Shown in pieces: positions 1 to 64,000 of a DNA stretch of 64,000 bases (positions within the stretch are counted from its first letter, which is position 1; every line of letters starts with the position of its first letter). Origin of the DNA: an uncultured Acidobacteriota bacterium (GTDB taxonomy: Bacteria > Acidobacteriota > Polarisedimenticolia > Polarisedimenticolales > DASRJG01). Made by a program: the position numbers and the translations under genes. Location: positions 16,056 to 80,055 of the forward strand of contig CAZYHZ010000009.1 in the NCBI GenBank assembly GCA_964647625.1, in the 5' to 3' direction. The notes beneath the pieces were generated by a model. That model saw nothing but the letters and a program-made list of their open reading frames with translations, did not search any database and was not told where the DNA came from.

Positions 1-1839
1 GCCGGCGCTTCGGAGGTCAAGGTCTTCGTCGTCGAGGGCGAGGGCGGGCTGACGCCGGGGGCCTCGCACGAGACCAAGAACTCCGCCTGGGGCTTGGGAC
101 TGTCGAATCTCGTCTTCCTGATCGACTGGAACGATTTCGGCATCGACGACAACGCGGTCTCGAGCGTCGTGCACGGACAGCCGTCCGACTGGTTCGCGCC
201 GTACGGGTGGCGCGTCATCGGCACCGAGCGGGGGTCGGAGTGGCCCGACGTGACGCGCGCCGTGCTCGAAGGCACGCGTGGGGACAACCCTGGGAACGTT
301 CCGACGATGGTCTGGGGCCGCACGCGCAAGGGCCGCGGCTACGGGAAGTACGACAACAAGTCGCACGGGACGCCGTGGCCGATGCACGCCCCCGAGTTCT
401 GGGCGGTGCGCAAGACGTTCATGGAGAAGTACGGGGTCGAATATCAGGGCGTCGACACGGCGGCGCCCGCCGGCGCGGAAGAGCGCGCCGCCCAGGCCAA
501 GGCCAATCTCGAGATCGCGTTTTCGATCCTGAAGAAGCGCGGGGACGTGGTCCAGACGATCGGCGACCGTCTCGCCGAAGCGGCCGACAGCGTCCCCGAG
601 CGCATCGCAAGCGTCTCCCTGACCGGGAACACGGCCGGGGTCTTCACGGACCCTGCGATCTTCGATTTCGAGCGCTATCCCGAATCGGTCTACAAGAAGC
701 CGGGCGAGAAGCATCCCAACCGCGCCGGGCTGTCGACGTGGGGCGCGTTCGTCAACACCTACGCCAAGAAGGCCTACGGCCGGCCGCTGTTCATCGCCTG
801 CTCGGCCGATCTCGCGGATTCGACCAACATCTCGGGGTTCGCCAAGGAGTTCGGAGGCGAGCCGGGCTGGGGCTGGTACGAGCGCGACAAGAACCCCCGT
901 GGCGCGCTGCTCCCCCAGCAGATCACCGAGTTCACGAACGCGGGGCTGATGGTCGGCCTCGCGTCGGTCAATCTCGCCGAAGACCCGATGAATGCGTTCG
1001 ACGGCTTCTGGGGGGCCTGCTCCACCTACGGCTCGTTCTCGTATCTCAAGTACGGCCCCATGCGGCTGTTCTCGCAGCTCGCCCAGGACTGCGAGCTGAA
1101 GGTCGGCAAGGTGCTCTGGGTCGCCGGGCACTCGGGTCCTGAGACGGCGGAAGATTCGCGGACGCACTTCGGGATTTTCGAGACCGCGGTGACGCAGCTG
1201 TTCCCGGAAGGGCACGTCATCGATCTCCACCCCTGGGAGTACAACGAGGTCCCGGTGGTCCTCGGCGCGGCGTTGGCGCAGAAGGCGCCGATCGTGGCGC
1301 TGCATCTGACGCGTCCCGCGGTCGAGATTCCCGATCGAGCGAAGCTCGGGATGGCCTCTCACCTCGCCGCCGCGAAAGGGGCGTATCTCCTCCGGGACTT
1401 CAAGCCCGGCCCGAGACACGGCACGGTCTTCATCCAGGGAACGAGCACGACGGCGAATCTCGTCTCGATCCTGCCGAAGCTCGACGAGGCGAAGCTCAAT
1501 GTCCGGATCGTCGCCGTGATTTCGCCTCAGCTGTTCGCTCTGCAGGACGAGCGATACCGCGAGTCGATCGCCGGGACCGCCGAGCGATGGGACGCGATGT
1601 GCATCACCAACCGCAGCATCCGCACGATGCGCGAATGGGTCGCGCACCCGGTGGTGGCGGAGTACTCGCTGTCGAGCGATTGGGACAACCGCTGGCGGAC
1701 CGGCGGCACGGTCGACGAGGTGGTCGACGAGGCCCACCTCGGCCCGACGCACATCCTCGCGGCAATCCAGCGCTTCGCGACCGAGCGCCCGCGGCGTCTA
1801 GCGAAGCTGCGCGAGGCTGTGGACGCCGCGTCGGTCTAG
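1..1839 (+). CDS. tkt: Transketolase-family ThDP enzyme, 5'-truncated by the window edge
   Basis: Frame is open from base 1 (AGASEVKVFVVEGEGG...DWND). Has RTRKGRGY, HG, SADLADS, EF and HSGPETAEDSRTH transketolase-like motifs. Confidence 0.75.
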   Translation, partial: AGASEVKVFVVEGEGGLTPGASHETKNSAWGLGLSNLVFLIDWNDFGIDDNAVSSVVHGQPSDWFAPYGWRVIGTERGSEWPDVTRAVLEGTRGDNPGNVPTMVWGRTRKGRGYGKYDNKSHGTPWPMHAPEFWAVRKTFMEKYGVEYQGVDTAAPAGAEERAAQAKANLEIAFSILKKRGDVVQTIGDRLAEAADSVPERIASVSLTGNTAGVFTDPAIFDFERYPESVYKKPGEKHPNRAGLSTWGAFVNTYAKKAYGRPLFIACSADLADSTNISGFAKEFGGEPGWGWYERDKNPRGALLPQQITEFTNAGLMVGLASVNLAEDPMNAFDGFWGACSTYGSFSYLKYGPMRLFSQLAQDCELKVGKVLWVAGHSGPETAEDSRTHFGIFETAVTQLFPEGHVIDLHPWEYNEVPVVLGAALAQKAPIVALHLTRPAVEIPDRAKLGMASHLAAAKGAYLLRDFKPGPRHGTVFIQGTSTTANLVSILPKLDEAKLNVRIVAVISPQLFALQDERYRESIAGTAERWDAMCITNRSIRTMREWVAHPVVAEYSLSSDWDNRWRTGGTVDEVVDEAHLGPTHILAAIQRFATERPRRLAKLREAVDAASV

Positions 1840-2771
1840 GGCGACCCGGCTCCGAACAGCTTCGGATCGAGCAGCGCCCGGGGGTCGAAGATCGCCTCCC
1901 CGACGCGCGCGCCCCAGTGGAGATGCGGGCCCGTGACGCGGCCTGTGGCGCCCGACAGCGCGATCGTGTCGCCGGCGCGCACCGTTGCATCCTTCTTGAC
2001 GTTCATCTTCGACAGATGCGCGTAGATGGTGAACAGGCCCGCGCCGTGGTCGACGATCACCGTGTTGCCCGAATAGTAGAGATCGGCGGCGAGCACGACG
2101 CGGCCGGGCCCGGCGCATAGCACCGGTGTTCCGGTGGCCGCGTGAAGGTCGAGCCCCGGGTGCGGCGCGCGCGCCTCGCCGTTGAAGAATCGCCGCGTCC
2201 CGAATTCGGACGTCTCGTCTCCGGGGACCGGCTTGACGAAGGCCTCCGCCGGAGGCGGCATGACGGACCGCGATGCATAGATCGCAGCGAGCAGCTTTTT
2301 CTCCCGCTCGATTCGCGCGGTCGCGGCCTTTCCGGGGTTGACGAACTTGGGCTCCACCGTCAGGCGCTGCTCGGGAAACGATTTCGCGGACACGCTCACG
2401 GTGCCGGCACCGGCGACCGGCCGACCGTCCGCGCCCTTGGCATCGATCCGGTAATCGATCGGTCCGGCCGCGGCGTCCAGCGGGATCACGCCCCAGCCGA
2501 TCCAGTGAGCGTCGCTGCTCGCGCCGGGCCCTCGAACGAAGCTCACGTCGGCGCTTCCGAACCGTCCCTTCACCGACGCGAGCCCGGGCGCCCCGCCGAC
2601 GTCGAACCGGACGACCTCGCCCGGCTCGAAGGCGCGTGCGAATACGTGCGGAACGAGCGTCGTCTCGGCGCCGGAGGCGGCGGATGCCACGAGCAGGACC
2701 AGTGCGAATGCCAACCGGGCCGGGTTGCACGACGGGCGCAGGCGCGGTACAAACTCACGGGTTACGGACAT
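1836..2771 (-). CDS. M23 family metallopeptidase
   Basis: HPGLD, YSGNTVIVDHG, YAHL and TGPHLHW motifs plus a signal-like N-terminus. The ORF track extends upstream only as the shadow of the opposite gene; start set at ATG 2771 but uncertain. Confidence 0.85.
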   Translation of the reverse strand: MSVTREFVPRLRPSCNPARLAFALVLLVASAASGAETTLVPHVFARAFEPGEVVRFDVGGAPGLASVKGRFGSADVSFVRGPGASSDAHWIGWGVIPLDAAAGPIDYRIDAKGADGRPVAGAGTVSVSAKSFPEQRLTVEPKFVNPGKAATARIEREKKLLAAIYASRSVMPPPAEAFVKPVPGDETSEFGTRRFFNGEARAPHPGLDLHAATGTPVLCAGPGRVVLAADLYYSGNTVIVDHGAGLFTIYAHLSKMNVKKDATVRAGDTIALSGATGRVTGPHLHWGARVGEAIFDPRALLDPKLFGAGSP

Positions 2772-2786
2772 CGGAAGGAACTTAGC

Positions 2787-3716
2787 ATGCCGTTCGGGTC
2801 CATTTTCGGCGCAATCGTCTTCGGCATTCTCGGCGTGATTTTCGGGTCGAGGATGCTCGGCGCCGGAGCGACGCCGGTGAGCCTCATGGGCGCGTGCCTC
2901 ATCGTGCTCGGGATCGCGCTCGCCATCGGACTCTTGATGAAGCGCGCATGGGCCCGATGGCTGGGCGTCGCCGCGGCCGCGTGGATGGCCTGGTCCGGCG
3001 GGAGCGCATTCATCGCACAGGGCAGCGTGTTCCAGCTCACGGTCGCCATGGCATCGGCAGCCGTCGTCATCTTTCTCGCGGTCCCCGCGACCGGACGCCC
3101 GCACTCGTCGTCCACGGCCCCCGCGCCCTCGACGACGTCCCGCGTCTTGCTGACGGCGGCGAGCCTGGCCGGGGTCGGGTTCCTCGGCGCGACGGCCTGG
3201 GCGATCGCGACGCAACCGGTTGCGACGGCCGGGCGGCAACAGCCCGAGGTCGATCAGCGCGCCGCAGCTGCCGTGCCGGTTCCCGCCGAAGCGGCCGCGG
3301 CCGCGCCGCCCGCAACCCGCGGCGCCTCGGGTGCGGCCGTGACGTGGCACGATTTCGCCGACGGCTTGAAGCAGGCCAAGCAGACGCGAAAGCTCGTCGT
3401 CGCCGACTTCTATGCGACGTGGTGCGGGCCGTGCAAGTTCATGGAGAAGCACACGTTCCACGACTCGCGCGTGCTCACGCGCCTGCGGGACGTCGTCCCG
3501 GTGCGCGTCGATGCCGAGGAAACTACCCTTCGCAGCGGGCTGCGCGGCGCGGATCTCGCCAACCGTTACGCGATCGAAGCCTACCCGACGATCGTCGTGA
3601 TCGACGGGGAAGGCCACGAGATCGCGCGTAACACCGGAATGATGGACGCCGACGAGTTCCTCGAGTGGATCGATCGGGTGATCGAGAAGGCGGGCACGAC
3701 CGTCGCGCGTTCCTGA
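2787..3716 (+). CDS. Membrane-anchored thioredoxin-like protein
   Basis: Several hydrophobic N-terminal helices, then DFYATWCGPC and YPT. AAGGAA lies upstream of ATG 2787. Confidence 0.8.
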   Translation: MPFGSIFGAIVFGILGVIFGSRMLGAGATPVSLMGACLIVLGIALAIGLLMKRAWARWLGVAAAAWMAWSGGSAFIAQGSVFQLTVAMASAAVVIFLAVPATGRPHSSSTAPAPSTTSRVLLTAASLAGVGFLGATAWAIATQPVATAGRQQPEVDQRAAAAVPVPAEAAAAAPPATRGASGAAVTWHDFADGLKQAKQTRKLVVADFYATWCGPCKFMEKHTFHDSRVLTRLRDVVPVRVDAEETTLRSGLRGADLANRYAIEAYPTIVVIDGEGHEIARNTGMMDADEFLEWIDRVIEKAGTTVARS

Positions 3717-3783
3717 TCGCGCTCTGCCGCACGCCGATCGCGTGCTACATTTCACGGCCAACTTCCTCCAAAGGACACTCACG

Positions 3784-4851
3784 ATGCCGCACAAGCGTCT
3801 GTTCATACCCGGCCCGACCGAGGTTCGCTCCGAGAATCTCGCCGCCCTGGCCAAGCCGCAAATCGGCCATCGCAGCGACGAGTTCAAGGACCTTTACGGC
3901 CGCGTCATTCCGAAGCTCCAAACGCTCCTCGAGACCAAGGATCCCGTGTTCCTCTTCACGTGCTCTTCGACCGGGGTTTGGGAGGCGGCGATCCGGAACG
4001 GCGTCCGGGAGCGCGTGCTCTGCTGCATGCAGGGCGCCTTCTCGGATCGATGGCTGAAGGTCGCCGAGTCCAACGGCAAGCAGGCGGTTCCGCTCAAGGT
4101 CGAATGGGGCCGCGCGATCACGGCCGAGGCCATCGACAGGGAGCTGGCGAAGGGCGGGTACGACGCGATCACCGTCGTCCACAACGAAACTTCGACCGGG
4201 GTCATGAACCACCTGGACGAGATCGCGGCCGTGCTCCGCAAGTACCCCGACGTCACGTTCCTGGTCGATGCGGTTTCTTCGATGGCGGCAACCCGGATTC
4301 CCGTCGACGAATGGCGCATCGACGTGTGCCTCGCGGGTCTGCAGAAGGCGTTCGCGCTGCCCGCAGGATTGACGGTCGCCTCGGTGTCGTCGCGGGTGCT
4401 GGACAAGGCCAAGACGATCAAGAACCGCGGCTATTACTTCGATTTTCTGGACATGCAGAAGTACCACGAGCGCGGCCAGACGCCCGCGACACCGGCGATT
4501 CCGCAGATCCATGCGCTCGACGCCCAGCTCGACGACATCCTCGCGGAAACTCCGAAGGCGCGGTACGAGCGCCACGAATCGCTCGCGCGGATCACACGCG
4601 AGTGGGCGAGGCGCCATTTCGCTGTGTTCGCCGAGGAGGGGTACGAGTCCCCGGCGCTCACCTGCGTCGCGAACACGCGAGGGATCGCGGTGGGGTCGCT
4701 CAACAAAGAGCTCGGCAAGCAGTGGGCCGCGATCTCGAACGGCTACGGCGACCTCAAGGAGAAGACCTTCCGGATCGCCCACATGGGTGACACCCAGGAA
4801 TGGGAGATCCGCGGTCTGCTCGCCGTGATCGATCGGATCCTGGGGCAGTAG
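3784..4851 (+). CDS. Class V PLP aminotransferase (alanine-glyoxylate/serine-pyruvate/phosphoserine type)
   Basis: LFIPGPTEV, HNETSTG, DAVSS, GLQKAFALPAG and FRIAHMG motifs. Confidence 0.9.
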   Translation: MPHKRLFIPGPTEVRSENLAALAKPQIGHRSDEFKDLYGRVIPKLQTLLETKDPVFLFTCSSTGVWEAAIRNGVRERVLCCMQGAFSDRWLKVAESNGKQAVPLKVEWGRAITAEAIDRELAKGGYDAITVVHNETSTGVMNHLDEIAAVLRKYPDVTFLVDAVSSMAATRIPVDEWRIDVCLAGLQKAFALPAGLTVASVSSRVLDKAKTIKNRGYYFDFLDMQKYHERGQTPATPAIPQIHALDAQLDDILAETPKARYERHESLARITREWARRHFAVFAEEGYESPALTCVANTRGIAVGSLNKELGKQWAAISNGYGDLKEKTFRIAHMGDTQEWEIRGLLAVIDRILGQ

Positions 4852-4854
4852 ACG

Positions 4855-5775
4855 GTGGCCGCCGCGCCGAAGCGAGTCCTGGTCTGTGACGCGATCGCAG
4901 CCGACGCGATCGAGCGCATGCGTGCCGGAGGGCTCGTGGTCGAAGAGCGCACGGGCCTGTCCGACGAGGCGCTCGAGGCGGCGATCGGCGAGTTCGAGGC
5001 CGTCGTCGTCCGGTCCGCGACCAAGATCAAAGCCCGGCACATCGCCGCCGGAAAGCACCTGAGGGTGATCGTCCGCGGCGGGGTCGGCGTCGACAACATC
5101 GACGTGGCCGCCGCGGAAGCCGAAGGCGTCCGCGTCATGAACACGCCCGGCGCGTCGTCGACCTCCGTCGCCGAGCTCGCGCTCGCGCTGATGTTCGCCC
5201 TGGCGCGGCAGGTGCCCGCGGCCTCGGCGTCGATGAAATCGGGCGCGTGGGACAAGAAGAGCTTCGCGAAAGGGATGGAGCTCGAAGGCAAGACGCTCGG
5301 CGTCCTGGGCGTCGGGCGGATCGGCCGCGCGCTCGCACGGAAGGCGGCAGCACTCGGCATGGTGGTCATCGGCGCCGACCCTGCGCTCGGCGAGACCGGG
5401 TCGATCGACGGGCTCACGCTCCTCCATCCCGACGACGTCTTCCGGCGGGCGGACATCGTCTCGCTCCACATCCCGAAGCCGCCGGGCACGCGCGCGGCGA
5501 TCGGCCCCGACGAGCTGGCCAAGATGAAGGACGGCGTGTTCCTCGTGAACTGCGCACGGGGCGGCGTCGTCGACGAAGCGGCGCTGCTCGCGGCGCTCGT
5601 ATCCGGCAAAGTCGCGGGCGCCGCGCTCGACGTCTTCGAGGTCGAGCCGCCCAAGGACCTGGCCCTGGTGAGCCATCCCCGGGTGATCGCGACGCCGCAC
5701 GTCGGCGCGTCGACCGTCGAGGCGCAGGCGCGCGTCGGGCTCGAGGTCGCCGAGATCCTGCTGGCGGAGTTGTAG
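4855..5775 (+). CDS. serA: D-3-phosphoglycerate dehydrogenase-like 2-hydroxyacid dehydrogenase, short form without ACT domain
   Basis: RGGVGVDNID, GVGRIG, NCARGGVVDE, DVFEVEPP and TPHVGAST motifs; GTG start. Confidence 0.75.
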   Translation: MAAAPKRVLVCDAIAADAIERMRAGGLVVEERTGLSDEALEAAIGEFEAVVVRSATKIKARHIAAGKHLRVIVRGGVGVDNIDVAAAEAEGVRVMNTPGASSTSVAELALALMFALARQVPAASASMKSGAWDKKSFAKGMELEGKTLGVLGVGRIGRALARKAAALGMVVIGADPALGETGSIDGLTLLHPDDVFRRADIVSLHIPKPPGTRAAIGPDELAKMKDGVFLVNCARGGVVDEAALLAALVSGKVAGAALDVFEVEPPKDLALVSHPRVIATPHVGASTVEAQARVGLEVAEILLAEL

Positions 5776-5778
5776 GCG

Positions 5779-6903
5779 ATGAAGTCCCCCAAGGCCGAGA
5801 AGGAGCGCCTCGACAAAGTCACGGTCGGCGCGATCACCGGCCTGGCGCGGGGGCTCGAGACGAAGATCGAGAAGCACGGCAAGCCCGAGGTGTCGTTTCC
5901 CGTGCGCTCTCTGGGTAACGTCCGTTACGACCCCAAGAAAGGGTTCTTCGAGATCGGGAAGGGGAAATCCGTCCGGGCGCTGACGGTCAACACGGCGAAG
6001 ACGTTCGCGCAGACCCTCAAGATGATGGCGCTCTCGAAGGAGCTGGTCGAAACGAGCGACTTCGCCACGAAGCGAGACGCGTACTACCAATCCAAGAACT
6101 GGGGCGAGGCGATGTTCGACGAGCAGGGCGAGTCGGACATGGTCATGGACGACATCGAGGCGATGTTCTCCGTCGAGGGCGTCAGCCGCGAGCAGCTCCG
6201 CTACATCCCCGACGAGCACGGCGGCGCGGTCGCGGGGGAGCTGATCGTCAACGACAGCGACCTCGAGACGGGAAAGGTCGAGCGGATCGACTGTACTAAG
6301 TTCGGATCGGGCGCCTACTCGATCCCGTCGCTCGTCGAGCACCTGACGTTCGAAACGAGCGCGAAGTTCATCCTGTGCATCGAAACCGGCGGGATGTTCC
6401 AGCGGCTCCAGAGCCACAAGTTCTGGCAAAAGGCGCACTGCATCCTGGTCTCGATGGCCGGCGTGCCCACGCGCGCGACCCGCCGGTTCGTGCGCCGCCT
6501 GTCGGACCAGTGCAAGCTCCCGGTGTACGCGTTCGTCGATTGCGATCCCTACGGCATCTCGAACATCTATCGCACGCTGAAGGTGGGCTCGGGCAACGCG
6601 GCGCACATCAATCGCTTCTTCTGCGTGCCGCAGGCGTCGTTTCTCGGAGTGACGCCGAAGGACATCATCGACTACAAGCTCCCGACGCACCCCCTGAAAG
6701 ACGTCGACGTCAAGCGCGCGAAGGATGCCTTGAAGAACGATCCGTTCTTCAAGATCCACAAGCCGTGGGCTTCCGCGATGGAGCAGCTGATCAAGATGGG
6801 CGTCCGCGCCGAGCAGCAGGCCCTTGCGCGCTGGGGCCTGAACTACGTGATCGACGAGTACCTGCCCCGCAAGCTCAAGGCGACCGCGTCGTTCCTGCCG
6901 TAG
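5779..6903 (+). CDS. top6A: DNA topoisomerase VI subunit A (Spo11 family)
   Basis: TKRDAYY (catalytic Tyr region), Toprim CIETGGMF and FVDCDPYG, and C-terminal AEQQAL. Confidence 0.9.
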   Translation: MKSPKAEKERLDKVTVGAITGLARGLETKIEKHGKPEVSFPVRSLGNVRYDPKKGFFEIGKGKSVRALTVNTAKTFAQTLKMMALSKELVETSDFATKRDAYYQSKNWGEAMFDEQGESDMVMDDIEAMFSVEGVSREQLRYIPDEHGGAVAGELIVNDSDLETGKVERIDCTKFGSGAYSIPSLVEHLTFETSAKFILCIETGGMFQRLQSHKFWQKAHCILVSMAGVPTRATRRFVRRLSDQCKLPVYAFVDCDPYGISNIYRTLKVGSGNAAHINRFFCVPQASFLGVTPKDIIDYKLPTHPLKDVDVKRAKDALKNDPFFKIHKPWASAMEQLIKMGVRAEQQALARWGLNYVIDEYLPRKLKATASFLP

Positions 6904-6906
6904 CGA

Positions 6907-6939
6907 AAAAGGGGACAGTCCCCTTTTTCTTACAAATTC
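6907..6939 (+). repeat. Left arm of REP-like inverted repeat (palindromic hairpin plus AT-rich tail)
   Basis: AAAAGGGGACAGTCCCCTTTTTCTTACAAATTC; its reverse complement is at 7520-7551 with one indel. Confidence 0.9.
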
Positions 6940-6972
6940 GGGGCAACGTGCTGGCTTCGCTGGGATTCTGAG

Positions 6973-7464
6973 ATGGGATCAGTACTCACTCGGTGTTGTC
7001 ATCGATCCGATCGACGCCTTCCAAAAGTCTTGTCGGTCTTTTGTTTGATCGGAGTGACCGCTTGCCGCAACGGGGACGCTCGTGACCGATGTAGCGAAAT
7101 CGCTCAGGCGTTGTACGAAGCGAGAATGTCTGGAGATCGACAGCGGATCGAGGTGGCGGTGAATTCGGAGTTCGTGAGAGTTCAACAAGGTAGCGAGTTG
7201 GTCTCCGCTATCGTCGCCAGAGACGCGGAGCTCGGTCAACCTGAATCGCGGCGGCGATATGTGAGCGAAACAAGCTTAGAGAGCGATATTCCCGACAACT
7301 GGTACAAAGTCCGCACTGGTTACAGTCTTCACTACAGTAACGGGGATACATGGGAGGAGGTCCTCTGCCGCGTCGACGGCTCAGGCAAGCGCGGAGCATT
7401 CTTGGGGCTGGAGTTCGGTCCCGATCCTCTTGCCAGACAAGAACAACCCCGGCTCAAGCCATGA
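6973..7464 (+). CDS. Low-GC hypothetical protein, possible lipoprotein, cargo between inverted repeats
   Basis: 163 aa ORF filling the repeat-bounded interval. Lipobox-like LIGVTAC. One line counted (7021-7080) has 33/60 G+C, visibly below the flanks. Confidence 0.55.
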   Translation: MGSVLTRCCHRSDRRLPKVLSVFCLIGVTACRNGDARDRCSEIAQALYEARMSGDRQRIEVAVNSEFVRVQQGSELVSAIVARDAELGQPESRRRYVSETSLESDIPDNWYKVRTGYSLHYSNGDTWEEVLCRVDGSGKRGAFLGLEFGPDPLARQEQPRLKP

Positions 7465-7519
7465 ATTAGGCTACGCGCCTGCGGAGTGGATTCTTCACGC
7501 CGGGGAGCAGGCGGAAATG

Positions 7520-7551
7520 GAATTGTAAGAAAAAGGGGACTGTCCCCTTTT
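7520..7551 (-). repeat. Right arm of REP-like inverted repeat
   Basis: GAATTGTAAGAAAAAGGGGACTGTCCCCTTTT; overlaps the TAA of the convergent gene. Confidence 0.9.
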
Positions 7552-8116
7552 AGCTGACTTCGCCGCCGCCGGGCACGATCAATGAGGGGTCGATGCCGAG
7601 CGCGTTCAAGGAAGCCAGCCAGAGAGCGTTGGGCGGCGTGCCGAGGACCAACTCCGGGTCGACGGGGGCGAGGATCCACGAGCCTTCGTTGATCTCTCGC
7701 TCGAGCTGCCCGGGCGCCCAACCCGCGTACCCAGAGAAGCAGTGGAACCGGATGGTCGCGTCCTGGCAAAGGTGCTGGAGCGTCTTCGTGGACGCGCTCA
7801 CCTGGAGCCCGGTGAGAACGGTCCGGCCCTCGGGGTCGTCGATCTCGCCGTCATAGAGGACCAGTCCCTGCTCCGGCTGCACCGGCCCGCCCACGCGGAC
7901 GCGCTTGGCCGGATCGCCGGCGTAGGTGATCTCGTGATCCTTGCACAGGTCGCGCAGCAGGATCGGCGACTCGCGATTGATCACCAGCCCGAGCGCGCCG
8001 TCGTCGTTCTGCTGGAGAAGCAGGACGACCGACTGCGCGAAGTTCGGGTCGGTGAGCTGAGGCACCGCGATCAGGAAGCCGGGCGCCAGCGTTTTTCCGT
8101 CGTCGCCATCGCTCAT
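7550..8116 (-). CDS. YqgE/AlgH (UPF0301) family protein
   Basis: FLIAVPQLTDPNFAQSVV, GALGLVINR, GGPV and GYAGWAPGQLEREI motifs. Confidence 0.9.
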   Translation of the reverse strand: MSDGDDGKTLAPGFLIAVPQLTDPNFAQSVVLLLQQNDDGALGLVINRESPILLRDLCKDHEITYAGDPAKRVRVGGPVQPEQGLVLYDGEIDDPEGRTVLTGLQVSASTKTLQHLCQDATIRFHCFSGYAGWAPGQLEREINEGSWILAPVDPELVLGTPPNALWLASLNALGIDPSLIVPGGGEVS

Positions 8117-8126
8117 CCGGCAAATA

Positions 8127-9536
8127 TTATGCCGATCCGGCCGCCTGGCGACGAGAATTCCGGCGCCGGGCGGTCACGCCAGCCCCCCAGCACGCTCCCG
8201 CGATCAGCAGCCCCGCGTACACCGGCTCGAGGGAGAGCCACGGCGTTTCCCTTCGCATCGCGCCGATCACCCAGGCGAGCGAGGTGGCTCCGGCGGCCGC
8301 CATCCCGATGGCCGCCCATCGGGAGTCGGGGCGCAGGGACGGAAAATACGCCCCGAGAATCGGCGCGAGCAGCACCGCGGTCCCGACGCTTCCGAACCCG
8401 TACCAGAGGTTCACCACCGACTGCGACGCGAGCGCGAAAACGGTTGCGAGCAGCGCGCCCGCGACGAGCCCGAGGCGCTCGCCCGTCAGCGTGCTCGCCG
8501 CGATGCGGCCGGCCCGCCCCACGAGGTCCCGCGAGAGCGTGATCCCGGCGTTGAACAGGAAGGAATCGACGGTCGACATCACCGTCGCGATCATCCCGGA
8601 ATAGAAGATGCCGAGAAGCCCCACCGGCAGCAGCATCTCGCCGAGCGCCGGATAGGCGTCGACGCCGCTCGACAGGCGAGGGAGCAGGGCGTGCGCGTAC
8701 ATCCCGGTGAACGTCGTCAATCCGTCGAACAGCGCGAAGAACAGGATGGACACGAGGAGCCCCGTGCGCGCGACGCGCGGCGTGCGCGCCGCGAAGCAGC
8801 GCTGGAAGAAGGTGGGCTCGACGAGCGTCTGCAGGGCGATGACGTACCACGCGATGACGTAGCCCAGGCGTTGCCCGCCGAGCGGCTCGAACATCGATGC
8901 CGGCAGCGCTGCCCGCAGCGCGGAGAGCCCGCCGGTCTTCGCGACGGCGATCGGAAGCAGGATGAGGAATCCGCCGAACATGAGAACGAATTGAAGGGTC
9001 TTCGTCTGCACGACGGCGCGAAACCCCCGAACGCCGATGTAGAGCAAGCAGAATGCGGCGCAGAGGACGACCGAGAGCGATTGCGGCAGCCCCGTCGCGC
9101 GCCGGAGGAGCACGCCGAGCATCAGCAGGTAGGGCGCGGGGAGGGACAGCGCGAGCACCGCCAGCGCGCCCAGAACCCCGGCCGTCCGCCCGTAGGTTTC
9201 GTACAGGACGTCCGGAAGCGTCGCATCGCCGCGCGTGCGTGCCTTCTCGGCATAGAGCAGGGCGAAGAGGAGCGCTCCCACGTAGTACGGGACTCCGAGC
9301 ACGAGCCAGTTCGAGATTCCGTGCACGTAGGAGTACTCGCCGACCCCGAGGACGCCGCCGTACCACGTCGCCACGAGCGTCATCACGAATGCCGGCAGCG
9401 ACAGCGCCCGGCCGGCAAGCAGGAAGTCCCACTGGGCCTCGGCGGGCCGCCGCGCCGAACGCGCGCCGAGGAACACCGTCGCGGCGAGATACGTCAGGAC
9501 GACGGCGAGATCGATCGGCCCCAGCGTTCCGGCCAT
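8127..9536 (-). CDS. Sodium:solute symporter family transporter, probably for thiamine or a precursor
   Basis: FLLAGR, many TM helices, FQRCFAA and ATVMSTVDS; lies downstream of a TPP riboswitch. Confidence 0.85.
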   Translation of the reverse strand: MAGTLGPIDLAVVLTYLAATVFLGARSARRPAEAQWDFLLAGRALSLPAFVMTLVATWYGGVLGVGEYSYVHGISNWLVLGVPYYVGALLFALLYAEKARTRGDATLPDVLYETYGRTAGVLGALAVLALSLPAPYLLMLGVLLRRATGLPQSLSVVLCAAFCLLYIGVRGFRAVVQTKTLQFVLMFGGFLILLPIAVAKTGGLSALRAALPASMFEPLGGQRLGYVIAWYVIALQTLVEPTFFQRCFAARTPRVARTGLLVSILFFALFDGLTTFTGMYAHALLPRLSSGVDAYPALGEMLLPVGLLGIFYSGMIATVMSTVDSFLFNAGITLSRDLVGRAGRIAASTLTGERLGLVAGALLATVFALASQSVVNLWYGFGSVGTAVLLAPILGAYFPSLRPDSRWAAIGMAAAGATSLAWVIGAMRRETPWLSLEPVYAGLLIAGACWGAGVTARRRNSRRQAAGSA

Positions 9537-9544
9537 CGACGACC

Positions 9545-11833
9545 CTAGAAGTTGAACCCGAGGCCGATCCAGTAGCTCCGGGTCGCGGCGGGGAAGAACT
9601 CGGAATAGAACTGGGTGTACGCCGCATCGAGCGGGTACGAATATCCGAACTGCGTGACCTTCGCGTCGAGCAGGTTGTCGATGCGGGCGCGGATCGTCAG
9701 CGAGCCTTTCGCCTTGCGCGCGTAGCCGGACAGATCGATCACCGCCTGTGCGCCGACGAGCGTGAAAGGATCGACCTTCTTGCTCACGTAATCGGCCGCT
9801 TCGCGGTTCTCCGGCGTCTTGCGCTCGTTCTGGGAGTTGTCCGTGTAGATCGTGCCCACGTGGCGGCCGTAGAGCTCGGCGCGAACGATGCCGAAGGTGC
9901 GCGCGACCGACAGCCGTGCGGTGAGATCCGGGAACAGCGCGATGCGGTTTCCCGAATAGTCGATCGCGATCGTGCCGCCGGCTCCGTCCGACGACAGGAG
10001 CGTGGCGTCATCGAGGACGTCGTGGCTGTAGGCGAGGTAGCCCGCGATGTCGACGTCCCCGGGGATCCTTCCTGCGCCCTCGAATTCGATCCCCTGGTGC
10101 CTCGAGCGCCCCGCGTTGGTCGTGAGCGGCACGCCGTCGCTGTTGAGCCCCCCCGCATACACCAGCTCGTCGCGGAACTGCATCCAGTAGAGGTTCATCT
10201 TCAGCCGCGTCGCACCCTTCCTGTAACCCGCCCCGGCCTCGACGCTGGTCAGCCGCTCGGGCTTCGCGAACGGGTCCGAGTAGTGCTGGGTCGCGGGATC
10301 GATGGTTGCGAAGGAGTCCGCCGGGTTGGCCGTCGTGTCTTCGGGATCCCAGACGTTCGCGAATGGGGGCTCGCTCTCGGTCTTCGCGACGAGCGCGTAG
10401 GTGTTCCAGCTGTCGGTGACGTTCCAATTCACGCCGAGGCGCGGCGTCACGAAGGAATAGTCGGCATTCCACGACGCGCCGCGCACCTTGTCCTCGCTCA
10501 TCGCGAACCTGTGGCGCGTGGCTTGGAGCTCGACGTCGAGCACCGCGTTCGGCGCGAAGCGCCACGCCTCGCGCGCGAACACGTTGATCGTGTCCTTCTT
10601 GTTCGTGTAGTCGTAGAGGCCGAGCGGCGCGCCGACGGGGGTCGTCGACGCGCACGTCGGATCCGACGGATCGGAGCAGATCGCTCCGCTGGTCACCGTG
10701 CCCTCGTGCTGCCCTCGATGGAACAGGAGCTCCATGCCGCCGCTCAGCTCCCCGTGAGGATGGGCCCACGCGATCCGTGGAATCCATCCGATCTGGTGGT
10801 TGTCCAGCGAGCGCTTCAGCCATGCGTCATTGATCGTCTCTTCCGGATAGGCCGGCGTCGGCGGCGCGCTCCCCAACGGATCGTACGCGTAGCTGTCCGC
10901 GTGCTGCCGGAAATAGCCGTTTCCGAGGATGGCGTAGACGGTGTTCTTGAGCGTCACGCCCGGGGCGATCCTCCGGTCGTTCATCACCTGGAGCTGAGGC
11001 TGGAAGAAGTTGTCCGTCTCGCCGGGAAGAAGCGAGTTTTGCCTCCGCAGCACGGGGTCGTTGATGTCCGGGTACGGGACGCCGTAATACGAAAGCTGCG
11101 TTTGCTCGGGGCCGCCGAACAGGAGGATCCGCCAGATCGAGTCGTCGTCGAACCGCTCGAAGGCGACCTGCGCGAACGTCTGGCGGGACCACGAGGGCTC
11201 GCGATATCCGTCGCTCTGAACGTGGGCGGCACGCGCCGCCCACGCCCAGTGGCTCGTTCCGATCGGGCCGCCGTAGCGGAGGGAGACGCGGCTCGTCCCG
11301 AACGACCCGGCGCCGAGCTCGAGCTCGCCTCCGGCGGTGGTCGAGAGCCCGGCACTCTCGAGGTTCACGACGCCCCCGACCGAGGGGGAGCCGTAGAGGG
11401 AGGTGCCGGGGCCGCGCTGGATCTGGACCAAGCCTAGGCCCGCGGCGAAGTCGCCCAGGTCGATCGTGTACACCTCGTGCGATTCGGGCGTGTTGAGCGG
11501 AACGCCGTTGACGTTGACCGCGATCCGGCTCTGCTCGAAGCCTCGGATCCGCAGATAGCTGTAGCCGTATCCGTTTCCGGCGTCGCTGTAGGAATACGCG
11601 TTCATCGTGTCCCCGAGCAGCGTCGACAGATCCTGTCCGACGTGAAGGTTTTCGATCGCCTGCGCGTCGAGGTCCGAAAACGACGCGGGGTCCTGCCTCT
11701 CCTTCGCGGCGTCGGAGGAGACGACGATCGATTCTTCAGCCCCGGTGGGGACCGGCGGCTCGTCCACGGCGAAGGCACGCAGCCCGGATCCGGCGATCAA
11801 GCCCAACACCACCCACAATCGCTTCGACGCCAT
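9545..11833 (-). CDS. TonB-dependent receptor, probably for thiamine
   Basis: Signal peptide, plug motifs (IRGF, VNGVPLN, IQRGPGTSLYG) and C-terminal aromatic end (GLGFNF). Confidence 0.9.
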   Translation of the reverse strand: MASKRLWVVLGLIAGSGLRAFAVDEPPVPTGAEESIVVSSDAAKERQDPASFSDLDAQAIENLHVGQDLSTLLGDTMNAYSYSDAGNGYGYSYLRIRGFEQSRIAVNVNGVPLNTPESHEVYTIDLGDFAAGLGLVQIQRGPGTSLYGSPSVGGVVNLESAGLSTTAGGELELGAGSFGTSRVSLRYGGPIGTSHWAWAARAAHVQSDGYREPSWSRQTFAQVAFERFDDDSIWRILLFGGPEQTQLSYYGVPYPDINDPVLRRQNSLLPGETDNFFQPQLQVMNDRRIAPGVTLKNTVYAILGNGYFRQHADSYAYDPLGSAPPTPAYPEETINDAWLKRSLDNHQIGWIPRIAWAHPHGELSGGMELLFHRGQHEGTVTSGAICSDPSDPTCASTTPVGAPLGLYDYTNKKDTINVFAREAWRFAPNAVLDVELQATRHRFAMSEDKVRGASWNADYSFVTPRLGVNWNVTDSWNTYALVAKTESEPPFANVWDPEDTTANPADSFATIDPATQHYSDPFAKPERLTSVEAGAGYRKGATRLKMNLYWMQFRDELVYAGGLNSDGVPLTTNAGRSRHQGIEFEGAGRIPGDVDIAGYLAYSHDVLDDATLLSSDGAGGTIAIDYSGNRIALFPDLTARLSVARTFGIVRAELYGRHVGTIYTDNSQNERKTPENREAADYVSKKVDPFTLVGAQAVIDLSGYARKAKGSLTIRARIDNLLDAKVTQFGYSYPLDAAYTQFYSEFFPAATRSYWIGLGFNF

Positions 11834-11904
11834 GCAACCTCCCCTCTGGGAATGCCGGCGACGGGTGGGTGGACGGATGGACGGAAGGAGCTTCGTACAT
11901 CGTC

Positions 11905-11986
11905 CCGTTTCCCTACGCTGGCATTACCCAGTTCAGGTTCCAGGGTTTGATCTCAGCCCGGCGTTTCCGCCGGACACCCCTAACGG
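11905..11986 (-). promoter_or_regulatory. TPP (thi-box) riboswitch
   Basis: Minus strand reads CCGTTAGGGGTGTCC...GGGCTGAGATCAAACCCTGGAACCTGAACTGGGTAATGCCAGCGTAGGGAAACGG, with the CTGAGA, AACCTGA and TAATGCC..CGTAGG elements and a closing P1 helix. Confidence 0.92.
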
Positions 11987-11997
11987 TGACGAGAAGC

Positions 11998-12027
11998 ACC
12001 GTACGCCAGGAGCTTGCCGCCCGTCAA
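11998..12027 (-). promoter_or_regulatory. Putative sigma70 promoter for the riboswitch operon
   Basis: TTGACG, 18 nt spacer, TACGGT, ending just 5' of the riboswitch. Confidence 0.45.
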
Positions 12028-12037
12028 GGCTCGCCGA

Positions 12038-12067
12038 TTGACCGGCGTGCGGCCGAGCGGCTATATT
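12038..12067 (+). promoter_or_regulatory. Putative sigma70 promoter for tRNA-Cys
   Basis: TTGACC, 18 nt spacer, TATATT. Confidence 0.55.
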
Positions 12068-12114
12068 CCGCCCTCCTTCGGACACGGAAGACGATCTCCA
12101 CCGAATTGGGCGAC

Positions 12115-12189
12115 GGCGGCGTAGCCAAGTGGTAAGGCAACGGTCTGCAAAACCGTCATTCACCGGTTCAAATCCGGTCGCCGCCTCCA
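12115..12189 (+). tRNA. tRNA-Cys(GCA)
   Basis: Acceptor stem GGCGGCG/CGCCGCC, anticodon arm ACGGT-CTGCAAA-ACCGT, T loop TTCAAAT, encoded CCA. Confidence 0.95.
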
Positions 12190-12226
12190 TTCTCGTCTTG
12201 CGGACCGCGGGGCGGGGCTGAATCGG

Positions 12227-13327
12227 ATGTTCGATCGGAAGTCGAAAACGACCACCGCGCCGACCCTCGTCGATCGCGTCCTGAGATCCGGAGCCCAGCG
12301 TGTCGCGATCCTGGGTCTGCACCCGCAGGCCGGAACGCGCACCGTGCTCTCCGCGCTGGTCCGCGACATCCACGCGCGCTCCGAGCCGCTCGCATTGACG
12401 TCGGCGCCGCGCGTGCCGCTCGAGGAAGAAGACGGCGCGAGCCCTCATCCCGTCACGCGGATGGTCGTTCCGGAGGGCGCCTGGCTCGCGACGTCGGCTC
12501 CGGCCGTCGAGGGGGAGGCCGCAGCCGCGCTCGATCACCTCGAGACGTACGAGTGGACGACGTCTCTCGGGCCGGTCAACAGCTACCGGGTGCGCACCGC
12601 CGGCGAGGCGGACATCCACGGGCCCGGAGAGCCGGATTCGATGCGGATCGTCCTCGCGCGGCTGCGCGAGCTGTCCTCGGGAGTCGTCCTGGTCGACGGC
12701 GGCTGGGAGCGCCGGGCGTTCGCCGCGCCGGGGGTCTCGGACGCCGTGGTCCTCGTCCTTGCCGCCGGATACTCGGCCACCCCGGAGCGCTCGGCCGCCG
12801 CGGCCCGTTACCTCGTCGAGACGCTCTCCGTGCCTCCGTGCGCCGAAGCCGCGACCGATGCTTGGGAAACGACCGCCTCGGGCGGCGCGACCGCGCTCCT
12901 GGACGCCCAGGGCCGTCAGGTCGGCGTCATGCCGCCGGGGCTGTCCGACCCGGTCCCGGCCCTCAAGACCCCCGACGGAGCGCCTGTGTCCTGCGTCGTG
13001 CTCCCGCACGGCCTCAACGACGAGTTCATGATCCCGCTGGTCCGGTCCGCCATGCGGTGCACGCTGGTCGTGCGCGACGCGACCCGCATCAACGTGGCCC
13101 CGGTCTACTACAAGGCGTGGCTCAAAGGGCGGGGGAGCATCCAGGTCGTCCGGCCGCTGCGGCTGATCGCGGTCGCCACCAATCCGTGCAACCCGGCGGG
13201 GCCCGACGCCGACGCGTCCGAGTTCCGGTCGATCGTGGCCAACGCGATTCCCGACCTGCCCGTCCACGACGTGGTCGCCGAGGCGGGCGGCGAGCGAACG
13301 AAACCCGTCTGGAAGTTCTGGGACTGA
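12227..13327 (+). CDS. Hypothetical protein resembling KamB/KamC-type lysine-fermentation accessory proteins, with a degenerate P-loop
   Basis: IAILGLHPQAGTRT, LVDGGWERRAFAAP, SDAVVL and LIAVATNP. Resemblance is from recollection only. Confidence 0.5.
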   Translation: MFDRKSKTTTAPTLVDRVLRSGAQRVAILGLHPQAGTRTVLSALVRDIHARSEPLALTSAPRVPLEEEDGASPHPVTRMVVPEGAWLATSAPAVEGEAAAALDHLETYEWTTSLGPVNSYRVRTAGEADIHGPGEPDSMRIVLARLRELSSGVVLVDGGWERRAFAAPGVSDAVVLVLAAGYSATPERSAAAARYLVETLSVPPCAEAATDAWETTASGGATALLDAQGRQVGVMPPGLSDPVPALKTPDGAPVSCVVLPHGLNDEFMIPLVRSAMRCTLVVRDATRINVAPVYYKAWLKGRGSIQVVRPLRLIAVATNPCNPAGPDADASEFRSIVANAIPDLPVHDVVAEAGGERTKPVWKFWD

Positions 13328-13561
13328 AGGCTACGCATCGTCGCATCGAGCGGCGCTCCATCGTCGGCAAATCGTAATCGGCGCGAGACGGAATCGTCAT
13401 GGACGGCGCCGCTCCGGGACACTCGCTGACGATCGACTCGGACGAAGTACCTATGCCATAGGGATTTTGCCGACGCGGAGCCGTGCCACGACGAGTTGGC
13501 ACGGGGCTCGCTCTAGGGGGTTCCGGCCGTCCCGTCGGACCGCTGCGGAGATCTCGAGCCT

Positions 13562-15574
13562 ATGCGCACGCACTCTCGCCTGCTGATTTCAATCGCAGTG
13601 GTCGCGGTTCTTCTCGGAGCTCGCTCCTCGTTCGCGGGCACGGCGTCCCTGGCGTGGGATCCCGTCCCCGATACGGACGTCGCCGGCTACCGCGTGTACT
13701 ACGGCACGTCCTCGACTTCGTATTCGCAATCCGTGGATGTCGGAAACGTAACGACGGCGACAATCTCTGGCTTGACCGACTGCACGCTGTACTACTTCGC
13801 CGTCAAGGCGTACGACACGGCGGGCAATCAGAGCACGAACTACTCGAATCAGCTCCAGGGCTGGTCGCGGCCGGTCGTGACGTCATCGACTCCCGCGGCC
13901 GCGGAGCAGGGCCGCACGCTCTCCCTGACGATCGCGGGAACGGGCTTCCCGACGGGAGCCGTCGCCGCGTTCGCGAACGCCGGCATCACGGTCAACTCCA
14001 CGACCGTCAACGCCTGCGGGCAGCTCACGGTGAACGTCACCGTCGGCAATACCGCCGCGACGGGGGCCACGAACATGGACGTCACCGGCCCCGACGGCGT
14101 CTTCGGAACGGGCACCGGCCTGTTCACCGTCCAGGCGGCCGTTCCCCCCACGATCACGACGATCACCCCGGCCGACGGCGCGACGGGCGTCTCGATCGCG
14201 GTCACCCCCAGCGTGACGTTCAGCGAGGCGATGGGGCCCGCGTCGATCACGTCGTCCACGGTCAAGCTGCTCGACAGCACGGGTGCTTCGGTGGCGCAGG
14301 CCGCGGGATCGCCGGCGCTGTCCGCGAACGGCCTGACCGCGACGATCACGCCGGCCGCCCAGCTGACGCAGGGCAAGACGTACAGGGTTCAGGTCGTCGG
14401 CGGCGCCTCGGGTGTCATGGATCTCGCCAATCACCCGCTGGCCGCGACCTCGACGCAGACGACCGGATTCGGGACGGTCGCCGACACGACCCCGCCGACG
14501 ATCACGGTGGTCGCCTCGTCGAGCATCGGCTCGACCAACGGGACGATCACCTGGACGACGAGCGAATCGGCCGACAGCCAGGTCTTCTACCGGAAGCTGG
14601 GCTCGACCGCGTACCAGCAGACCGCGATCGACGCGACGCTCGTCACGCTGCACGCGGCGACGCTGCTCGGTCTCGATCCGTCGACGACGTACGAGTACTA
14701 CGTTCGCAGCGCGGACGCGGCGGGCAACGCCGCGACCTCGTCGCCGACCAAGACGTTCGCCACGACCGCGAGCACGTATGCGTACCTGCGGTTCGAGGCC
14801 GAAGCCGGCACGCTGGTCGCGCCCGTCAAGAGCAACGGCGGGTCGACCGACGCGTTCGGAGCCGGCTACATCGACACGCCGGCCGGCACGGCGAACGGAA
14901 GCGCCACCGCTCCGGCGGGCACGGCGACGTTCGGCGTCAACATCCCGACGGCCGGAACGTGGTACCTCTGGGTCCGTATGTACGGACCGGACGTCAATTC
15001 GGACACCTGGTATGAATCGGTCAACGGTGCGACGCGCCAGCAGATCGTCCCGTCGGTCACCGGCCAGTGGCAGTGGGTCGCCGGACGCTCGTACACGCTG
15101 TCGGCCGGTCTCGCGAGCGTGGAGCTCGGCGGCCGCAACGCGCAGGCGCGCGCCGATCGTGTCCTGCTGACCAACGACCCGGCGTTCGTGCCGACCGAGC
15201 AGGCGGTGGGCGACATCACGCCGCCGGCCGCCGACACCGCCGTCACCGCGGTGGGCTCGACGAACCAGGTCACGCTGTCGTGGACGAACTCCACGAGTCC
15301 GGACTTCGCGCAGACCGTGATCCGCGTCCGCACCGACGGCAAGTTCCCGGTGAGTCCGGTGGACGGCACGGCGGTCGTGACCAAGGGCGGAACGGCCGGC
15401 GCGACGGATACCTACATCAACACCGGCCTGACCAACGGCACGACCTACTCGTACAGCGTGTTTGCGGTGGACGGAAGCGGCAACGTCTCGGTCGTCGCGA
15501 CCGCGTCCGCGACGGCGGCCGATCTGACCGCGCCGAGCAACGTGCAGAACGTACGGCGCGCCGACAAGCACTGA
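13562..15574 (+). CDS. Secreted FN3/Ig-like multidomain protein
   Basis: Signal peptide, FN3 (LAWD...GYRVYYG...YYFAVKAYD), Ig-like (P.DGATGV...VTFSEAM), further FN3-like modules and a carbohydrate-binding-like module (FEAE). Confidence 0.85.
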   Translation: MRTHSRLLISIAVVAVLLGARSSFAGTASLAWDPVPDTDVAGYRVYYGTSSTSYSQSVDVGNVTTATISGLTDCTLYYFAVKAYDTAGNQSTNYSNQLQGWSRPVVTSSTPAAAEQGRTLSLTIAGTGFPTGAVAAFANAGITVNSTTVNACGQLTVNVTVGNTAATGATNMDVTGPDGVFGTGTGLFTVQAAVPPTITTITPADGATGVSIAVTPSVTFSEAMGPASITSSTVKLLDSTGASVAQAAGSPALSANGLTATITPAAQLTQGKTYRVQVVGGASGVMDLANHPLAATSTQTTGFGTVADTTPPTITVVASSSIGSTNGTITWTTSESADSQVFYRKLGSTAYQQTAIDATLVTLHAATLLGLDPSTTYEYYVRSADAAGNAATSSPTKTFATTASTYAYLRFEAEAGTLVAPVKSNGGSTDAFGAGYIDTPAGTANGSATAPAGTATFGVNIPTAGTWYLWVRMYGPDVNSDTWYESVNGATRQQIVPSVTGQWQWVAGRSYTLSAGLASVELGGRNAQARADRVLLTNDPAFVPTEQAVGDITPPAADTAVTAVGSTNQVTLSWTNSTSPDFAQTVIRVRTDGKFPVSPVDGTAVVTKGGTAGATDTYINTGLTNGTTYSYSVFAVDGSGNVSVVATASATAADLTAPSNVQNVRRADKH

Positions 15575-15580
15575 CGACGC

Positions 15581-15652
15581 GACTCTTGACTCTTAACTCT
15601 AGACTCTCGACGCTTCCATGGGTCGAGAGTCAAGAGTCGAGAGTCGAGCGTC
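15581..15652. repeat. Inverted heptamer array (GACTCTY)n-loop-(RAGAGTC)n
   Basis: GACTCTT GACTCTT AACTCTA GACTCTC GAC ... GTC GAGAGTC AAGAGTC GAGAGTC GAGCGTC, between convergent genes. Confidence 0.85.
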
Positions 15653-17834
15653 AAGGCGCCCAGAGGCGCTCCTCGTCGAGAGTGGGATCGTGCTCGCGCA
15701 TCGCCGGAACGTAGGCGCGGATCGCATAATCGCGAACCATGCGGGCCGTGGAAAATCGCGGGGCCAGACGGGCGATCGAGCGCTTCATCTTTCCGATCCA
15801 GGCGACGGGCAGTCCCGAGGCATCCCGGTCGTAGAACGTCGGAGCCACCTCGTCGGCGAGGACCCGGTAGAGCGATTCGGCGTCCTCGGCGTCCTGCGTT
15901 CCGAAGTCGCCGTAGTCCTGCGCGCGTCCGATCGCAAACCCCAGAGCCGGGTCGTACCCCTCGGCCCACCATCCGTCGAGAACGCTCAGGTTGAGGGCGC
16001 CGTTTGCCGCGGCCTTCATGCCGGACGTTCCGCTGGCCTCGAGAGGCCGTCTCGGGGTGTTGACCCAGACGTCGACGCCCTGCACGAGGAAACGCGCGAC
16101 CCCCATGTCATAGTTTTCGATCAGCACGACGTGGCCCCACAGATCGGCGCTCATGGCAGCCTCGAAGATCCTGCGAAGCATGTCCTGGCCGGGCTTGTCC
16201 GCGGGGTGCGCCTTGCCGGCGAACACGATCTGGATCCGTCGCGACGAGTTCACGAGCGCTTTGAGGCGCGCCAGGTCGCGGAAGATGAGATCGGCGCGCT
16301 TGTACGTGGCGAAGCGCCGGGCGAACCCGAGCGTCAGCGTGTCGGGCTCGAGCAGCGCCTCGACACGGCGCAGGTCCTCGGGTGAGCGGCCGTGCCGGGC
16401 GAGCTGGCCCAGAACGCGCTCGCGCACCAGCCGGAGCAGCCGGCCCTTCTGCGCGGTGTGGGCGTCCCAGACCTCGCGCTCGGGGATCGCCAGGACGTCG
16501 TCGGCGAATCCCGGGTCGAGCAGCCGCGAGTCGTAGTCGTCGCCCAGGTGGCGCCGCAAGAGCGCGCCCATCTCGGGCCCCATCCAGGTCGGCGTGTGGA
16601 CGCCGTTCGTGATCGCTCCGATGCGCTCTTCGGCGGACCCCGGAAACAGATGCCTCCACATCCCGTCCGCGACGCGGCCGTGCAGCTTGCTGACGCCGTT
16701 GATCCGGGACGAGCCGCGGATGGCGAGCACGGTCATGTTGAAGTCGCCGTCTGCAGGCGCGCCCCGCCCGAGATCGACGTACGAAGCCCCCTTGTCCGGA
16801 AGCGCCTCGCCCCACGCGCCGACGTACGAGCGCACGAGATCGAGCGCGAATGTTTCGTTGCCCGCGGGCACGGGCGTGTGCGTCGTGAACACGGAGCTCT
16901 TGGCGGTGGCCGCCACGGCCTCGGGAAACGGGATCGATCGTGACGTCATCGCCGCGCGAATCCGCTCGAAGGAGACCAGGGCCGAATGGCCCTCGTTGAG
17001 ATGCCAGACGGACGGTGTCACGCCTGCGGCTTCGAGAGCCCGATAGCCTCCGACGCCCAGAACCATTTCCTGGCACAGGCGCATCTCGCGCCCGTGGACG
17101 TAGAGGATCGACGTGATCGGACGATCCGCGGGGTCGTTGTCCCGAACGTCCGAATCGAGCAGCAGGACGGGAACGCGCCCGACCGACGCTTTCCAGACCC
17201 GGAGCTGCACCGAGCGTCCCGGTAGGGGCACGCTCACGCGAAGCGGCTTGCCCCCGGTCCCGGCGACCGGCAAGAGCGGCAATCTTCGAACGTCGTAATC
17301 GGGGTAGAAATGCTGCTGAAGTCCGTCGCCGTCGACCGTCTGCTGGAAGTAACCTCGCCGGTACATCAGCCCGACGCCGACGAACGGAATGCCGAGATCG
17401 CTCGCCGACTTGCAGTGGTCGCCCGAGAGGATGCCCAAGCCGCCCGAGTAGATTCCCAGGCACTCGTGCCAGCCGAATTCGGTCGACAGGTAGGCGACCG
17501 GCCCGCCCGAGTAGGACGGGAAGTTCTTCTGGAACCAGCTCGCCTCCTCGCCGGCGAGGTACCGGTCGAACTCGCCGATCACGGTGTGGTAGCCGCTCAT
17601 GAAGCTCTCGTTTTGAAGGAGCGGGTCCCACAGGCGCGCGTCGGCGCCGAGCAGCAGCTCGACCGGGTTCCTGGAGCGGATCCAGCGGCCCGGATCGATC
17701 GCGCTGAACAAGAGGTGCGCGCTCGGCGACCACGTCCACCACAGGTTGTAGGCCAGCTCGTACAGACGCGAGACCTCGCGCGGGATGTCCACCGCCGCTC
17801 CGGGGAGCGTCTCGATTTTCGGGCACGCCGGCAT
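15651..17834 (-). CDS. glgP: Alpha-glucan phosphorylase
   Basis: LAYNLWW, YSGGLGILSGD, HLNEGH, FARRFATYKRA and EASGTSGMK motifs; start set at ATG 17834. Confidence 0.95.
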   Translation of the reverse strand: MPACPKIETLPGAAVDIPREVSRLYELAYNLWWTWSPSAHLLFSAIDPGRWIRSRNPVELLLGADARLWDPLLQNESFMSGYHTVIGEFDRYLAGEEASWFQKNFPSYSGGPVAYLSTEFGWHECLGIYSGGLGILSGDHCKSASDLGIPFVGVGLMYRRGYFQQTVDGDGLQQHFYPDYDVRRLPLLPVAGTGGKPLRVSVPLPGRSVQLRVWKASVGRVPVLLLDSDVRDNDPADRPITSILYVHGREMRLCQEMVLGVGGYRALEAAGVTPSVWHLNEGHSALVSFERIRAAMTSRSIPFPEAVAATAKSSVFTTHTPVPAGNETFALDLVRSYVGAWGEALPDKGASYVDLGRGAPADGDFNMTVLAIRGSSRINGVSKLHGRVADGMWRHLFPGSAEERIGAITNGVHTPTWMGPEMGALLRRHLGDDYDSRLLDPGFADDVLAIPEREVWDAHTAQKGRLLRLVRERVLGQLARHGRSPEDLRRVEALLEPDTLTLGFARRFATYKRADLIFRDLARLKALVNSSRRIQIVFAGKAHPADKPGQDMLRRIFEAAMSADLWGHVVLIENYDMGVARFLVQGVDVWVNTPRRPLEASGTSGMKAAANGALNLSVLDGWWAEGYDPALGFAIGRAQDYGDFGTQDAEDAESLYRVLADEVAPTFYDRDASGLPVAWIGKMKRSIARLAPRFSTARMVRDYAIRAYVPAMREHDPTLDEERLWAP

Positions 17835-17957
17835 CGGGCCTCCGTCCGCCGCGTGAGGCGGCTTCTCGTCACGTGAGCCGCCATAGTAAAGCGCGCGGCG
17901 CGCTCCGACCATCGCGGAGCGCGTTCGGTTTGGGGCCGGTGATAACCTCCCCGCGTC

Positions 17958-18722
17958 ATGACGCTTACGCTCAAGCGGCCCCTCGCCGTGTTCGATCTCG
18001 AAACGACGGGCACCGATCCGCAGCGGGACAAGGTCGTCGAGGTCGCCCTGGTTCGCATCGATCCGTCCGGCGACCGGAAGGAGCTGGCCTTCCGCGTCCA
18101 TCCGGGGCGTCCGATCCCCAAGGAAGCGACGGCGATCCACGGCATCCGGGACGAAGACGTCGCCTCCGCCCCCAAGTTCAAAGAGATCGCCCGCGAGCTT
18201 CTCGACTTCATGACGGACTCCGACCTCGCCGGCTTCAACGTCAGGCGCTTCGACGTCCCCCTGCTCGAGCGCGAGTTCCGCGAGGCGGGGCTCGACCTCG
18301 CGCTGGCCTCGCGCCGCGTGGTCGATGCGATGACGATCTTCCACAAGAAAGAGCCGCGCCACCTCTCCGCCGCCGTCCGGTTCTTTCTCGATCGCGACCA
18401 CGACGGCGCGCACGGTGCCGAGGCGGACGCTCGGGCCGCGCTCGACGTGCTCCTCGCGGAGCTTGCGCGCTACGACGATCTCCCGCGGACGGTCGACGCC
18501 CTGGATGCCTGGTGCAATCCGGTGCCCGAAGGGGCGATCGACCGCGGCGGGAAGTTCGTCCTGAAAGAAGGAGAGCCGGTGTTCGCGTTCGGCCGCTACA
18601 ACGGCAAGCCGCTCCGCGAGGTCGCTCGCTCCCAGCGCGACTACCTCGAATGGATCCTGAAGCAAGACTTCCCCGAGGACGCCCGCACGCTGGTGCAGGA
18701 TGCCCTCCGGAACGCGCGATGA
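17958..18722 (+). CDS. DEDDh 3'-5' exonuclease (DnaQ-like)
   Basis: FDLETTG, GFNVRRFD and AHGAEAD motifs, plus a C-terminal FGRY module. Confidence 0.9.
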   Translation: MTLTLKRPLAVFDLETTGTDPQRDKVVEVALVRIDPSGDRKELAFRVHPGRPIPKEATAIHGIRDEDVASAPKFKEIARELLDFMTDSDLAGFNVRRFDVPLLEREFREAGLDLALASRRVVDAMTIFHKKEPRHLSAAVRFFLDRDHDGAHGAEADARAALDVLLAELARYDDLPRTVDALDAWCNPVPEGAIDRGGKFVLKEGEPVFAFGRYNGKPLREVARSQRDYLEWILKQDFPEDARTLVQDALRNAR

Positions 18723-19291
18723 TCAGCACGACCGATTTCAAGCGAGGGGCCCGCATCCTCGTGGACGGGGAGCCGTTTCAGCTCGAGGACTACCAGGTCC
18801 AGACCCCCTCCGCGCGCGGCGCCGCCACCCTCGTGCGGTGCAAGCTCCGGCACGTCGTGTCCGGCACGCTGCTCGACAAGACGTTCAAGTCCGGGGAGAA
18901 GTTCGAAGAGCCCGACGTGGCGCTCCGTCAGGTCCAGTTCCTCTACGGCGACGGCGAGTCGAGCCACTTCATGGACCTCGGTAGCTACGACCAGTTCGCG
19001 ATCCCGAACGAGCGGATCCACGAGATGGTCCCGTGGCTGACCGACGGCCTCCAGCTCCAGGCCGTCTACTGGAACGGCTCGGTGGCCGGCATCAGCCTGC
19101 CGCAGTACGTGGAGGCCGAGGTCGACATGGCGGCCGGCGGGGCGAAGAGCGACACCGCGAGCGGAAAGAACCTCAAGGACGCGTCGCTGACCAACGGGAT
19201 CACGATCCGGGTCCCGCTCTTCATCGAGTCGGGCGAGCGCATCATCGTGGACCCGCGGACGCAAGAGTTCATCAAGCGCGCCCAGAAATAG
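18719..19291 (+). CDS. efp: Elongation factor P family protein with PSARG loop
   Basis: DFKRG, TFKSGEKF, QFLY.DG, FMD, VPLFIESGE..IVD motifs; ATGA overlap with the upstream gene. Confidence 0.9.
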   Translation: MISTTDFKRGARILVDGEPFQLEDYQVQTPSARGAATLVRCKLRHVVSGTLLDKTFKSGEKFEEPDVALRQVQFLYGDGESSHFMDLGSYDQFAIPNERIHEMVPWLTDGLQLQAVYWNGSVAGISLPQYVEAEVDMAAGGAKSDTASGKNLKDASLTNGITIRVPLFIESGERIIVDPRTQEFIKRAQK

Positions 19292-19994
19292 CCTCGACGA
19301 TCCGTTCCGCCCGCTCGAGCTCCCGTCTCAGCCGGGGGGGCGCCAGGCCTCGACCGCGCCGGCTGGCGATCGCGGCGAGCCGGTCTCGCTGCGATCTCCA
19401 GTACCGGAGGACCTCGGCCCCGCCCGCGCGGATCAGGAGCGGCCCTGCGGCCAGGAGGTCGTCGCGGCTCAGGGTCGTGTGCCGGTAGAGGCCGTCGTCG
19501 GCCGGACGCCGGGCGGCGATCGTGACGTACGCGCGGCCGCCCTCTTCGGTCAGGGTCTCCGAGTCGAGCCCCCATCCGTCGTCCGCCAGGGAGCGGCGGA
19601 CGAGCGGAACCTCCGACCTCGGCTGGAGCACGAGCCGGATGGGGCCGAGGGAGCGAAGCGCCCTCGGGTCGAGTATCCGGACCATCGTCCGGCCACCCAG
19701 GCCGGCCAGCACGACCGTGTCGATCCGGTCGCCGGGGCGGATCGCGGAGAGCCCGTCCCCCACGCGATGGATCAGCCGGTTGCGCCACGATGCGCCGGGT
19801 CCGGGGCGGATCGCCGCCGCCAGGCGGGCGACGGTCGTCTCCGTCGCCAGGCAGAGCTCGGCCCGGCCGGTCGCCGCGAGCCAGAGGGGGAGCTTGCCGT
19901 GATCGGTGCCGATGTCGGCGACGCGCCGGCCGGTCCCGACGGCTCCGGCGACCGCCGCCAGCCGAGGGGTGAGCGGCGTCGGGTCTCGCTCCAT
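19272..19994 (-). CDS. trmK: tRNA (adenine22-N1)-methyltransferase TrmK-like
   Basis: PRLAAVA, VADIGTDHGKLP, RVGDGL, VLAGLGG and LVLQP motifs. Confidence 0.8.
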   Translation of the reverse strand: MERDPTPLTPRLAAVAGAVGTGRRVADIGTDHGKLPLWLAATGRAELCLATETTVARLAAAIRPGPGASWRNRLIHRVGDGLSAIRPGDRIDTVVLAGLGGRTMVRILDPRALRSLGPIRLVLQPRSEVPLVRRSLADDGWGLDSETLTEEGGRAYVTIAARRPADDGLYRHTTLSRDDLLAAGPLLIRAGGAEVLRYWRSQRDRLAAIASRRGRGLAPPRLRRELERAERIVEAISGRA

Positions 19995-20018
19995 GGTGCA
20001 ACTTTAACGTGCGCGGTC

Positions 20019-20046
20019 TTGCGGCGCAGAAGGGGGATCCTATAAT
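20019..20046 (+). promoter_or_regulatory. Putative sigma70 promoter of speA
   Basis: TTGCGG, 16 nt spacer, TATAAT. Confidence 0.55.
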
Positions 20047-20090
20047 TCGGCCACCCTGGAAGGGAAAGGGCCGGGAGCGTAAGAGCTGCC

Positions 20091-21998
20091 ATGAACGTTT
20101 CGTTCACCGACCGCTTCACGACAGACGATGCCGTCAACATCTACGGCCTCGACGGGTGGAGCAACGGCTACTTCGCCATCGGCGAGGACGGGCACCTGCT
20201 CGTCACCCCGACCCGCGAGCCCGCGCGAGCGATCGACGTCTACCGCGTGGTCGAAGATCTCGCCAAGCGCGGTATCAAGACGCCGGCGCTCCTCCGGTTC
20301 CCGCAGCTTCTCGAGGGGCAGGTCAACGAGCTGTCGCAGAGCTTCGCCAACGCGATCCGCGAGTACAACTACCGCGAGCGGTACCTTCCGGTGTTTCCGA
20401 TCAAGGTCAACCAGCAGCGCGTCGTCGTCGAAGGGCTCGTGCGCGCCGGCTGGAGCGCAGGCCTCGGGCTCGAAGCCGGCAGCCGGCCGGAGCTACTGGC
20501 CGCGATCGCCCTCGACCTGTCGCCGGACGCCCTCGTCATCTGTAATGGGTTCAAAGACTCCGCGTACCTTCGCACCGCGTCGATGGCGTGCCGGCTCGGC
20601 AAGCAAGTGGTCGTCGTCATCGAGAAGCCGTTCGAGGTGGATCAGATCCTCGAGATGGCGGCATCCGAGCCGGTTCTCTTCAAGATCGGCTTCCGCATCC
20701 GCCTCCAGGCCAAGGGCTCCGGGATGTGGGAGAAATCGAGCGGCTTCACGTCGAAGTTCGGCCTGACGACGCTTCAGCTCCTGCGCGGGCTCGAGAAGCT
20801 GACCGACTCCGGCCTGCGCTCCCAGCTCGCCCTGCTTCATTTCCACATCGGCAGCCAGATCACCGAGATCCGCAAGGTGAAGGCCGCCGTCCGGGAGGCC
20901 GCGCGAATCTACGCGAAGGTCCGAAAGCTCGGCGCCGACGTGTCGTATCTCGACGTCGGCGGGGGCTTGGGCATCGACTACGACGGCTCCAAGACCTCTT
21001 CCGACGCGTCGGTGAACTACACGGTCCAGGAGTACGCCAACGACGTCGTGTTCGGTATCCAGGAAGTGTGCGACGAAGAGCACGTGCCCCCGCCGCGGAT
21101 CGTCAGCGAGTCCGGGCGCATGCTCGTCGCCTACCACGCGATGCTGATCACGGACGTGCGGGCGGCGGTGTCCGGCCAGGAGTCCGATCCGCCGGCCCTC
21201 ACCGGGCGGGAAGCGCAGATCGTCCAGGACCTCGCCGAGACCGCGAAGAAGATCTCGGTCAAGAACTACCGCGAGTTCTACCACGATGCGATCGAGTACC
21301 GCGATCAGATGTACTCCCTGTTCAACCTCGGGATGCTCGGGCTCGAAGAGCGCGGGAAGGGCGAGATGTTCTTCCGCGAGGTCGCGATGAAGGCGGTGCG
21401 TTACTCGAAATCCGCGAAGTTCGTCGCCGACGAGTTCCAGGAGCTCGAGACGAAGCTCCACGACAAGTACATCTGCAACTTCTCGGTCTTCCAGTCGGTC
21501 CCCGATCACTGGGCGCTCGACCAGCTCTTCCCGATCATCCCGGTGCACCGGCTCAACGAGATCCCCACGCGCAAGGCGACGCTCGCCGACATCACCTGCG
21601 ACTCCGACGGAGAGGTCGAGAAGTTCGTCGATCTCAAGGACATCAAGGACGCGCTCGAGATCCACGATCTCAAGGACGGCGAGCCCTACTACCTGGCCTT
21701 CGCTCTCGTCGGCGCCTACCAGGACACGATGGGGGACATGCACAACCTCTTCGGGCGGGTGCACGAGGCCGAGGTGATCCTCGGTCCGAAGGGGGTCCCG
21801 GTGGTCAGCGACGTCAGGCGCGGCGAGCCGGCGCGGGAGACCCTCGCCTGCTTCGGCTACGACGCCACGGATCTGCTCGAAGCCGTCAAGGCGCAGGTCC
21901 GCGAGCGCGCCAATCGAGGCGAGCTGTCGTCCGATGAAGCGGCCGCGTTCCTCGACAGCTACACCGCAAGCCTCGCTCAATACACCTACCTCGATTGA
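20091..21998 (+). CDS. speA: Biosynthetic arginine decarboxylase
   Basis: FPIKVNQ, LEAGSRPEL, HFHIGSQ, DVGGGLG, ESGR, TCDSDG and GAYQ motifs. Confidence 0.95.
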   Translation: MNVSFTDRFTTDDAVNIYGLDGWSNGYFAIGEDGHLLVTPTREPARAIDVYRVVEDLAKRGIKTPALLRFPQLLEGQVNELSQSFANAIREYNYRERYLPVFPIKVNQQRVVVEGLVRAGWSAGLGLEAGSRPELLAAIALDLSPDALVICNGFKDSAYLRTASMACRLGKQVVVVIEKPFEVDQILEMAASEPVLFKIGFRIRLQAKGSGMWEKSSGFTSKFGLTTLQLLRGLEKLTDSGLRSQLALLHFHIGSQITEIRKVKAAVREAARIYAKVRKLGADVSYLDVGGGLGIDYDGSKTSSDASVNYTVQEYANDVVFGIQEVCDEEHVPPPRIVSESGRMLVAYHAMLITDVRAAVSGQESDPPALTGREAQIVQDLAETAKKISVKNYREFYHDAIEYRDQMYSLFNLGMLGLEERGKGEMFFREVAMKAVRYSKSAKFVADEFQELETKLHDKYICNFSVFQSVPDHWALDQLFPIIPVHRLNEIPTRKATLADITCDSDGEVEKFVDLKDIKDALEIHDLKDGEPYYLAFALVGAYQDTMGDMHNLFGRVHEAEVILGPKGVPVVSDVRRGEPARETLACFGYDATDLLEAVKAQVRERANRGELSSDEAAAFLDSYTASLAQYTYLD

Positions 21999-23317
21999 CC
22001 GATCCTGACCGGAAGCCTCGCCGACATCTCGGACTGATCGACGCGACGGCGGTCTTCGCCGGCATCATCCTCGGATCGGGAATCTTCGTCGCGCCGTCGG
22101 GGATCGCGGCCGTCGCGCCGTCGCCCGCCCGCGCCGTGGCCTTGTGGATCGCCGGGGCCTTGGTCGCCGCCTGCGGAGCGTCGTGCTACGCCGAGTGCGC
22201 GGGCCGCGTCCCGGCCAACGGCGGCTTCTTCGTGTTCCAGCGGGAAGCCTTCGGACGGGCGATCGCGTTCGTCTCAGGGTGGGCGGCGATCTTCGTCACG
22301 TACCCCGCGTCGATCGCCGCGATCTCGCTCGTGTGCGCGGCGTACCTCTCGCAGTGCACCGGCACGGCCGTCAACGAGCCTCTGGTCGGCGCCCTCGCCC
22401 TGGCGGCGGCCGGCCTCCTCAACGTCGTGGGATTGCGCACTGGACCTCGCGCGCAGGTCGTGTTGACCTCGATCAAGATCGCCGTCCTCGCCATCGTCGC
22501 CCTGGCCGCGCTGTCGGGCACGCCTCACCCCGCGGCGGCGGCCGTCGTCGCCGCGCCGGACCTGCCGTCCGGCGCAACCGCATGGCTGTCGGCGCTGATG
22601 ATCCTCCTGTGGACCTACGACGGGTGGTCGGACGTCACGCTCGTGGCGGGAGAAGTAAGAAGCCCCGGCCGCAATCTCGGACGCGCGGTGATTCTCGGGA
22701 CCGCGGTCTTGGCGCTCGTCTACTCGCTCACGCAATTCGCCGTCATGCGGGCGTTGCCCCGGAGCGAGATCGTGGCCTCGACGCGACCGGTCGCGGCCGC
22801 GGTGGAGTCTCTGTGGGGTGCCCGCGCCGGCTCGGCCGTAGCCGGCCTGGTCGTCGTCAGCACGTTCGGCTCGATCGTGGGAACCGTTCTCACGGTGTCC
22901 CGCCTGGGCCACGCGATGGCCCGGGAGGGCGCATTCTTTCCCGGAATCGGCACCCTTCATCCGCGGTGGGCGACGCCGGCCCGCTCGACGGCGGTTCTGA
23001 CCGGAATGGCCATCGTGTACGCGCTCTGGGGGTCGTTCCGCGGGATCCTCGCCCTCTTCACCTTCGCGGTCTGGATCTTCTACGGTCTGACCGCGATCGC
23101 CCTGCTGATCCTCAGGCGGCGTGGGGTCGGGGAGCCCGCGACGTGGCGCGCGCCGCTGGGCGTCGTCCCGCCGATCGTGGTGCTCACCGTCGCGGTCGCG
23201 ATGACCATCGAGCTCGTGATGGACGACCCGCTGCGCGCGGCGGGAGGAGCGGCGCTGCTGTGCGCCGCGTTCCCCGTCTACGGCTTCATCGCGCGATCTG
23301 GCGCGAGACGACGATGA
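21995..23317 (+). CDS. APC family amino acid/polyamine permease
   Basis: [18 protein letters not shown] and LHPRWATP motifs; about 12 hydrophobic segments. Confidence 0.9.
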
Positions 23318-24401
23318 ACTCCGCGAGATTCTCGAAGTTGATCATGCCGCGCAGCGCATCGCCTTCCACGACGAGAACGGGAGTCTGCGGATCGTTCTGA
23401 AGTCCCTGGAGAACCGCCTCGAGGTCCGCGCCGGGGTCCACCTGCGAGGTCTCGCGCACCATGACCTCGAGCACGCTCGTCTCCCGGCCGTTCCGCGCGA
23501 GCCCCTCGAGGAGCCGCGCCCGTGGAAGCACGCCGGCCACCCGGTTCCACGCGTCGAGAACCGGGAAGTCGTGCTGGTGGCTCGCGAGCAGGAGCTCCGC
23601 CGCGCGGCCGAGCGTGTCGTGCGGCTGAAGCGTCTCGAATTTCGTGATCATCGCCTCCCGGGCCGTGTGGCCGGCGATCGCGACGCGGCGCGTCTGATAG
23701 GCCATCTCCTGCGCGGCCCCGAGGAACACGAAGAGGCCGATGAACGAGAGGACGACGCCCCACTGGAGCAGCCCGCCGACGATGAACACCAGCGCGATCG
23801 CCTGGCCGATGACCACCGCGATGCGCGTCGCGCGCTGCTCGCCGATCCCGATCGCGAGGATCGCCCGCAGCACGCGTCCGCCGTCCATCGGGAATGCGGG
23901 GATCATGTTGAACACGACGAGCGCGGCGTTTGCCGCCAGCAGGTTCTCGAGGAAGCTGGGCCCCTCCCAACGCGCGACCGAACGAAGCGTCGCGGGAATG
24001 TCCACGGCCCGGAGAGCCAGGACGCACCCGAGCGCCAGGATGACATTGACCGCCGGGCCCGCCAGGGCGATCAGAAGCTCCGCGCGCCCGCCCGGAATCG
24101 ACTCGAGCTTGGCGACTCCGCCGATGGGGTAGAGCACGATCTCCCGCGTCCTCACGCCGAAGCGCGTCGCCGCCGCCGCGTGGCCCATCTCGTGGAGCAG
24201 CACGCACCCGAACACCGCGGAGATGAAGGCCAGCGCGCGCGGCACGCTGCGGCTCGACGCTGCGGCGTCCATCCCGAAGTAGAACAGAAGGAGCAGGAAG
24301 CTGGCGTGGATCCGGATCGGAATCCCCAGCATCGTGCCGACCTGAAAGGACCAGCGGGATCCCGCCGGAACGGGAGGGGCTTTTGCGTCGGTCGGGCTCA
24401 T
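23286..24401 (-). CDS. M50 site-2 protease with CBS domains
   Basis: HEMGH, ALAGP and [13 protein letters not shown] motifs, then two CBS-like repeats. Confidence 0.92.
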
Positions 24402-24502
24402 CGCGTTTGGATCATAGGGGCCGGAGCGGGGAGGAGCCAGCCGCCCCCGTTTCGCGCCGTGCGGGATTTCGAGTATCGTGGCCGGTCCCCCGCGAGGCGA
24501 AC

Positions 24503-25039
24503 GTGACGCTGATCCCAGAGCTCAAGGCCCTGTTCAAATTCCAGGACTACGGCAAGAAGCCGCCTATCGAAGGCGTCGCCGTGCACGTCCTCAAACGGTT
24601 CGTCGAGGACGGCGGGTCGATGACCGAGCTGTCACGCTTCGCCGACGGTCATCCCGATGCCGTGCCCGCGTTCTCCCTGGCACAGATCAACTACAGCACG
24701 CTGGCGCCGTCTTCGATCAAGGCGTTCCACGTCCACCAGCGACAGACCGACATCTGGTACGTGCCGCCCGACGATCGCGTGCTCCTCGTGCTCGCCGACG
24801 TGCGCAAGGGGTCGCCGACCGAGAAGGTCGTCACCAAGATGGTGCTCGGCGACGGCCAGTCGATGCTCGTCGTCATCCCGCCCGGCGTGGCGCACGGATG
24901 CCGGAACCTCGGATCCGCCCCCGCCCGCATCCTCTACATGACCGACGTGCGCTTCTCGGCCGATCCCGGCGCCACCGACGAGGGCCGGCTGCCCTGGGAC
25001 CTTCTCGGGGCCGAGGTCTGGGAGCCGTCGAAGGAGTAG
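24503..25039 (+). CDS. RmlC-like cupin (dTDP-4-dehydrorhamnose 3,5-epimerase family)
   Basis: [19 protein letters not shown] and IPPGVAHG motifs; GTG start inferred. Confidence 0.8.
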
Positions 25040-25044
25040 GCCCG

Positions 25045-25812
25045 CTACTCCTGCCGGACCGGAGAGAACGACGCGTTCGCATGGGCCCACAAGGTGCTCG
25101 CCAGCTCTTTCCGGTCGCCGGACGTGACGGGCATCGGCGCGAACCGCACGCGGGCGATCACCCGTCTCAGCCCCGCCAGGCGCGGAAAGTGGGTGAGCAG
25201 GCTCTCGCTGTCGTGCCAGCAGATGGTGCGCGAGGGCGCCGCCGAGTTCCCCGGCGTTTCGTACGAGATCGACGCCGCCCAGCACGGGACGCCGGCGCGC
25301 GCGGCCGGCTCGAGCAGCGACGGCTGAAAGGGGAGGATCTCGACGCCGCGCGATGAGCGCCCTTCCGGAAACAGCGTGACGGGGACGCCGAGCGCCAGCC
25401 GGTCGGAAATGTCGCGTCCCGCGCGCACGACGTCTTTCCCGCGCTCGCGATCGACGAAGAGGGTTCCGGCGCCGCGGGCGATGGCGCCGAAGACGGGCCA
25501 CGTGGCGATCTCCCGCTTGGCCAGGAACAGGCTCGGATACAGCGAGCCCAGGACCACGATGTCGAGGTAGGAGACGTGGTTCGATGCGACCAGGAAGGCG
25601 CCGCCGTCGGGGACCTTGCCCTCGACGTCGTGCCGGACCGCGAGGATCGCGCACATCGAGCGGGACCACAGCCGGCACGCCCACGCGCCGGTGCGCGCGG
25701 CCAGGCGCGGCCGGTTGCGGATCACGCCGCGTACCACGGCCGGAATCAGAGCGCACGAGAGCGTGACGAGAAAAACGGCCGGAATCTTGACGGCGATGCG
25801 AAGCCAGCGCAT
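25045..25812 (-). CDS. Lysophospholipid acyltransferase (PlsC-like)
   Basis: SNHVSYLD, FVDRE and FPEG motifs. Confidence 0.9.
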   Translation of the reverse strand: MRWLRIAVKIPAVFLVTLSCALIPAVVRGVIRNRPRLAARTGAWACRLWSRSMCAILAVRHDVEGKVPDGGAFLVASNHVSYLDIVVLGSLYPSLFLAKREIATWPVFGAIARGAGTLFVDRERGKDVVRAGRDISDRLALGVPVTLFPEGRSSRGVEILPFQPSLLEPAARAGVPCWAASISYETPGNSAAPSRTICWHDSESLLTHFPRLAGLRRVIARVRFAPMPVTSGDRKELASTLWAHANASFSPVRQE

Positions 25813-25847
25813 CTGTATAGTGTAGCCATGGAAAGCGAAAGCTCCCG

Positions 25848-27518
25848 ATGATCCAGGAGATCGCCATCCTCGAGCCGGGAGGCGCGACGCGCCAGGTCCC
25901 GCTCGATCGTGACCGCATCCGGATGGGACGGTCGAGCGACAACGATATCTCGTTCCCGAGCGACATGAGCCTCAGCCGCCACCATCTCGTTCTCGAGCGG
26001 GCCGCGGACGGCTGGTACGTCGAAGACCTCGGCGCGAAGAACCGCACGACGATCAACGGGCGGCGCATCGAGGGAAAGACCCGTCTCGCCGCGGGCGATC
26101 GCATCAGCGCCGGCCAGGTGGTCGTGGTCTTCGGCGGCACGAAGACGCCGACCGGGCCGGTGGAGTTCACCGCCGGCGGCGACGAGGGTCCGCTGCGGGC
26201 GACGGTGATGACCAACCTGCGCGGCGTGCTGTCCAGAGAGAGCACGATGCCGGGGACCAAGAAGGCTCCCACCGGTCCCGAGAGGGCCGGGGGAATTCCG
26301 CTCCAGCATCCCGGCGTGTCCGCGCTCATCCGCGCGGGGCAAGAGCTGGCCGGCCACCGCCCGCTGGAAGAGCTGTTCGAGATGATCCTCGACCTGTCGA
26401 TCCAGGCCGTCGGCGCGGAGCGCGGCGTCTTGATGACGCTCGAGGGAGACGACCTCGTCGTCCGCGCGGTGCGCGGAGAGGGGTTCCGCATCAGCTCGGC
26501 GGTTCGCGACCGCGTCATCAAAGAGCGCGCGTCGCTCCTCGTTCGCGATACCGCGCTCGACGAGGCCTTCAAGTCGAGGGACAGCATCGTCGGGCAGCAG
26601 GTCCAGAGCGTGATGGCCGTGCCGCTCCAGACCGCCGATCGCGTCATCGGCCTGGTCAACGTCGACTCCCGGTCGTTCGCGCGGCCGTTCACGCCCGACG
26701 ACCTCGACCTGCTCACCGTCCTCGCCAACGTCGCCGCGATCCGCATCGAGAACCAGCGCCTCGCGGTGATCGAGCACCAGAAGCAGATCATCTCGCGCGA
26801 CCTCGAGCAGGCTGCGGAGATCCAGCGGCGGCTCCTGCCCCGCGAGTCGCCCGCCGTCCCGGGATACGAGATCGCGGGGCACAACCTCCCGTGCCAGACC
26901 GTCGGCGGCGACTACTACGACTTCTTCCCGTACGCCGACGGCCGGATCGGCCTGTGCCTCGGCGACGTCAGCGGAAAGGGAATGCCCGCGGCGCTCCTGA
27001 TGACCGCGCTGAAGGGCGGCGTTCAGGTGCTCCTGGGCGAGGCCCCCGAAGACGTCGCCCACGTGATCGGCCGCCTCGACCGCGTGGTGGCGGCGAACTT
27101 CCCGCGCAATCGCTTCGTCAGCCTCTTCTACGGCGTGCTCGACCCGTCGTCGGGCAATCTGACGTACTGCAACGCCGGTCATAATCCGCCGTTCCTCGTG
27201 AGGGCCTCCGGCAAGATCGATCGCCTGCCGAGCTCCGGGACGATCCTCGGGATCTTTCCCGACCTCGCCTACGAGGTGAGCACCGCGCGGCTGGAGCCCG
27301 GGGACGTCCTGACGCTGTTCAGCGACGGGGTGACCGAAGAGAACAACCCGAGCGGAGAAGAGTTCGGCGAAAGCCGCCTGGCCCAGGTGCTTCTCGAGAA
27401 GGGCCGCGGCCCGGCGGCGGGCCTCGTCGATGGAATCCGCCAGGCCGTGCTCTCGTGGGCCGCGGGCGCGCCCGCGGCGGACGACGTCACGGTCGTCGTG
27501 GCCCGGCGCCTTCCCTAA
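25848..27518 (+). CDS. FHA-GAF-SpoIIE (PP2C) phosphatase
   Basis: FHA (GR..DND...SRHH..KNRT), GAF (VMAVPL), PP2C (GGDYYD, DVSGKG, FSDG, DDVT). Confidence 0.92.
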   Translation: MIQEIAILEPGGATRQVPLDRDRIRMGRSSDNDISFPSDMSLSRHHLVLERAADGWYVEDLGAKNRTTINGRRIEGKTRLAAGDRISAGQVVVVFGGTKTPTGPVEFTAGGDEGPLRATVMTNLRGVLSRESTMPGTKKAPTGPERAGGIPLQHPGVSALIRAGQELAGHRPLEELFEMILDLSIQAVGAERGVLMTLEGDDLVVRAVRGEGFRISSAVRDRVIKERASLLVRDTALDEAFKSRDSIVGQQVQSVMAVPLQTADRVIGLVNVDSRSFARPFTPDDLDLLTVLANVAAIRIENQRLAVIEHQKQIISRDLEQAAEIQRRLLPRESPAVPGYEIAGHNLPCQTVGGDYYDFFPYADGRIGLCLGDVSGKGMPAALLMTALKGGVQVLLGEAPEDVAHVIGRLDRVVAANFPRNRFVSLFYGVLDPSSGNLTYCNAGHNPPFLVRASGKIDRLPSSGTILGIFPDLAYEVSTARLEPGDVLTLFSDGVTEENNPSGEEFGESRLAQVLLEKGRGPAAGLVDGIRQAVLSWAAGAPAADDVTVVVARRLP

Positions 27519-27524
27519 GCGGCG

Positions 27525-28496
27525 TTGAGCGTCGACGCGGCCGCCTTCTCGCCGGCGCGATGGCTGCCCGGCCGCCACCTTCAAACGATTCTCCCGTCCG
27601 TGATGCCGGCGCGCCGCGTGGCGGGCGACAGCTCCGTCCTCGACGTGGCCGTCGCCGAGCGGACGAAGGTGCGGCTCCTCGTCTCGCACCCGACAGCACC
27701 CGGACGCGGGACGCTTCTGCTCGTCCACGGACTCGCCGGATCGGCCGAGTCGGGGTACATGCGGCGCACCGCCGCGGCGGCGATCCGCCGGGGATGGATC
27801 GCCGCGCGCATGAACCTACGCAACTGCGGCGGAACGGAAGCGATGTCCCGGACGCTCTACAACGCCGGGCAGAGCCATGATGCCGCCGGGGTGCTCGCGG
27901 CGCTTTCCGCCGAGCGGTTCCCGCGCCCGTACGCGGTGATCGGGTTCTCGCTCGGCGGCAACCTGGTGCTTCGTTATGCGGGTGCGTCGGGCGGCAACTG
28001 CGCGGCCGACGCCGTCGCCGGCATCAATCCGCCGGTCGACCTCCGCCGATGCATCGACGCGATCGAGCGGCCGGAAAATCGCCTTTATCACGCGTACTTC
28101 ACGCTGAAGCTCTGCGCGCAGCTTTCCGCGATCCGCCGGGTGCGGCAGGTGCCCGGCCCCGATGCGCGGCCGTGGCGGATCGGCGGCATTCGCGGGTTCG
28201 ACGACGCGTTCACCGCCCCCGATGCGGGGTACGCGTCATCGAAGGAGTACTACGTTGACGCAAGCGCGGGCCCGCGTCTTCACGACATCCGGCGGCCGGC
28301 GATGATCTTGTCGGCCGGCGACGACCCGTTCGTTCCCGTGGAAAGCTTTTCCGCCTACCGCAACAGCGGGCGCTTGCTTCGGCTGGTCCATCCGGACCGG
28401 GGCGGACACTGCGGATACTGGGGCTCCGGGCGCCCGCGCTTCTGGGCGGCGGAAGCGGCGCTCGATTTCTTCGAGTCGGAGTGCGGAAGGGGCTGA
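27525..28496 (+). CDS. YheT-family alpha/beta hydrolase
   Basis: HLQTI, VHGLAGS, GFSLGGN, DDPFVP and GGHCGY motifs. Confidence 0.88.
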   Translation: MSVDAAAFSPARWLPGRHLQTILPSVMPARRVAGDSSVLDVAVAERTKVRLLVSHPTAPGRGTLLLVHGLAGSAESGYMRRTAAAAIRRGWIAARMNLRNCGGTEAMSRTLYNAGQSHDAAGVLAALSAERFPRPYAVIGFSLGGNLVLRYAGASGGNCAADAVAGINPPVDLRRCIDAIERPENRLYHAYFTLKLCAQLSAIRRVRQVPGPDARPWRIGGIRGFDDAFTAPDAGYASSKEYYVDASAGPRLHDIRRPAMILSAGDDPFVPVESFSAYRNSGRLLRLVHPDRGGHCGYWGSGRPRFWAAEAALDFFESECGRG

Positions 28497-28499
28497 GCG

Positions 28500-28919
28500 C
28501 TAAACGCCACGCGGAACGTCGTCCTCGACGACGACCGGCTCGGCCGGTGCCGCCTCGCGGCGCTCGCGCTTCGATCCTCCACCGAACAGAGACAATACGG
28601 CGCCACCGACGAGCGACCCGATCGAGACCACCGATCCGAGCGAGTTCTTGACGCTCGAGAGAGCATCTCCGACGGTGCCCACGGCCTCCGCGACCACGCT
28701 CATCCGTTTCACCCCGCGCTCGACGTCATCGACGACACGGTTCACGCGCTCGAGCGTGCCGTTCACCCGGTCGAGCGATTCGTGGATGCGCGGGGTCAGC
28801 GACTGAAGGGTCTCGTTGGTCGTCTTCAGGAGCTTCCAGAGCTGATAAAGCGCCGGAACGACCGCACCGACCAGGACCGCGGCGAGAACCACGACGATGA
28901 GCTGAGCCGTTGGCGTCAT
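28500..28919 (-). CDS. Small membrane protein with coiled coil (DUF948-like)
   Basis: N-terminal TM helix followed by an amphipathic heptad region. Confidence 0.7.
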   Translation of the reverse strand: MTPTAQLIVVVLAAVLVGAVVPALYQLWKLLKTTNETLQSLTPRIHESLDRVNGTLERVNRVVDDVERGVKRMSVVAEAVGTVGDALSSVKNSLGSVVSIGSLVGGAVLSLFGGGSKRERREAAPAEPVVVEDDVPRGV

Positions 28920-29044
28920 GACGTCTCCTCCAGGATCCGTTTCCGATACCTTACCAGAGGCGGCCTTTCCCGGCCCAGCGGGGCGGCGCGTGACAATCGG
29001 TGCCCCCGAACCTAAATTCGCCGAGGCTCTCGGGGGAAGGTGTC

Positions 29045-30091
29045 GTGGCGCAGGTCCTGCTGATCGGAGACGACAGGGAACGCACTCGCGGCGTCAAGGA
29101 TCTCCTGGCGCTCGACGGGCATCGGGTCGAGGTGGCGCGGGACCTCGCGCGCTGGCGCGAGAACGAGCGCGCGTTGGCTCCGGACCTCGTGGTGGCCGCC
29201 CTCGCCGAGCCCGCGCAGCTCCTGAACGCGGCCACTCCCGCCTCGCGGGGATTCGCGCCGCCGATCCTGTTCGTGCATTCCGAATCCGACCCCGAAGAGG
29301 CCGCGCATCTCGACGAGCGGCTCATCGACCGTATCGTCAGCCCGTTCGCGGCAGAAGATCTTCTGGCCCGCGTGGACGCTCTGGTTCGGGTTCGCCGCGT
29401 CGTGCTGCACTCGAAGCGTGCCGACACCGCCGAGGACGACGAGGCGCCGGTCCAAGGATTCCGGGGGACGCTGGCGTCTTGGCTTCGCTCGCGGGTCCCG
29501 CGCCTTCAGAAGCCCGTCTCCCCCTATCTCGAGGTCGCCGCGCGCGTCGCGGAATGGTCCGACCGGCGCGATGGGTTCGAGCCGGGACACGCCGAGCGGG
29601 TGACGCAATTTTCCGCGCTGATCGCCGAGCAGCTCGATCTGCCCGACGGGGAGACCGCATCCCTGCTCCGGGCGGCGATGCTCCACGACATCGGCAAGGT
29701 GGCCCTGCCGATCGACGTCCTTCGCCAGAAGTCGCCGCTCGCCGACAACCAGATGCGGCTCGTCCGCACCCACGCTGAGCGCGGGGCCGCGATCGTTCGT
29801 GCGCTCGATCGCGACGACGACGCGGCCGAGACGATCCTCCTCCACCACGAGCACGTCGATGGGTCCGGCTACCACGGCCGGAAGGGGAACGAGATCTCGA
29901 GGCCGGCGCGCGTGCTGGCGGTCGCCGAAGGCTACGACGCGATGACGACCTCGCTCGTACGCAATCGAATGACGCCGGACGCCGCACGGGAGACGATGCG
30001 CAACTTGCGCGGAACGCAGTGGGACGGCGATTGCGTCAACGCGCTGATCCACGCGATGAAGCCGAAGCGCACCACCATCGCGTTGGCGTAG
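29045..30091 (+). CDS. Pseudo-receiver plus HD-GYP-like protein
   Basis: Receiver-like N-terminus; GHAERV, LHDIGK and HHEHVDGSGY motifs. GTG start after GGGGAAGG is inferred. Confidence 0.8.
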   Translation: MAQVLLIGDDRERTRGVKDLLALDGHRVEVARDLARWRENERALAPDLVVAALAEPAQLLNAATPASRGFAPPILFVHSESDPEEAAHLDERLIDRIVSPFAAEDLLARVDALVRVRRVVLHSKRADTAEDDEAPVQGFRGTLASWLRSRVPRLQKPVSPYLEVAARVAEWSDRRDGFEPGHAERVTQFSALIAEQLDLPDGETASLLRAAMLHDIGKVALPIDVLRQKSPLADNQMRLVRTHAERGAAIVRALDRDDDAAETILLHHEHVDGSGYHGRKGNEISRPARVLAVAEGYDAMTTSLVRNRMTPDAARETMRNLRGTQWDGDCVNALIHAMKPKRTTIALA

Positions 30092-30306
30092 GGGACAGTC
30101 CCCTTTTACTTACAAATTCAATTCACCTAGAGATGAGTGTCACTCACGGCACGCTCCGCGTTGCGCGGCGTGAATCGCCGCGCCGCGGTCGCTCCGCCGT
30201 CCGAGCGGCCTCTTGGGGATGAACCGGCCGCTCTCCCAGAGGGCCGCTCCGCGACACTCATCTCTCGGTCGAATTGAATTTGTAAGAAAAAGGGGACTGT
30301 CCCCTA
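30089..30306. mobile_element. REPIN/MITE-like element with about 53 bp terminal inverted repeats
   Basis: 30089-30141 matches the reverse complement of 30253-30306 except for a few bases; TA at both outer ends; 111 bp spacer with an internal hairpin. Confidence 0.7.
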
Positions 30307-30314
30307 TGTGGCAC

Positions 30315-30337
30315 TCGACTCTCAACTCTCGACTGTC
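30315..30337. repeat. Short GACTCTC heptamer run
   Basis: CTC GACTCTC AACTCTC GACTGT, overlapping the TerC stop codon. Confidence 0.6.
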
Positions 30338-31260
30338 TTCTCCGGAATCGCGAGCGACGCGACGATCGAGGCGGCGAGGGTGCCGGCCACGAGCAGCAGC
30401 GTGAGCTCGGTCGAGATGTGGATGAACCGCTCGAACAGCATGCGCGCGCCGATGAACACGAGGATCAGCGACAGCCCGAGATTCAGGAATCGGAACTTCG
30501 GCAGGATCGCGGCGAGCAGGAAGTAGAGCACGCGCATGCCGAGAATGGCGAATGCGTTCGAGGTGTAGAGGATCCACGGGTCGCGCGTGATCCCCAGGAT
30601 CGCCGGCAGCGAGTCGAGCGCGAACACGAAGTCGGTCGTCGCGACGACGATGAACACGATGAGCATCGTCGTCCCGTGCCAGCGTCCGCCGATCTGGACG
30701 AACATGCGATCCGTATCGGCGCCGGCGTCGATCGGGATGACCTTTCCCACGAGCCTCACGACCGGATTCCGGTTCGGGTCGGGCGCTTCCTGCTTGTGCT
30801 TCACGACCAGCATCACGCCGGTGTAGACGAGGAACGCCCCGAAGAACAGGAGCAGGAAGTGGAAGCGCGTCACGAGGGCCGCGCCCGCGAGGATGAACAC
30901 GGCGCGCATCAGGAGCGCGCCGAGGATCCCCCAGAACAAGACGCGCGCCTGGCTCGCTTCCGAGATCGCGAAGTACTTGAAGACCAGGACGAAGACGAAG
31001 ATGTTGTCGATGGACAGGGCCCGCTCGACGACGTAGCCGGTCAGGTATTCCGCGGCGGGCTGGCGTCCGAAGGCCACGTGGACGACGCCGGTGAAGGCGA
31101 CCCCGAGCAGGATCCACGCGACGTTCCAGATCACCGCTTCCTTGATGCCGACCCTGTGCTTGCGTCCCGACACGACGCCGAAATCGACGGCCAGGCAGAC
31201 GGCGAGGAAGACGTTGAACGCGAGCCAAGGAGTGAGGCCGTGGGTGCCGAAGATCTCCAC
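30322..31260 (-). CDS. TerC/Alx family membrane protein
   Basis: YLTGYVVERALSIDNIFVF, LFWGILGAL and TDFVFALDS.PAILG motifs. Confidence 0.92.
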   Translation of the reverse strand: MEIFGTHGLTPWLAFNVFLAVCLAVDFGVVSGRKHRVGIKEAVIWNVAWILLGVAFTGVVHVAFGRQPAAEYLTGYVVERALSIDNIFVFVLVFKYFAISEASQARVLFWGILGALLMRAVFILAGAALVTRFHFLLLFFGAFLVYTGVMLVVKHKQEAPDPNRNPVVRLVGKVIPIDAGADTDRMFVQIGGRWHGTTMLIVFIVVATTDFVFALDSLPAILGITRDPWILYTSNAFAILGMRVLYFLLAAILPKFRFLNLGLSLILVFIGARMLFERFIHISTELTLLLVAGTLAASIVASLAIPEKTVES

Positions 31261-31261
31261 C

Positions 31262-32308
31262 CTAGGCCTCCTTCGCTCCCGCCCGCTCGAGACCGAGCGC
31301 CGTGACGCGCGCGATCAGGTCGTTGTAGACGATCCCCGTCTTCGCGGCGGCCTCCGCGATGTCCTCGCCTTGCGCGATTTCGGGGTTCGGGTTGGCCTCG
31401 ACGACGACGAGCTTCCCTTCGTCGGTGACCCGGAGGTCGATCCGGCCGAACCCGCGCATCTGGAGCGCCCGGAACACCCGCTTGGCGACGGTGGCGATCG
31501 ACCGCTGGAGCGGCTCCGACAGATCGTCCGGGAACGTGGAGAAGATCCCCCAGCGCTCGCGGTAGCCTTCGTCCCACTTCGCCTTGAAGCTGGCGAACTT
31601 GGGCTCGCCCTCCGGGACCTTGGAGAACTTGAGCTCGCGCGGCGGCAGCACCTTGAGGCGATCGTTCCCCACGACCCCGACGTAGATCTCGCGCCCCGTC
31701 ACGTAGCGCTCGATGATGACGTCCTGCTTGAGCCGCTCGTGAAGGTAGTTCGCTCGCGCCAGCGCCTGCTCTTCTGTTTCCGCGAAGGAGTCGCGCGAGA
31801 TCCCGACGCTGCCTTCCTCGGCCAGAGGCTTGACCATGACGGGAAACATCGTCTTCTGGAGGCGCTTCATCGGCTGGCTCAGCCGGCTGACCACGAACGC
31901 GGGGACGGGGATCCGGTGGTGCTTCAGGATTTCCTTCGAGAGCGCCTTGTCCTGGCAGAGCATCAGCGCCCGATGCCCGCACCCGGTGTAGGGAACGCGG
32001 CACAGCTCGAGCACGCCGGCGATGTGGCTCTCGAAGTAGCGCGTGCCGTGAAACGTCTGGACGAAGTTCCAGACGAGGTCGGGCTGAATGCGCTCGACGA
32101 GGTCGATGACGTCCCGCGGGTTCTTGTAGAGGGCCCCGAGATGCACCTCGTGTCCGAGCGACTTCAAGGCCGTGACGACGTGGCCTTCCGTGCGCCAGTC
32201 CGACTGCTCCTTCATCCGCCGCTCGTACTCCTCGTCGGGGGCGGGCGGATCGTGCACCTCGAACAGGACCAGGATGCGGAGGCGCTCCTTGTGCTTGGGC
32301 TTCTTCAT
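31262..32308 (-). CDS. Ddl-like ATP-grasp ligase of unknown substrate
   Basis: PYTG, DKALSK, FPVMVKP..EEGSVGI, GRIDLR and EANPNP motifs. No GG.S.E-type Ddl N-terminal motif. Confidence 0.85.
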   Translation of the reverse strand: MKKPKHKERLRILVLFEVHDPPAPDEEYERRMKEQSDWRTEGHVVTALKSLGHEVHLGALYKNPRDVIDLVERIQPDLVWNFVQTFHGTRYFESHIAGVLELCRVPYTGCGHRALMLCQDKALSKEILKHHRIPVPAFVVSRLSQPMKRLQKTMFPVMVKPLAEEGSVGISRDSFAETEEQALARANYLHERLKQDVIIERYVTGREIYVGVVGNDRLKVLPPRELKFSKVPEGEPKFASFKAKWDEGYRERWGIFSTFPDDLSEPLQRSIATVAKRVFRALQMRGFGRIDLRVTDEGKLVVVEANPNPEIAQGEDIAEAAAKTGIVYNDLIARVTALGLERAGAKEA

Positions 32309-33339
32309 GGACCGGTCACTCGATAGCTGTGCGTCCGCAGCCGGTTGACGATGAGCGTGGTCGCGAACGTCGAGAATTTCACGAGGGTGCGCTCCTCCGT
32401 CTCGCGAAGCACCAGCCGCTGGTTCGTGCACACCTGGGCCAGGCTGGCCACGACCCGGGAGACCTGCTGCCGCCTCTCGCCCGACCAGCCGGAGATCGAC
32501 TCGACGAGCGAGCGCTTGTGCGCGCGGATGAAATCCGACGCCTGGCCTTCGGGGCTGGCGGCGCGCGAGACCCGGAAGATCTGCTTCAACGCCTTCTCGG
32601 TCGCCTGCGGGTCGGCCAGCGGGAAGAGCCGGAGCTTCCTCTCGTAATAGCTCGAGAGCGTCGACTGGATCGTGCGCGCCTCGGGGCCGAGCTTGGGCTT
32701 CCGCCGCGGCACCGGGCGGCGCTTGACCTCGCGCATCAGCCGGTCGACGTAGCGCAGCTTCTTCAAAGCCGGGCGGCCCGCGTACCGGTCGCGCCAGGCG
32801 GACGCCGGGTTGAGCCACACCGCGAACGTCTCGGCGAAATCCTCGACCGGGTGCGCCTGCGCATACTGGTCCGGGACGTTCTCGACGAACGCGCGGCTTT
32901 CGGGGTCGATCTCGTAGTAGTACGGCTGGTAGCGCGCCCGCGGGGACCCGAACACTTCCTTCCATTCGTCCCGCCGCGACAGGCGGTACGCGTGGTCGAA
33001 CGCGTGTCCGGCCTCGTGGCGGAGGAGCTTCATGCACCACGCGGCGCTTCCGCCCTCGACCTCGAACATCATCCGGTTCTCGAGGGCCTTGAGCCGGGGG
33101 TGCGCGAGGAAGAACGGAATGCCGATCGCCGCCTGGTCGCCGGGGGAGAGCCATTCGTCCGAGAGGAAGCACCGAGGCATGAGCTTCAGGCCCTTCGCGA
33201 GAAGCTCCCGCTCGAGCTGCCTGATGCGCACGGCGAGGACGGTGCCCTCGATGCGGACGTTGAGGTCGCAGATCCGGTGGTGGAGCAGTTCGTCGTCCGA
33301 GAGCGCTTCCCACGCGACTTTCGGCTTTCGGGTGACCAG
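32305..33339 (-). CDS. Putative zinc-binding metallopeptidase (Peptidase_Mx-like), inferred CTG start
   Basis: LRHEAGHAFDH and EDFAETF motifs. The frame stays open upstream of GTG 33231 through WEALSDDELLHHRICDL to a CTG at 33339, 6 nt after AAGGAG. Confidence 0.8.
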   Translation of the reverse strand: MVTRKPKVAWEALSDDELLHHRICDLNVRIEGTVLAVRIRQLERELLAKGLKLMPRCFLSDEWLSPGDQAAIGIPFFLAHPRLKALENRMMFEVEGGSAAWCMKLLRHEAGHAFDHAYRLSRRDEWKEVFGSPRARYQPYYYEIDPESRAFVENVPDQYAQAHPVEDFAETFAVWLNPASAWRDRYAGRPALKKLRYVDRLMREVKRRPVPRRKPKLGPEARTIQSTLSSYYERKLRLFPLADPQATEKALKQIFRVSRAASPEGQASDFIRAHKRSLVESISGWSGERRQQVSRVVASLAQVCTNQRLVLRETEERTLVKFSTFATTLIVNRLRTHSYRVTGP

Positions 33340-33394
33340 GACGCGCTCCTTGGCCGGATCGAGGACCCTCTCCGGCGAACCGGGGATGCTAACA

Positions 33395-33442
33395 CCCTTC
33401 GGCTTAGCTCAGGGCGGCCCGTCGACGGGCTCAGGGCAGGCG
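33395..33442 (+). repeat. Two degenerate tandem CCCTTCG...GCTCAGGGC-type REP-like units
   Basis: CCCTTCGGCTTAGCTCAGGGCGGC followed by CCGTCGACGGGCTCAGGGCAGGCG. Confidence 0.5.
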
Positions 33443-35587
33443 CCGGGTCAACGCATCCGTCAGCGCGGACGCCTCGACGAGGGGCGGGCCGCAGACGCGG
33501 TTCCGACAGACGTACGCAGTCGGCTTCCCGCCTGCGAGCGTCTTGCCCGCGAGCAGGGGGAGATCGCTTCCGCCCTGAGCCGGGTCGAGAAACGCGAGCG
33601 CCCGCGCCGGGAGGTAGCGCGCTCGCGCGGCCGCCAGCAGGCGAGCGGTCGCCGCGGCTTCCTTGGGGCCGACGATCGTGATCTCGAACGGCTCCGAAGG
33701 GTCGGCGTACGCCGAGGCATTGAGCAAAGTCGCGAATGCCGACGGCGCGCGCTCGGCCATCGGCCGCAGGGCCGCCAAGGCACCGAGGCCCGCATCGCGC
33801 AGGGCGGCGTCGTCGAGATGGGCGGCAAGGCGAAGGCACGCTTCGACCGCCACCGCCGAGCCCGCGGGGATGGCGCCGTCGTAGGTGCTTCGCGTGCGCG
33901 CGAGCAGAGCCTCGTGGTCGTCCGAGGTGAAATGGAATCCGCCGTGTCCGTCGCCGAACCTCTGGAGCATCGTCCGCGCCAGGGCCGCCGCGCGATCGAG
34001 GTCGCGCCGGTCGAAGCCGGCCTCGTACAGGTCGACGAGCCCGCGCGACAGGAACGCGTAGTCGTCGAGGTACGCGTTCAGGTGCGCTTGCCCGGCACGG
34101 TAGGACACGAGCAGCCGGCCGTCGCGCATCGCATGGGCGAGGACGAAATCCGCGGCACGGCGTGCCGACGTCAAATCGTCCGGCCGGCCGAACGCCTCGT
34201 AGCCCTTGGCGAACGCCGAGATCATCAAGCCGTTCCAGCTCGTGAGGATCTTGTCGTCGGTCGCCGGGTGCTCCCGCTTCCCGCGCGCGGCGAGGAGCTT
34301 CGGCTTGATCGCGGCGAGCTTCTTGACCAGCGCGTCCTCGGTGGAGCCATCGGCCTTGGCGCGATCCGCGAGCGTCGCCGCGAGGAGGTTCGGGATGCTC
34401 TTCCCTTCGAAGTTCCCATCCGCGGTGACGCCGAACACGCCGGCGAACCACGCAGCGTCGGCGGGGCCGAGCGCCGCGGTCAGCTCGGCCGGCGTCCAGA
34501 CGTAGAACGCGCCTTCGTGCCCTTCGCTGTCGGCGTCGAGCGACGCGTACAGGCCGCCGTCCTGGGAGGTCATCTCGCGGCGGACGAAATCGAGCGTGTC
34601 CTCGACGACCCGTCGATACACGGGGCGTCCCGTCACGCGCCACGCATCGACGTACACCGGAACCAGGAGCGCCTGGTCGTAGAGCATCTTCTCGAAATGC
34701 GGGACCAGCCACTTGCGATCGGTCGAGTAGCGCGCGAAGCCCCCGCCGACGTGGTCGTACATTCCGCCGCGCGCCATGGCGTCGAGAGTCGTCGTGACCA
34801 TGTTCAGAGTCTTGGCCTCGTGGCTTCCCGCGTGCGCCCGCAGAAGCAGCGCGAGCGAAGCGTGCGGCGGAAACTTCGGCGCCGGCGAGAACCCGCCGAA
34901 GCTCGCGTCGAACCGTGAGGCCAGGTCTTTGACCGCGGCAGCCGTCTGCTTGGCGCCCGCGCGCTCCGGGCCGGGAGACGAGAGGGGAGCGGAGGCCGCC
35001 GCGATGCGCGAGGCGATCTCGGTGGCGGCGGCATCGATCTCGTCGTGTCGCGACGCCCAAGCATCCCGGACCGCGCTCAAGACAGCGGGAAAGCTCGCGC
35101 GGCCCATGCGATCGTCCGGAGGGAAATACGTCCCGCCGTAGAACGGCCGCCCGTCCGGGGTGAGGAACACGTTCAGCGGCCAGCCGCCTTGCCCCGTCAA
35201 GGATTGCACCGCGGTCATGTAGATGTCGTCGAGGTCGGGCCGCTCCTCGCGATCGACTTTGATGGCCACGAACGATGCGTTGAGAAGCGCGGCGATGGCC
35301 TCGTTCTCGAAGGACTCGTGCTCCATCACGTGGCACCAGTGGCACGCGGCGTAGCCGATCGACAGGAAGATCGGCTTGTTCTCGGCCTTGGCCTTCGCGA
35401 GAGCCTGCTCGCCCCAGGGGTACCAATCGACCGGGTTGAACTGGTGCTGCAGCAGATACGGGCTGGTCTGGCCGGCGAGATGGTTGGCATGCATCGGCTC
35501 GTCCTCGTGCGCCGGGACGCGCGGGTCGTTGCGGGACAATCCCATCATGAGCGTCAGAGCTGCCGCCAGCGCGCGGCCCGGGCTCAC
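33431..35587 (-). CDS. YyaL/SSP411-type thioredoxin plus (alpha/alpha)6-barrel protein
   Basis: [45 protein letters not shown] and YLDDYA motifs; GTGA overlap start inferred. Confidence 0.92.
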
Positions 35588-37677
35588 GACCCGCTCGCCC
35601 CCGCGGCGGGCGCGGGCGCGGCCTCGGGTTCGGGCACGACGAGCGGCCGTTCGGCTCGGGCGAGCTGCTGACCATCGGACGTGACTGCGATGACGAATCG
35701 ATAGCGGCCCGGGCCCAGCGTCTTCGGCGGGATGAGATCGAGGACCTGCGCGCATCGGTCTCCGGCCATCTCGATGACCGTGGTTCCCACGGGGGTCTCG
35801 GTTTCACCCACCAAGGTTCGCGCCACGGACAGCGGCCGTTTCTGATCCTTGGCACGGCAGACGAGCGCGATGACCGCCGTCGGCTCCTCGGGCCGGAGCA
35901 GATCCCCGTCGCCGATGACGACCGCTCCTTGGGTTTGGGATTGCCCGTTCTTCAGGAACCCGCCGGCGCGCGGCTGGCTCACGGCGATCGGCGCGAGCGT
36001 GACGGGCTCCGCGTCGATCTTCGGCCACGTTCCGTGAACTTCCTTGGAGAGCACGGTGTCCGTTTGCGTCTCGTGGGCGACCGCGACGAGGTCGTAGTCG
36101 CCCGGTGCGAAAGTCATGTCCTTTTCGAACACGACCGGGGTTTCGGGGGTGGTGAGCTGGATCCGCCCGGAGCCGTCTTGCCACACGACGCCCTTGGAGA
36201 CGACGGAGGCGCCGACGTCCCACACGGTCGTCGGGACCTTGCTCCCCCCGAGCGACACCTGGACGCGCGCCTTGAACGAGCCCCCGTCGTACGCGATCGG
36301 CACCACCCCGACCTTCAGGCTCGACGAGGCCGCATCCGGCTGCGTGGATGCCGTCGCGAACGCGGAGAGGAGCCGCCCCGTCAGCCGCGTCGCGTCGCTC
36401 TGAATGACGAGCCGCCCGCGGACGGTCGTCTTGACCTTGCGGTCCGTGACCTTGACGGAGACGGTCAGCGGCTTGTCCTGCGCGAACCCCGCAGGGTCGA
36501 AGCTCAGCAGGTACATGCACGACAGGTCGCCCAGGATCTGTCCCGCCATGCGCGACGGCGAAACGCCGTTCAGGAACGCCCGCCCGCCGGTCTCGGCCGC
36601 GATCGAGGTCATCGTGCCCTGCGAGTCGCGGATCCTCTGCGAGTTGAGCTGCGTCGACGGCGCGTTCCCGGCGATGGTCCCGTTATTCCGCGACTGGGAC
36701 ATCGAGCTTCCGCCGGCGATCCCTTCGCCTTCGACCGTATAGAAGCGGATCCCGAGGCCCGCGGCTTCGTTGATCACCCGGTCGAGCGGAAGCGCCCCCG
36801 TGGCGGCGTCCGTCAAGATCGCATCCGCATCCGCCATGGGTTTCCCGTTCGCATCCTTCGTCCTCGTGTCGTTGAAGAAGGAGAGATAGTGTTCCCCCGC
36901 GTTCTGCCTCATGCTGTCGGCGAAATAGAGAACCGCTTTCGGAGGATCGACGTCGGTCAGACGGCCCAGCACCATGCTCAGGCGGCGAAGCTCTTGCTCC
37001 TGCCGCCAGCGCTCCTCGGCGGCGTAGCGGCGCGCCAGCATCATCGCGAAATCGACTCCGCGATCCATCTCGAGGACGACCTCGTGCAGCCGGTTGTCCT
37101 CCGTCGCCGTATAGACGTCGAACGTCGAGCCGTCGTTCACCAAGGCATCGAGGGCCTTTTCAAGGGCGGCCGCGTCCGCGGTCAGCGGCACGATCGTCTT
37201 GAGCTCGGCGGCAGACGCGACGAGCATCGCGCGATTGCCGCCGGTCATCAGCTTGGGAACGACATCGCGAGCCGCGGCGATCGCGCCCTGCCGTCCGGAT
37301 TGCGTCAGGTGCACCATGTCGAAATAGAAAAGGAACGTTGCCGGGACGGATTTCGGCGCCGCGGACGCAGGCGTTGCCGGCTCGGCCTCGGGAGCGCCTT
37401 TGGCCTTGTGCGCGGGAGGCGGAGGCTGCGCGGCGACGCAGAGATCGTCGACGAACAGCTTCGGCACGATCTTGTCGTTGAGACGGACCTCGAAATCGCC
37501 GGCGGTCAACCCTTCGATCGCGTCTTTGGCGCCCTCGACGGTGACGTCGATCTGCGCCAGCCGCGACGACGCCTTCTCGGTCAGCCCGAGATCGCGCGGG
37601 GGCGGGGAAGGATCGGCCGCCAGGATGAAGCCTGCGACCAGCGCTCCGGCCATCGCGGCAAGGGCGCGGGGTCTCAC
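35584..37677 (-). CDS. Secreted Acidobacterial-type VWA-related protein
   Basis: Signal-like start, IDVTV, FYFD, PKAVLYF, IAAETGG and YLLSF motifs; GTGA overlap start inferred. Confidence 0.7.
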
Positions 37678-38462
37678 TGCGGATCGCTCCGCCGGTTCAC
37701 GTTGGTCGCGCTCGCCTGGTCCGTCGGCAGGACCACGCACTCCGCGAGGTTGACGTGCGGCGGACGCGTCGCCACGAAGACGATGATTTCGGCGACGTCG
37801 TCGGGGGACAGCGGCGTCATACCCTTGTAGACGGAATCGGCGCGCTCCGCATCCCCGTGAAAGCGGACGAGGCTGAACTCGGTGTTCGCGACCAGCCCGG
37901 GATCGACCGTGGCCACCCGGACCCCCGTTCCGAGGACGTCGAGCCTCAGCCCCTCGTTGATCGCGCGTACCGCGTGCTTTGAGGCGCAGTAGACGTTGCC
38001 GCCCGGGTAGAGCTGCCGTCCCGCAATCGACCCCAGGTGGATCACGATGCCGCGCCCGCGCGCCGTCATCAACGGAACGACGGCCCGGTCGACGTGCAGG
38101 ACTCCCTTGACGTTCGTGTCGATCATCTCGTTCCAGTCGTCGAGCGAGCCGTCTTGAAGCTTGTCGAGTCCGCGGGACAACCCGGCGTTGTTGACGAGGA
38201 CTTCGATCGCCTTCCAGGCTTCGGGCAGACCGGAGATCGCGCGCGCGACGGCGGAGGAGTCCCGCACGTCGAGTTCCATCAACCGGACGTCTTTGGCGCC
38301 GGCGGCACGCAGCGGCGATTCCATCGCCGTGAGCCGCGCAAGGCGCCGGGCCGCGAGCAGGAGCATGGCCCCTTCCTCGGCGAAGGCGCGTGCGCAGGCC
38401 GCTCCGATGCCGGAGCTTGCGCCCGTGATGAAGACGACCTGGCCGGACAGCCGCGCGCCCAT
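37674..38462 (-). CDS. SDR oxidoreductase (YdfG-like)
   Basis: TGASSGIG, NNAG and YCASK motifs. Confidence 0.92.
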   Translation of the reverse strand: MGARLSGQVVFITGASSGIGAACARAFAEEGAMLLLAARRLARLTAMESPLRAAGAKDVRLMELDVRDSSAVARAISGLPEAWKAIEVLVNNAGLSRGLDKLQDGSLDDWNEMIDTNVKGVLHVDRAVVPLMTARGRGIVIHLGSIAGRQLYPGGNVYCASKHAVRAINEGLRLDVLGTGVRVATVDPGLVANTEFSLVRFHGDAERADSVYKGMTPLSPDDVAEIIVFVATRPPHVNLAECVVLPTDQASATNVNRRSDPQ

Positions 38463-38567
38463 CGAGACTCCTTTACGCACCGGGACGAGCCAGGTTACCC
38501 CAGGACCACCCGATGCGCGTACCATGTGCGGGCCGCGAAGGGGTCAATTCCGAAGGAGGAGCGTTCG

Positions 38568-39368
38568 ATGTCTCACATGCACGAGGTCGACTACAAGATT
38601 TACGGGGACGATCTGCAGTACGTGGAGATCGAGCTCGATCCTGGCGAGGCGGCCGTCGCCGAAGCCGGCGGCATGATGTACATGGAAGACGGCGTCGCCA
38701 TGGAAACCATCTTCGGCGACGGATCGCGCCCGCAAAGCGGCTTCCTGGACGCTTTGGTCGGAGCGGGGAAGCGCCTCCTGACCGGCGAGTCGCTCTTCAT
38801 CACGGCATTTCTGAATCAAGTCTCCGGCAAGAAGAAGGTTGCGTTCGCGGCGCCGTACCCCGGGAAGATCATCCCGGTCAACCTCGCGGAGATCGGCGGA
38901 GAGCTGATCGCTCAGAAGGACGCGTTCCTGTGCGCGGCGAAGGGCGTCAGCCTCGGGATCGCGTTCCAGAAGAAGCTGGGCGTCGGATTCTTCGGCGGAG
39001 AAGGTTTCATCATGGAGCGCCTGCAGGGCGACGGCTGGTGTTTCATGAACGCCGGCGGGACCATCCATGAACGCGTGCTCGCTCCCGGCGAGCTGGTGCG
39101 CGTCGATACCGGCTGCATCGTCGCGTTCGCTCCGAGCGTGTCGTACGACATCGAGATGGTCAGCGGCATCAAGTCGATCCTGTTCGGCGGCGAGGGTCTC
39201 TTCTGGGCGACGCTGCGCGGGCCGGGAAAGGTGTGGCTCCAGTCTCTGCCGCTCTCGCGCATGGCGCAGCGCATCTACGCCGCCGCGCCGCAGGGCGGGG
39301 GACGCCAGCGGGAAGAAGGCTCGCTCTTGGGTGGACTCGGGCGGCTGCTGGACGGCGATAACAGCTAG
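38568..39368 (+). CDS. TIGR00266/AIM24 family protein
   Basis: AEAGGMMYM, GESLF, QKDAFLC, FFGGEGF and GPGKVWLQS motifs; AAGGAGGAG ribosome-binding site. Confidence 0.92.
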   Translation: MSHMHEVDYKIYGDDLQYVEIELDPGEAAVAEAGGMMYMEDGVAMETIFGDGSRPQSGFLDALVGAGKRLLTGESLFITAFLNQVSGKKKVAFAAPYPGKIIPVNLAEIGGELIAQKDAFLCAAKGVSLGIAFQKKLGVGFFGGEGFIMERLQGDGWCFMNAGGTIHERVLAPGELVRVDTGCIVAFAPSVSYDIEMVSGIKSILFGGEGLFWATLRGPGKVWLQSLPLSRMAQRIYAAAPQGGGRQREEGSLLGGLGRLLDGDNS

Positions 39369-39411
39369 GACCTGGCGGCTGGAGTCCGTTTCCGCTCCGA
39401 GTCCGCGTTAC

Positions 39412-39981
39412 TCAATCCGGAAAGCGTTCCGCGTCGAAAATCGATTCGACCGGGATGCTCCATCCCGGCAGCACGTCATCGCCTTCGAGCGTGTCGTCCG
39501 GGCCGAGGACCCGCGGCGCCAGGAGCGTCCGGTACGTCGTGACGCGCCGCCGCTCGGGATCGACGACCCACACGAGCCTGCACCCGGCCGCGAGGTAATC
39601 GGCGACCTTCGTGCGAATCTGATAAGGCCGGTTGGAAGGGGAAAAGATCTCGATCGCAAGATCCGGCGGCCCGTCGATGAAGCGACGGTAGTCGATGCCG
39701 GCGAGCCGCTCTCGCACGACGAACGAGATATCCGGCCCTCGAACCGTGTCCGGATCGCGCGCCAGGACGAAACCGGTCTCGCCGAATACTGCGCCGAGGC
39801 CACGAGGGACGACGAAGTCCTCGAGGAGTCGTTCCAGCTTCCTGCGGACCTGGTCGTGCCACGGAGAGGGAAGCGGCTCCGAGACGAGCCATCCTGCCTC
39901 CAGCTCGTGCCGCTTTTCGTCGTCGGGAAGCACCGCCAGCTCCAATGCGGTCAGCCGCCGACCCTGTTCGTGTCGTTCCAC
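39412..39981 (-). CDS. Uma2 family PD-(D/E)xK endonuclease
   Basis: RHELEAG, PDTVRGPDISF, PDLAIEIFSPS, YLAAG..LVWVVDP and LPGWS motifs; GTG start inferred. Confidence 0.88.
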   Translation of the reverse strand: MERHEQGRRLTALELAVLPDDEKRHELEAGWLVSEPLPSPWHDQVRRKLERLLEDFVVPRGLGAVFGETGFVLARDPDTVRGPDISFVVRERLAGIDYRRFIDGPPDLAIEIFSPSNRPYQIRTKVADYLAAGCRLVWVVDPERRRVTTYRTLLAPRVLGPDDTLEGDDVLPGWSIPVESIFDAERFPD

Positions 39982-40225
39982 GCACGTACGATACGGCGGC
40001 CCACTGGACGCGTCCAGCCGTCGCGACGGTTCCCCGTTGTCGCAATGCAACCCGCTACCGCACGAGCAACGGAACCGTCGATGGGGCCTGGGTCCTCTGA
40101 CATGCGAGGTTCGCCTCAGGCCACCGCGGTGACGGGGTGGTACAAAACGGAAGAGACCAAATCGATCAATGTTTGCGTGGGTCTCCGGAGCCGAAAGCCG
40201 TCCCAGATTTGCGGGGCCGAGGGCG

Positions 40226-40253
40226 GCGGGTTCGATTCCCGCCGCCTCCACCA
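40226..40253 (+). repeat. ssrA: tmRNA-like 3' fragment, att scar copy 1
   Basis: GCGGGTTCGATTCCCGCCGCCTCCACCA gives a T arm, an acceptor strand with U70, A73 and CCA; no matching 5' half upstream. Confidence 0.8.
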
Positions 40254-40486
40254 CACAACTCTTTCTCCTCGCGTCGCTTGCGGCGGGCACGCGTCCGCGT
40301 TGTGCTTCTATCGTGCTCCGCAGTCGGCGCCATGGTTCCCGGCTACCGCGGGAGGCGCGATACGCGCACGACTAATCCAACAAGGGTTCTCGGAAGCGCC
40401 AGGGATCCGAATTAGGGGTGCACAGAGCCCGGCTTGTTCCGATTGCACGCTCGGGCTGAGTAGTTGGAGTGCCGCATTTTCCAATT

Positions 40487-40975
40487 TCATGACGTGCGCT
40501 TCGGATTTGTCGGCAGATGTCTATTGAGAACCAACTTTCCGACAAACGTGATGCCATTCTGATCGAGCTGGAGACGTGCTTTCTCGGTATTGGCGAAATG
40601 GACCCTCCCGGATGCGACCCACAGCCATGCCGCGATGCTTCTGCCCGGTTTCAGATGTTTGCGCAAATGGATTAGGGCGGACCTTCGCTTCGCGATCACC
40701 GTAGAGATCTCATCCTTCTTTGCCGAATGCGGTTCGAGGCCGATCACGGAACGGCTCGGTCCGTGACCGAGCAGGTAGTCCCATCGGTTCTCGTCCGGAT
40801 GCGCCTCACGAAGCGAAGTGTCCAGATTGAGGCTGTCGGCGAAGTCGGATCGGACGCTCTCGTCGATTAGCGCTCGGTGACCGCCTTCCATGGCCATCAG
40901 CCCGTTCATAACGGCTCCGAATAGACCTGATCCATCCACGAGCGCGGAGCGAATTGGCGTGGCCCGGCGCGTCAT
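40487..40975 (-). CDS. Uncharacterised 162 aa protein coupled to the ATPase
   Basis: ATGA overlap with the ATPase stop. LD...RWDY..G...LEPH...K pattern suggests a nuclease-like fold (inference). Confidence 0.75.
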   Translation of the reverse strand: MTRRATPIRSALVDGSGLFGAVMNGLMAMEGGHRALIDESVRSDFADSLNLDTSLREAHPDENRWDYLLGHGPSRSVIGLEPHSAKKDEISTVIAKRRSALIHLRKHLKPGRSIAAWLWVASGRVHFANTEKARLQLDQNGITFVGKLVLNRHLPTNPKRTS

Positions 40976-42117
40976 TCGCCGTGCTCATTCACAGCCGCGC
41001 GAACCGCCTCCCCGAAGCGCGAACTGAAGCCTGTAAGGCCTCCCCAGGCCGCCTCGTTCTCGTCGTCCGATCCTGGGTCTAGGTTTGAGATGTTTTTCGA
41101 CCGAACTCTTCCGTCGCTGTCAAACTTGAGCAGGTGAACGCTGTAGCTCTTGTGAAGCGCGGCTTCGGCTACCTTTTTCATCGACTGTGTTTGTGTTACG
41201 TCGAATCCCTGACACACAAGTTGCCACCGCGCGTTATGTTCCTTGAGTCGTCGCAGCATCCAGATCGCCGTAAGCACATGTGCCGAGTGCGTAGAGAGGA
41301 CCACGCGATAACCGCGCCATAGCAGATCCAGCACGAGCAGGAGGAAAACAGTGAGCGCTTGTGGGTGCAGCCCCATTTCCGGCTCTTCGACGATCACCCA
41401 CTCGATCTCTGGCTGCTTGCGCTTCTTGGTTCTCGGTAGCAGGTGGTAAAGGCCGAGCAACAGGGGTGTAAACTCGCGCTGCCCAGTGGCCCAGGTCATG
41501 AACGGAAGTCCGGCTTTGTCGTGCGTCAGCTTGAGTCGTTTGGCATGTTGTGGATCCAGTTCGAGCGCAATCGATCCCCCATGGAAAACAGCCGAGTCGA
41601 TCAGCTTTCGGTACTCCTGCTTGAGGAGGCGAGGGACGGGGAAGAGCTGATCGCCCCCACGGGCACTGAAGCGGTCGAAGAGGTTTTGGCTGAAGATGCG
41701 AGCGACGACGGGCGTGTCCGACGTTAGTTTCTGAAACGGGGCCGCCCAGCCATCACTAATGAGCATCGAGCGGTGAGCCGGGATGAAGAAGGCTCGCTCC
41801 TTGCCGTTCCCGAGGCGGCTGATGCTCTTGGGTTCGATTTTCGCCCCATCAAGGAGGATCTCAGAGTCGCTTCGCCATGCAGTCCCCATGCCGACGCCGA
41901 AGATGAGGTCGATGAGGACTCCGGGTTCGGCGCGCTGGCCGGCTTCTCGTAGGGCCGAGACGATCTGTTTCCCGTCCATTGCGGTCTTCAGCCACTGAAG
42001 GGCGAGGCTCTTTCCGGTGCCTTGCGCACCCACAATGACAGTCAGGTCTCCGAACTCGAGCTCGGCATCCCCGATCTGCCCGAAGTTGCGAATCGAGAGC
42101 TTCGTGTTCCTCGTCAT
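40972..42117 (-). CDS. ABC-type ATPase (AAA_15/AAA_21-like)
   Basis: IRNFGQI, Walker A GAQGTGKS, IPAHR, signature-like ATGQ, Walker B VIVEEPEMGLHP and H-loop STHS. Confidence 0.9.
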   Translation of the reverse strand: MTRNTKLSIRNFGQIGDAELEFGDLTVIVGAQGTGKSLALQWLKTAMDGKQIVSALREAGQRAEPGVLIDLIFGVGMGTAWRSDSEILLDGAKIEPKSISRLGNGKERAFFIPAHRSMLISDGWAAPFQKLTSDTPVVARIFSQNLFDRFSARGGDQLFPVPRLLKQEYRKLIDSAVFHGGSIALELDPQHAKRLKLTHDKAGLPFMTWATGQREFTPLLLGLYHLLPRTKKRKQPEIEWVIVEEPEMGLHPQALTVFLLLVLDLLWRGYRVVLSTHSAHVLTAIWMLRRLKEHNARWQLVCQGFDVTQTQSMKKVAEAALHKSYSVHLLKFDSDGRVRSKNISNLDPGSDDENEAAWGGLTGFSSRFGEAVRAAVNEHGE

Positions 42118-42540
42118 ACCGCACCTCCACGGATCACATCGAGGTGGTTTCGCAAGAGCGCTTGGATTGGTCTTGTGCCGTCTCAGCCGTGCCCCACGGG
42201 CCGATCCGGTGAGCTTCCGAATTGCGAAGTATACCCCCCAATGTCCATTGGGCGAGAACACACTCCTGGCGCAAGTGAGCCAAGACAATACCTGACACCG
42301 CCGACGGCCGGAACGAGGAAGTCGATGCCGCGAATTGATGGAGTGAAGGATCCTTGGGGTGCGTCCCCGAGTCTTTGTCGAGCGTGGCTCGTGACACCCG
42401 CGTGGTCATCGTGACATTCCGCGTCGCGTGGCGAGCGCGGATCCGCGCCTCCCGCACAGCAACGGTAGGCTTGGATATGTAAAATGAGCGAATGGGATCT
42501 GGTTTCGCCGATCTCGCGCCGCCGCTCCGGTTCGCAGCCA

Positions 42541-45500
42541 ATGAGGGCTACTGAGATTTCTGCGGCCGCGCCCAAATTCCCCGACGCTTCGCACGCGCTG
42601 CATGGGTTTCGCTACCAGCTGCTGCAAACGCTCGGCGCGTGGCTGAACCTGCGGCCGAACGAGGAGCTTTGGATCGAAGTGTCCGAGGATTACGCGGTTT
42701 GCTCAGCGCACCAGTACAACGCTGTGCAGGTCAAGGGCTCACGCGCCGCGTCGGGGCCAACGCCGTACAGCTTGCAATCGAGTGATGTGCGTGCTGCGCT
42801 GCGCCGTTTCTGGACGCGGGCGGAATCTTCATCGCGAGAGCGCCTTACGTTTCTGGCCAATGGCGGCGTGGCGGTCGAACGGGACCATCCTTTTCCTAGG
42901 GGCGGCGGTGGGCTCGACTACTGGACGGCTGCGGCGCGCGGCGCGGACACCGCGCCGTTGCGCGCGGCGTTGTTGGCGTTGTTCGATGGCGAACCTCTCG
43001 GCGTCTGGCTCGCGCAGCAGCCGAGCGATGACGAATTGCGCGCACGGCTCCTGAGGCGCGTGACCTGGGCGCTTTGCGCTGCGAGCACCGACGATCTTTC
43101 CGCGCAGCTGCTCGACCAGATCGGCGCCGTCTACATCGAGCGCGGTTTGCCGGTGACGGCGGCGTCGGCCGGTTGGCATGCGCTGTGTGACCAGGTCTTT
43201 GAGGTGGCATGTCGGTCTGATCCCGCGACGCGACGCTTGACCTCGGTGGATTTGCACCGCGCAATCGAAGACACCCTCGCCGCGCTCAACATCGCAAAGA
43301 GGATGGGCGCTGCCGCGGGTGATGCCGCGGCCTATGTCCAGAGCGTCCTTGTGGGCGAACTCGCCGAAGTGCTGCCCGCGACAACCGCGCGCGCCCAGAC
43401 GATCGCCGCCATCCAATCAACCGTTGGCGCTGAACCGTTAGTGTGGCTGCATGGCGGCCACGGCGTCGGAAAGTCAACGTTGGCGCACCTTCTGGCACGA
43501 CGCTACGGCGGTCGCTGGTTGACCTTGGATCTGCGGCTTGCTCAGGCCGATCGCGGCGGCGCGCTTGCCGCCTGGCGCGAGCTGATGCGCGCCATCACTT
43601 CCAAGGGAATGCCGGACGGTATCGTGCTCGATGATTTCGCCGCCGCCGCCGTTGTTGCGTTGGGCGGCCGTCTGGCCGCACTGACTCAACAAATGGCGAG
43701 CAGGGGCGGGCGCGTAGTCGTCACGTCTCCACAACCGGCTTCACCAGCGCGGTTGGCGGCGCTTGGCGCGACACCGAACGCAAACGTTTCAGCGCCGTAC
43801 TTCACCGACACCGACATCCAAGATCTGATCAGTCGTACACCGTCACCGGAGTCCGCGCAAATCGAGGCCTGGCGCTTGTTCATCCGCATGGCCACGGGCG
43901 GCGGTCACCCGCTGCTGGTGGCGACGAAGGTCGCCAGCCTGCGCGCTCGCGGTTGGCCCGCGAGCGGACTGGCCGAAGACATCGGCAAGACCAGTGAGGC
44001 CATCCAGATCACGCGTGACGAAGCGCGTCGGGCGCTGCTCCGCGAACTCGCCGCGCTCGACCAAGCGCTCTCGCTCGATGTTGGTGCCCTCCTCCGCCGC
44101 ATCGGCGTGGTGTTCGATCGCGTCGATACGGGCCTTGTATCGGTTCTCGCAAAACTGCCGCCTGCCATAGCCAGGGCGTCGGACGCGCTTGCCGTGCTGC
44201 GCGGCAGTTGGCTCGAAGCGTTGCCCGACGGCGACTTGCGCCTGTCGCCCGTCATCTCCGACATCAGTACCGACGTGGCGGCGGAAGATATCCAACGCTG
44301 GTGCCGCGCCGCCGCGGAATACTGGTTGCGTAAGCGGGTGCTCAACGAACGAACCCTGCCGCTCTGTTTCTGGAACGCCTTTATCGGTCATCACGACTGG
44401 GTGCTGATGAAGCTGTGCGAGACGCTGCAGAGCCTCGATCACGAGATCCTGCGTGGAGCGGTCGCTCTTCTTTCGCCGATGACCGCGTTGCGGACAGACG
44501 TGTCGCTCTACGAGCACAACCCCATTGTCGGCGTCAATTTGCGACTGCTCCAGTTCCAGGTGGCGGCAGCGGTCGAATCCGACGGCTCGGGCGCCGACAT
44601 CGCCAAGCGTCTGCTGGTGGAGCTGAGTCAGATCGAAGATCGCGACGTTTACGCGCTGATGACGGCCGTTTCCGCTTCCAAGGTGCTGATGACGCAGACC
44701 GTCCACCTCGCGCCAGAGGACATTGTCGAATGTGCGTTGCGGCTACGCCAGGTCACGCCGCGCGTACAGGAATTGGGCGGCCCAACGCTGAAGCTCCCCC
44801 ACTGTGACATCGCGCGACAGTTCGGGGAAGACGTGGACCCTTCGGACTTTCTATTCGCCAGTTCCCTCTCCAAAAGTCAGGATTCGGCGGGCTTCCTGCG
44901 TACGATTGAAGCGCTCGACGCGATCGGGGCGGATGAGCGTCGCCGTTTCCTCGCCGCCTCCGGCGCGATCTTTGATGGGCTCTCGCTTTTCGTGAACTCC
45001 GGATGGTCCTGTGACCAGCTCGAGGATCGCGAGATGGTGGCCGCGCTCCGATGTTATGAGTGCGCTGCCACGATCGCGGAGCGGTGGGAAGTGGTGGACC
45101 TGAATGTCGAACTGGCGGTAGCACAATCCGTGATCCTGGACGAAGCTCTCAAAGACATGGATCGCGCGCTCGCTATCGTGGAAGCCGCCGTCGCTCGTTT
45201 TGGCCCGCTGCCCGCCCTGGTCAGGCAGAAGGCGAAGGTCCTCGGCCACAACGACCGCGACGCGGAGGCCGCCGATTTGATGATGAGCATCGAGGACACG
45301 GTCGGCGGCAACTCCAAGCTCGAACGCGGTCTTTCATTGCGCGATGGTGGCACGTCGGCCGCGCGGAGCGGGCGCTTTGACATCGCGGCGCGCCTGTTCG
45401 CCAAGGCCATTCAAGCCATCGACGAAAGTGGTGGACACGCGGCGCTCGCTGCGGGCTTGCGCGTCGATCTTGCGATGGCACTCTGGGATTCAAAAGATCG

Positions 45501-46593
45501 CGCAGCGGCGCTGCTCAGACTCGCCGACGCCCTCGATATTGTCGGCACGCTTGATGCTTCCGCATCCCGTCAACACGAGCGCGCGCACCAGTTCGCGCGC
45601 GCTGCGTGCGGACTGTTCTTGAGTGACGTGGGTTCTTTTCCGCTCAACTCCCGGCCAAACATCGCCTATGGCGGCGCCTCGGTTCTGTCGCTCTCGCGTG
45701 AGGAACTCGTCAACGTTGAACTGAAGCCGCTCGCGGACAATTGGCGCATCCTGGCGCTGGTCGAAGCCGAGTGCGATCTCGATGTCGGCATCGATGCGCG
45801 TTCGCGCGCCGCGCAGACAGGGCCGGCGCTTGCGTCCATCGAATCGATGATCGCGTTCGCGCGATACGGCGGCGGACTTATGAGCGATGACCTGGAGGCC
45901 GCGCTTGGCCTGGGCATTCCAGCGACGTCGGCTGCGCGAATGCGCCGCTTGGCTATCGACAAAAACGATGAGCCTGTCCGCGTCGACTTCGACAACGTGA
46001 CGGCGACGCCGCTGGCCGACTTACTCGCCGATCCGGTGTGGCGCGACGCAGTGATGCGGCTTCCGGTTGACATTCTTGTCGCCCGTCGCTTGCAGGGGAA
46101 ATGGTCGCCGGATCTGCCCGATCGCTTGCGCGCGGCCTGCGGAAAAGTGTTCGGCAATGAAGCGGGGATGGACGCCGTGCTAAAGGCGGCCACGGGGCGC
46201 TATGCCATCGGACCAACCGAGCCCCTCAATCATTCGATAGCGGCGGCCGCCTCGCGCACCGACGAGGAACTCGCGATCGATCCATCGATCCGATTCAACC
46301 GCGACATGCTGTTCGTGGGCCATTTGTCTCAAAGCATAGCGCGGCATGCGCTTGAAACGCTGATCGTGCCGGTGCTGCAGCGCGGATGGGCGGACGTGCT
46401 CGCCAACCAACGGTTCCGCTTGCGCGCGCCGACGCGTTGCTGTCCCGTCATCGAAGACGCTATTGCTGCCGTGCCGAAACATGGGCTGCCGGCTGCGGCG
46501 CGGCTGGTTCTAGCGGCGGCAACGGCGGTTGGAGAAAGCCTGCCCGAGAGTTGGGAAACAATGCTCGTTGCCCTCGCGCGGGGATCAATCTGA
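42541..46593 (+). CDS. Cap4-like nuclease / STAND NTPase / helical-repeat protein (Avs-like)
   Basis: GFRYQ..E..EDY..QVK, then GGHGVGKST, IVLDD, VVVTS and GGHPLLV, then a long Ala/Leu-rich helical C-terminus. Start may be 42484. Confidence 0.8.
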   Translation: MRATEISAAAPKFPDASHALHGFRYQLLQTLGAWLNLRPNEELWIEVSEDYAVCSAHQYNAVQVKGSRAASGPTPYSLQSSDVRAALRRFWTRAESSSRERLTFLANGGVAVERDHPFPRGGGGLDYWTAAARGADTAPLRAALLALFDGEPLGVWLAQQPSDDELRARLLRRVTWALCAASTDDLSAQLLDQIGAVYIERGLPVTAASAGWHALCDQVFEVACRSDPATRRLTSVDLHRAIEDTLAALNIAKRMGAAAGDAAAYVQSVLVGELAEVLPATTARAQTIAAIQSTVGAEPLVWLHGGHGVGKSTLAHLLARRYGGRWLTLDLRLAQADRGGALAAWRELMRAITSKGMPDGIVLDDFAAAAVVALGGRLAALTQQMASRGGRVVVTSPQPASPARLAALGATPNANVSAPYFTDTDIQDLISRTPSPESAQIEAWRLFIRMATGGGHPLLVATKVASLRARGWPASGLAEDIGKTSEAIQITRDEARRALLRELAALDQALSLDVGALLRRIGVVFDRVDTGLVSVLAKLPPAIARASDALAVLRGSWLEALPDGDLRLSPVISDISTDVAAEDIQRWCRAAAEYWLRKRVLNERTLPLCFWNAFIGHHDWVLMKLCETLQSLDHEILRGAVALLSPMTALRTDVSLYEHNPIVGVNLRLLQFQVAAAVESDGSGADIAKRLLVELSQIEDRDVYALMTAVSASKVLMTQTVHLAPEDIVECALRLRQVTPRVQELGGPTLKLPHCDIARQFGEDVDPSDFLFASSLSKSQDSAGFLRTIEALDAIGADERRRFLAASGAIFDGLSLFVNSGWSCDQLEDREMVAALRCYECAATIAERWEVVDLNVELAVAQSVILDEALKDMDRALAIVEAAVARFGPLPALVRQKAKVLGHNDRDAEAADLMMSIEDTVGGNSKLERGLSLRDGGTSAARSGRFDIAARLFAKAIQAIDESGGHAALAAGLRVDLAMALWDSKDRAAALLRLADALDIVGTLDASASRQHERAHQFARAACGLFLSDVGSFPLNSRPNIAYGGASVLSLSREELVNVELKPLADNWRILALVEAECDLDVGIDARSRAAQTGPALASIESMIAFARYGGGLMSDDLEAALGLGIPATSAARMRRLAIDKNDEPVRVDFDNVTATPLADLLADPVWRDAVMRLPVDILVARRLQGKWSPDLPDRLRAACGKVFGNEAGMDAVLKAATGRYAIGPTEPLNHSIAAAASRTDEELAIDPSIRFNRDMLFVGHLSQSIARHALETLIVPVLQRGWADVLANQRFRLRAPTRCCPVIEDAIAAVPKHGLPAAARLVLAAATAVGESLPESWETMLVALARGSI

Positions 46594-46806
46594 AGTTGCC
46601 GTGCGGCACGATTGAAACGAGCGAATCATCGTCACGATCGCACGCTGGGTGGGTTCCGGTCGGCTCAGCCGCACCTCGGAATCACGTGCGCCGTCGGGAT
46701 ACACGAGCCTCAGGGAGCGAGGCCTGATGGGAAGGTTGCCGCCATGGAACGCCATGGCGAGCACGCGCTAATATGCTCGGCTCTCGCCCGGCAAGGAGCC
46801 GGTCAT

Positions 46807-48117
46807 ATGGCAGATTGCTTCGCGTTTCTCGACACGAACACTCTTCTCCACTACCGTCGATTCTCGGAAGTCGACTGGCCTTCCGAGCTCTCCAGCCCGA
46901 CGGTTACCATCATCATCTTGCCCACCGTCATTGACGAGCTCGACGCGCTCAAATCGGAGCACCAGCTTAAGCACATCCGCACGCGTGCGAAGAGCCTATG
47001 TCAGCATGTCTTGGAACTGACCGTTGACGGAGACCCGGTGGCGCTCAAGTCGAATGTGCGCCTGCAACTGACACCTGATTCGGCCTCCCCGACAAACCAA
47101 GAAGTCGAATCAGGTGGTGATGACCGCATTCTGTCGGACGTCCAGGAGCACGCCCGCGCGCATCCGGGCGCTCGGCACGTCCTCGTCACTGCCGACACAG
47201 GGCTCACTCTACGAGCCCGACGACGCGCCCTGGAGGTCGTTTCACTTCGCGATGCCCTTCTTCTTCCGGACGAGAGGGACCTACTCGAACGACAAGTACA
47301 AACTCTTCGCGCGCAGCTCGCTGACCTCGAAAATAATCTCCCGAACCTCCATCTGGTCGTCGGGAACAACTCGGACCGGTTCAATTGTGAATTGGACCCC
47401 GACCTCGAACCTACGGCCGGTCTCATCGCGCAGCGAATGGCTGAAGTGCGGGCGAAGTACCCCAAGCTTAAGTCGAGCACCGAATTCGATGGGATAGCGC
47501 TCGACTCGCCGTTCGCCAAGGCGATTGCTGCATTGCAGGCGAATCCATTACACACCGTGCTACCGAAGGACGTCGATCAGTACAACACCGGTTTGGACTC
47601 GTTTTACGTCGATTACGAACGATACTTGCCTGCTCTAATCGAACATGAAAACAATGTGCGCCGGACGGCGCGATTGGAATTAACGCTGCGCAACGACGGC
47701 GGGGCTCCGGCCGAAGACGTCGACATCATGCTGCACCTCCCTGATGGTTTCGAGGTCTTCGATGCCGAGGAGCGGCCCGAGCCACCCCCGGCTCCGAAGC
47801 CGCCGATTCGCCCGAACTCCTTGGCCGAACGCTTCGGTGCTGCGGGGGGGATAGGACTTCGTATCCCTTCGCTAACACACCTAGGTCCACCCCCAAACGT
47901 ATCCGTTCCCACAATCAAGAAGACCAACAGTTACCGAGTTGATTTTCACGTTCGGAACCTCAAGCACGGATTCGCCGTTGCTCTCCGGCCACTCTTCTTG
48001 GCGTTCCCAACAGGCGGCGTCCGCTCGTTCGCGTTCGAATACGCGCTCGCACCTTCCAATCATCCGAAGCCGGCCTGCGGAAAGATCCACGCGCACTGTC
48101 GCCAGCGTTCAACTTAA
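46807..48117 (+). CDS. PIN-domain protein with coiled coil and unknown C-terminal domain
   Basis: FLDTN, VIDELD.LK, DDRIL and LVTAD.GL motifs. Confidence 0.8.
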   Translation: MADCFAFLDTNTLLHYRRFSEVDWPSELSSPTVTIIILPTVIDELDALKSEHQLKHIRTRAKSLCQHVLELTVDGDPVALKSNVRLQLTPDSASPTNQEVESGGDDRILSDVQEHARAHPGARHVLVTADTGLTLRARRRALEVVSLRDALLLPDERDLLERQVQTLRAQLADLENNLPNLHLVVGNNSDRFNCELDPDLEPTAGLIAQRMAEVRAKYPKLKSSTEFDGIALDSPFAKAIAALQANPLHTVLPKDVDQYNTGLDSFYVDYERYLPALIEHENNVRRTARLELTLRNDGGAPAEDVDIMLHLPDGFEVFDAEERPEPPPAPKPPIRPNSLAERFGAAGGIGLRIPSLTHLGPPPNVSVPTIKKTNSYRVDFHVRNLKHGFAVALRPLFLAFPTGGVRSFAFEYALAPSNHPKPACGKIHAHCRQRST

Positions 48118-48240
48118 AGAGTTTCCTCCTCCAGGGTCTTCTGGAACGCTCGTGCGACAGCGAGGATGGCTTTCCTCGCTGCCTCCGGTAGCTCCGGCCA
48201 GACTCCCACGAGTAGTTCCAACGCCTGACTGTTGCCGACC
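48114..48240 (-). other. Short ORF remnant (LVGVWPELPEAARKAIL) next to the att scar
   Basis: Translated in the ORF track. Resembles short helical peptides recalled from att-adjacent DNA; no clear start. Confidence 0.3.
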
Positions 48241-48432
48241 GTGGGTTCCCGCCGTTGTGCTCCTGCTATGCTCCCGCAGCGTCCGGCCCTGGCCCTGAAG
48301 TGTCCGCGCTCCGTCCGACTCTTGCATACCGGGCGAACCGCAACTCCTTCCGCCTGGCCAACTTCTGACCCGTACCGACCGACTTTCGACCCAACCTGTC
48401 CGGCTTTGGCCAACCCTGAATCGAGTGCTGGT

Positions 48433-48460
48433 GCGGGTTCGATTCCCGCCGCCTCCACCA
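48433..48460 (+). repeat. ssrA: tmRNA-like 3' fragment, att scar copy 2
   Basis: Identical to 40226-40253. Confidence 0.8.
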
Positions 48461-48677
48461 CAACAGCTTCGCATCCACCACTTTCGAGAAACGTACTCCC
48501 GGCGGCCCGGCGGCAGCCCACTTTCAACGTCGTTACCGATTACGACCGATACCGGCCATTCTCGGAGATTTCTTGGCGGGGAAATCGGGCGATCCAATTT
48601 CGAAGCGTTGACAGGCCTTGCTCCTGACGGTACACAGCCACCCGCACTTCGGGACCGAACAGGAGCGGGGCAAACGA

Positions 48678-51600
48678 ATGATCGTGACGAGTCGAATCGT
48701 GCGACTCATCGGTCTCACCGTGCTAACGGCGTTGGTCCCGCTGCTCCCGACACCCGCGAGCGCTCAGGCCGAGACCGTCATCGCTTCGGACAACTTCAAT
48801 CGCTCCAATGAGACTCCGTTCGCCAGTACGGGAAACTGGGGTCACGTCATTGCGGGTAACTACCAGGGCACTTCGAGTCTGGTCAGCAATCAAGTGCGAA
48901 GCGCTTCGCAAGAGGGGATCTATTACTGGAAGGGCGCGGGAACATTCGACCCCACGAAGCAGTTCGCGAGAGAGCGGGCCGTGCAAAAGGACGGCGAGCT
49001 CGGGCTCGTCCTCCTGGGTGGACCGGATCAAGCCCTCATGGTCAGCTGGGGTCCGCCCGGCGTCGGCAACACGCTTTACATCTATTGGTACGCGGGGGGT
49101 GCCGCTCAGTCCGTGCTGGCCACCGCGCCCTCGTCTTTGGCCAATGGAGACATCATCGAGGCCGCTCTCCAAGGCGGGTTCATCTACGCGAAGGTCAATG
49201 GAATCATCGTCGCCAAGGTCCCCAATACGACCACTCTGACGTCGGGGCGGCCCGGGTTCATCACGTATCTCGATCCGAATCTGCCGGCTCAGGTCTCCAT
49301 TCTCGACGACTGGTCCGCCGGCGCGCCGGCCGCGTACACGATCGGCGGAACGATCACGGAAAACGCCGCCGGGCTGAGCGGAGTCCTGGTGACCGCCAGT
49401 GACGGGCTCAGCGCGACGGCGACGACCAACGGATCCGGTGCCTACACGATCTCGGGGGTGCCGGCCGGCGCAACCTCCATCGTGCTGACGCCGACGCTGT
49501 CCGGTCACACGATGACGCCGACGTCGCGCGCGGTGGCCGGCCCGGTGAACGCGAACGTGACGGGTCAGAATTTCACGAGCACCCCCGTGACGGGTGTCAC
49601 GCTGACGATCAACACGAGCCACGGCACCGTCACACGGAATCCCGATCTGCCTTCGTATGCGTTCGGGACGAACGTCACGCTGACTCCGGTGCCCGACGCC
49701 GGGTACCAGTTCGCCGGATGGAGCGGCGACGTCCCGGTAGGGCACGAATCCGACAATCCGCTGGTCGTCACGATGGATCAGAACCGGACGATCACCGCCG
49801 GGTTCGTGTCGCCCGGTGTCGTCGCCTTCGATCACTTCGATCGAGCCGACGAGACCCCGCTCACCGTCGGAGGCAACTGGCAGAAGCCGTTCTCGGGAGG
49901 CTCCGCCAATCTCACGAGCAACCACGTCGCGGGCGCGTCGGGCGAAGCACTTTACTACTGGCAAGGCCTCGGCACGTTCGACAACACGCGACAGTACGCG
50001 CGGGCAAGAGTGGTGCAGACGGGCGGGCAGGCGGGTCTGTTGCTGCTCGGCGGTCCCAATCAAGCGATCGCCATCGCGTGGGGTGCCGGGCAGCTCTACA
50101 TCTACTGGTACTCCAACGGAAACTACCAAGCCGAGCTGGCGCGGCAAACTTCCACGCTTCAGGTCGGCGACGAGATCGAAGCCGTGCTCGAGCAAGGAAA
50201 GATCTTTGCGAAGATCAACGGCACCGTCATCAAGAACGTGGCGAATACGACGAGCCTGACCTCCGGTCGGCCGGGGTTTGAAACGTATCTGTCGGGCGGA
50301 GCCATCGACGACTGGGAAGCAGGGACACCGCAGGACTTTTCGATCGGTGGGACGATCACCGAGAATGGGAGTGGGCTGAGCGGCGTGTCGGTGACGGCGA
50401 CCGGCGGATACAGTGGAAACGTGACCACCGGCGTCGACGGCACGTACACGATTGCGGGAGTTCCGTCCGGCGTCACGTCGGTCCTCCTGACCCCCACGCT
50501 GACGGGACATACGATGAGCCCGGTCACGAGATCGGTGACAGGTCCTGCTCTGGGAAACGTCACGGGTCAAGACTTCGCAAGCACGCTGATCACGAACGTG
50601 GCGCTGACCACGACGGCAAACCACGGAACCGTGGCGAGGGATCCGGATCTGGCGGCGTATTCGTACGGCGCGACCGTCACGGTGACGCCGAACCCCGCTC
50701 CGGGTTACCACTTCACCCGCTGGGGTGGCGACGTTCCGCCGGGCGACGAGACGGACAACCCGCTGGTCGTGTCGATGACTCAGGACCGGTCGATCTCGGC
50801 GATCTTCGTATCGTCGGAGGTCCTGGCATCCGATTACTTCGAGCGCCCCGACGAAACGCCCATCGCCGTCACGGGTGACTGGCGGCAGACGTTCTCGGGC
50901 GTGACCGCCGATCTGACGAATCGCCGCGTGACGGGCGGCCCGGGTGACGCGGTGTACTACTGGCAGGGCGCCGGCGCCTTCAGCAACTCGAGGCAGTTCG
51001 CGCGTGCGCGCGTCGCCCAGGCCGGAGGGGAAGTGGGCCTCGTGTTGCTCGGCGGAGCCAACCAGGGGTTCGTACTGACGTGGGCCGGGGGCCAGCTTTA
51101 CTTCTATTGGTATCTGAACGGCACGCATCAAGGGGATCTCCTGATCCTTCCTTCGACGATCGCGACCGGCGACACGATCGAAGCGGTGCTCGATTCCGGG
51201 ACCATCTACGGAAAGGTCAATGGCGTCGACATCGGAAGCCTCGCGAATTCGACGAGCTTGTCGTCCGGGCTCCCGGGGTTCCAGCTGAGGCTCGCCGGTG
51301 GCGCCCTCGACGATTGGGAGGCCGGAACGCTTGCGGTGAGCTGCACGGGCGCACCCAACGGAACGCCCTGCAACGACGGCAACCCGTGCACGTTCAACGA
51401 CGCGTGCACGGGGGGAACGTGCGCGGGAACCCCTGGATCGGCTCCCACGGAGGTTCAAGGCGTCGTCCTCGACGGGCAAACTCCCACGGGCCTGGCTTGG
51501 GCGGCTGCAAGTGGAGCGGTCTATGACGTGGCCTCGGGGGCGCTCTCCGATCTACGCGTCGATGGAACGACGAGCGCAGCGTGCCTGTCGAACGACGGTA

Positions 51601-51749
51601 CGGCCGCCGGCTACGTCGAAAACCGCCCGGACCCGGCGCCGGGTGCCGGCTACTACTACATCGTCCGGGCGCAGAGCGCCTGCGGCTCCGGAACCTACGG
51701 ATTCGCCTCGACCGGTCAGGAGCGCGTGCCGACCGCCGCTTGCCCCTGA
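48678..51749 (+). CDS. Large secreted modular repeat protein
   Basis: Signal peptide; three copies of an (S/F)D.F.R..ETP...DDW.AG module; two carboxypeptidase-regulatory-like and two InlB-B-repeat-like modules; Cys-rich repeat and Cys-containing tail. Confidence 0.85.
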   Translation: MIVTSRIVRLIGLTVLTALVPLLPTPASAQAETVIASDNFNRSNETPFASTGNWGHVIAGNYQGTSSLVSNQVRSASQEGIYYWKGAGTFDPTKQFARERAVQKDGELGLVLLGGPDQALMVSWGPPGVGNTLYIYWYAGGAAQSVLATAPSSLANGDIIEAALQGGFIYAKVNGIIVAKVPNTTTLTSGRPGFITYLDPNLPAQVSILDDWSAGAPAAYTIGGTITENAAGLSGVLVTASDGLSATATTNGSGAYTISGVPAGATSIVLTPTLSGHTMTPTSRAVAGPVNANVTGQNFTSTPVTGVTLTINTSHGTVTRNPDLPSYAFGTNVTLTPVPDAGYQFAGWSGDVPVGHESDNPLVVTMDQNRTITAGFVSPGVVAFDHFDRADETPLTVGGNWQKPFSGGSANLTSNHVAGASGEALYYWQGLGTFDNTRQYARARVVQTGGQAGLLLLGGPNQAIAIAWGAGQLYIYWYSNGNYQAELARQTSTLQVGDEIEAVLEQGKIFAKINGTVIKNVANTTSLTSGRPGFETYLSGGAIDDWEAGTPQDFSIGGTITENGSGLSGVSVTATGGYSGNVTTGVDGTYTIAGVPSGVTSVLLTPTLTGHTMSPVTRSVTGPALGNVTGQDFASTLITNVALTTTANHGTVARDPDLAAYSYGATVTVTPNPAPGYHFTRWGGDVPPGDETDNPLVVSMTQDRSISAIFVSSEVLASDYFERPDETPIAVTGDWRQTFSGVTADLTNRRVTGGPGDAVYYWQGAGAFSNSRQFARARVAQAGGEVGLVLLGGANQGFVLTWAGGQLYFYWYLNGTHQGDLLILPSTIATGDTIEAVLDSGTIYGKVNGVDIGSLANSTSLSSGLPGFQLRLAGGALDDWEAGTLAVSCTGAPNGTPCNDGNPCTFNDACTGGTCAGTPGSAPTEVQGVVLDGQTPTGLAWAAASGAVYDVASGALSDLRVDGTTSAACLSNDGTAAGYVENRPDPAPGAGYYYIVRAQSACGSGTYGFASTGQERVPTAACP

Positions 51750-51774
51750 TCGGTCAACTGATTCGGAGCCCGTT

Positions 51775-51802
51775 GCGGGTTCGATTCCCGCCGCGTCGAG
51801 CA
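51775..51802 (+). repeat. ssrA: Degenerate tmRNA-like 3' fragment, copy 3
   Basis: First 20 nt (GCGGGTTCGATTCCCGCCGC) are identical to copies 1 and 2, then GTCGAGCA replaces CTCCACCA. Confidence 0.65.
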
Positions 51803-52071
51803 CCCCCGCGACCCGAATGTCAATCTGCCGGAGCGTGCATTCCTTCGGCGAAGGAGCGGTCCTCAGGGCCTCGTCACCACTCTGCGCGGTTCGAGTTCAC
51901 CAACGTTCGCTCTAGAACGGGTAGGGCCGCAACATCACTTTCGATAAGCGCGGCTCAAGTACAGCGAGCACGTGCAGCATCATTGCGAGCGCACCTCTAT
52001 CCGCGGGAACCCCCGGTGTGTACATCGGTCATATCCGGCTGCGGGCCACTGCCGGTCGCATGAGGTGCTCC

Positions 52072-55000
52072 ATGAGATGGTCATCCCGGCTGTTCGCGGC
52101 TTCGATCCTCTGCTCCGCTGCGGTCTCCACCGTCCTTGCAGAACTGCCGACATCGCCCGGCGGATTGACGGTCACGGGCCAGGACGGAGGCGTCGTCGAC
52201 CTGCCGCTCCGCCACACCAAAGTCAGCATCGAGGTCACCGCATTCGTTGCGCGAACGACCGTCGAGCAGACCTTCGGCAACCCGTACGGGACGCCGATCG
52301 ACGCGGTCTACACCTTTCCGCTGGGCGATCGTGCGGCCGTCGATGACTTCGAGCTGACGGTCGGCGATCGCACCATTCGTGGCGAGATCCAGCGCTCCGA
52401 GGAGGCCCGCCAGACTTACGAGCGGGCGCGAGCGTCGGGCTACCGTGCGGCGCTCCTCGAGCAGCAGCGGCCCAACATCTTCACCCAGTCCGTCGCGAAC
52501 CTGGAGCCGGGTAAGACGGTCGTCGTTCGGCTTCGGACGGTGGAGACACTCCGGTACGAGCGCGGTGTTTACCAGGTGGCGTTCCCTCTCGTCGTCGCGC
52601 CTCGGTACACGCGCGGCGGATCTTCGGCCGGCGCCGCGGCCTGCGTGCCGGTCCTCCCGCCCGAGTCCCGCTCGGGCCACGACGTCGAGATCGATGCGAC
52701 GATCGACGCCGGCGTTCCGCTTCACGACCTCCGCAGCGCGAGCCATCGGGTCGTCATCGACCACGCGGGAGGCACGTCGGCGCACGTCCGCTTGGCGGAA
52801 GACGACCGGATCCCGAACAAGGACTTCCTCCTGCAATGGAGCGTCGCCTCCGATCGTCCGGCTGTTGGATTCATGGCCCATCGCTCCGGTCTGGATGGTT
52901 TCTTCACGCTCCTCGTCCAGCCCAAAGCGGAGATCGAAGCCCGGGACGCGGCGCCCAAGGAGATCACGCTCGTCGTGGATACGTCCGGGAGCATGTCCGG
53001 CACCCCGCTCGATGCGAGCAAGCGCTTCATCGCGAGGGTGCTGCACGCCTTGGGCCCGCGCGACACGTTCAACATCGTTCGATTCTCCGGAGACAACGAG
53101 GTGTTCTCGAGAGATCCCCTTCCGAACGATCCCGAAGCGATCGATCGGGCCATCGCCTGGGTCAACGCGGCGGAAGGGGGTGGAGGGACCGAGATGCTGG
53201 CGGCGATGCGGGCGGCGTTTGCGCGGCCGGTCGATCCGAACCGCCTGCGGATCGTCGTCTTCCTCACCGACGGTGAAGTAGGAGAGGACGAGGAGATCCT
53301 CCGCGATATCTCCAAGGTTCTCGGTGAAGCGCGAATCTACACGGTCGGAATCGGGACGTCGGTGAATCGGTACCTCCTCGACCGCATGGCCGATCTCGGC
53401 CGCGGCGCCTTCATCGCGATTCGCCCCGACGAGACCGCGGACGACGCGCTCGAGGCGTTCCGGTCGTGGGTCGCCCTTCCCTATCTGACCGACCTCACGG
53501 TCGATTGGGGTGCGCTGCCCGTGGCCGACGTCGCGCCCGATCCCATTCGCGACCTCGGCTCGGGCCAAACGCTCGCCCTGGTCGGACGCTACCTCCAGGC
53601 CGCTGAAGGCGACGTCGTCGTGCGCGGCAAGCTCGGGGGGCACTACTGGGAGCACCGCATTCACGTCGCGCTTCCGGATTCGGAGACGAGACATGCGCCT
53701 CTCGCGGCACTGTGGGCTCGCGGCCGGATCGAAAATCTCCTACGGCCGGCTCCCGGAGCCGCGCCCGATGCGGTCCGGGCCGAGGTGACCTCGCTGGCCA
53801 TCGACTTCCGGCTGTTGTCACCGTTCACCTCGTTCGTCGCCGTCGACGATTCGACCGTCGTGAACGCCGCGGGGACGGCGCCGGTCGTGCGGCAAGCGGT
53901 TCCTCTGCCCGAAGGAATCTCGTTCGAAGGGGTCTTCGGTGCGAAGGGGCCCCCGGCGTTCGCCGTGAGCGGGGGCGGTGGACGGCCCGAGGATCCGGGG
54001 GCCGCAGAGGGCTCCACTCTGAACTCGGGTGGTCTGCGGATCCGCGTCATCGACAACTCGGACAAGTCGGAGGTGATCGGCGCGTTCGTCACCCTCGACA
54101 GCACGAGCAAGCTCGTCGCGAAGACGACCACCGCCACCGACGTCAACGGCACCGCGCTGTTCCCGGTTCTCCGAGCGGGGGGCGGCTATGTCATCACAGT
54201 CATCATGGACGGGTATTCGGGGATGCGGCAGGAGGTCACCGTCGTCAACGCCCAGACCAAGGACGTCCTGTTCGCCCTCGCTCCCGAGCACGTCGAGCTC
54301 GTGAAGGTGATGGCGGACAACAGCGCCACCGTCGATCTCGACCAGAGCCAAACGTCCACCAAGTTCTCCGGGGAGTTCATCGCCGACCTTCCGGTCGCCG
54401 GCCGCTTCGCTCAGAACGTCCTCGCGCTCGCTCCCGGCGTGCAAGACCCCGACGGCGACGGAAACCCGAACGTTGACGGGGCACGCGAGCGCGACTTCAG
54501 GACCCAGGTCGCGGGAGTCGGCAACGTCGATCCGTTGACCGGGACGTTCCTCAACCTGGTGGCCAGCGATTCGATCGAAGACCTGACCACAGTGACCGCG
54601 GGCGCGGGCGCCGAGTTCGGCCGCGCGCAAGGTGGGTTCGCGCAGATCATCCAAAAACAAGGGTCGAACGATTTCGAGGACCTCTCGGAAGACGGCTCGC
54701 AGCTTCGCCAGGACGCATTCCGAGTTCTCGCGGATCTGGCCGACGACGGCCGGCTCTCACCAGCGGACGGCAAGCCCGCTCTCGCGGCGTTGCTCGCGGC
54801 TCAGAACCGCTCGGGGGCCGTCGCGCGCGACACCGTGACGAATGCGATCGCGACCTGGGCGTTCGCGGAAGCGGAGAGGGCGCTACCGGCCGAACCGTGG
54901 ATCGCCTCCGCTCGGGCGAAAGCAGTACGGCAGCTCGCGGCGATTGCGCTTGCCGAGGGTTGGCCGGCTCGGCCGGGCGGCACGCTCGATCACGACGCCA

Positions 55001-55209
55001 CCGCCTGGGCGACCTTTGTGCTGGCGATTCTCCGCCCGGAAGCCGCACGGACGGCCCACGGGAACTCCCACGCGATACCCGCCGAGCTCGGCCGGATCGA
55101 GGCGGCTGCTGCTCGTCCGAAAGACGGAACGCGTCCGCTCGTGTCGACCGGTCGTGCCCCCCTGGAGCGTCTCATCGCCGCGATCGACCGGGGGCACCTG
55201 ATGATTTGA
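52072..55209 (+). CDS. VIT-VWA protein fused to a carboxypeptidase-regulatory-like domain, a TonB plug and a helical tail
   Basis: VIT (VEQTF.NP...YTFPL), MIDAS DTSGSMSG and FLTDG, then LPVAGR..LALAPGV...AEFGRAQGG...KQGSND. Confidence 0.75.
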   Translation: MRWSSRLFAASILCSAAVSTVLAELPTSPGGLTVTGQDGGVVDLPLRHTKVSIEVTAFVARTTVEQTFGNPYGTPIDAVYTFPLGDRAAVDDFELTVGDRTIRGEIQRSEEARQTYERARASGYRAALLEQQRPNIFTQSVANLEPGKTVVVRLRTVETLRYERGVYQVAFPLVVAPRYTRGGSSAGAAACVPVLPPESRSGHDVEIDATIDAGVPLHDLRSASHRVVIDHAGGTSAHVRLAEDDRIPNKDFLLQWSVASDRPAVGFMAHRSGLDGFFTLLVQPKAEIEARDAAPKEITLVVDTSGSMSGTPLDASKRFIARVLHALGPRDTFNIVRFSGDNEVFSRDPLPNDPEAIDRAIAWVNAAEGGGGTEMLAAMRAAFARPVDPNRLRIVVFLTDGEVGEDEEILRDISKVLGEARIYTVGIGTSVNRYLLDRMADLGRGAFIAIRPDETADDALEAFRSWVALPYLTDLTVDWGALPVADVAPDPIRDLGSGQTLALVGRYLQAAEGDVVVRGKLGGHYWEHRIHVALPDSETRHAPLAALWARGRIENLLRPAPGAAPDAVRAEVTSLAIDFRLLSPFTSFVAVDDSTVVNAAGTAPVVRQAVPLPEGISFEGVFGAKGPPAFAVSGGGGRPEDPGAAEGSTLNSGGLRIRVIDNSDKSEVIGAFVTLDSTSKLVAKTTTATDVNGTALFPVLRAGGGYVITVIMDGYSGMRQEVTVVNAQTKDVLFALAPEHVELVKVMADNSATVDLDQSQTSTKFSGEFIADLPVAGRFAQNVLALAPGVQDPDGDGNPNVDGARERDFRTQVAGVGNVDPLTGTFLNLVASDSIEDLTTVTAGAGAEFGRAQGGFAQIIQKQGSNDFEDLSEDGSQLRQDAFRVLADLADDGRLSPADGKPALAALLAAQNRSGAVARDTVTNAIATWAFAEAERALPAEPWIASARAKAVRQLAAIALAEGWPARPGGTLDHDATAWATFVLAILRPEAARTAHGNSHAIPAELGRIEAAAARPKDGTRPLVSTGRAPLERLIAAIDRGHLMI

Positions 55210-55212
55210 GCG

Positions 55213-56598
55213 CTACGAGGTTCGCTCCGAAGCCGAGAACGCCGTCGCCACGGCGTCCGCGACGAGTCCCGCATCGGCGAGGCACGCGTTGATCGCGATG
55301 CCGCGATACGAATTGCCCGCGAGGAACAGTCCCGGCATCGTGGTCAAGCGCTCGTCGATGGCCGCGAGGCGGCTCGCGTGTCCGAGCAGGTACTGCGGGA
55401 TCGCTCGCGGATGACGGATGACCAGTGAGAAGCTCGGGTCGGCGGTGACGGCGCCCAGCGTTGTCAACGCGTGAACGGCCGTCGCGATCAGCTGCTCGTC
55501 GGTCGTCTCGATCGCCTTCGGGTCGCGATCGCCCCCGATCATCACGGTCGCCAAGGTTTGTCCCGCGGGCGCACGGCCGAGAAAGATGTTCGACGGAATG
55601 AGGACGCCGAGGAGCGATTCGTGCTCTCCGCGTGGGATCAGGAAGCCGAAGCCCTGAAGTTTCGACGCGTCCCGCTTCTCGAAGCCGAGGTGAACGACCG
55701 CGACGGACACCGTGTGGATGCCCGCGATCAAGCCGGATAACCGCTCGTCGAGGCCGCGGACCATCCCAGCCGCGGATGACGAAGGACAGGCCAGGACGAC
55801 CGCGCCCGCGTCGAACGTGGCTCCGTCGGCATGAACGTGAAATCCGCCGCCGGTCCGCCGCTCGATTTCCCGGACGCGCGTGCCGAGGCGGATGCGATCG
55901 CCCAGCTCCGATGCGATCGCCGCCGGAAGCTCCGACAGTCCTTCGGGGAACGACGTGAGGCGTCCGCCCGGTCCCGCTGCGCGAGCGGCCGACCCGCGCC
56001 GCGCGAACATTCCACGGACGAGCCCGCCATGGTCCCGCTCGAGCGCCGCGAGTTTCGGCAGCGCAGAGCGTAGCGACAGCGCGCGGCTGTCACCCGCCCA
56101 GATTCCCGTGATGAGCGCATCGACGAGGACGCTCGCCGCTTCCTCGCCGATCCGCCGGCGGGCGAAGGCGTAGACCGACTCGTCCGCGTCGTCACGCCGG
56201 GGTTGGACGAGCGGCTCGGCGAGGACGCGCAGGCGTCCGGAGACGGACAGTGCGTCGGACACGAGGAATCCCAGCGGCCCTTTCGGCAGCTCGCGCAGGC
56301 GGCCGCGGCGCACGATGAAGCGGCGCTCGGCGTCGACGCTCGCTCCGGTCAGGCGCGAGCCGAGACCGGCGCGGCGGCAGACGTCGAGCGTCGCCGGCGC
56401 GTCGTCCAGGAAACCGGTCGGCCCCCACTCGCACAGGAAGCCCGAGCGGCGCTCGCTGCGGATGTTCCCGCCCGCGCGCGGTGCGGCTTCGAGGACGACG
56501 ATGCGCCCGTCTCCCAACCGCTCGCGGCGCGCCAGAAGCTCCGACGCGATCGAGAGCCCCGCGATCCCTCCACCGACGACGACCACGTCCCCAGGCAT
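55213..56598 (-). CDS. hemY: HemY-type protoporphyrinogen/coproporphyrinogen oxidase
   Basis: VVVGGGIAGL, RAGGNI, EWGPTGF, GFGFLIP, AIPQY and GNSYRG motifs. Confidence 0.9.
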   Translation of the reverse strand: MPGDVVVVGGGIAGLSIASELLARRERLGDGRIVVLEAAPRAGGNIRSERRSGFLCEWGPTGFLDDAPATLDVCRRAGLGSRLTGASVDAERRFIVRRGRLRELPKGPLGFLVSDALSVSGRLRVLAEPLVQPRRDDADESVYAFARRRIGEEAASVLVDALITGIWAGDSRALSLRSALPKLAALERDHGGLVRGMFARRGSAARAAGPGGRLTSFPEGLSELPAAIASELGDRIRLGTRVREIERRTGGGFHVHADGATFDAGAVVLACPSSSAAGMVRGLDERLSGLIAGIHTVSVAVVHLGFEKRDASKLQGFGFLIPRGEHESLLGVLIPSNIFLGRAPAGQTLATVMIGGDRDPKAIETTDEQLIATAVHALTTLGAVTADPSFSLVIRHPRAIPQYLLGHASRLAAIDERLTTMPGLFLAGNSYRGIAINACLADAGLVADAVATAFSASERTS

Positions 56599-56651
56599 GG
56601 CGCTCCCCGAAAGGACCGGGGAGCTTAGCGCGTGCTAATCTCGCCCGCAGC

Positions 56652-57611
56652 ATGCGGAGGAATTTCAAGGATCTGTCCGCACCCGAGGTGCTGGCCCTGG
56701 CCATTTCCCTCGAAGAGGAAGACGCCAGGATCTTCCGCGAGTTCGCGCGCCTGCTCCGCCCGAATTTTCCCAAGGCCGCGGCGACGCTCGACGGCATGTG
56801 CGCGCAAGAGGACGCCCACCGGCATCGCTTGATTGACATGTTCCGCCGGAAGTTCGGCGAGGAGATCCCTCTCGTGCGCCGCCAGGACGTGCGCGGGTTC
56901 GTGCGCCGCGACCCGGTGCAGTCGCTGCGCGTCCCCGGAGTCGATCACATCCGCCGGCGCGTGGCGCTCATGGAGCTCGAGACCGCCCGGTACTACGAGA
57001 AGGCCGCCGCGCAGGCGACCGACGCGGAGATGCGGCAGCTTCTCGGCGACCTCGCCGAAGAAGAACGCAAGCACGAGGAGACGTCGGCATCGTTCGACCC
57101 CGCGCACCTTTCGGCGAACGAACGGGAAGACGAAGCGCAGACCTCGCGGCGGCTGTTCCTCCTGCAGGTGGTTCAGCCGGGGCTCGCGGGGCTGATGGAC
57201 GGGTCGGTGTCGACCTTGGCGCCTCTCTTCGCGGCGGCGTTCGCCACGCGCAACAGCTGGAACGCGTTCCTTGTCGGCGTGGCCGCGGCTGTCGGCGCGG
57301 GGATCAGCATGGGCTTCGCCGAGGCGCTCTCGGACGACGGGAGCCTGACCGGCCGCGGCCGTCCCTTGCTGCGCGGTCTGGTGTGCGGGCTGATGACCCT
57401 CGTCGGCGGGCTCGGGCACGCGCTGCCGTACCTGATCTCCAACTTCATCACGGCGACCGTCATCGCGACGATCATCGTGTTGTTCGAGCTCATCGGGATC
57501 GCATGGATCCGAAACCGCTACATGGACACGCCGTTTCTCGCGGCGGCGTTCCAGGTCGTGGTGGGCGGCGTTCTCGTGTTCCTGAGCGGGATCGCGATCG
57601 GCAGCGCGTAG
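56652..57611 (+). CDS. mbfA: Rubrerythrin/VIT1 iron exporter
   Basis: LALAISLEEED, E..H motifs, QPGLAGLMDGSVSTLAP and SMGFAEALSDDG. Confidence 0.9.
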   Translation: MRRNFKDLSAPEVLALAISLEEEDARIFREFARLLRPNFPKAAATLDGMCAQEDAHRHRLIDMFRRKFGEEIPLVRRQDVRGFVRRDPVQSLRVPGVDHIRRRVALMELETARYYEKAAAQATDAEMRQLLGDLAEEERKHEETSASFDPAHLSANEREDEAQTSRRLFLLQVVQPGLAGLMDGSVSTLAPLFAAAFATRNSWNAFLVGVAAAVGAGISMGFAEALSDDGSLTGRGRPLLRGLVCGLMTLVGGLGHALPYLISNFITATVIATIIVLFELIGIAWIRNRYMDTPFLAAAFQVVVGGVLVFLSGIAIGSA

Positions 57612-58664
57612 TCAGCGAACGCCGGCCCGCGTCCAGCTCTTCACGGTCTCGACGAACGCGACGGCGTTGTCGACGGGCGTCGACGGCAGGATCCCGTGGC
57701 CGAGGTTGGCGATGTAGCCGGACAGCGACGCGCCGTCCTCGAGCATCTCGAGCGTACGGGCGCGCACGGTGGCCGGGTCGGCGAGGAGGATGCACGGGTC
57801 GAGGTTGCCCTGGAGCCGCGGGGCTCCGCCGAGCCTCTTCGCGGCGCTCCCGAGCCCCGTTCTCCAATCGACGCCGATGACGTCGGCCCCGCAGCGGCCG
57901 ACGGACTCGAGCGTCGCCGCGGAATCGAGTGCGAAGTAGATCGAGGGCGCGCCCTCCGCACGCGCGGCGTCGAGCACGCGCTTCACGTAGGGGAGCGAGA
58001 ACCCTTCGTAATCGGCCGCCGAGACGAGGCCGGCCCACGTGTCGAACACCTGCACGGCCTGCGCGCCCGCGCGGATTTGAGCCACGAGGTACGCGATCGT
58101 CGTCGCCGTCACCTTCTCGAGAAGCGCGTGCGCGGTTCCGGGATCGGCGTAGAGCATCCGCTTCCAGTGCTCGAAGCTGCGCGAGCCTTCGCCCTCGACG
58201 AGGTAAGCCGAAAGCGTGAACGGCGCCGCCGCGAATCCGATGAGCGGCACGCGCCCCGCGAGCTCGCGGCGGAGGATCCGGATGGTGTCGTAGACGAACG
58301 GGACCTCGGATTCGGGATCGGGCACCGCGAGCTTCGCGACGTCGCCGCCCGAGCGCACGGGCCGGTCGATGACGGGCCCCGGGTCGAAGGACACGCCCAA
58401 GCCCATCGCGGGGACCGGGACGAGAATGTCGGAGAACAGGATCGCGGCGTCGACGCCGAGGCGGTCGACCGGCTGGATCGTCACGAGGGCGGCCAGCTCG
58501 GGCGTGCGGCAGAGCGTCAGGAAGTCGACGTCCCGCCTGACTTGCCGGTACTCCGGGAGGTAGCGCCCGGCCTGTCGCATCAGCCAGACGGGCGGCCGCG
58601 GGACCGGCTCGCCCCGGCAGGCCCGCAGGAAAAGCTCGGAGGCCGAGCCGGCCGCGCTATTCAT
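57612..58664 (-). CDS. hemE: Uroporphyrinogen decarboxylase
   Basis: PVWLMRQAGRYLPEY, AAILFSDIL, QGNLDP and NLGHGI motifs. Confidence 0.95.
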   Translation of the reverse strand: MNSAAGSASELFLRACRGEPVPRPPVWLMRQAGRYLPEYRQVRRDVDFLTLCRTPELAALVTIQPVDRLGVDAAILFSDILVPVPAMGLGVSFDPGPVIDRPVRSGGDVAKLAVPDPESEVPFVYDTIRILRRELAGRVPLIGFAAAPFTLSAYLVEGEGSRSFEHWKRMLYADPGTAHALLEKVTATTIAYLVAQIRAGAQAVQVFDTWAGLVSAADYEGFSLPYVKRVLDAARAEGAPSIYFALDSAATLESVGRCGADVIGVDWRTGLGSAAKRLGGAPRLQGNLDPCILLADPATVRARTLEMLEDGASLSGYIANLGHGILPSTPVDNAVAFVETVKSWTRAGVR

Positions 58665-59814
58665 CGAGGAGGGACTTCGCGATCGTCGAAAGCTGCATGA
58701 AGGACGTGCCTTCGTAGATCTTCCCGATCTTGACGTCGCGGTGGTATTTCTCGACGAGGTACTCCTTCGAGTAGCCGTTCCCGCCGAACACCTCGACCGC
58801 CATCGCGCAGATCCGCTCGGCGGCGTCGCTCGCGTACAGCTTCGCCATCGCGGCTTCGGTGACGAACGGAAGCGAGGCGTCGCGAAGCCGCGCCGCGTTG
58901 TAGACGAGGAGGCGCGCCGCGGCCAGGCGCGTCGCCCCGTCCGCGAGCTGGAACCGCATGGCCTGGAATTCCGAGAGCCGCTTTCCGAACTGCGCACGCT
59001 CCTTCGCGTAGCCGACCGCGGCGTCGAGCGCGGCTTGACCGACGCCGAGCATCTGCGCGCCGATCCCGATCCGTCCCTCGTTCAGGGTCTCGATCGCGAT
59101 CTTGTATCCCTTGCCGACGGGTCCGAGGACGCGATCCTTGGGGATCCGGCAGTCCTCGAACAGGATCTCGCACGTCGAGCTCGCGCGGATGCCCAGCTTG
59201 TCCTCGCGCTTGCCGAGCGAAAAACCGGCATCGCCCTTCTCGACCATGAACGCCGTGATTCCCTTGTACCCGGCGGACGGATCGACCGTCGCGAATACGA
59301 GAAAGATCCCTGCTTCCGCGGCGTTCGTGATCCAGAGCTTGTGCCCGTTGAGCACGTAGTCGCCGCCCTGCGGCAACGCGCGGCATTGCATCGCGAAAGC
59401 GTCGGATCCCGATCCCGCCTCCGAGAGGCAGTACGACGACACGGTGTCGCTCGCGGCGCGCGTCAAGTAGCGGGTTTTCTGCTGCTCCGTCCCGTTGCGT
59501 CCGATCGCGTTGTTGACGAGCGTGTTCTGGACGTCGACCAGCACGCCGACGGCCGCGTCGGCCCGGGAGAGCTCTTCGACCGCGAGGCACGCCTGGAAAA
59601 ACGTTCCTCCCGCACCGCCGTACGCCTCCGGCACGTCGATGCCCATGAGCCCCATCTCGAACAGCTTCGGCAAGATCGCAGGGTCGTAACGGCCCGCGAC
59701 GTCCATCGCGCGCGCCAGCGGCGCGATCTCCGCCTGCGCGAAGTCATGCACGGAGTCGCGAAAGAGAGTCTCTTCCTCGGAGAGAACGGTCAGCGGCGTC
59801 GTCACGCCGTGCAT
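58657..59814 (-). CDS. Acyl-CoA dehydrogenase
   Basis: CLSEAGSGSD, GHKLWIT, KLGIRAS, GRIGIG, FGGNGY and IYEGTS motifs. Confidence 0.95.
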   Translation of the reverse strand: MHGVTTPLTVLSEEETLFRDSVHDFAQAEIAPLARAMDVAGRYDPAILPKLFEMGLMGIDVPEAYGGAGGTFFQACLAVEELSRADAAVGVLVDVQNTLVNNAIGRNGTEQQKTRYLTRAASDTVSSYCLSEAGSGSDAFAMQCRALPQGGDYVLNGHKLWITNAAEAGIFLVFATVDPSAGYKGITAFMVEKGDAGFSLGKREDKLGIRASSTCEILFEDCRIPKDRVLGPVGKGYKIAIETLNEGRIGIGAQMLGVGQAALDAAVGYAKERAQFGKRLSEFQAMRFQLADGATRLAAARLLVYNAARLRDASLPFVTEAAMAKLYASDAAERICAMAVEVFGGNGYSKEYLVEKYHRDVKIGKIYEGTSFMQLSTIAKSLLDE

Positions 59815-59816
59815 GA

Positions 59817-59903
59817 TAGGGGACAGGCCCCCAGAGCGTCGAGGGTCGAGAGTCGAGAGTCCGGAACCCCTCTCGACTCTTAACTCTCGACTCTCGACTC
59901 TTG
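59817..59903. repeat. Composite repeat: REP-like palindrome plus inverted heptamer array
   Basis: TAGGGGACAGGCCCC, then GAGCGTC GAGGGTC GAGAGTC GAGAGTC, a loop, then GACTCTT AACTCTC GACTCTC GACTCTT. Confidence 0.8.
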
Positions 59904-59907
59904 CCTC

Positions 59908-62900
59908 TTACGGAAGCGTGATCGTCGTCACCGCCTCGCCGCCTTCGGTGAGGCTGACCGATTGGGACGCATGCCGGGCCTGTGACGTCGCCGTCAGCTC
60001 GTAGCCGCCGGGCGCGAGAGCCGAAACGGTCGTCACGCCGTCGCGCCCCGTGGCGGGCGTGCGTCCACCGAACCGCATGAAATCGGCGCCGAGAAAACCG
60101 GGGACGGCGCGGCACGACACCGACGCACCCTCCACCGCGTTGCCGTGGGAGTCGATGACGCTCACCCGCACGCGGCCCGGCCGCGGAGCGCGCACCGGGA
60201 CGTCGCTGACGTCTTCGGGCTGAACGGAGACCGCTCGGGCGGGGGGATACCCGTCAGCGATCGCGGTGATGTCGATCGGCCCTTCCGCGGGGGCTGTGAT
60301 GACGAACGCGCCGTTGACGTCGGACATGGCTCGCAGGTCGTCGCCGGCCGTCGAGGTCCCGCTCGGAGCGGTCAGGACCATGGCGCTCGCGATGCCGTTG
60401 CCGCCGGCATCGAGCACGTGTCCGCGCACGGTCCGGCCCGGCTCGAGATTGATGTCGACCGTCTGGACGTCGCTGTCGTTCGCGATCGTCACCGGCGGAA
60501 CCGTGGGGATCCGGTAGCCGCTGGCCGTCACGGAGATCGAGTACGTCCCCGCGGTCAGGCCATCGAGCGAAAACGAGCCGTCGGGCTCGGACTGGCCGAG
60601 CAATCCGCCGCCGCCGTGACCGCCGTTCGCGGAGTTGGCCCCGCTCGGCGTGGCGCTGATCATCGCGCCCGAAACGGGCTTACCGTCTTGGTTGACGACC
60701 TTGCCGTTGATCCCCGCCGACCGCAGCGTGACGTCCACGACCGGGTTCGGTTGATCGGGAACCTGCACCGCGACGCCCGCCTGCCGTCCCATGAACATGC
60801 CCCCGGTCGACACGACGACCCGGTAGGCGCCCGCCGTGTCGAGCCCGATCTGGTAATGGCCGTCGGCGTCGCTGCGCGATTGCTTGAGATCCACGGACGC
60901 GCTCTCGCCGTCGCCGGTGAACAGCAGCATGGCGTTCGGGACCGGCTGTCCGCCTTTGAGCACGCGACCGGTGACGGTGATCTTCGAGGCCTCGTCGATG
61001 TCGTAGTTGGTCGTCTCGCCTTCCTGGACCGTGACCTGCTTCATGCCGCCGAACAGCATGACCGCGCCGCCCTGGGGAGCCTTGATCACGATGTAGTCGC
61101 CGGGGGTGATCTTCTCGAAGGTGTACCGCCCGTCCGGGCCCGTGGTCGCCGTTTGGGGGCCGCCGCCTCCGCCCATCTTGGTGAGCAGCACTCCGGCATT
61201 CGGCAACGGAACTTTCTGCGCGTCGCGCACGAGCCCCGTGATCGTTCCCCCGCGCGACAGCTTGATGACGAAGTCGTCCGTGTCCGCATCGGCGCTGATG
61301 TCGACGCGTCCCGAATTCGGCGAGTACTCCGGCTGCGAGGCATCGATCGCGTACGTGCGCGCCTCGAGCCCCGCGATCTCGAAGTGACCGTCGAGGGTCG
61401 AGATCGCGGCGCCCTGAGACTGATCGGCGCCGCCCATCCGCATCGTGAAGCCCTGCGGCTGGGAAACCACGATCGTCGCGCCGGCGATGGGCGCGTCGTC
61501 CTTCGAGGCGACCACGCGGCCGCGCAGGGCGCGCCCGTCCTCGACCGTCAGCGTGCCGACGTCGGTGACCTGCTCGGAGACGACTTTCAGTCCGGTCTTC
61601 CGGGCCGGCGCCTTGCCGTCGACCTTCGCGGTGATCGTGACGGTTCCCGGATTGACGTTGTCGAGCCGGAAGTTACCCGACGGATCGGTGAACACCTGGT
61701 CGTCGTCGGGACGGCTGCTGATCATGACGCGGAATCCGGGGCGCTCCTGATTCTCCTTCGCCTCCGGAAACGCCTGCACGCGAAACGCCGGGGGAGCGGC
61801 CGCCCCGCGCAGCAGGACTTTGCCGACGATGCTCCCCGTCTTTTCGAGGGAGAAATCGACGTCCGTGTCGCCGGGGGTGGCGCCTTCACGGCTGGCTTCG
61901 GCGAACCCGGTCGCGCGGACCGAAAGGTTCCGGACCGGAGAATCGCCGAGGCCCGAGATTCGATAGCGGCCGTCGGCACCGGAGCGCGCTTCGCGCGAGA
62001 GGCGGAAGTCGGCATCCATCGACATTCCGAAGATCGTCGCGCCTTCGACCGGCTGGCCGGTGGCGTCGGTGATGCGGCCGGAGACGCTCTTCGATTCCTT
62101 GACGCGCAGCGTTCCGAGGTCGACCGTCTCGCCGCTCTTGAGCCTCAGCCCTTCCTTGGTGACGTCGGAGAAATCGGCCGGCTGGAGCGTGAGATCGAAC
62201 GTGCCGGAATCCAGCCCCTTCACGAGGAACTTGCCGTCGCCCTGCGCGACGATCTTGTCGCGATCGACGTCGCCGGCGCCGATCGCGAAACCGCGCCGCC
62301 GTCCGCCGGTCGCGCCGCCCTGCGTTTGGAGCCTCACGTCGACGTCCTTTACCGGAACGTCCTTCGCGGTGACGAGCCGGAAGGTCAAGGACGCCGCCGC
62401 ATCGAGCTTCATCTCGAGGTCGCCGCGCTCGGTGCCGGCTTCGATCGGGATCGGGCCTTCTTCGTGGGAGCCGAAGCCCTCCTTCGTCGCGCGGACCGTG
62501 TACTTGTTCCCCGCGAGGACGCCGTCGAACGTGAACTTGCCGTCGGCGTCGGAGCGCTTGGCCTCCCGGCTGTCCTTCAGGAGCTTGAGCAGGCTGCCGT
62601 CGGAGCCCGACGCCGTGACGATCGCGTCGGCCACGGCCTTGCCGTCCGGCCCGACGACTCGTCCGGCGATGCGCCCCCCGGGCTGAAGGTAGAGGGTGTT
62701 CGCCTCGGGCTTGCGCTCTTCGCCGGGGGCGAGCGGCGCGGCGACGACGCGGTCGAGCGTCGCTCGCGCCTTGGCCGGTGCGATCGCATCGACGATGACG
62801 ACGCCTTGGGCGCAATCCTTGATCAGGAACGTGCCGTCCTCGCCGCTCTGGACCGTGTGCGCGGCGTCTTTCCCGAAGCGAGCGGCATCTCGCTCGATCG

Positions 62901-63384
62901 CGGAGACGCCGGCCCCGGCGATCGGCCGCTGCGACAGGAGGTCGATGACGCGGCCGGCGACGGAAACTCCAGGCTTCAGGCGCAGGTTCAGCGCGGCGCC
63001 CGCCGGCACGTCGGAGGCGAGCGCCGGGGCGAGGCCGGGGGATTCCACGCGGACCACCATCGACCCCCCTCCTGCGACCTCGATCTTGAAAGCTCCCGCC
63101 GCATCGGTCTTGCCGGTGACCGCCTTGGGGACGTCGGGAACACGCATTCCTCGGATGCTGCCGTCGGCCTTCGGTGGCATCGGAATGATCCGCACGATCG
63201 CGCCGGCGATCGGCTTCGCATCGGTCCCGACGACGGTCCCGGAGATCGTTTTGGCCGGAGCGGCTTTCGCCGCGGCGGCCGGCGCGGGCTTGGCGGGCGG
63301 CGCCGCTTTGGCATCCGCGGCGTGGGCCGCGAGAGCGAGGGGGAGCGAGAGCATGATCGCGAGCGTCAGCGAGCCGGATCGCAT
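59908..63384 (-). CDS. Secreted protein with many carboxypeptidase-regulatory-like (transthyretin-like) repeats
   Basis: Signal peptide and about ten G.V.D..G.P..GA...(T/S)D.DG.(F/Y) repeats. Confidence 0.85.
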   Translation of the reverse strand: MRSGSLTLAIMLSLPLALAAHAADAKAAPPAKPAPAAAAKAAPAKTISGTVVGTDAKPIAGAIVRIIPMPPKADGSIRGMRVPDVPKAVTGKTDAAGAFKIEVAGGGSMVVRVESPGLAPALASDVPAGAALNLRLKPGVSVAGRVIDLLSQRPIAGAGVSAIERDAARFGKDAAHTVQSGEDGTFLIKDCAQGVVIVDAIAPAKARATLDRVVAAPLAPGEERKPEANTLYLQPGGRIAGRVVGPDGKAVADAIVTASGSDGSLLKLLKDSREAKRSDADGKFTFDGVLAGNKYTVRATKEGFGSHEEGPIPIEAGTERGDLEMKLDAAASLTFRLVTAKDVPVKDVDVRLQTQGGATGGRRRGFAIGAGDVDRDKIVAQGDGKFLVKGLDSGTFDLTLQPADFSDVTKEGLRLKSGETVDLGTLRVKESKSVSGRITDATGQPVEGATIFGMSMDADFRLSREARSGADGRYRISGLGDSPVRNLSVRATGFAEASREGATPGDTDVDFSLEKTGSIVGKVLLRGAAAPPAFRVQAFPEAKENQERPGFRVMISSRPDDDQVFTDPSGNFRLDNVNPGTVTITAKVDGKAPARKTGLKVVSEQVTDVGTLTVEDGRALRGRVVASKDDAPIAGATIVVSQPQGFTMRMGGADQSQGAAISTLDGHFEIAGLEARTYAIDASQPEYSPNSGRVDISADADTDDFVIKLSRGGTITGLVRDAQKVPLPNAGVLLTKMGGGGGPQTATTGPDGRYTFEKITPGDYIVIKAPQGGAVMLFGGMKQVTVQEGETTNYDIDEASKITVTGRVLKGGQPVPNAMLLFTGDGESASVDLKQSRSDADGHYQIGLDTAGAYRVVVSTGGMFMGRQAGVAVQVPDQPNPVVDVTLRSAGINGKVVNQDGKPVSGAMISATPSGANSANGGHGGGGLLGQSEPDGSFSLDGLTAGTYSISVTASGYRIPTVPPVTIANDSDVQTVDINLEPGRTVRGHVLDAGGNGIASAMVLTAPSGTSTAGDDLRAMSDVNGAFVITAPAEGPIDITAIADGYPPARAVSVQPEDVSDVPVRAPRPGRVRVSVIDSHGNAVEGASVSCRAVPGFLGADFMRFGGRTPATGRDGVTTVSALAPGGYELTATSQARHASQSVSLTEGGEAVTTITLP

Positions 63385-63418
63385 ACCGGGACACCTCCTC
63401 ATGAAGGTCGATGCCGTC

Positions 63419-64000
63419 TTATACGCCCGGGGACGGCGGATGGTCGACGGCGAGCGCCTCCCCGCCGTAGATCGACGAAGGGAACAAGATCGGCAGCAGC
63501 TCGTGCAAGAACTGCCGGCGCTTGTAGGCCGAGTGGCTGGCGAATTGGGTGTCGTACAGGGTCCCGAGATACGCCTCGAGCGGAAAGATCTGAACTTCGA
63601 CGGAAAAGAGGTACGGGACATCGGACGACGGGTCGTCCATCAGGATGTCGATGATCTCCTTCAAGACGGCGAATCCGCTGGACGATTGCGGATCCAGCCG
63701 CGCGCGGTCCCGCCCGCCGATCAGCGTGTCGACCCGGTCGCGGCATCGGAGCGGCCCGCCGAACGCGTCGATCAACCGGCGCTCGAGCGCGTAGGCCTGC
63801 CGCCGGTCTCCCACGATGAACATCGCCCCGAGTAGGTCCTGCACCATCCGCGGGTCGGGGATCGCGCGGCGGATCATCTTGGAGAGGATCGAGCCGCTGT
63901 AGCGTCCGAGGCCGGGCCAGCGCGGGGCCTCGGAGATCCGGATCCAGCCCTCGTCGGCACGTCGATCCTTTTCGGGATCCGCTTCCCGCTTGAAGCGGCT
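63419..64000 (-). CDS. RelA/SpoT-like nucleotidyltransferase-domain protein, 5'-truncated by the window edge
   Basis: Frame is open from 64000. SILSKMIR, QDLLG, EVQIF and ASHSAYK parallel the synthetase-domain motifs. Confidence 0.55.
   Translation of the reverse strand, partial: SRFKREADPEKDRRADEGWIRISEAPRWPGLGRYSGSILSKMIRRAIPDPRMVQDLLGAMFIVGDRRQAYALERRLIDAFGGPLRCRDRVDTLIGGRDRARLDPQSSSGFAVLKEIIDILMDDPSSDVPYLFSVEVQIFPLEAYLGTLYDTQFASHSAYKRRQFLHELLPILFPSSIYGGEALAVDHPPSPGV

Follow-up and report, generated by a model that had tools for sequence, protein, structure and literature searches.

The small lipoprotein gene at 6.9 kb of the window, that is, of the whole 64-kb stretch of DNA analysed here, lies between two inverted repeat arms, and the evidence supports these arms being members of a dispersed, non-autonomous, REPIN/MITE-like repeat family. 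The arms most likely act as intrinsic terminators of the genes that run into them. No published description of the arms was found in the literature, and the family, which belongs to Acidobacteriota of the Polarisedimenticolia type, appears to be undescribed so far. As to how the gene came to lie between its two arms, the explanation favoured here, held with somewhat better than even confidence, is that foreign DNA was inserted in situ, either into a resident doublet of the family or between the terminator arms of two convergent genes. The gene-bearing copy is, as far as can be judged, a single and probably accidental case.

The family represents a clear REP/REPIN-like system in a phylum in which such elements are poorly studied, and it has three unusual traits, namely embedded stop codons, nesting and a junction content which turns over faster than the flanking genes. 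The window gives an example of a doublet that has come to enclose a newly acquired gene, whose transcript the right arm would be in a good position to terminate.

The repeat pair at 6.9 kb and the gene it encloses

The perfectly matching stretches of the left arm (6907-6935) and the right arm (7523-7551) are 29 nt long, 100% complementary and separated by 587 nt. With one 1-nt indel allowed, the arms lengthen to ~33-35 nt, GAAAAAGGGGACAGTCCCCTTTTTCTTACAAATTC (6905-6939) and GAATTGTAAGAAAAAGGGGACTGTCCCCTTTT (7520-7551), in agreement with the preliminary description, which had given them as near-perfect inverted arms of 32-33 bp with an outer hairpin and an inward tail. Each arm has a palindrome of its own, AAAAGGGGAC-W-GTCCCCTTTT (GGGGAC-W-GTCCCC), and the tails, CTTACAAATTC and GAATTGTAAG, are symmetrically kept. 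Measured against the family consensus, the left arm is identical at 26/26 positions and the right arm at 25/26, and a 51-nt fold of the left arm has an energy of -20.6 kcal/mol (z = -3.6). The arms and what they enclose had also been said to fill almost the whole gap between two convergent stop codons. Indeed, the element occupies all of the gap between the stops of top6A and yqgE, such that the last 2 nt of the right arm overlap the yqgE stop (TTA on the + strand, 7550-7552). The top6A product matches Pfam TOP6A-Spo11_Toprim (7.5e-59), as well as Topo_VI_alpha and TP6A_N. The features of both elements in the window are collected in Table 1.

Table 1. Coordinates in the window of the two family elements, their parts and the genes that flank them
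Feature	Position	Strand	Remarks
top6A (DNA topoisomerase VI subunit A)	5779..6903	+	left flanking gene, transcribed toward left arm; TAG stop 6901-6903
left arm	6905..6939	+	GAAAAA, hairpin core GGGGACAGTCCCC (6911-6923), TTTTTC, tail TTACAAATTC
leader, left arm to ORF start	6940..6972	+	without similarity to interiors of other family elements
lipoprotein ORF	6973..7464	+	163 aa
trailer, ORF stop to right arm	7465..7519	+	unrelated to interiors of other family elements
right arm, inverted copy of left arm	7520..7551	-	on + strand: GAATTGTAAG, AAAAA, core GGGGACTGTCCCC (7535-7547), TTTT
yqgE/algH-like gene (DUF179)	7550..8116	-	right flanking gene, transcribed toward right arm; Pfam DUF179 7.4e-38
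HD-GYP response-regulator gene	29000-30091		convergent with terC; TAG stop overlaps first G of 30.1-kb hairpin
second family element	30089..30306	.	214 nt hairpin to hairpin, gene-free
terC	30322-31260	-	other flank of 30.1-kb element

With up to 3 mismatches allowed, the 19-mer AAAGGGGACWGTCCCCTTT occurs 4 times in the 64-kb window against 0.01 expected, and 0/100 shuffles gave 4 occurrences; the 4 copies of the core motif in the window are those of the 6.9-kb pair and of a second pair at 30.1 kb, which gives a copy density of 2 elements in the window. The second pair had been described as the same arms without a gene inside, and this holds. Its arms (30089-30124 and 30271-30306) are 36 nt long and 97% complementary, and they enclose a non-coding interior of 146 nt in which there is no ORF. 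Folded as single-stranded DNA, this whole element has an energy of -92 kcal/mol (z = -13.9). It is one of a subfamily of 178-214 nt whose interior module is conserved and oriented, and elements homologous to it are found at other loci (L120, L053, L041 and others).

The 6.9-kb pair is flanked by AAAAA and TTTT, and TA is absent on both sides (AA and TT instead). Both arms carry in this position the rarer AAAA outer flank, A being found at -2 in 28% of family arms. Neither a target-site duplication nor direct repeats were found at the ends of the pair; the TAGC on either side of it was rejected as a target-site duplication, since the two stop codons account for it and it is absent in relatives. 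In local alignments, the interior ends of the element matched each other and the 30.1-kb element no better than shuffles did, and a similarity noted by eye between ACTCACTCGG and CACTCACGG was dropped for this reason. A consensus scan of 6700-7700 found no sigma-70-like promoter.

The 163-aa ORF is the only ORF with homologs between the 6.9-kb arms. Its product has a signal peptide and a lipobox (...GVTA|C31), and homology begins at the lipobox Cys. A look-up of the exact product gave no record. A search of 5.8 billion clustered proteins gave one match only, P0001 (54% identity, E 1e-36), and thus no copy or homolog above 54% identity among them, whilst an exhaustive search of 1.84 billion proteins gave 13 representative homologs. 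All homologs are of ~150 aa, with a signal peptide, an ...ACH lipobox, conserved C40/C132 and the motifs LYEAR and SRRRY. There was no match to a Pfam or NCBIfam family. The AlphaFold2 model of the product (pLDDT 86.6) places three helices against a four-stranded sheet, and Foldseek searches with this model gave PDB matches which were all weak (none with E <= 0.001, the best at E ~0.01) and mostly to NTF2-like or DUF4783/DUF3887 structures. The mature domain of the lipoprotein is accordingly predicted, from the model, to have an NTF2-like fold.

In composition, the ORF is at 56% GC in a window of 67% GC, and its GC3 of 0.58, against 0.89-0.93 in the neighbouring genes, indicates that it was acquired recently. 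The foreign codon usage of the interior reaches right up to the arms. Judged by its homologs and composition, the ORF is a real gene with foreign codon usage, and the earlier characterisation of it as a low-GC, foreign-looking and possibly lipoprotein-encoding ORF is upheld. The closest homologs, at 52-54% identity, are P0001 (locus L017, after a HigA-like HTH gene) and P0122 (L147-L149); no arms or inverted repeats were found around either gene, and the cargo homologs sit in lower-GC contigs without arms. The ORF was also considered, and rejected, as a RAYT or TIRYT, as it has no HUH or catalytic-Tyr motif, no Y1_Tnp match and a different (NTF2-like) predicted fold.

A dispersed repeat family with terminator-like placement

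The unit of the family reads GAAATA-GGGGACAGTCCCC-TTTTTC-TTACAAA, and the position-specific composition of 218 de-duplicated arms is g-R-A-A-T-A, followed by GGGGACAGTCCCC, TTTTTC and TTACAAA-N-Y-C, the arm sequence of the family being GGGGASWSTCCCCTTTTWCTTA. Most copies have 0-1 mismatches to the 26-nt consensus, across many genomes. Scans for the exact pattern gave 16 loci among GTDB representative genomes, mostly Acidobacteriota MAGs, with 10 of the 16 (exact 25-mer) in the single MAG JANMVW01, and at least 120 loci in metagenomes, such that the public total is at least 136. A phage origin was rejected, the arm pattern having no match in viral contigs. Searches of Rfam with the 6.9-kb region, the compact doublets and the 30.1-kb element returned only sub-threshold matches to generic long hairpins (miRNA precursors etc.).

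From 136 public loci among the matches listed, 83 inward-facing pairs of arms were collected, the window included, and these fall into discrete size classes. There are 45 pairs of 68-70 nt, which represent a compact doublet (69 nt) with a conserved asymmetric centre, GGTATCCGRGGAG, and a fold of -64 kcal/mol (z = -12.5); 16 pairs of 111-148 nt, in which one doublet is nested within another; 11 pairs of 158-186 nt; and 5 of 199-214 nt, the 30.1-kb element of the window amongst them. Single pairs of 246 nt and 306 nt are each built of nested doublets. In 76/82 pairs the left arm has A as its central loop base and the right arm T, from which it follows that the arms are true inverted copies. The arms of the two pairs in the window, of 29-36 nt, are 97-100% complementary, and in complementarity and inverted loop bases the family is like REP/REPIN-type doublets. 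Another ~69 arms have no pair; for at least 20 of these, more than 1 kb of interior sequence is without a partner, and lone arms without a partner within 1-4 kb are common. An apparent pair of 844 nt at L065 was rejected, being a 145-nt doublet and, separately, an element that lies in frame within the ORF of a membrane protein; it has no cargo.

The 178-214-nt elements share a conserved, oriented interior of 110-150 nt at no fewer than nine loci with unrelated flanks, which argues that arms and interior were copied together. Moreover, three short-read contigs of the window's own organism stop inside an arm, as expected of a multi-copy repeat. The description of the element as non-autonomous and REPIN/MITE-like is thus sustained, given the number of loci, their differing flanks, the presence or absence of copies among relatives, the contigs that break in an arm and the interiors that are copied along.

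The placement of the arms is that of terminators. Amongst the 186 arms with enough outer flank, the coding region runs toward the arm in 122 and away from it in 15, and in 117 of the 122 genes that run toward an arm the stop codon is at most 31 nt before the hairpin. Indeed, 51 of the 122 (42%) stop at the element's own TAG (...aaTAGgggac...), in which the G is already the first of the hairpin. Most compact doublets are found between tandem genes, and most long ones between convergent genes. Read from outside, the RNA form of an arm is a GGGGA-CAG-UCCCC stem-loop followed by UUUUUC, that is, a G+C-rich stem-loop with a U-run just downstream of a gene, as in intrinsic terminators. In the window, the left arm has this geometry for top6A and the right arm for yqgE on the minus strand, and the T-runs on both sides of the right arm suggest that it may terminate the lipoprotein transcript (+ strand) as well. 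A simple terminator consensus scan of 6700-7700 did not flag the arms, presumably a shortcoming of the scan, as the A/T tracts are taken up into the stem.

If placement and orientation were the only features to be explained, the arms could be ordinary bidirectional terminators which evolved independently, with no family and no mobility, their symmetry coming from convergent transcription. This is very improbable. More than 200 arms at unrelated loci have kept the tail CTTACAAA, a sequence that plays no part in a terminator hairpin; the elements fall into discrete size classes with conserved interiors; and presence or absence differs among relatives, with assemblies breaking inside an arm.

How the gene came to lie between the arms

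Top6A has many homologs at 83-95% identity, which in some sources carry the name Candidatus Polarisedimenticolaceae, and the junction 3' of top6A was read in eight relatives with Top6A identities of 93-95%. The lipoprotein ORF is absent from all of them. In the closest relative, L143 (95%), the left arm lies against the stop codon, and beyond it come another interior and then the end of a different gene on the minus strand. At 94% identity, L021 has an 18-nt gap with a lone hairpin, ccgTAGGGGAGTGTCCCCTAcgggtca; L145 has a compact doublet within a split outer hairpin, TCGGGGACAG...CTGTCCCCGA; L018 and L019 have a nested element together with an IS630-family insertion sequence at the TA beside the right hairpin; L020 has the L018-type element with a different insertion inside; and L144 is armless, with a different downstream gene (FG-GAP). 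At 93% identity, L022 has a 166-nt gap holding a perfectly palindromic nested element within a split outer hairpin, and L146 has a rearranged element which holds the centre motif. The eight relatives thus give seven junction states, L018 and L019 sharing one and the lone hairpin being another, and these varied states indicate that the top6A junction turns over far faster than the genes on either side of it. Differences between relatives and a lone palindrome left behind are what insertion and excision of REP/REPIN elements would give, as is the state of the 30.1-kb junction in the relative L153, which is empty, with 4 nt between two stop codons.

The preliminary description had suggested that empty top6A-yqgE junctions be sought in relatives, and had held that its reading would fail if the ORF proved syntenic in relatives without the arms. 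The ORF is not syntenic in any relative read; the gene is absent from all, and family arms are often resident at the junction. It is this residence that makes insertion of the gene into a resident doublet more parsimonious than delivery of arms and gene together. Furthermore, the interior has no family homology, no inner repeat and no target duplication, and the tails are symmetrical, which fits foreign DNA having replaced the apex or spacer of a doublet.

The course of events under insertion in situ would be as follows. Units of the family occur singly, as inverted doublets of 69 nt and as longer doublets that are nested or bear a module. The convergent genes top6A and yqgE would each have had a terminator-like unit after its stop codon, such that the two units faced each other. 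In the lineage of the window, a foreign segment of ~580 bp with one small lipoprotein gene would then have settled between the tails of the doublet, and both arms would have survived intact, the left one after top6A and the right one after both yqgE and the new gene. The segment may have entered after a break at the palindrome's tip, by illegitimate joining, or else by recombination that made use of the arms.

Some features count against insertion in situ. The arms are near-perfect consensus copies with the AAAA flank, as would fit a young element that is perhaps still mobilisable as a unit, and arms of the family carry a conserved interior at nine or more unrelated loci and can therefore take internal sequence along. 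The exact pre-insertion state at the top6A junction, with the same arms and a short spacer, was not seen in any of the relatives read.

The 645-bp unit could otherwise be a mobilisable cargo cassette, a REPIN or MITE with a gene for a spacer, which was delivered whole by a transposase acting in trans. Several features speak for such a cassette: both arms are intact consensus copies and are inverted as they should be; differing interiors (43 nt, nested doublets and the 110-150-nt module) each occur at several unrelated loci, such that the arms appear sufficient to take an interior along; the top6A junction is a preferred landing site of family elements; and the layout of arm, gap, ORF and arm resembles what is understood to be that of REPtrons and TIRtrons around RAYT/TIRYT genes (PMC3733652). 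Even so, a cassette of this kind is unlikely. The window's 637-nt pair is the only one that holds a gene among the 83 pairs in the matches listed, the other pairs being of 68-306 nt and non-coding, although rare gene-bearing pairs could escape a scan that covers one GTDB genome per species and the metagenome matches listed. A second copy of the gene above 54% identity is lacking among the 5.8 billion clustered proteins, the closest cargo homologs are without arms, there is no target-site duplication, and arms are present at the same junction in relatives which do not have the gene. No sign was found that the gene-bearing copy has ever moved.

On these grounds, the earlier proposal of a vehicle that captures and delivers single genes is not borne out, and it is weakened further by the family arms already in place at the top6A|yqgE junction of gene-free relatives. 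The tabulation of paired spacing and cargo suggested with that proposal gives 83 listed pairs, and none of the 82 besides the window's pair holds a gene. Paired arms that never hold variable cargo had been named as an outcome that would tell against the vehicle, and this is largely what is found, with the window's pair as the sole exception among those listed.

Just as unlikely is a reading in which the arms served as portable homology: after horizontal transfer, a donor gene lying between two family repeats would have taken the place of the resident doublet's spacer by a double crossover within the ~33-nt arms, which would amount to neither transposition nor random insertion. The near identity of arms across many genomes would allow this, and foreign codon usage right up to the arms, the symmetrical keeping of both tails and the quick change of junction content among relatives would all be consistent with it. 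However, the donor-type arrangement of a gene between arms is found in none of the 136 listed loci, and the cargo homologs lie in lower-GC contigs which have no arms. A stretch of ~33 nt is, moreover, near the lower length limit for RecA-dependent exchange as generally known, which weighs against a crossover within arms of this size.

The mobilising enzyme and comparison with known systems

The RAYT of E. coli and six TIRYTs from Acidobacteria (PMC3733652) served as tblastn queries against the window and 146 loci (611 kb). No RAYT-like gene was found in the 64-kb window, and the single match is at L110:8033-9124 (E 2e-8), a RAYT/TIRYT-like gene with HYH and YIHLNPV motifs. This gene scores 34 bits with NF047646, below the NCBIfam cut-off of 80, and is not flanked by arms. 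By analogy with known REP systems, the family would spread through an enzyme acting in trans, the best candidate being a HUH tyrosine transposase of RAYT/TIRYT type.

The other enzyme put forward earlier, of IS630 type, is disfavoured. If the arms were the terminal inverted repeats of an IS630/Tc1-mariner-type MITE, moved by an IS630-family transposase with duplication of TA, one might point to the TA directly outside the hairpin in 63% of arms (T at -2), and to the insertion sequence of the IS630 family that L018 and L019 have at the top6A junction. That element, with a 352-aa HTH + DDE_3 transposase, duplicates TA, but its terminal repeats are of another sequence, GTGTTCCGTACCCGAAGTCATGTTAA, with no relation to the arms. 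In the window, the arms are flanked by AA and TT rather than TA, and outer-flank conservation in the family stops only 5-6 nt outside the hairpin. Since the outer GAAATA and the inner TTTTTC are mirror images, the T at -2 belongs to an extended palindrome and not to a target duplication, and the embedded TAG stop gives a better explanation of the TA. An origin of the arms as IS630-type termini is therefore highly improbable, there being neither a TA duplication nor repeats that match a full-length IS630-family element, and IS630 was rejected as the mobiliser. The suggested search for RAYT or IS630 genes flanked by the arms yielded, in the window and the loci covered, an unflanked RAYT-like gene and unrelated IS630 repeats; the RAYT/HUH part of the proposal remains the best candidate by analogy only.

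A more specific form of the cassette idea is that REP/REPIN-type doublets of the family carry a gene as their spacer and are moved whole by a trans-acting tyrosine transposase of RAYT/TIRYT type, to which only a small probability is given. Were it true, REP elements would have a way of moving genes, as a single-gene cargo REPIN, that has not been described for them, and the fast-changing top6A junction would be a favoured landing site, the family's own hairpin being the target of the elements.

A close likeness of the family is to the REP doublets and REPINs with RAYT of Pseudomonas fluorescens SBW25 (PMC3116915, PMC3337134) and to the BIMEs of E. coli, which share with it short imperfect palindromes and inverted doublets that can fold to one hairpin. 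REPINs have discrete spacer classes, A/T flanks that are read as terminator co-option, and long palindromic singlets after excision (PMC3337134). The family described here likewise has discrete classes of spacer length, singlets, flanks of A/T runs and lone long palindromes where a doublet may have been lost; its copies appear to be numerous and extragenic, and they are variably present between close relatives. It differs from REPINs in that the outer tag of the arms is (A)ATAG in place of GTAG, that many arm copies give the upstream gene its TAG stop, that nested doublets and a conserved interior module of 110-150 nt are common, and that no cognate RAYT flanked by arms was found in the window and 146 loci. 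A gene-containing spacer of 587 nt, as in the window copy, is not known to have been described for REPINs.

In a TIRtron or REPtron, the layout is understood to be an arm, a short gap, an ORF of roughly 500 bp and a second arm. The window, with an arm, ~35-55 nt, an ORF of roughly 500 bp and an arm, resembles this (PMC3733652); unlike a TIRtron, it has a lipoprotein gene between its repeats and no HUH/Y1 tyrosine transposase. The TIRYT transposases are RAYT-like and include a well-defined Acidobacteria group; on either side of them lie repeats of TIR families, and a GGGGWSAS motif is common to several of these families (Di Nocera et al. 2013, PMC3733652). The TIR families resemble the present one in belonging to the same phylum and in occurring as singles, dimers and clusters, and the arm starts, GGGGACAG or GGGGACAC, fit GGGGWSAS. 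This comparison is at the level of the motif alone, and given a GGGG start the chance of a match is ~1 in 32, such that the match is a lead and not a test.

Small palindromic repeats which can act as terminators, and some of which lie in frame in genes, are also known as the Correia/NEMIS elements of Neisseria and the Rickettsia palindromic elements. The family is like these in that one copy lies in frame within a gene (L065), and unlike them in its arm sequences, which are unrelated; Correia elements, in contrast to what was seen of the family, also have a TA duplication and a defined IHF site.

Finally, mobile insertion cassettes (MICs), such as the qnrS2 MIC (PMC5444012), have two inverted repeats around a single non-transposase gene of foreign composition, and the window pair has a passenger gene of this kind. 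In MICs, though, the repeats match a known insertion sequence, have target-site duplications and usually recur at several sites, and at the window pair neither these features nor a recurrence of the cassette or its cargo were found. Should gene-bearing doublets of the family turn out to be mobile, REP elements would have to be counted, beside integron cassettes and MICs, among the carriers of single genes.

Interior module and contig ends

At unrelated loci, the 178-214-nt elements of the palindromic repeat family share, on alignment, an oriented and conserved interior module, CTCACGGCACGCTC ... CTCGCTCCGC ... CCCAGAGGGCCG. The module has no counterpart in Rfam; it might act as a small RNA or as a site of protein binding. 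The copies are listed in the table together with the other features described here.

Three short-read contigs (L150-L152, from the Logan assemblies SRR12313477-79) code for a TerC protein identical to that of the window, and all stop at one position within the arm (...GGGGACAGTCCCCTTTTTCTTACA). At these ends the assembly broke in a repeat that is present in many copies. The window also holds a second short repeat type, not related to the arms, which is made of GAGTCGAGAGT/ACTCTCGACTC runs; one of its copies consists of two inverted units with 22 nt between them.

Positions of the features in the window and in the public loci
Feature	Locus	Position	Basis
Interior module	window	30125-30270	alignment
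Interior module	L120, L053, L041, L107, L047, L066, L082, L055		alignment
TAG stop sharing first hairpin base	window	30089-30091	
Second repeat type	window	59835-59908; 30315-30340; 15622-15648	
IS630-family insertion	L018 (also L019)	6279-7413	
Broken junction element	L020	6215-6306	
Junction upstream of top6A	L018	3197-4945	
Junction upstream of top6A	L021	3808-4986	
Junction upstream of top6A	window	5775-5779	
HigA-like antitoxin gene	L017	36-326	
RAYT/TIRYT-like ORF	L110	8033-9124	
Nested elements	L022	6113-6290	
Nested elements	L145	3477-3595	
In-frame element	L065	1640-1726	

Stop codons and insertions around top6A

Where a gene runs into an arm, its stop codon is the TAG of ...aaTAGgggac... 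in 51 of the 122 cases counted across the family (42%), such that the stop shares the first base of the hairpin. Among relatives in which the 3' junction of top6A was read, the TAG stop of this gene in L021 is the start of a single 17-nt palindrome, TAGGGGAGTGTCCCCTA, located in an 18-nt gap ahead of the yqgE stop, and in L018 and L022 the hairpin ends contain both convergent stop codons.

The junction element of L018 (Top6A 94% identical), as also that of L019, carries an IS630-family insertion sequence at the TA directly outside its right hairpin; this TA is duplicated, the terminal repeat is GTGTTCCGTACCCGAAGTCATGTTAA, and the insertion codes for a 352-aa HTH + DDE_3 transposase. A distinct insertion in L020 breaks an element of the L018 type after GCTTTGCAAG.

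The junction upstream of top6A is variable too. In the window, L022, L145 and L146 the 2-hydroxyacid dehydrogenase gene adjoins top6A directly, whereas a gene for a 582-aa TPR protein (L018, L144) or a 392-aa gene (L021) lies between the two in other relatives.

Gene neighbourhoods elsewhere

The lipoprotein gene has its closest homolog on a 1.3-kb contig (L017), where this homolog comes after a HigA-like HTH_3 antitoxin gene; such a position suggests that the neighbourhood of this gene family is accessory or mobile. Another contig (L110) bears family doublets and a RAYT/TIRYT-like ORF, not itself flanked by arms, with the motifs HYH and YIHLNPV and a long C-terminal extension; this ORF has no Pfam match and scores 34 bits with NF047646, against a cut-off of 80.

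Nested and in-frame copies

In two relatives (L022, L145) a complete inner element, each end of which bears the same hairpin as the outer one, splits the outer GGGGAC...GTCCCC hairpin exactly at its centre, and the sequences flanking that inner element mirror each other (GCGGAATA/TATTCCGC; AGCAAAGAATA/TATTCTTTGCT). This nested symmetry could have arisen by insertion into the hairpin loop, or by one arm being copied over the other. Within a 519-aa membrane-protein ORF (L065), a family element lies in frame and is translated as ...RKKGTLPFFLQSRGQAPDTMPVPVSRKRGLSLP..., an arrangement reminiscent of those Rickettsia palindromic elements that sit inside genes.

Follow-up and report, generated by a model that had tools for sequence, protein, structure and literature searches.

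Within a 64 kb window of genomic DNA from an uncultured Acidobacteriota bacterium (the whole stretch analysed, 64,000 nucleotides), the stop codons of two convergent core genes, AIM24 and amine oxidase, are separated by a lineage-specific insertion of 15,844 bp (39369..55212), which carries two genomic islands in tandem between three direct repeats of a tmRNA 3' end. To judge from their sequence, these repeats are att-type recombination scars of elements targeting the 3' end of the tmRNA gene (ssrA). The array is best read as an orphan set of CIME-like islands, which arose either by site-specific recombination of the T-loop type at a stray 3' fragment of a tmRNA gene or by import of an array already built at the ssrA of a donor.

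Results

The original prediction placed three direct copies of the repeat at 40226, 48433 and, in decayed form, 51775, which was borne out by the repeat search. Identical copies of GCGGGTTCGATTCCCGCCGCCTCCACCACA are located on the plus strand at 40226-40255 (copy 1) and 48433-48462 (copy 2), and the identity covers 30 nt, 28 of which reach up to CCA. Copy 3 (51775-51803, plus strand) is exact over its first 20 nt, which form a perfect T-arm, while its acceptor/CCA part is decayed (CGCCTCCACCA changed to CGCGTCGAGCA); mismatches number 0/20 and then 4/12, a difference with p = 0.014 in Fisher's test for a boundary set post hoc. The number of 32-mers with at most three mismatches expected by chance was 0.00. 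The repeat block consists of the tmRNA T-arm, the 3' acceptor strand and CCA (in copy 1, ACCA followed by CA) and matches the 3' end of the RF00023 consensus, and the 28-mer after GGAC is the exact 3' end of ARAGORN-called tmRNA genes in many of 45 viral contigs. These matches uphold the assignment of the scars to tmRNA and rule out the alternative set out with it, that the repeat derives from a tRNA-Ala. By position, copy 1 would be an attL-type site at the left edge of island A, copy 2 both attR of island A and attL of island B, and copy 3 the right-most scar. The identity block begins with the T-stem's 5' strand, as would be expected if the responsible enzymes were tyrosine integrases with a crossover point in the T-loop. 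To the left of copies 2 and 3, at the right ends of the islands, the sequence is weakly tmRNA-like (for copy 2, about 17 nt at 48416-48432 resemble tmRNA 3' bodies from the same metagenomes), whereas that to the left of copy 1 is not. No clear arm-type sites common to the scar flanks were found when the flanks were compared.

The array was also predicted to have neither an intact ssrA nor an integrase nearby, and the searches of the 64 kb agreed with this. ARAGORN, which called tmRNAs with the same 3' end at control loci, found no tmRNA gene of the standard or permuted type in the window (its sole call was a tRNA-Cys at 12115), and no tmRNA reached the Rfam gathering threshold in the 64 kb. 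Truncation-aware Rfam searches recovered just the 3' block, without a tmRNA body to the left of either copy 1 or copy 2. Pfam scans detected no integrase or recombinase domain in any major ORF of the 64 kb, tblastn with two tyrosine integrases that adjoin tmRNA scars gave no match in the window, and the non-coding gaps of the array are at most 315 nt long. As had been noted, only 43 nt (39369-39411) lie between the stop codons of AIM24 and the Uma2-family gene. Compared with a typical ssrA island, the array has the tmRNA 3'-end direct repeat at the distal boundary (three copies), is absent at the syntenic site in relatives and is atypical in composition, but an intact tmRNA gene as one boundary (attL) and a site-specific integrase gene inside the island are missing.

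AIM24 ends at 39368 and the stop codon of the amine-oxidase gene is at 55213-55215. In seven relatives, whose AIM24 is 77-91% identical (77% in the outgroup among them), the amine-oxidase gene follows directly after AIM24 in convergent orientation with a gap of 0-44 nt; the stretch between the two genes was thus identified as a lineage-specific insertion. These sites lack the insertion, and synteny on both sides of the site is common to all seven, and long where the contigs reach. None of the 7/7 relatives has a tRNA or tmRNA gene at the AIM24/amine-oxidase junction, so the proposal that the array grew at a resident ssrA and was then cut away from it finds no support at this site; going by these junctions, ssrA was probably never at this locus. 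An intermediate state, with the Uma2 gene, a tmRNA fragment and the VIT-VWA gene but without islands, was not found among the relatives, the closest of which has about 90% AIM24 identity. The GC3 values of the inserted genes (0.66-0.82) are below those of the flanking genes (0.84-0.92), and within the insertion island A (0.66-0.74) differs from the rest (0.79-0.82). No att-like sequence is present at either outer end of the insertion, and both ends lie just beyond intact genes, by 43 nt on the left and 3 nt on the right.

Island A (40256..48432, 8.2 kb) carries defence cargo of low GC content (0.59-0.65) and no integrase. On its minus strand, a 162 aa PDC-M56B-like protein (40487..40975; PADLOC PDLC04711, 1.1e-19) is encoded next to a PDC-M56A-like AAA_15/AAA_21 ATPase (40972..42288, the longest ORF, with the true start probably near residue 60; PADLOC PDLC04710, 3.2e-115; Pfam AAA_15, 5e-18). 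The two ORFs overlap and are co-oriented, with the A (ATPase) and B genes adjacent as in PDC-M56, and this pair is a candidate defence system. They are followed on the plus strand by a 1369 aa STAND-like P-loop NTPase (42484..46593) with TPR and a weakly LmuA-like N-terminus, the function of which we infer from weak Pfam and PADLOC matches, and by a PIN_4-domain protein (46612..48117; Pfam PF13638, 1.9e-13; 436 aa in the source assembly), which is rare, its best homologue being 42% identical. All four genes are intact and leave no space for an integrase remnant; because, in addition, copies 1 and 2 are still identical, it is favoured that the island A element never kept an integrase of its own. 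Island A also looks like a separate, later arrival, as its GC is low and its GC3 is below that of the native genes and of the rest of the insertion. Island B (48463..51774, 3.3 kb; GC3 0.80) is a surface-protein island with a single gene on the plus strand (48618..51749), which encodes a secreted-type protein of 1043 aa with Flg_new_2 and CarboxypepD_reg repeats (Pfam).

The left-most inserted gene encodes a Uma2-family putative endonuclease of 173 aa on the minus strand (39412..39933; Pfam PF05685, 2.5e-31; PADLOC PDC-S03, 3e-18). The same gene call was obtained in independent assemblies, and no T-arm fragment was found near its closest relatives (66% identical). Between this gene and copy 1 there is a 292 nt spacer (39934..40225), which showed no tmRNA-body similarity in the truncated Rfam searches and no similarity to the other scar flanks; its end, GGGCG, lengthens the copy 1 T-stem to a 10 bp hairpin (fold -27.2 kcal/mol, z -2.8). 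The right-most inserted gene (52018..55209, plus strand) encodes a VIT-VWA-CarboxypepD_reg protein (Pfam) and its stop codon is 3 nt from that of the amine-oxidase gene. Homologues of this protein (at most 65% identical) occur in unrelated contexts, none with a tmRNA, and no donor-like context was found among the homologues of the Uma2, VIT-VWA or PIN proteins.

Discussion

Tandem islands between direct repeats of a tmRNA 3' end are also found in the ssrA-GIs of Dehalococcoides (McMurdie et al. 2011, PMC3146451), where the T-loop was mapped as the point of insertion, synteny is disrupted locally, and some units without an integration module were proposed to be cis-mobilizable elements. However, the Dehalococcoides arrays begin at an intact single-copy ssrA, most of their units carry a serine-recombinase (DsiB) module and their repeat is 20 bp long, whereas here the insertion lies at an unrelated locus that lacks ssrA, integrases of every kind are missing and the repeat is 30 bp. 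The array also resembles CIMEs (Pavlovic 2004; Bellanger 2011; reviewed in PMC5704250), which are flanked by attL and attR, occur in tandem and lack integration and transfer genes, and for which a history of integration, decay and arrival of a newcomer in the resident att site was proposed (PMC5704250). Islands A and B both have such flanks at the sequence level and carry no integration or transfer genes. Classical CIMEs, however, occupy a genuine target gene with a related functional ICE or IME beside or near them, and experiments have shown that they are mobilised in cis; here no helper is visible and any mobility would be putative. The original prediction further likened the array to an integron, which was not supported: the 64 kb contain no intI with an adjacent attI and promoter, and instead of promoterless single-ORF attC cassettes there are units of 3.3 and 8.2 kb with genes on both strands and tmRNA-derived repeats between them, so that the abstract idea of cargo units between recombination sites is the sole likeness. 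The concept that fits is the tandem accretion of integrative and cis-mobilizable elements (PMC5704250; PMC3146451).

The preferred history, which we hold tentatively, is that the islands were integrated at a surrogate attB in a stray tmRNA fragment; the sequence of events, the class of integrase and its supply in trans are what we infer. The first arrival would have been a short foreign segment with the Uma2 and VIT-VWA genes and a stray tmRNA 3' fragment that was decayed by then. The intact T-arm of this fragment could then have served as surrogate attB, at which island B and subsequently the compositionally distinct defence island A would have integrated site-specifically, the block being duplicated each time by an integrase that acted in trans or belonged to a co-integrated helper later excised. 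The perfect T-arm and decayed right side of copy 3 fit a target that was already degenerate rather than a functional ssrA. This history is supported by two IMG/VR provirus contigs (L094 and L095), in which the exact 30 nt block, with identity starting from the T-stem GCGGG, is found 64 nt downstream of the end of a 391 aa tyrosine integrase (Arm-DNA-bind_2 and Phage_integrase), a neighbour present at 0/3 of the window scars. Accretion, and islands without an integrase in arrays of tmRNA scars, have also been described before (PMC3146451; PMC5704250).

Elements specific for a tRNA or tmRNA gene tend to be trapped and to decay at a non-canonical site. Menard and Grossman reportedly found in 2013 that ICEBs1 uses secondary (ectopic) sites when its tRNA-Leu attB is absent. 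The array is similar in that tRNA/tmRNA-specific elements are at a non-canonical site, but from simple secondary-site integration one would expect hybrid att sites at the outer ends, where none is present, and the internal sites are near-full tmRNA blocks. Several points weigh against integration at a stray fragment. A real ssrA and a helper integrase are not seen within the available 64 kb, no islandless intermediate was found among relatives of up to about 90% AIM24 identity, and the choice of an orphan site over the true ssrA on two occasions is an extra assumption. Moreover, the asymmetry of copy 3 amounts to four substitutions with a post hoc boundary, the scar flanks have no clear common arm-type sites, and the same anatomy would result from ready-made import with fewer site-specific events at this locus.

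It is quite possible that the array instead formed at the functional ssrA of another genome, and that a 15.8 kb piece of it, starting with the right end of an older island (Uma2) and ending with the gene past the last scar (VIT-VWA), was inserted here illegitimately or by an unrecognised element, with no local recombination between scars. A single event at the locus would suffice, neither outer end of the insertion is an att site, and the GC3 of all inserted genes is below the native level. Tandem arrays downstream of ssrA that include integrase-less units are documented (PMC3146451), and as viral tmRNA-targeting contigs have element DNA left of the scar, the left flank of copy 1 would fit the right end of a preceding island. 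However, the insertion ends neatly past intact genes (43 and 3 nt), which is unlikely for a random fragment, and an integrase would have to be absent from three units in succession. The differing composition of island A, the lack of donor-like contexts for the Uma2, VIT-VWA and PIN genes and the copy 3 asymmetry, suggestive of an already decayed target, also argue against such an import.

An active platform, at which an integrase from elsewhere excises, inserts and shuffles islands at a standing landing pad for defence cargo, is improbable. Copies 1 and 2 are perfect, T-arms are intact in 3/3 copies, the defence-type cargo lacks an integrase, and helper elements mobilise CIMEs in other systems (PMC5704250). 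However, in three samples the islands and their flanks have equal read depth, and the assembled contigs contain no excision junction (copy 1 left flank to copy 2 or 3 right flank) and no circle closure, although rare events are compatible with contigs. The absence of an integrase from the 64 kb window and the decayed acceptor part of copy 3 likewise oppose this explanation.

Growth of the array from an ssrA at this very place, followed by a deletion or rearrangement that took its 5' part and the integrases, is very unlikely. The polarity of the array is as expected downstream of ssrA and nothing tmRNA-like is left of copy 1, but AIM24 abuts the amine-oxidase gene without an RNA gene in all seven relatives, including the 77% outgroup, the breakpoint must match the left edge of the identity block, and loss of the sole ssrA would probably be costly. 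An assembly artefact, meaning a contig that is chimeric or was collapsed over the 30 nt repeat, with a real ssrA as the true left neighbour of island A, has even less in its favour. Contigs at k = 31 end at copy 1, this k does not allow the left and right flanks of copies 1 and 2 to be phased, and the block is shared by many community tmRNAs, with a depth of 160-1250x over it and about 7x alongside. However, the junction from Uma2 to copy 1 is present in short-read contigs of three samples and in one independent NCBI contig, which runs from AIM24 through Uma2 and copy 1 into about 46 nt of the left end of island A with an error-rich tail. Other contigs bridge copy 2, island B, copy 3 and VIT-VWA, as well as VIT-VWA and amine oxidase; depth is uniform, and outside both ends of the insertion there is synteny with the locus in relatives, which would not reappear in a chimera.

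That copy 1 belongs to a functional RNA, either an unusual permuted (two-piece) tmRNA or a minihelix, is scarcely credible: RF04321 pairs CGCCTCC with GGAGGCG (40352-40358) and GAGGGCG left of the T-stem pairs with the 3' acceptor strand at 6/7 positions including G3-U70, giving a 10 bp acceptor/T minihelix, but the permuted model reaches 27.3 bits where the gathering threshold is 47, the distal GGAGGCG strand forms A3-U70 and contributes just 0.7 bit, neither a coding piece nor a tag reading frame was detected, ARAGORN finds permuted tmRNAs with the same 3' end elsewhere and none here, the locus is missing in relatives, and the extra pairing of 4-6 nt is G+C-rich, has a chance probability of about 1% and was noticed post hoc.

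The array is probably static now, and it is the stranded leftover of an island array of a type already known rather than a new accretion system.

Identity of the repeats

Between the core genes for AIM24 (left) and a convergent amine oxidase (right) lies an orphan, integrase-less tandem array, in which two islands are bounded by scars of a tmRNA (ssrA) 3' end within a foreign insertion. The block GCGGGTTCGATTCCCGCCGCCTCCACCACA is present in identical form at 40226-40255 (copy 1) and 48433-48462 (copy 2). In copy 3, which starts at 51775, the first 20 nt are exact and four of the next 12 positions are changed (CGCCTCCACCA to CGCGTCGAGCA); the shuffle expectation for the 32-mer at three or fewer mismatches was 0.00 matches. 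The block consists of the T-stem (GCGGG/CCCGC), the T-loop TTCGATT, a 3' acceptor strand with U70, the discriminator A and CCA, and was placed by Rfam in tmRNA (RF00023, 33 bits for the fragment) ahead of the tRNA of the same clan. GGAC followed by the 28-mer is present in 45 viral contigs, and in many of them a complete tmRNA, standard or permuted, ends exactly there in an ARAGORN control. Since the 28-mer is the exact end of ARAGORN-called viral tmRNA genes and Rfam agrees, the repeat is a tmRNA 3' end, as in the original prediction, and not the tRNA-Ala end that was named there as the alternative. Six IMG/VR viral contigs (L181, L193, L202, L211, L216 and L219) carry permuted (two-piece) tmRNA genes with the same acceptor-piece 3' end, and their tags include ...AAAAGR.

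Search for ssrA and integrase genes

ARAGORN reported only a tRNA-Cys at 12115 in the 64 kb, a meaningful silence because the program calls tmRNAs with this 3' end in the viral contigs. At the gathering threshold, Rfam found nothing in the window beyond this tRNA-Cys and one TPP riboswitch, and sensitive and truncation-aware scans of 38.5-41.5 kb, 39960-40256, 40200-40700 and 48130-48470 aligned the T-arm and acceptor and nothing else. No integrase, recombinase or transposase was detected in Pfam scans of every major ORF of the 64 kb, which gave housekeeping genes on both sides of the array; tblastn with two scar-adjacent viral integrases, used to look for remnants, returned no match better than E = 0.3. 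The predicted lack of both ssrA and an integrase thus holds throughout the window. AIM24 (38568-39368) and Uma2 (39412-39933, minus strand), the left-most inserted gene, are 43 nt apart, the non-coding gaps within the array measure at most 315 nt, and a scan of the array for terminators and promoters was not above shuffled expectation.

Several candidate remnants were rejected. A truncated tmRNA body left of copy 1 or 2 was dismissed because truncation-aware cmscan aligned the T-arm and acceptor only. A permuted tmRNA 3' of copy 1, proposed from a sub-threshold RF04321 match whose 3' strand was paired with GGAGGCG at 40352, was ruled out by a distal strand worth 0.7 bit, an A3-U70 pair, the absent coding piece and the negative ARAGORN result. 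For a minihelix left by internal deletion of ssrA, CM alignment of GGGGCCGA plus 4 nt gained 2.4 bits, which was noticed post hoc and judged chance-level. Left of copy 1, GAGGGCG abuts the T-stem (40221-40253) and pairs with the 3' acceptor strand in six of seven positions, including G3-U70, so that the T-loop is enclosed in a perfect DNA palindrome of 9 bp and an RNA hairpin of 10 bp (-27.2 kcal/mol, z -2.8); neither of the other two copies has such a pairing. It is probably due to chance (~1%, noticed post hoc), though in shape it is an acceptor/T minihelix. That copy 1 belongs to a functional RNA is scarcely credible.

Other features of the window

The tRNA-Cys is followed at once by an ORF of about 380 aa with high GC3 (12115-13327 for the pair), which had no Pfam match even at E = 1. 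The TPP riboswitch (11893-11991, minus strand, 66 bits) immediately precedes the gene for a TonB-dependent receptor (9545-11923, minus strand), with a sodium:solute symporter gene downstream, an arrangement that looks like an operon for thiamine-regulated uptake. At 5776-6903, among housekeeping neighbours, is the gene for a bacterial homologue of topoisomerase VI subunit A/Spo11 (TP6A_N, Topo_VI_alpha and Toprim; 7.6e-59), which is unusual for bacteria.

Empty site in related genomes

Among 80 fetched GTDB loci only one, from a Terriglobia MAG (L005, AIM24 77% identical), was syntenic with the window; in the 56 of the 80 that were examined for synteny of ssrA with AIM24, no tmRNA was present. 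Six more relatives were reached via proteins 86-91% identical (L088-L091, L221 and L222); none closer than about 90% AIM24 identity was present in the collections. L221 and L222 are short contigs that cover the AIM24/amine-oxidase junction only. In L088-L091 the gene order of the window is kept for over 10 kb to the left and to the right, wherever the contig extends that far, with HD, TerC, Ddl, Peptidase_Mx, DsbH-thioredoxin, a 700 aa unknown, adh_short and AIM24 on the left and the convergent amine oxidase, rubrerythrin, URO-D, acyl-CoA dehydrogenase and a CarboxypepD_reg giant on the right. The unknown, a 697 aa protein without Pfam domain in the window (35584-37677, minus strand), keeps its position in all relatives with long enough contigs; its homologues have 693-701 aa, and the one in the Terriglobia MAG is 43% identical.

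In all seven relatives AIM24 and the amine oxidase are separated by 0-44 nt, and no tRNA, no tmRNA and none of the inserted genes of the window occur at this locus within reach. Since AIM24 adjoins the amine oxidase in these relatives, 39369-55212 (15,844 bp) is a lineage-specific insertion exactly between two stop codons. On this sequence comparison, the locus appears never to have been an ssrA locus in the clade. The same seven junctions speak against the earlier proposal that the array was cut away from ssrA, and truncation of a local ssrA is very improbable. No att-like sequence was found at the outer ends of the 15.8 kb insertion; therefore neither Uma2 and its spacer at the left end nor VIT-VWA, the right-most inserted gene, was brought by recombination at the tmRNA block.

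Soundness of the assembly

The window comes from a rock metagenome, with four source runs from the SRR12313477-79 study, and the organism is probably an acidobacterium. In three samples, contigs built at k = 31 run through adh_short, AIM24, Uma2 and copy 1 and end at 40253/40254, because the block, at 30 nt, falls one base short of k and is common to many tmRNAs of the community; depth over the block is 160-1250x. An independent NCBI contig continues past copy 1 into the left end of island A itself. Further contigs cover 40230-47358 and 46648-52495, the second spanning copy 2, island B, copy 3 and the start of VIT-VWA, and a separate contig joins VIT-VWA to the amine oxidase. Read depth is about 7x across both islands and their flanks. 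Misassembly, which the original prediction had named as a possible refutation, was rejected for the 30 nt repeat on the evidence of the read-through and spanning contigs, the uniform depth and the restored synteny, and has hardly any probability left. Elsewhere, contigs in two runs join 37597 to 38295 via 14 extra bases (TCGGGATAATCCCG), skipping most of adh_short; the shorter side of this joint is 21 nt only, and it may be a spurious match or come from a related strain.

Cargo and composition of the islands

Island A (40256-48432, between copies 1 and 2) has a GC content of 0.59-0.65 and a GC3 of 0.66-0.74, against 0.84-0.92 in native genes. Uma2, the island B gene and VIT-VWA have a GC3 of 0.79-0.82, below the native range yet distinct from island A. 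The cargo of island A includes a complete PDC-M56 candidate defence pair (A 3e-115, B 1e-19), a STAND-like NTPase of 1369 aa with TPR and a rare PIN_4 protein. Island B (48463-51774, between copies 2 and 3) has one gene, for a repeat-rich surface protein, and Uma2 matches the defence candidate PDC-S03.

Junctions and integrase pattern

In two viral contigs the identical 30-mer follows a tyrosine integrase of 391 aa (Arm-DNA-bind_2 and Phage_integrase) at a distance of 64 nt, and in both the identity starts at GCGGG, as in the window. In Williams' sublocation scheme the 7 nt integrase overlap is reportedly the T-loop, with the T-stem arms as core sites. Identity starting at GCGGG is the pattern expected of integrases with a T-loop overlap. 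In the ssrA islands of Dehalococcoides, insertion was mapped to the T-loop (PMC3146451).

The right ends of the islands form the left flanks of copies 2 and 3; both flanks contain CTGA(A/T)TCG..AG, and that of copy 2 resembles tmRNA 3' bodies, loose ends in the same metagenomes (...CCAACCCTCAATCGAACCCGGAC followed by GCGGG). These likenesses are weak evidence for a possible extended attP homology, which is absent from the left flank of copy 1; the extended left flank (AATCGA N8 GCGGG...) had no matches in the viral-contig scan. Arm-type sites or homology among the six flanks were not above shuffled controls, with one exception: the sequence to the left of copy 2 weakly matches, in inverted orientation, that to the right of copy 3. 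The motif CACTTTCRA, picked post hoc, occurs at 48479-48487, 48519-48527 and 51936-51944 (three in 64 kb vs 0.37 expected), each within 160 nt downstream of copy 2 or 3 and on the same strand. These could be candidate arm-type sites of an integrase, in which case another related island would have the VIT-VWA segment as its left end.

The mismatches of copy 3 are unevenly placed, with none of 20 in the T-arm vs four of the next 12 (p = 0.014, post hoc). This pattern suggests that the acceptor part of the target may have been decayed before island B recombined with it, and such a target would have been a scar and not a working ssrA.

Origin of the array

We prefer, at somewhat less than even confidence, accretion in situ. 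A foreign segment with a stray tmRNA fragment would have arrived first, and the intact T-arm of this fragment would have served as a surrogate attB, standing in for ssrA as the integration target, for island B and then for island A; the integrase would have been supplied in trans or by a helper excised afterwards. Such a history, of accretion and differential excision, has been described for cis-mobilizable elements (CIMEs) (PMC5704250), and the same was proposed for the integrase-less units of Dehalococcoides ssrA arrays (PMC3146451).

The main rival, that the array was built at the ssrA of a donor and imported as a single 15.8 kb piece, is only slightly less probable. For none of the cargo genes was there a close homologue in an informative context. 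The best homologue of the PIN protein is 42% identical only and uninformative about the origin of island A; VIT-VWA was rejected as a donor gene downstream of ssrA, as its homologues reach 65% identity at most and have unrelated neighbourhoods without tmRNA; and Uma2 plus scar is not a conserved island end, the relatives being at most 66% identical and none having the scar.

A stronger form of the accretion reading, so far unlikely, is that a stray tmRNA 3' fragment imported on foreign DNA would act as a portable surrogate attB, a horizontally acquired landing pad that diverts in-trans ssrA-specific integrases from ssrA, gathers integrase-less defence cassettes at a locus unrelated to tmRNA, and may still exchange cargo. 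Ongoing mobility of the array is distinctly unlikely, as judged from contigs, which do not reveal rare junctions. If an ssrA elsewhere ends in GCGGGTTCGATTCCCGCCGCCTCCACCA beside an integrase-bearing element, a helper would exist and use of the scars in trans would be plausible.

Relation to known islands and implications

In its working the array is like a decayed ssrA-island array or a CIME tandem. It does not belong to the ssrA-integrated islands, because it has neither ssrA nor integrase; judged by sequence, it would qualify as a CIME. The integron-like label first attached to it is not appropriate, and the array is a variant of an already known kind of island.

What is most useful here is the evidence of the empty site, together with its warning against deriving ssrA rearrangement from scars alone: scars without the gene need an empty-site comparison in relatives before such a rearrangement is inferred. 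If the array is an imported fossil only, it is an ordinary case whose main value is that of a worked example. Island-mapping tools such as Islander search for islands with an intact tRNA or tmRNA gene as anchor, and an integrase is typically expected too. An array with no tmRNA gene or integrase is likely to be overlooked by such tools, yet this one has a complete candidate defence system besides further defence-like genes. If tmRNA fragments of this orphan kind do serve as surrogate attachment sites, some of the turnover of defence islands in poorly studied phyla could pass through sites that these tools do not see, and att sites themselves could be acquired horizontally.

Follow-up and report, generated by a model that had tools for sequence, protein, structure and literature searches.

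A compact group of four genes between identical sequence scars in an uncultured Acidobacteriota bacterium raises the question of whether the genes work as one co-regulated defence unit, and of how they came to lie together. We addressed it in a stretch of 64,000 nucleotides, here called the window, in which the scars enclose an 8.2-kb island (40256-48432) whose four intact genes form two divergent pairs. The reading that we favour, with a probability of roughly 0.65, is that this segment is an acquired, integrase-less island flanked by att-type repeats of the tmRNA 3' end and that it carries three independent candidate anti-phage modules. The features of the locus, with their positions in the window, are as follows.

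39412-39981, minus strand: Uma2-family PD-(D/E)xK protein (Pfam Uma2, 2.5e-31; PADLOC PDC-S03, 7e-18)
40226-40255, plus strand: left direct repeat ('scar 1'), attL-type core, 28 of its 30 nt being the tmRNA 3' end
40256-40486, no strand: non-coding left end of the island, 231 nt, with the arm motif in degenerate form
40487-40975, minus strand: PDC-M56B, 162-aa small partner, predicted nuclease effector with a PD-(D/E)xK-like core
40972-42117, minus strand: PDC-M56A, 381-aa ABC-type ATPase (AAA_15/AAA_21; OLD/AriA/GajA-like ATPase domain)
42118-42540, no strand: divergent intergenic spacer of 366 nt (42118-42483); 423 nt with the STAND start at 42541
42541-46593, plus strand: Avs-like receptor of 1350 aa (1369 aa from a start at 42484), with nuclease, STAND NTPase and sensor
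46807-48117, plus strand: stand-alone PIN_4 nuclease, 436 aa (Pfam PIN_4, 1.9e-13)
48114-48432, minus strand: conserved right-end module, a short antisense coding tail and an arm of about 190 nt
48433-48462, plus strand: right direct repeat ('scar 2'), attR-type core
51775-51802, plus strand: third tmRNA-core copy ('scar 3*'), degenerate, with its left 20 nt intact and its right end different

The two scars are identical copies of a 30-nt perfect direct repeat, GCGGGTTCGATTCCCGCCGCCTCCACCACA, at 40226-40255 and 48433-48462. The real tmRNA of this genome is on another contig (C55), and its 3' end, comprising T-arm, acceptor strand and CCA, is identical to nucleotides 1-28 of the repeat; a reversed-pattern control for this core gave no matches across the genome. 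Neither scar is part of an intact tmRNA or tRNA: ARAGORN detected none at either copy, the Rfam tmRNA model reached 33.1 and 21.7 bits there, under its gathering threshold of 47, and alignments of the tmRNA body to the DNA upstream of each scar scored no better than shuffled sequence. The first-pass annotation of this DNA had described four genes between identical scars around a spacer of about 420 bp, a layout that we recovered with intact ORFs and a spacer of 366-423 nt. It did not describe these scars as att-type repeats of the tmRNA 3' end with recombination-arm DNA alongside. Islands that integrate at tRNA or tmRNA genes likewise have direct repeats copied from the 3' end of their target; in those islands, however, one repeat lies inside the intact target gene and an integrase gene lies within, neither of which is the case here.

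The genes of the island have a GC3 of 0.66-0.74, compared with 0.84-0.86 in core genes, and the shift in composition coincides with the repeats. Both the STAND receptor gene and the small partner gene were absent from all 60 relatives searched, and the closest STAND relatives are mostly Alphaproteobacteria. Since amine-oxidase or rubrerythrin genes directly follow AIM24 in same-genus genomes, the interval 39369-55212 was read as an insertion; the island lies inside this insertion of 15.8 kb, which separates AIM24 from an amine-oxidase gene and is lacking in same-genus relatives. Judged from sequence, the stretch 40256-48432 is foreign, horizontally acquired DNA. The Uma2 nuclease previously reported just outside the left repeat is indeed encoded there; its family is multicopy, and relatives show no synteny between it and AIM24.

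Recombination-arm DNA was found at both ends of the island. On the left, a degenerate arm motif, GTTGTGCTTCTATCGTGCTC, lies at 40299, at a distance of 44 nt from the core. When up to three mismatches were allowed, the 20-nt motif occurred six times in the 4.6-Mb genome, four of them no more than 200 nt from a tmRNA core, while its reversed pattern did not occur at all. On the right, the antisense coding tail contains …VWPELPEAARKAILAVARAF… and the arm carries an invariant GTTGTGCTCCTG and four to six direct GTCCGR repeats. This right-end module is 72-74% identical to the DNA left of tmRNA-core copies on contig C53 of the same genome and in four other genomes (G002, G023, G003 and G012); the antisense tail is kept at the protein level, its indels being in-frame, and the 209-nt arm adjoining the core is conserved across five genomes. 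Scar 3* closes a second cassette, whose sole cargo is a 1043-aa surface-repeat protein, and a parallel cassette array is present at the real ssrA on contigs C55 and C53. A profile search of contigs C9, C53 and C55 for integrases (PF00589) gave no match, and all four ORFs of the island were assigned to non-integrase products.

With its flanking tmRNA-3'-end att-type repeats, arm DNA at both ends, lack of an integrase and membership in a cassette array, the island resembles CIMEs and tandem islands at tRNA or tmRNA genes. Unlike these, the present array lies away from the tmRNA gene, within the 15.8-kb insertion, and no cognate integrase was identified in this genome. Because the island is off the tmRNA gene and has no integrase nearby, site-specific integration at its present place is putative; a tyrosine integrase with tmRNA as its target, encoded at another place, would have mobilised the island in trans. 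A wider interpretation, which we regard as rather unlikely, is that the island belongs to a family of integrase-less, multi-kb cassettes swapped by a trans-acting recombinase, with integron-like exchange of defence and stress cargo. Such cassettes may have in common an end of about 350 bp, composed of the short conserved antisense ORF tail, the GTTGTGCTCCTG/GTCCGR arm and the 28-nt tmRNA core, and may be moved from one tmRNA-derived att site to another, some of these sites being ectopic, as here. The repeats might also be an assembly artefact or a chance match, in which case the island would be no discrete unit; the genome is a 153-contig draft and the contig with the real tmRNA ends 28 nt past the gene. 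However, the assembly k-mer appears to be near 55, as judged from the 55-nt overlap of contigs C55 and C53, and a 30-nt repeat is too short for a false join at that length. The empty reversed-pattern control, the conservation of the 209-nt arm and the coincidence of the composition shift with the repeats argue in the same direction, and we consider an artefact extremely unlikely.

The minus-strand pair corresponds to PDC-M56, one of 145 phage defence candidates that were predicted from their embedding in known defence systems (Payne et al. 2024, bioRxiv 10.1101/2024.01.29.577857). The real start of the ATPase gene is the ATG at 42117, which is preceded by a GGAGGTG ribosome-binding site. Its product matched PADLOC PDC-M56A over the full length (3.2e-115; residues 63-434 of the long ORF against 3-379 of 382 in the model), with AriA as the second-best PADLOC match (5e-20) and a match to the OLD-family ATPase 6p74 at 1.8e-6, and its Walker A (GAQGTGKS), Walker B (VIVEEPE) and H-loop (STHS) motifs are all present. 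The small partner matched PDC-M56B, also over the full length (1.1e-19; residues 7-150 against 7-150 of 151); it has homologues in at least 440 clusters at 55-68% identity, and its core residues D66, E81-P-H83 and K96 are invariant. The best Foldseek matches to its AlphaFold model (pLDDT 93) were mostly PD-(D/E)xK nuclease domains, with E values of 0.014-0.1. We infer from the model that M56B is a PD-(D/E)xK-like nuclease, the fold matches being weak (best E 0.014, TM about 0.3) and E-x-H replacing E-x-K. No Pfam, NCBIfam or PADLOC AriB/Toprim match was obtained for M56B. Identity with PARIS, in which the partner is the Toprim protein AriB, was rejected, M56B having no Toprim match and fold matches to PD-(D/E)xK domains. 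The stop of the ATPase gene overlaps the start of the partner gene by 4 nt, and both adjacency and overlap are kept in the two neighbourhoods examined (four fetched places, L045-L048), one beside toxin-antitoxin pairs and the other flanked by genes for a large type IIG-like methyltransferase and an HNH protein. In full-length matches, gene order and overlap the pair is the same as PADLOC's PDC-M56, with no structural difference, and by these features it is a true conserved pair representing that candidate system.

The combination of an ABC/OLD-type ATPase with a small nuclease partner is shared with PARIS (AriA/AriB), Septu (PtuA/PtuB), Gabija and HEC-01 to HEC-03. Unlike the partners in those systems, M56B is not a Toprim (AriB), HNH (PtuB), NERD or PIN protein; it falls in no Pfam family, and its PD-(D/E)xK-like core has E-P-H. 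By analogy with these systems, PDC-M56A would act as a sensor or scaffold, translationally coupled to the small PD-(D/E)xK-like protein, and would hold that nuclease in an inactive state up to its release or activation by a phage cue. M56B would then cleave nucleic acid, so that the infection is aborted.

The large plus-strand gene encodes a receptor whose start at 42541 is favoured by homologues over that at 42484. An N-terminal Cap4/DUF4297/LmuA-like PD-(D/E)xK nuclease (residues E65, E68, D69 and Q82-V-K84) is followed by a STAND NTPase, with Walker A at G324-GVGKS331 and Walker B at D383/D384, and by a C-terminal helical/TPR sensor of about 900 aa. The family comprises about 490 clusters at 50% identity, lies outside current PADLOC models and has invariant nuclease and Walker motifs. 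Its N-terminal domain matched LmuA in 20 of 26 members and Cap4_nuclease in two, its NTPase matched AAA_16, NPHP3_N, NACHT and nSTAND, and TPR matches were present in 15 of the 26. The tripartite Avs architecture (N-terminal effector, STAND NTPase and C-terminal repeat sensor) is thus found in this family. According to a 2026 preprint, in which at least 90 Avs families are defined, Cap4 nuclease is the N-terminal effector of Avs3 and Avs7 (bioRxiv 10.64898/2026.01.04.697583). Membership in a described Avs family by sequence, judged against PADLOC models and solved chains alone, was not found: none of the 26 members matched a PADLOC AVAST/Avs model (E ≤ 0.01), and the family profile retrieved no Avs chain (solved Avs3, Avs4) from the PDB at E ≤ 1. 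The receptor has the same order of nuclease, STAND NTPase and long helical/TPR sensor as SeAvs3 and SeAvs7, the Avs proteins with a Cap4 nuclease, and is likewise a single gene in mobile or defence contexts, its homologues adjoining integrases, type I restriction-modification genes, a TerB/BrxC-like/helicase cluster and Mrr/HNH genes. It differs from them in matching neither those models nor those chains and in having a mostly alphaproteobacterial family. The C-terminal helical/TPR domain would bind a conserved phage protein, whereupon the STAND NTPase would oligomerise and the assembled Cap4-like nuclease domains would cut double-stranded DNA. The Cap4-STAND family could be a new single-gene defence system and is proposed as a candidate.

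The fourth gene encodes a protein with a PIN_4 domain, a helical linker and a C-terminal beta-sandwich, from a rare family of 11 clusters in which D9, E44, D105/D106 and D130 are invariant (11 sequences). Foldseek searches with its model (pLDDT 83) retrieved the PIN structure 1o4w at 1.6e-6 and Ig-like/MG-like folds, and the protein matched phrog_2765 at 1.6e-7. It shares an N-terminal PIN_4 domain with the full acidic tetrad with PhoH/YlaK-type proteins, but carries the linker and beta-sandwich, the latter likely a ligand-binding or autoinhibitory part, in place of the PhoH ATPase. PIN toxins of VapBC pairs are small (about 130 aa) and have the antitoxin gene adjacent upstream; a type II toxin-antitoxin PIN was ruled out by the length of 436 aa and by the 213-nt gap upstream, which holds no antitoxin ORF. 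One of three homologues lies in a Zorya-like/type ISP restriction-modification/KAP island, the second in a prophage beside type III restriction-modification genes and the third in a molybdenum-cofactor gene cluster. This PIN/beta-sandwich protein could also be a new single-gene defence system, again as a candidate. The first-pass claim that all four products are nuclease or NTP-sensor types was therefore borne out, by an ABC ATPase, a PD-(D/E)xK-like partner, a Cap4-like nuclease-STAND protein and a PIN_4 protein. The PADLOC search that it had proposed recovered both components of PDC-M56, left the STAND protein without an Avs model and gave the PIN family no match to any model.

Among 19 fetched STAND loci (about 14 distinct), none had a PIN homologue within 6-8 kb of the STAND gene and none contained PDC-M56. 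Conversely, STAND homologues were present in none of the three PIN loci, and the fetched PDC-M56 loci held no STAND relatives either. Going by these neighbourhoods, the three modules are independent and receptor and PIN protein are not partners, though with PIN contexts numbering three a facultative STAND-PIN interaction may exist in this lineage. The two pairs that had been proposed are thus real as a physical layout and, for the ATPase and its partner, as a conserved module; STAND plus PIN did not hold up as one. A two-gene system, in which STAND senses phage and PIN is a second, trans-activated RNase effector or a STAND regulator, would fit the adjacency of the two genes on the same strand of the same island, and a preprint describes accessory effector genes in some Avs systems, such as Avs2-trypsin-MBL (bioRxiv 10.64898/2026.08.25.746987). 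We nevertheless judge it very unlikely from the locus counts, from the 213-nt gap after the receptor gene and the PIN gene's own AAGGAG ribosome-binding site, and from the intact nuclease effector that the STAND protein already possesses. Little credence is likewise given to the original proposal that all four genes form one co-regulated unit under a shared divergent control region. The gene pairs do diverge from a long spacer, but no sigma-70-type promoter, convincing operator palindrome or RNA family was found in it, nor any conservation of it in homologous loci, and the flanking modules travel separately everywhere else. According to the reading of three independent modules, these would have been joined by accretion in one island and not selected as a four-gene unit, each probably with its own promoter.

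The defence activity of all four genes, and the triggers, are predicted, and PDC-M56 is itself a candidate system. The ATPase pair and the PIN protein might instead stabilise the island as addiction or toxin-antitoxin-like modules or as housekeeping nucleases, with the STAND protein as a signalling ATPase. PIN domains are typical of toxins in toxin-antitoxin pairs, AAA_21 is annotated as 'putative AbiEii toxin', and one PIN homologue lies among molybdenum-cofactor genes. However, the PIN protein has 436 aa and no antitoxin gene, the nuclease-NTPase-repeat sensor architecture is that of antiviral STAND proteins, and the homologues are surrounded by many restriction-modification, Zorya-like, BrxC-like, KAP, Mrr and HNH genes, which makes a non-defence role quite unlikely.

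As an acquired island of three candidate anti-phage modules, the locus is a fairly ordinary defence island, and its parts are candidates. It overturns no current ideas and is valuable for the testable candidates that it offers, three compact ones for phage-defence assays: PDC-M56 with its highly conserved small partner, the Cap4-STAND family and the PIN/beta-sandwich protein. The locus also illustrates cleanly how defence cargo can lie in an integrase-less cassette, bounded by tmRNA ends and away from the tmRNA gene, a matter of relevance to the assembly and movement of defence islands. If the cassette family were real, this bacterial lineage would have an integron-like means of exchanging defence and stress cargo.

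A direct repeat of 30 nt, GCGGGTTCGATTCCCGCCGCCTCCACCACA, present in two perfect copies at window positions 40226-40255 (scar 1) and 48433-48462 (scar 2), encloses the four intact genes of the island. The gene coordinates agree with the layout proposed in the first-pass annotation, in which two gene pairs diverge from a shared spacer and a Uma2 gene lies just outside.

Genes of the island and the adjoining Uma2 gene
39412-39981: Uma2 gene, just outside the left repeat
40487-40975, minus strand: small partner M56B, 162 aa, whose start overlaps the ATPase stop by 4 nt
40972-42117, minus strand: ATPase M56A, 381 aa, ATG start after GGAGGTG
42541 or 42484 to 46593, plus strand: STAND gene, 1350 or 1369 aa
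46807-48117, plus strand: PIN gene, 436 aa, with its own AAGGAG ribosome-binding site

The ATPase and its small partner are a real pair. They constitute the one listed candidate system, PDC-M56, recognised when the island was checked against PADLOC: M56A matches the PDC-M56A model over its full length (3.2e-115) and M56B matches PDC-M56B over its full length (1.1e-19). PDC systems are phage defence candidates that were identified through their location inside loci for BREX, DISARM or type I restriction-modification (bioRxiv 10.1101/2024.01.29.577857). M56A is an ABC-type protein (AAA_15/AAA_21) with intact Walker A, Walker B and H-loop, and is kin to the OLD-family ATPases. In four fetched places, representing two neighbourhoods, an ATPase gene lies upstream of the M56B homologue with the same 4-nt overlap; one neighbourhood adjoins toxin-antitoxin pairs, and in the other the pair is flanked on one side by a large gene for a type IIG-like methyltransferase and on the other by an HNH gene. 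M56B, for which neither Pfam nor NCBIfam has an entry, is one of a large and strongly conserved group of proteins that spans at least 440 clusters (55-68% identity). Within the same loci (L045-L048 compared with window 40487-42117), M56B was also observed to be better conserved than its ATPase, at 58-61% versus 33-37% identity. An AlphaFold model built from 36 input sequences was confident (pLDDT 93). Foldseek gave PDB matches to it that are each weak on their own (E 0.014-0.1), and the top ranks are mostly PD-(D/E)xK nuclease domains (VC1899, Card1, Cdn1, Can2, N.BspD6I, PspGI and the Mrr domain of Avs4), with a few cytidine deaminases at lower probability. In the predicted structure the invariant residues D66, E81-P-H83 and K96 occupy the catalytic positions of the PD-(D/E)xK fold.

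The STAND protein belongs to a family of 488 clusters at E<=1e-30 in a 50%-identity library, conserved over its full length in 42 clusters (39-66% identity) and mostly alphaproteobacterial where genomes are named. The PD-(D/E)xK signature (E65, E68, D69 and Q82-V-K84) is invariant in the alignment, as are Walker A (G324..GVGKS331) and Walker B (D383/D384) of the NTPase. Among 26 members examined, 20 matched the N-terminal nuclease domain of PADLOC LmuA, two matched Pfam Cap4_nuclease, 25 matched AAA_16 and NPHP3_N, and many matched NACHT, nSTAND and TPR models. Taken together, the nuclease, NTPase and TPR matches and the motifs indicate the architecture of an antiviral STAND with a Cap4 nuclease. 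The likeness is one of architecture but not of sequence, since the family matched none of the PADLOC Avs/AVAST models and none of the solved Avs chains. At least 90 Avs families have been counted, and Cap4 nuclease is the N-terminal effector of Avs3 and Avs7 (bioRxiv 10.64898/2026.01.04.697583). Most likely, the STAND protein is a member of an Avs family that is still uncharacterised. Neighbours of its homologues include integrases, type I restriction-modification genes, a TerB/BrxC-like/helicase cluster, Mrr, HNH and a mer operon. The closest loci also carry an unannotated gene of 275-287 aa directly upstream on the same strand (L038/L039, 318-1181; L041, 7073-7900); if the upstream genes of L038/L039 and L041 are related, they could represent a partner gene that is missing beside the copy in the window.

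The PIN protein carries a PIN_4 domain (1.9e-13) in which all acidic residues are invariant. In its model (pLDDT 83) a long helical linker joins a PIN fold (1o4w, E 1.6e-6) to a C-terminal beta-sandwich, predicted to be of integrin-calf or macroglobulin type. The family is rare (11 clusters, 23-33% identity) and matches no PADLOC model. Its homologues were found in a Zorya-like/type ISP restriction-modification/KAP island, in a prophage with adjoining type III restriction-modification genes, and in a molybdenum-cofactor gene cluster.

The presumed second pair, STAND and PIN, whose genes are separated by 213 nt, is not a real one. No homologue of PIN, PDC-M56A or PDC-M56B turned up within 6-8 kb on either side of the STAND gene in the 19 loci that we fetched, of which about 14 are distinct. 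Reciprocally, none of the three PIN loci contained a STAND or PDC-M56 homologue, and the PDC-M56 loci held neither STAND nor PIN. Elsewhere the STAND gene and the PIN gene are each solitary, the latter in all three of its contexts. The proposal that the two divergent pairs share control has no support: a search of the 366-423 nt spacer for promoters and operators yielded neither a match to a sigma-70-type promoter nor a convincing palindrome, Rfam gave no hit in it, and it is not conserved in any homologous locus. The juxtaposition of the genes looks like an accretion of three independent modules.

Nucleotides 1-28 of the repeat reproduce without change the 3' end (T-arm, acceptor strand and CCA) of the real tmRNA of this genome, a gene that closes another contig (C55:29808-30159, 180.8 bits). 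A decayed second ssrA or "mini-tmRNA" at scar 1 was entertained; the Rfam alignment there read GGGGCCGA plus the T-arm as a body-deleted tmRNA of 33 bits (threshold 47). This candidate was rejected: the tmRNA scores at the two window copies (33.1 and 21.7 bits) both fall below the 47-bit threshold, ARAGORN found no tRNA or tmRNA at either, and when the 325 nt upstream of each scar were aligned locally to the tmRNA body, the scores stayed within the shuffle null. A chimeric assembly at the repeats was also dropped, since 30 nt of repeat fall short of the 55-nt overlap that joins C55 to contig C53. Many relatives were seen to carry the 28-nt tmRNA end in several copies, with up to 13 matches per genome (G017, G006, G008, G016 and G044), including a short tandem array of four tmRNA-end units about 159 nt apart in one of them (G017:C4:81804-82307).

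On its left side, scar 2 adjoins a 209-nt arm (within window 48200-48432) that is 72-74% identical to DNA left of other copies of this 28-nt core; over the five genomes that have it, the arm is conserved at 70-74%. An alignment of these genomes (A4), comprising the copy on the genome's own C53 (L017:12826-13050, minus strand) and copies from the relatives G002, G023, G003 and G012 (loci L056-L059), revealed an invariant GTTGTGCTCCTG and four to six direct GTCCGR repeats, against a GTCCGR background of 0.27 per 100 nt. This pattern is as expected for putative recombinase arm-binding sites. A degenerate copy of the 20-nt arm motif lies at 40299, 44 nt inside the left end of the island; the motif has six such matches in the genome, four of them within 200 nt of a tmRNA core. 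An antisense ORF across the arm (48114-48527) was weighed as a real 137-aa gene. Protein-level conservation, with in-frame indels across four genomes, is confined to its C-terminal tail (…WPELPE..R.AIL…; …VWP[EG]LPE.AR.A[IV]…). Compared with the C53 copy, all three codon positions bear similar numbers of mismatches (32/29/38), so the arm portion is not evolving as coding sequence, and the product matched no family in Pfam, PADLOC or NCBIfam. We treat the ORF as a relic or a very short ORF.

Further cores delimit other cassettes. A third, degenerate core lies in the window at 51775-51802. The second cassette (48463-51802) was observed to hold a sole gene, which ends 25 nt before the degenerate core. 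It encodes a 1043-aa secreted surface-repeat protein in which Flg_new_2 and CarboxypepD_reg domains are recognised, and about 1.1 kb of it is repeated internally at 67% identity. The array in the window lies away from ssrA; a second core array stands at the tmRNA itself, on the joined C55 and C53 contigs (C55:29808-30187; C53rc 1-11771). Its first cassette (5.5 kb; two Hsp20 genes, DegP and a PaaX-like regulator) ends in the conserved arm and an exact core, and its second (6.1 kb; BrnT/BrnA, SDR, AraC, aldo-keto reductases and LysR) ends in a degenerate core; neither contains an integrase. In both terminal degenerate cores (window 51775-51802 and C53rc 11744-11771) the left 17-20 nt are intact and all differences fall within the last 8-11 nt, as would be expected of attR-type hybrids with the left half from the element and the right half native. 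This points to a crossover near the boundary of the T-stem and the acceptor stem.

The island has the marks of horizontal acquisition. Its genes have a GC3 of 0.66-0.74 versus 0.84-0.86 for the flanking core genes, in a window of 67% GC, and neither the STAND gene nor M56B was found in any of 60 relatives reaching class level. Same-genus genomes have an amine-oxidase gene, or rubrerythrin and hemE genes, immediately after the AIM24 gene, showing that the whole of 39369-55212 (15.8 kb) is an insertion at a variable spot; the stretch between the AIM24 and amine-oxidase genes is absent from same-genus G002 and G008 (window compared with L029-L033). It contains the Uma2 gene, the island with its two scars, the 1043-aa protein, the degenerate core and a VIT-VWA protein. 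Two further genomes, G005 and G013, carry other inserts of 5.5 and 9 kb at the AIM24 spot, marking it as a hot spot of variability. The Uma2 protein matches PADLOC PDC-S03 (7e-18), and its family has many paralogues in this genome and in relatives. The idea of a Uma2 "cassette" whose attL would mark the left edge of the insertion was discarded, as no core-like sequence is present at 39369-39411. No tyrosine integrase (PF00589) was found on the window's own contig (C9), C53 or C55. The related, arm-sharing island of G023 was considered as an integrase carrier and ruled out by inspection of its 10 largest ORFs, none of which is an integrase, and by a PF00589 search that gave no match on the arm contigs of G023 or G002. 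With no integrase and both att arms kept, the island looks like a cis-mobilisable element.

A mechanism may be proposed for each module. In PDC-M56 the ABC ATPase would act as sensor or scaffold controlling the PD-(D/E)xK-like partner, much as an ATPase controls a small nuclease partner in the PARIS, Septu and HEC systems. The helical sensor of the STAND protein would bind a conserved phage protein, followed by NTPase-driven oligomerisation, and the Cap4-like domains would then cleave DNA, an activity shown for the Cap4 nuclease of Avs3 and Avs7 (bioRxiv 10.64898/2026.01.04.697583). The PIN nuclease may be gated by its own beta-sandwich domain, the weakest of the three proposals. The island is a real, compact, horizontally acquired candidate defence island of a kind already well known; of its three candidate modules one is a listed system, and the other two are single genes that are unlisted.

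Follow-up and report, generated by a model that had tools for sequence, protein, structure and literature searches.

A long single gene in a putative island of an acidobacterial genome

The window, the whole 64,000-nt stretch of DNA that was analyzed, comes from a genome identified as acidobacterial by SpeA comparison. At 42541..46593 on the plus strand it contains a gene whose 1,350-aa product, as judged from the ORF translation and its homologs, combines a Cap4-type nuclease, a STAND NTPase, and a TPR-like predicted sensor. The reading frame is open without interruption from 42484 to 46593 on the plus strand (1,369 codons), and translation from another ATG farther upstream, at 42484, would lengthen the protein by 19 aa, making 42541 the codon for Met20 of the longer frame. 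Because the homologs are 1,335 to 1,346 aa long and align with about 20 residues preceding the GFRYQ motif, which fits a 1,350-aa protein better, the start at 42541 is preferred. The 66 homologs are mostly full length (E-values from 0 to 3e-31), and a profile search recovered at least 1,203 cluster representatives (50% identity, E ≤ 1e-30), nearly all of about 1,300 to 1,370 aa; the ORF is therefore not due to chance.

The gene lies between two 30-nt direct repeats found by repeat search at 40226..40255 and 48433..48462 (plus strand), the putative left and right boundaries of an island of 8.2 kb. The two copies are identical, with none expected by chance in a pattern search, and resemble a tmRNA/tRNA 3′ end (33.1 bits with the Rfam tmRNA model, under its gathering score of 47). 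GC content between the repeats is low, 0.623 versus 0.673 and 0.687 in the flanks. Four genes are enclosed: the putative receptor gene; a PIN_4 gene, most likely at 46807-48117 on the plus strand, which starts 213 nt past the receptor stop codon and confirms the PIN neighbor proposed in a sequence-only reading of this DNA; and, upstream on the opposite strand, PDC-M56 A and B, an ATPase pair that PADLOC treats as a two-gene candidate system.

An N-terminal nuclease domain of the Cap4/DUF4297 type

Profile searches, an AlphaFold2 (AF2) model, and Foldseek delimit a PD-(D/E)xK nuclease domain, the predicted effector, at aa 17-253 (42589..43299, plus strand). The Pfam Cap4_nuclease profile matched aa 18-112 at E = 2.3e-3, under its curated cut-off, and the PADLOC LmuA model matched the window protein at E = 2.4e-6; of 35 relatives, 23 were matched by LmuA (best E of 4.5e-16) and 12 by the PADLOC DUF4297 model. 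A profile of the whole family searched against the PDB retrieved the DUF4297 protein of HerA-DUF4297 (8xav, E = 1.5e-6). In the profile alignment, GFRYQ (42604..42618, plus strand), where the domain's first helix begins, pairs with the G[YF]xYQ of DUF4297 in PDB 8xav and 8ziq; EVSED (42676..42690, plus strand), which supplies E46, E49, and D50 as the acidic catalytic residues of the PD-(D/E)xK site, pairs with IEDVD; and QVK (42727..42735, plus strand), the (E/Q)xK half of the site with Q63 and K65, pairs with Q-C-K. Among 172 full-length family members these positions are strongly conserved (Y25, 87%; Q26, 91%; E46, 97%; E49, 94%; D50, 97%; Q63, 95%; K65, 92%). The AF2 pLDDT is about 85-95 across the domain, and Foldseek matches for the N-terminal model include 9c1m (HerA-DUF4297) and 9hr5 (LmuA). 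At the level of the domain, the protein has the GxxYQ helix, the D/E...(E/Q)xK site, and the Cap4-like fold that define the Cap4/DUF4297 superfamily.

Assignment to known systems that use such nucleases was rejected. The protein is not a CBASS Cap4 effector: a Pfam search detected no C-terminal SAVED domain, and there is no CD-NTase operon, no cyclase gene being present among the window neighbors. Nor is it part of a Lamassu or HerA-DUF4297 system, the neighbors being PDC-M56 A/B and PIN_4; no LmuB SMC or HerA helicase partner was detected among them or in nine homolog contexts.

A STAND NTPase module followed by a TPR-like solenoid

The nuclease domain is followed at aa 268-572 (43342..44256, plus strand) by a STAND nucleotide-binding oligomerization module with a P-loop domain, a helical domain, and a winged helix, as delimited by AF2 secondary structure and Foldseek. 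It contains on the plus strand a Walker A motif, GGHGVGKS (K311; 43453..43476), a Walker B motif in the STAND-typical "DD" form, GIVLDD (D364 and D365; 43618..43635), and GGGHPLL (43897..43917), the GxP motif of the STAND helical domain, which coincides with helix 457-469 of the model. Residues G310, K311, D364, G455, H456, P457, and L459 are invariant in 42 aligned sequences, in which D365 is at least 90% conserved. The sensor-1 arginine usual in STAND proteins past strand 4 was not evident when the sequence was read by eye, the motif being VVVTSPQP. Pfam AAA_16 and NPHP3_N gave weak matches, that of AAA_16 under the curated cut-off.

An AlphaFold2 model of aa 1-660 (pLDDT 87.1, pTM 0.83) had as its top PDB match in Foldseek the terminase-bound SeAvs3 (8dgc_B of PDB 8DGC; E = 3.7e-10), followed by NRC2/3/4, MalT, Apaf-1, Dark, RPP1, and Roq1, with E-values across the whole set, SeAvs3 included, of 3.7e-10 to 1e-4; STAND and NLR proteins rank mostly above AAA+ proteins. 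Because the TM-score of the Avs3 match is low (0.30) and its rmsd high, it reflects shared domains and not the same overall conformation.

The remainder of the protein, aa 575-1350 (44263..46590, plus strand), is an all-helical TPR-like solenoid in AF2 and Foldseek analyses and is the predicted sensor. The AF2 model of aa 540-1350 has a mean pLDDT of 87.9 and about 40 helices, and Pfam TPR_12 matched weakly at aa 938-1000, under its curated cut-off. When this model was compared with the PDB, which includes 8DGC, the 50 best Foldseek matches comprised generic TPR solenoids alone (SKI3, IFT-A, OGT; TM ≤ 0.23), with the RNA-binding protein IFIT5 at rank 37 and no Avs sensor; a phmmer search of the sensor sequence against the PDB gave no match. 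Identity to the closest relatives is 59-63% in the sensor half versus 69-71% in the N-terminal half, and to the most distant relatives 18-22% versus 22-27%. The sensor half is evolving apart somewhat faster than the N-terminal half.

Three features of an Avs protein in the broad sense (PMC13581612) are present: model and motifs show a STAND core with P-loop, helical GxP domain, and winged helix; a defense-type effector, here the Cap4/DUF4297/LmuA-type nuclease domain, is fused to the NTPase; and the solenoid of about 776-780 aa exceeds the minimum sensor length of 400 aa and is of the usual TPR-like kind. The sequence-only reading had proposed a Cap4/DUF4297-type endonuclease, a STAND NTPase, and about 800 aa of helical repeats in the layout of Avs proteins, with a sensor that could not be assigned by eye. 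Each of these points is borne out by the profile, conservation, and model data above, and the motifs on which it relied are carried by nuclease and STAND folds in the AF2 model.

Distribution and genomic context of the family

Annotations describe all family members as hypothetical, AAA, or TPR proteins, and the family is apparently unnamed to date. Those with organism names are mostly from Alpha- and Betaproteobacteria, several of them on rhizobial plasmids. The closest named homologs of the putative receptor are alpha- and betaproteobacterial and distant homologs are plasmid-borne, which, given the acidobacterial host, is evidence of horizontal transfer of the gene between phyla. No family member was detected in the 50,697 phage records searched, a result that is neutral for a host defense gene and provides no link to prophages.

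No adjacent gene is common to the homolog loci across nine independent neighborhoods. These contain restriction-modification and Mrr/HNH genes, a TerB-BrxD-DEAD cluster, and a TIR-WD40 protein, together with integrases, resolvases, MobA, and nearby tRNA genes. About six of nine contexts have defense-type genes, PDC-M56 included, close to the receptor gene, a small, qualitative sample.

A probable antiviral receptor and its alternatives

The domain order, the conservation of residues for catalysis and nucleotide binding, the similarity in fold, the lack of a conserved partner gene, and the location on mobile or defense-rich DNA point to a receptor of the antiviral STAND (Avs) type, and we consider it probable that the protein is a stand-alone pattern-recognition receptor acquired on a small mobile defense island. 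Its defense activity is best read, by analogy, as that of an abortive-infection receptor acting like Avs3 or Avs7. In the uninfected cell the protein would be a closed, ADP-bound monomer with its Cap4-type nuclease domain kept inactive, by analogy with SeAvs3 and SeAvs7. During infection, the solenoid of about 780 residues would bind a macromolecule produced by the phage, most probably one of its conserved proteins, and binding would open the STAND module, allow ADP to be swapped for ATP, and produce an oligomer, probably a tetramer. The N-terminal PD-(D/E)xK domains brought together in this way could form an active, nonspecific dsDNA endonuclease, whose destruction of phage and host DNA would abort the infection.

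The same architecture could serve a cue other than a phage protein, such as a nucleic acid, an alarm signal carried by a nucleotide or small molecule, or a host factor whose state has been disturbed, or could act mainly in competition between mobile elements, against plasmids and integrative elements. The failure of the sensor to match any solved Avs sensor and the presence of IFIT5 among its generic TPR matches are compatible with such a cue, and carriage of the gene by integrative elements and plasmids is compatible with competition between elements. SeAvs7 is described as incorporating the host factor EF-Tu (PMC13581612), and host proteins can therefore take part in sensing. However, according to the same paper (PMC13581612), the triggers found for 14 STAND families in a systematic screen were all phage proteins and their sensors mostly TPR-like, and neither Pfam nor the AF2 model gave any sign of a nucleic acid- or nucleotide-binding module in the C terminus of the window protein. 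We judge this alternative rather improbable.

It is very unlikely that the receptor forms a multigene system with either the downstream PIN_4 gene or the upstream PDC-M56 ATPase pair. All four genes lie between the direct repeats, PIN_4 is just downstream on the receptor's strand, and the close homologs of one sub-lineage (loci L010 and L008/L013) are immediately preceded, in the same orientation, by an uncharacterized gene for a product of about 280 aa, so that partner genes can occur locally. That gene, however, is missing from the window and the remaining loci; a PIN_4 or AAA_15 gene adjoins the receptor gene in none of the nine homolog neighborhoods; the two PIN homologs examined have no STAND gene close by; the gap between receptor and PIN_4 genes is 213 nt; and PDC-M56 A/B is a candidate system of its own on the opposite strand. 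Within the shared island, PIN_4 and PDC-M56 A/B are cargo distinct from the receptor gene, the PIN_4 gene being an unrelated neighbor, and the suggestion that a PIN neighbor might mark a new Avs type does not hold. Scarcely any more credible, and the least probable of the alternatives, is a nonimmune STAND protein, for example, a MalT-like signaling hub or regulator, with an N-terminal domain inactive as a nuclease. MalT and AAA+ proteins do occur among the structural matches and the Pfam matches stay under the curated cut-offs, but Pfam finds no DNA-binding output domain, the PD-(D/E)xK residues are 92-97% conserved in the 172 members, distribution is patchy on mobile elements with signs of cross-phylum transfer, and restriction-modification and other defense genes adjoin.

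Within the preferred reading of a stand-alone Avs-type receptor, we regard as possible, yet doubtful, a distinct Avs type whose solenoid recognizes a trigger off the known list. That list comprises terminase, portal, major capsid protein, portal adaptor, tail nozzle, connector, tail terminator, tail tube, tail assembly chaperone, tape measure, DNA polymerase, RecA-type ATPase, and single-strand annealing protein. Such a trigger could be protein and confined to the phages of Alphaproteobacteria or of soil bacteria; it could also be a nonprotein or host-derived signal. If active, the protein would represent a further family of bacterial NLR-like receptors. With at least 1,200 clusters at 50% identity, this is a large family, one centered on soil, rhizobial, and environmental Proteobacteria, not enterics, that has also reached the Acidobacteriota. 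Identification of its trigger would widen the map of phage components monitored by bacterial immunity in hosts whose phages are little studied, and the uniform single-gene architecture makes testing easy; the current view of how Avs proteins work would stay unchanged.

Comparison with known defense systems

Membership of Avs1-Avs5 (AVAST types I-V) was rejected. At E ≤ 0.1, neither the protein nor any of 34 relatives was matched by an Avs1-5 or Dsr1 model of PADLOC-DB v2, no Avs model matched the window protein alone at E ≤ 1, and neither a sequence-level match to solved Avs structures nor a close ortholog of a characterized Avs was found. Novelty had nevertheless been overstated, since a 2026 catalogue already lists about 198 STAND clades associated with defense and 684 structural clusters of sensors, with Cap4 among the effectors used for seed-sequence collection (PMC13581612). 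Because of these many clades we regard the receptor as a further member of the known Avs type. Given its size, the family is probably already listed there, and it was not found among the known-trigger STAND families of the catalogue as far as these could be checked (PMC13581612).

SeAvs3 and SeAvs7 are both described as Cap4-STAND-TPR proteins that form a tetramer on target binding and cut dsDNA (PMC13581612). SeAvs3 of Salmonella enterica (AVAST type 3) has the same domain order as the window protein, with a helical-repeat sensor, and is likewise a single-protein effector. It is longer (~2,000 aa versus 1,350 aa), its terminase-binding sensor was not retrieved by the window sensor model, homology to which was rejected on the generic TPR matches and the empty phmmer search, and an Avs3b-like small partner gene is absent from the window. 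SeAvs7, which senses major capsid protein, shares the nuclease, NTPase, and TPR layout and is a horizontally spread single gene of similar size, 1,523 aa with a TPR region at 561-1523 (PMC13581612), compared with 1,350 aa and a sensor at ~575-1350 here. Homology links the Avs7 sensor to the bilobed, major capsid protein-binding sensor of Dsr1, whereas the window family has no PADLOC Dsr1 match, and homology to the Avs7 sensor, as judged indirectly through the Dsr1 models, was not found; no Avs7 chains were among the solved-structure matches listed. Avs7 uses at least 20 different effector domains, in contrast with the uniform N-terminal length of about 270-310 aa in the best 150 relatives of the window protein.

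The nearest sequence relatives of the nuclease domain are the DUF4297 of HerA-DUF4297 (8XAV, 8ZIQ, 9C1M) and Lamassu LmuA (9HR5), which share the GxxYQ, ED, and QxK motifs. Control of these nucleases lies with another protein, the HerA helicase or the LmuB SMC protein, whereas in the window protein the nuclease shares one chain with a STAND NTPase and a sensor. Apaf-1, plant NLRs, and MalT are only 10-16% identical to the window protein; their effectors are CARD, CC, TIR, or HTH domains in place of a nuclease, and Apaf-1 and NLR sensors are WD40 or LRR domains in place of a TPR-like solenoid. Apaf-1, the NRC, RPP1, and Roq1 resistosomes, and MalT nevertheless have in common with the window protein the NOD fold and a predicted ADP/ATP switch with ligand-induced oligomerization.

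The Receptor Gene and Its Family

The receptor, a protein with a Cap4/DUF4297-type nuclease, a STAND NTPase module, and a TPR-like sensor, is encoded by a single open reading frame (ORF) at 42484-46593 on the + strand (ORF listing and translation). A start at 42541 (Met20), giving a protein of 1,350 aa, is preferred because the homologs are 1,335-1,346 aa long and begin about 20 residues ahead of the GFRYQ motif. Translation placed all the motifs quoted in an earlier, sequence-only reading where it had put them, on the + strand: GFRYQ (42604-42618), EVSED (42676-42690), QVK (42727-42735), Walker A GGHGVGKS (43453-43476), Walker B GIVLDD (43618-43635), and GGGHPLL (43897-43917). GC-rich DNA can yield long chance ORFs. 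A homolog search detected 66 receptor homologs, mostly full length, with E values from 0 to 3e-31, and in a set of 1.84 billion proteins a profile of the sensor and the STAND nucleotide-binding oligomerization module (NOD) matched at least 1,203 cluster representatives (E≤1e-30); these matches argue that the ORF is a real gene and not a chance one.

Nearly all of the best 150 of the at least 1,203 profile matches are 1,300-1,370 aa long, and the NOD match starts at residue 240-314 in those 150, indicating that the N-terminal module is constant in size. Named members are mostly from Alphaproteobacteria (Hyphomonadaceae, Rhodospirillales, Ensifer/Sinorhizobium, Devosia, Caulobacter, Hyphomicrobiaceae, and Roseiarcus), and some are from Beta- or Gammaproteobacteria. 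The genome scan for homologs used an alignment of 16 closer sequences. Distant members (23-32% identity) are found on plasmids of Agrobacterium, Rhizobium, Bradyrhizobium, Burkholderia, and Sphingopyxis, with annotations as hypothetical, AAA-family, or TPR proteins. No family member turned up in a phage genome collection of 50,697 records. In the closest named homolog (66-67% identity), present in two Hyphomonadaceae metagenome-assembled genomes (MAGs; L008 8001-11952 and L013 5873-9923), a frameshift near residue 1,100 splits the gene into products of ~1,082-1,090 aa and 254-387 aa; either a pseudogene or an assembly error common to both may explain this.

Domain Structure of the Receptor

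Residues 17-253 match a Cap4/DUF4297-type PD-(D/E)xK nuclease and are predicted to adopt that fold. The Pfam Cap4_nuclease model matched the receptor at E=2.3e-3, under its curated cut-off, and the PADLOC LmuA model at E=2.4e-6, with values down to 4.5e-16 among 23 of 35 relatives; 12 of the 35 were matched by the PADLOC DUF4297 model. A family profile matched the DUF4297 nuclease of HerA-DUF4297 (PDB 8xav) at E=1.5e-6, with the GxxYQ, ED, and QxK motifs aligned. Among 172 full-length family members, E46, E49, D50, Q63, and K65 are kept in 92-97%, and E113 and W128 in 100%.

The AlphaFold2 model of aa 1-660 is confident (pLDDT 87.1, pTM 0.83). In it, a disordered linker (254-267) follows the nuclease; next come a P-loop domain, a GHP-bearing helical domain, and a winged helix, whose beta-hairpin lies at 558-568. 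The NOD spans aa 268-572. Searching PDB sequences with the NOD by phmmer gave no match. By Foldseek, the best PDB match of the aa 1-660 model was terminase-bound SeAvs3 (8dgc_B, E=3.7e-10), and later matches included NRC3, MalT, Apaf-1, NRC4, NRC2, a wheat resistosome, HerA-DUF4297, RPP1, Dark, Roq1, and LmuA. AAA+ proteins first appeared at rank 14 and lay mostly below the STAND matches, with Dark and Roq1 interspersed. The model thus gives structural support to both the STAND and the nuclease assignments.

The remainder of the protein (aa ~575-1350) was modeled as a solenoid made up entirely of helices, about 40 in all (pLDDT 87.9). The 50 best Foldseek matches of this sensor model in the PDB were generic TPR scaffolds only (SKI3, IFT-A, OGT, and APC/C, TM≤0.23), with no Avs sensor among them, and phmmer found no match to the sensor among PDB sequences; the modeled sensor is thus unlike the solved Avs sensors. 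The sequence-only reading of an Avs-like receptor was correct, with a nuclease, a STAND module, and a helical solenoid all borne out in a real gene.

A Low-GC Island Bounded by Direct Repeats

The 8.2-kb segment that carries the receptor gene has a GC content of 0.623 vs. 0.673 and 0.687 in the flanks. Its boundaries are two copies of a perfect 30-nt direct repeat, GCGGGTTCGATTCCCGCCGCCTCCACCACA (40226-40255 and 48433-48462; 0 expected by chance), similar to the T-arm, acceptor strand, and CCA end found in a tmRNA or tRNA. The Rfam tmRNA model scored 33 and 22 bits at the two copies, both sub-threshold, and neither ARAGORN nor Rfam at its gathering threshold detected an intact tmRNA or tRNA there, only the sub-threshold 3′-end matches. 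Low GC between repeats resembling a tmRNA or tRNA 3′ end is characteristic of an integrated element, but there is neither an integrase nor an intact tmRNA or tRNA. An empty-site search of metagenomes, based on the flanking VIT-VWA protein, yielded no more than a 2.5-kb contig, a partial match at 100% identity.

Directly 5′ of the first repeat copy, GGGGCCGA is a possible 5′ acceptor strand containing a G3-U70 pair; combined with the repeat, it would resemble a tmRNA stripped of its entire interior. A permuted tmRNA at the repeats was unconvincing (27 bits, A3-U70 in the acceptor stem, and no tag reading frame), and the RNA fold of the 182 nt upstream was unremarkable (z = -2.1). [quoted passage not shown] A degenerate third repeat copy, with 3 mismatches in 26 nt, lies at 51777-51802, and the repeats thus delimit first the low-GC stretch of 8.2 kb with four genes and then a stretch of 3.3 kb with one. 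The single gene of the latter (48618-51749, + strand) encodes a 1,043-aa Flg_new_2 and CarboxypepD_reg protein with three long internal repeats and, from a reading of its sequence, a hydrophobic, signal-peptide-like N terminus. The overlapping antisense ORF at 48723-51479 (918 codons) is probably an artifact of GC content.

The arginine decarboxylase encoded in the window (20091-21998, + strand) is 78% identical to an Acidobacteriia MAG protein, 71% to a Polarisedimenticolaceae protein, and 69% to one from Acidobacteria bacterium Mor1, by which the host is judged acidobacterial. The closest named receptor homologs are proteobacterial (57-67% identity), and this pairing points to horizontal transfer of the island between phyla. 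Elsewhere in the window, a TPP riboswitch (11893-11991, - strand; 66 bits, above threshold) immediately precedes a TonB-dependent receptor gene (9545-11833, - strand), which suggests thiamine-regulated outer-membrane uptake, and a tRNA-Cys gene lies at 12115-12189.

Island Neighbors and Predicted Mechanism

Three other genes share the island. PDC-M56B (40487-40975, - strand; PADLOC E=1e-19) encodes 162 aa with no Pfam domain, and PDC-M56A (ORF 40972-42288, start most likely at 42117, - strand; PADLOC E=3e-115) an AAA_15/AAA_21 ATPase; the two form a PADLOC two-gene defense candidate. Downstream of the receptor, a 436-aa protein (46807-48117, + strand) combines an N-terminal PIN_4 domain with a C-terminal region of ~290 aa. 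A multigene system uniting the receptor with these neighbors is very unlikely. Across nine independent homolog neighborhoods, neither a PIN_4 nor an AAA_15 gene adjoined the receptor homolog (0 of 9), and the neighborhoods had no gene in common. Mobile and defense DNA is what recurred in them: integrases, resolvases, MobA, type I and other restriction-modification genes, Mrr/HNH genes, a TerB-BrxD-DEAD cluster, a TIR-WD40 protein, and nearby tRNA genes. The PIN family is rare (16 matches), and neither of the two PIN homolog loci checked had a STAND gene nearby: one homolog adjoins Mrr_cat and N6_N4 methyltransferase genes, by which the PIN gene may be an independent defense or toxin gene, and the other adjoins unrelated genes. 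PIN_4 was therefore rejected as a partner; the receptor is a solo gene and its PIN neighbor incidental, and the argument of the sequence-only reading that this neighbor hints at a new Avs type fails. The PDC-M56 pair was also rejected, being a separately defined candidate on the opposite strand; a similarly placed pair at another homolog locus, L003 (448 and 196 aa), is not homologous to it. A gene of ~280 aa with no Pfam domain lies directly upstream of the receptor homolog on the same strand in one sublineage only (L010 318-1181, L008 7073-7900, and L013 5044-5868; 75% identical); neither the window nor the other loci have it, and it was rejected as a conserved partner.

Given the architecture, the conserved residues, the similarity of fold, the solo-gene status, and the mobile or defense context observed here, the Avs3/Avs7 paradigm (PMC13581612) is the best-supported model and, by analogy, probably applies. 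The defense activity, trigger, stoichiometry, and nuclease substrate are inferred from it. The resting receptor would be an autoinhibited, ADP-bound monomer whose sensor captures a phage macromolecule; opening of the NOD would allow ATP binding and oligomerization, bringing the Cap4 domains together as an active dsDNA nuclease, with abortive infection as the outcome. It is unlikely that the trigger is instead non-protein or host-derived, or that the receptor serves competition between mobile elements. The slimmest chance is that of a non-immune STAND protein.

Relation to Known Avs Systems

The comparison with Avs1-5 that the sequence-only reading had proposed gave no match: the PADLOC models of Avs1-5, and that of Dsr1, detected neither the receptor nor any of 34 relatives. 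Dsr1 has its sensor in common with Avs7. The 2026 catalog (PMC13581612) comprises 589 STAND clades, 198 of them defense-associated, and 684 sensor structural clusters, with Cap4 among the effector proteins used to gather seed sequences. Because the receptor family is large, it is very probably listed there, apparently without a known trigger. The receptor is a reasonable choice for a trigger screen. Comparisons with PADLOC models and solved structures do not establish membership in a named family, and the receptor is predicted to work as Avs3 and Avs7 do, as an uncharacterized protein of an already known Avs-like sort that would not surprise a specialist in 2026.
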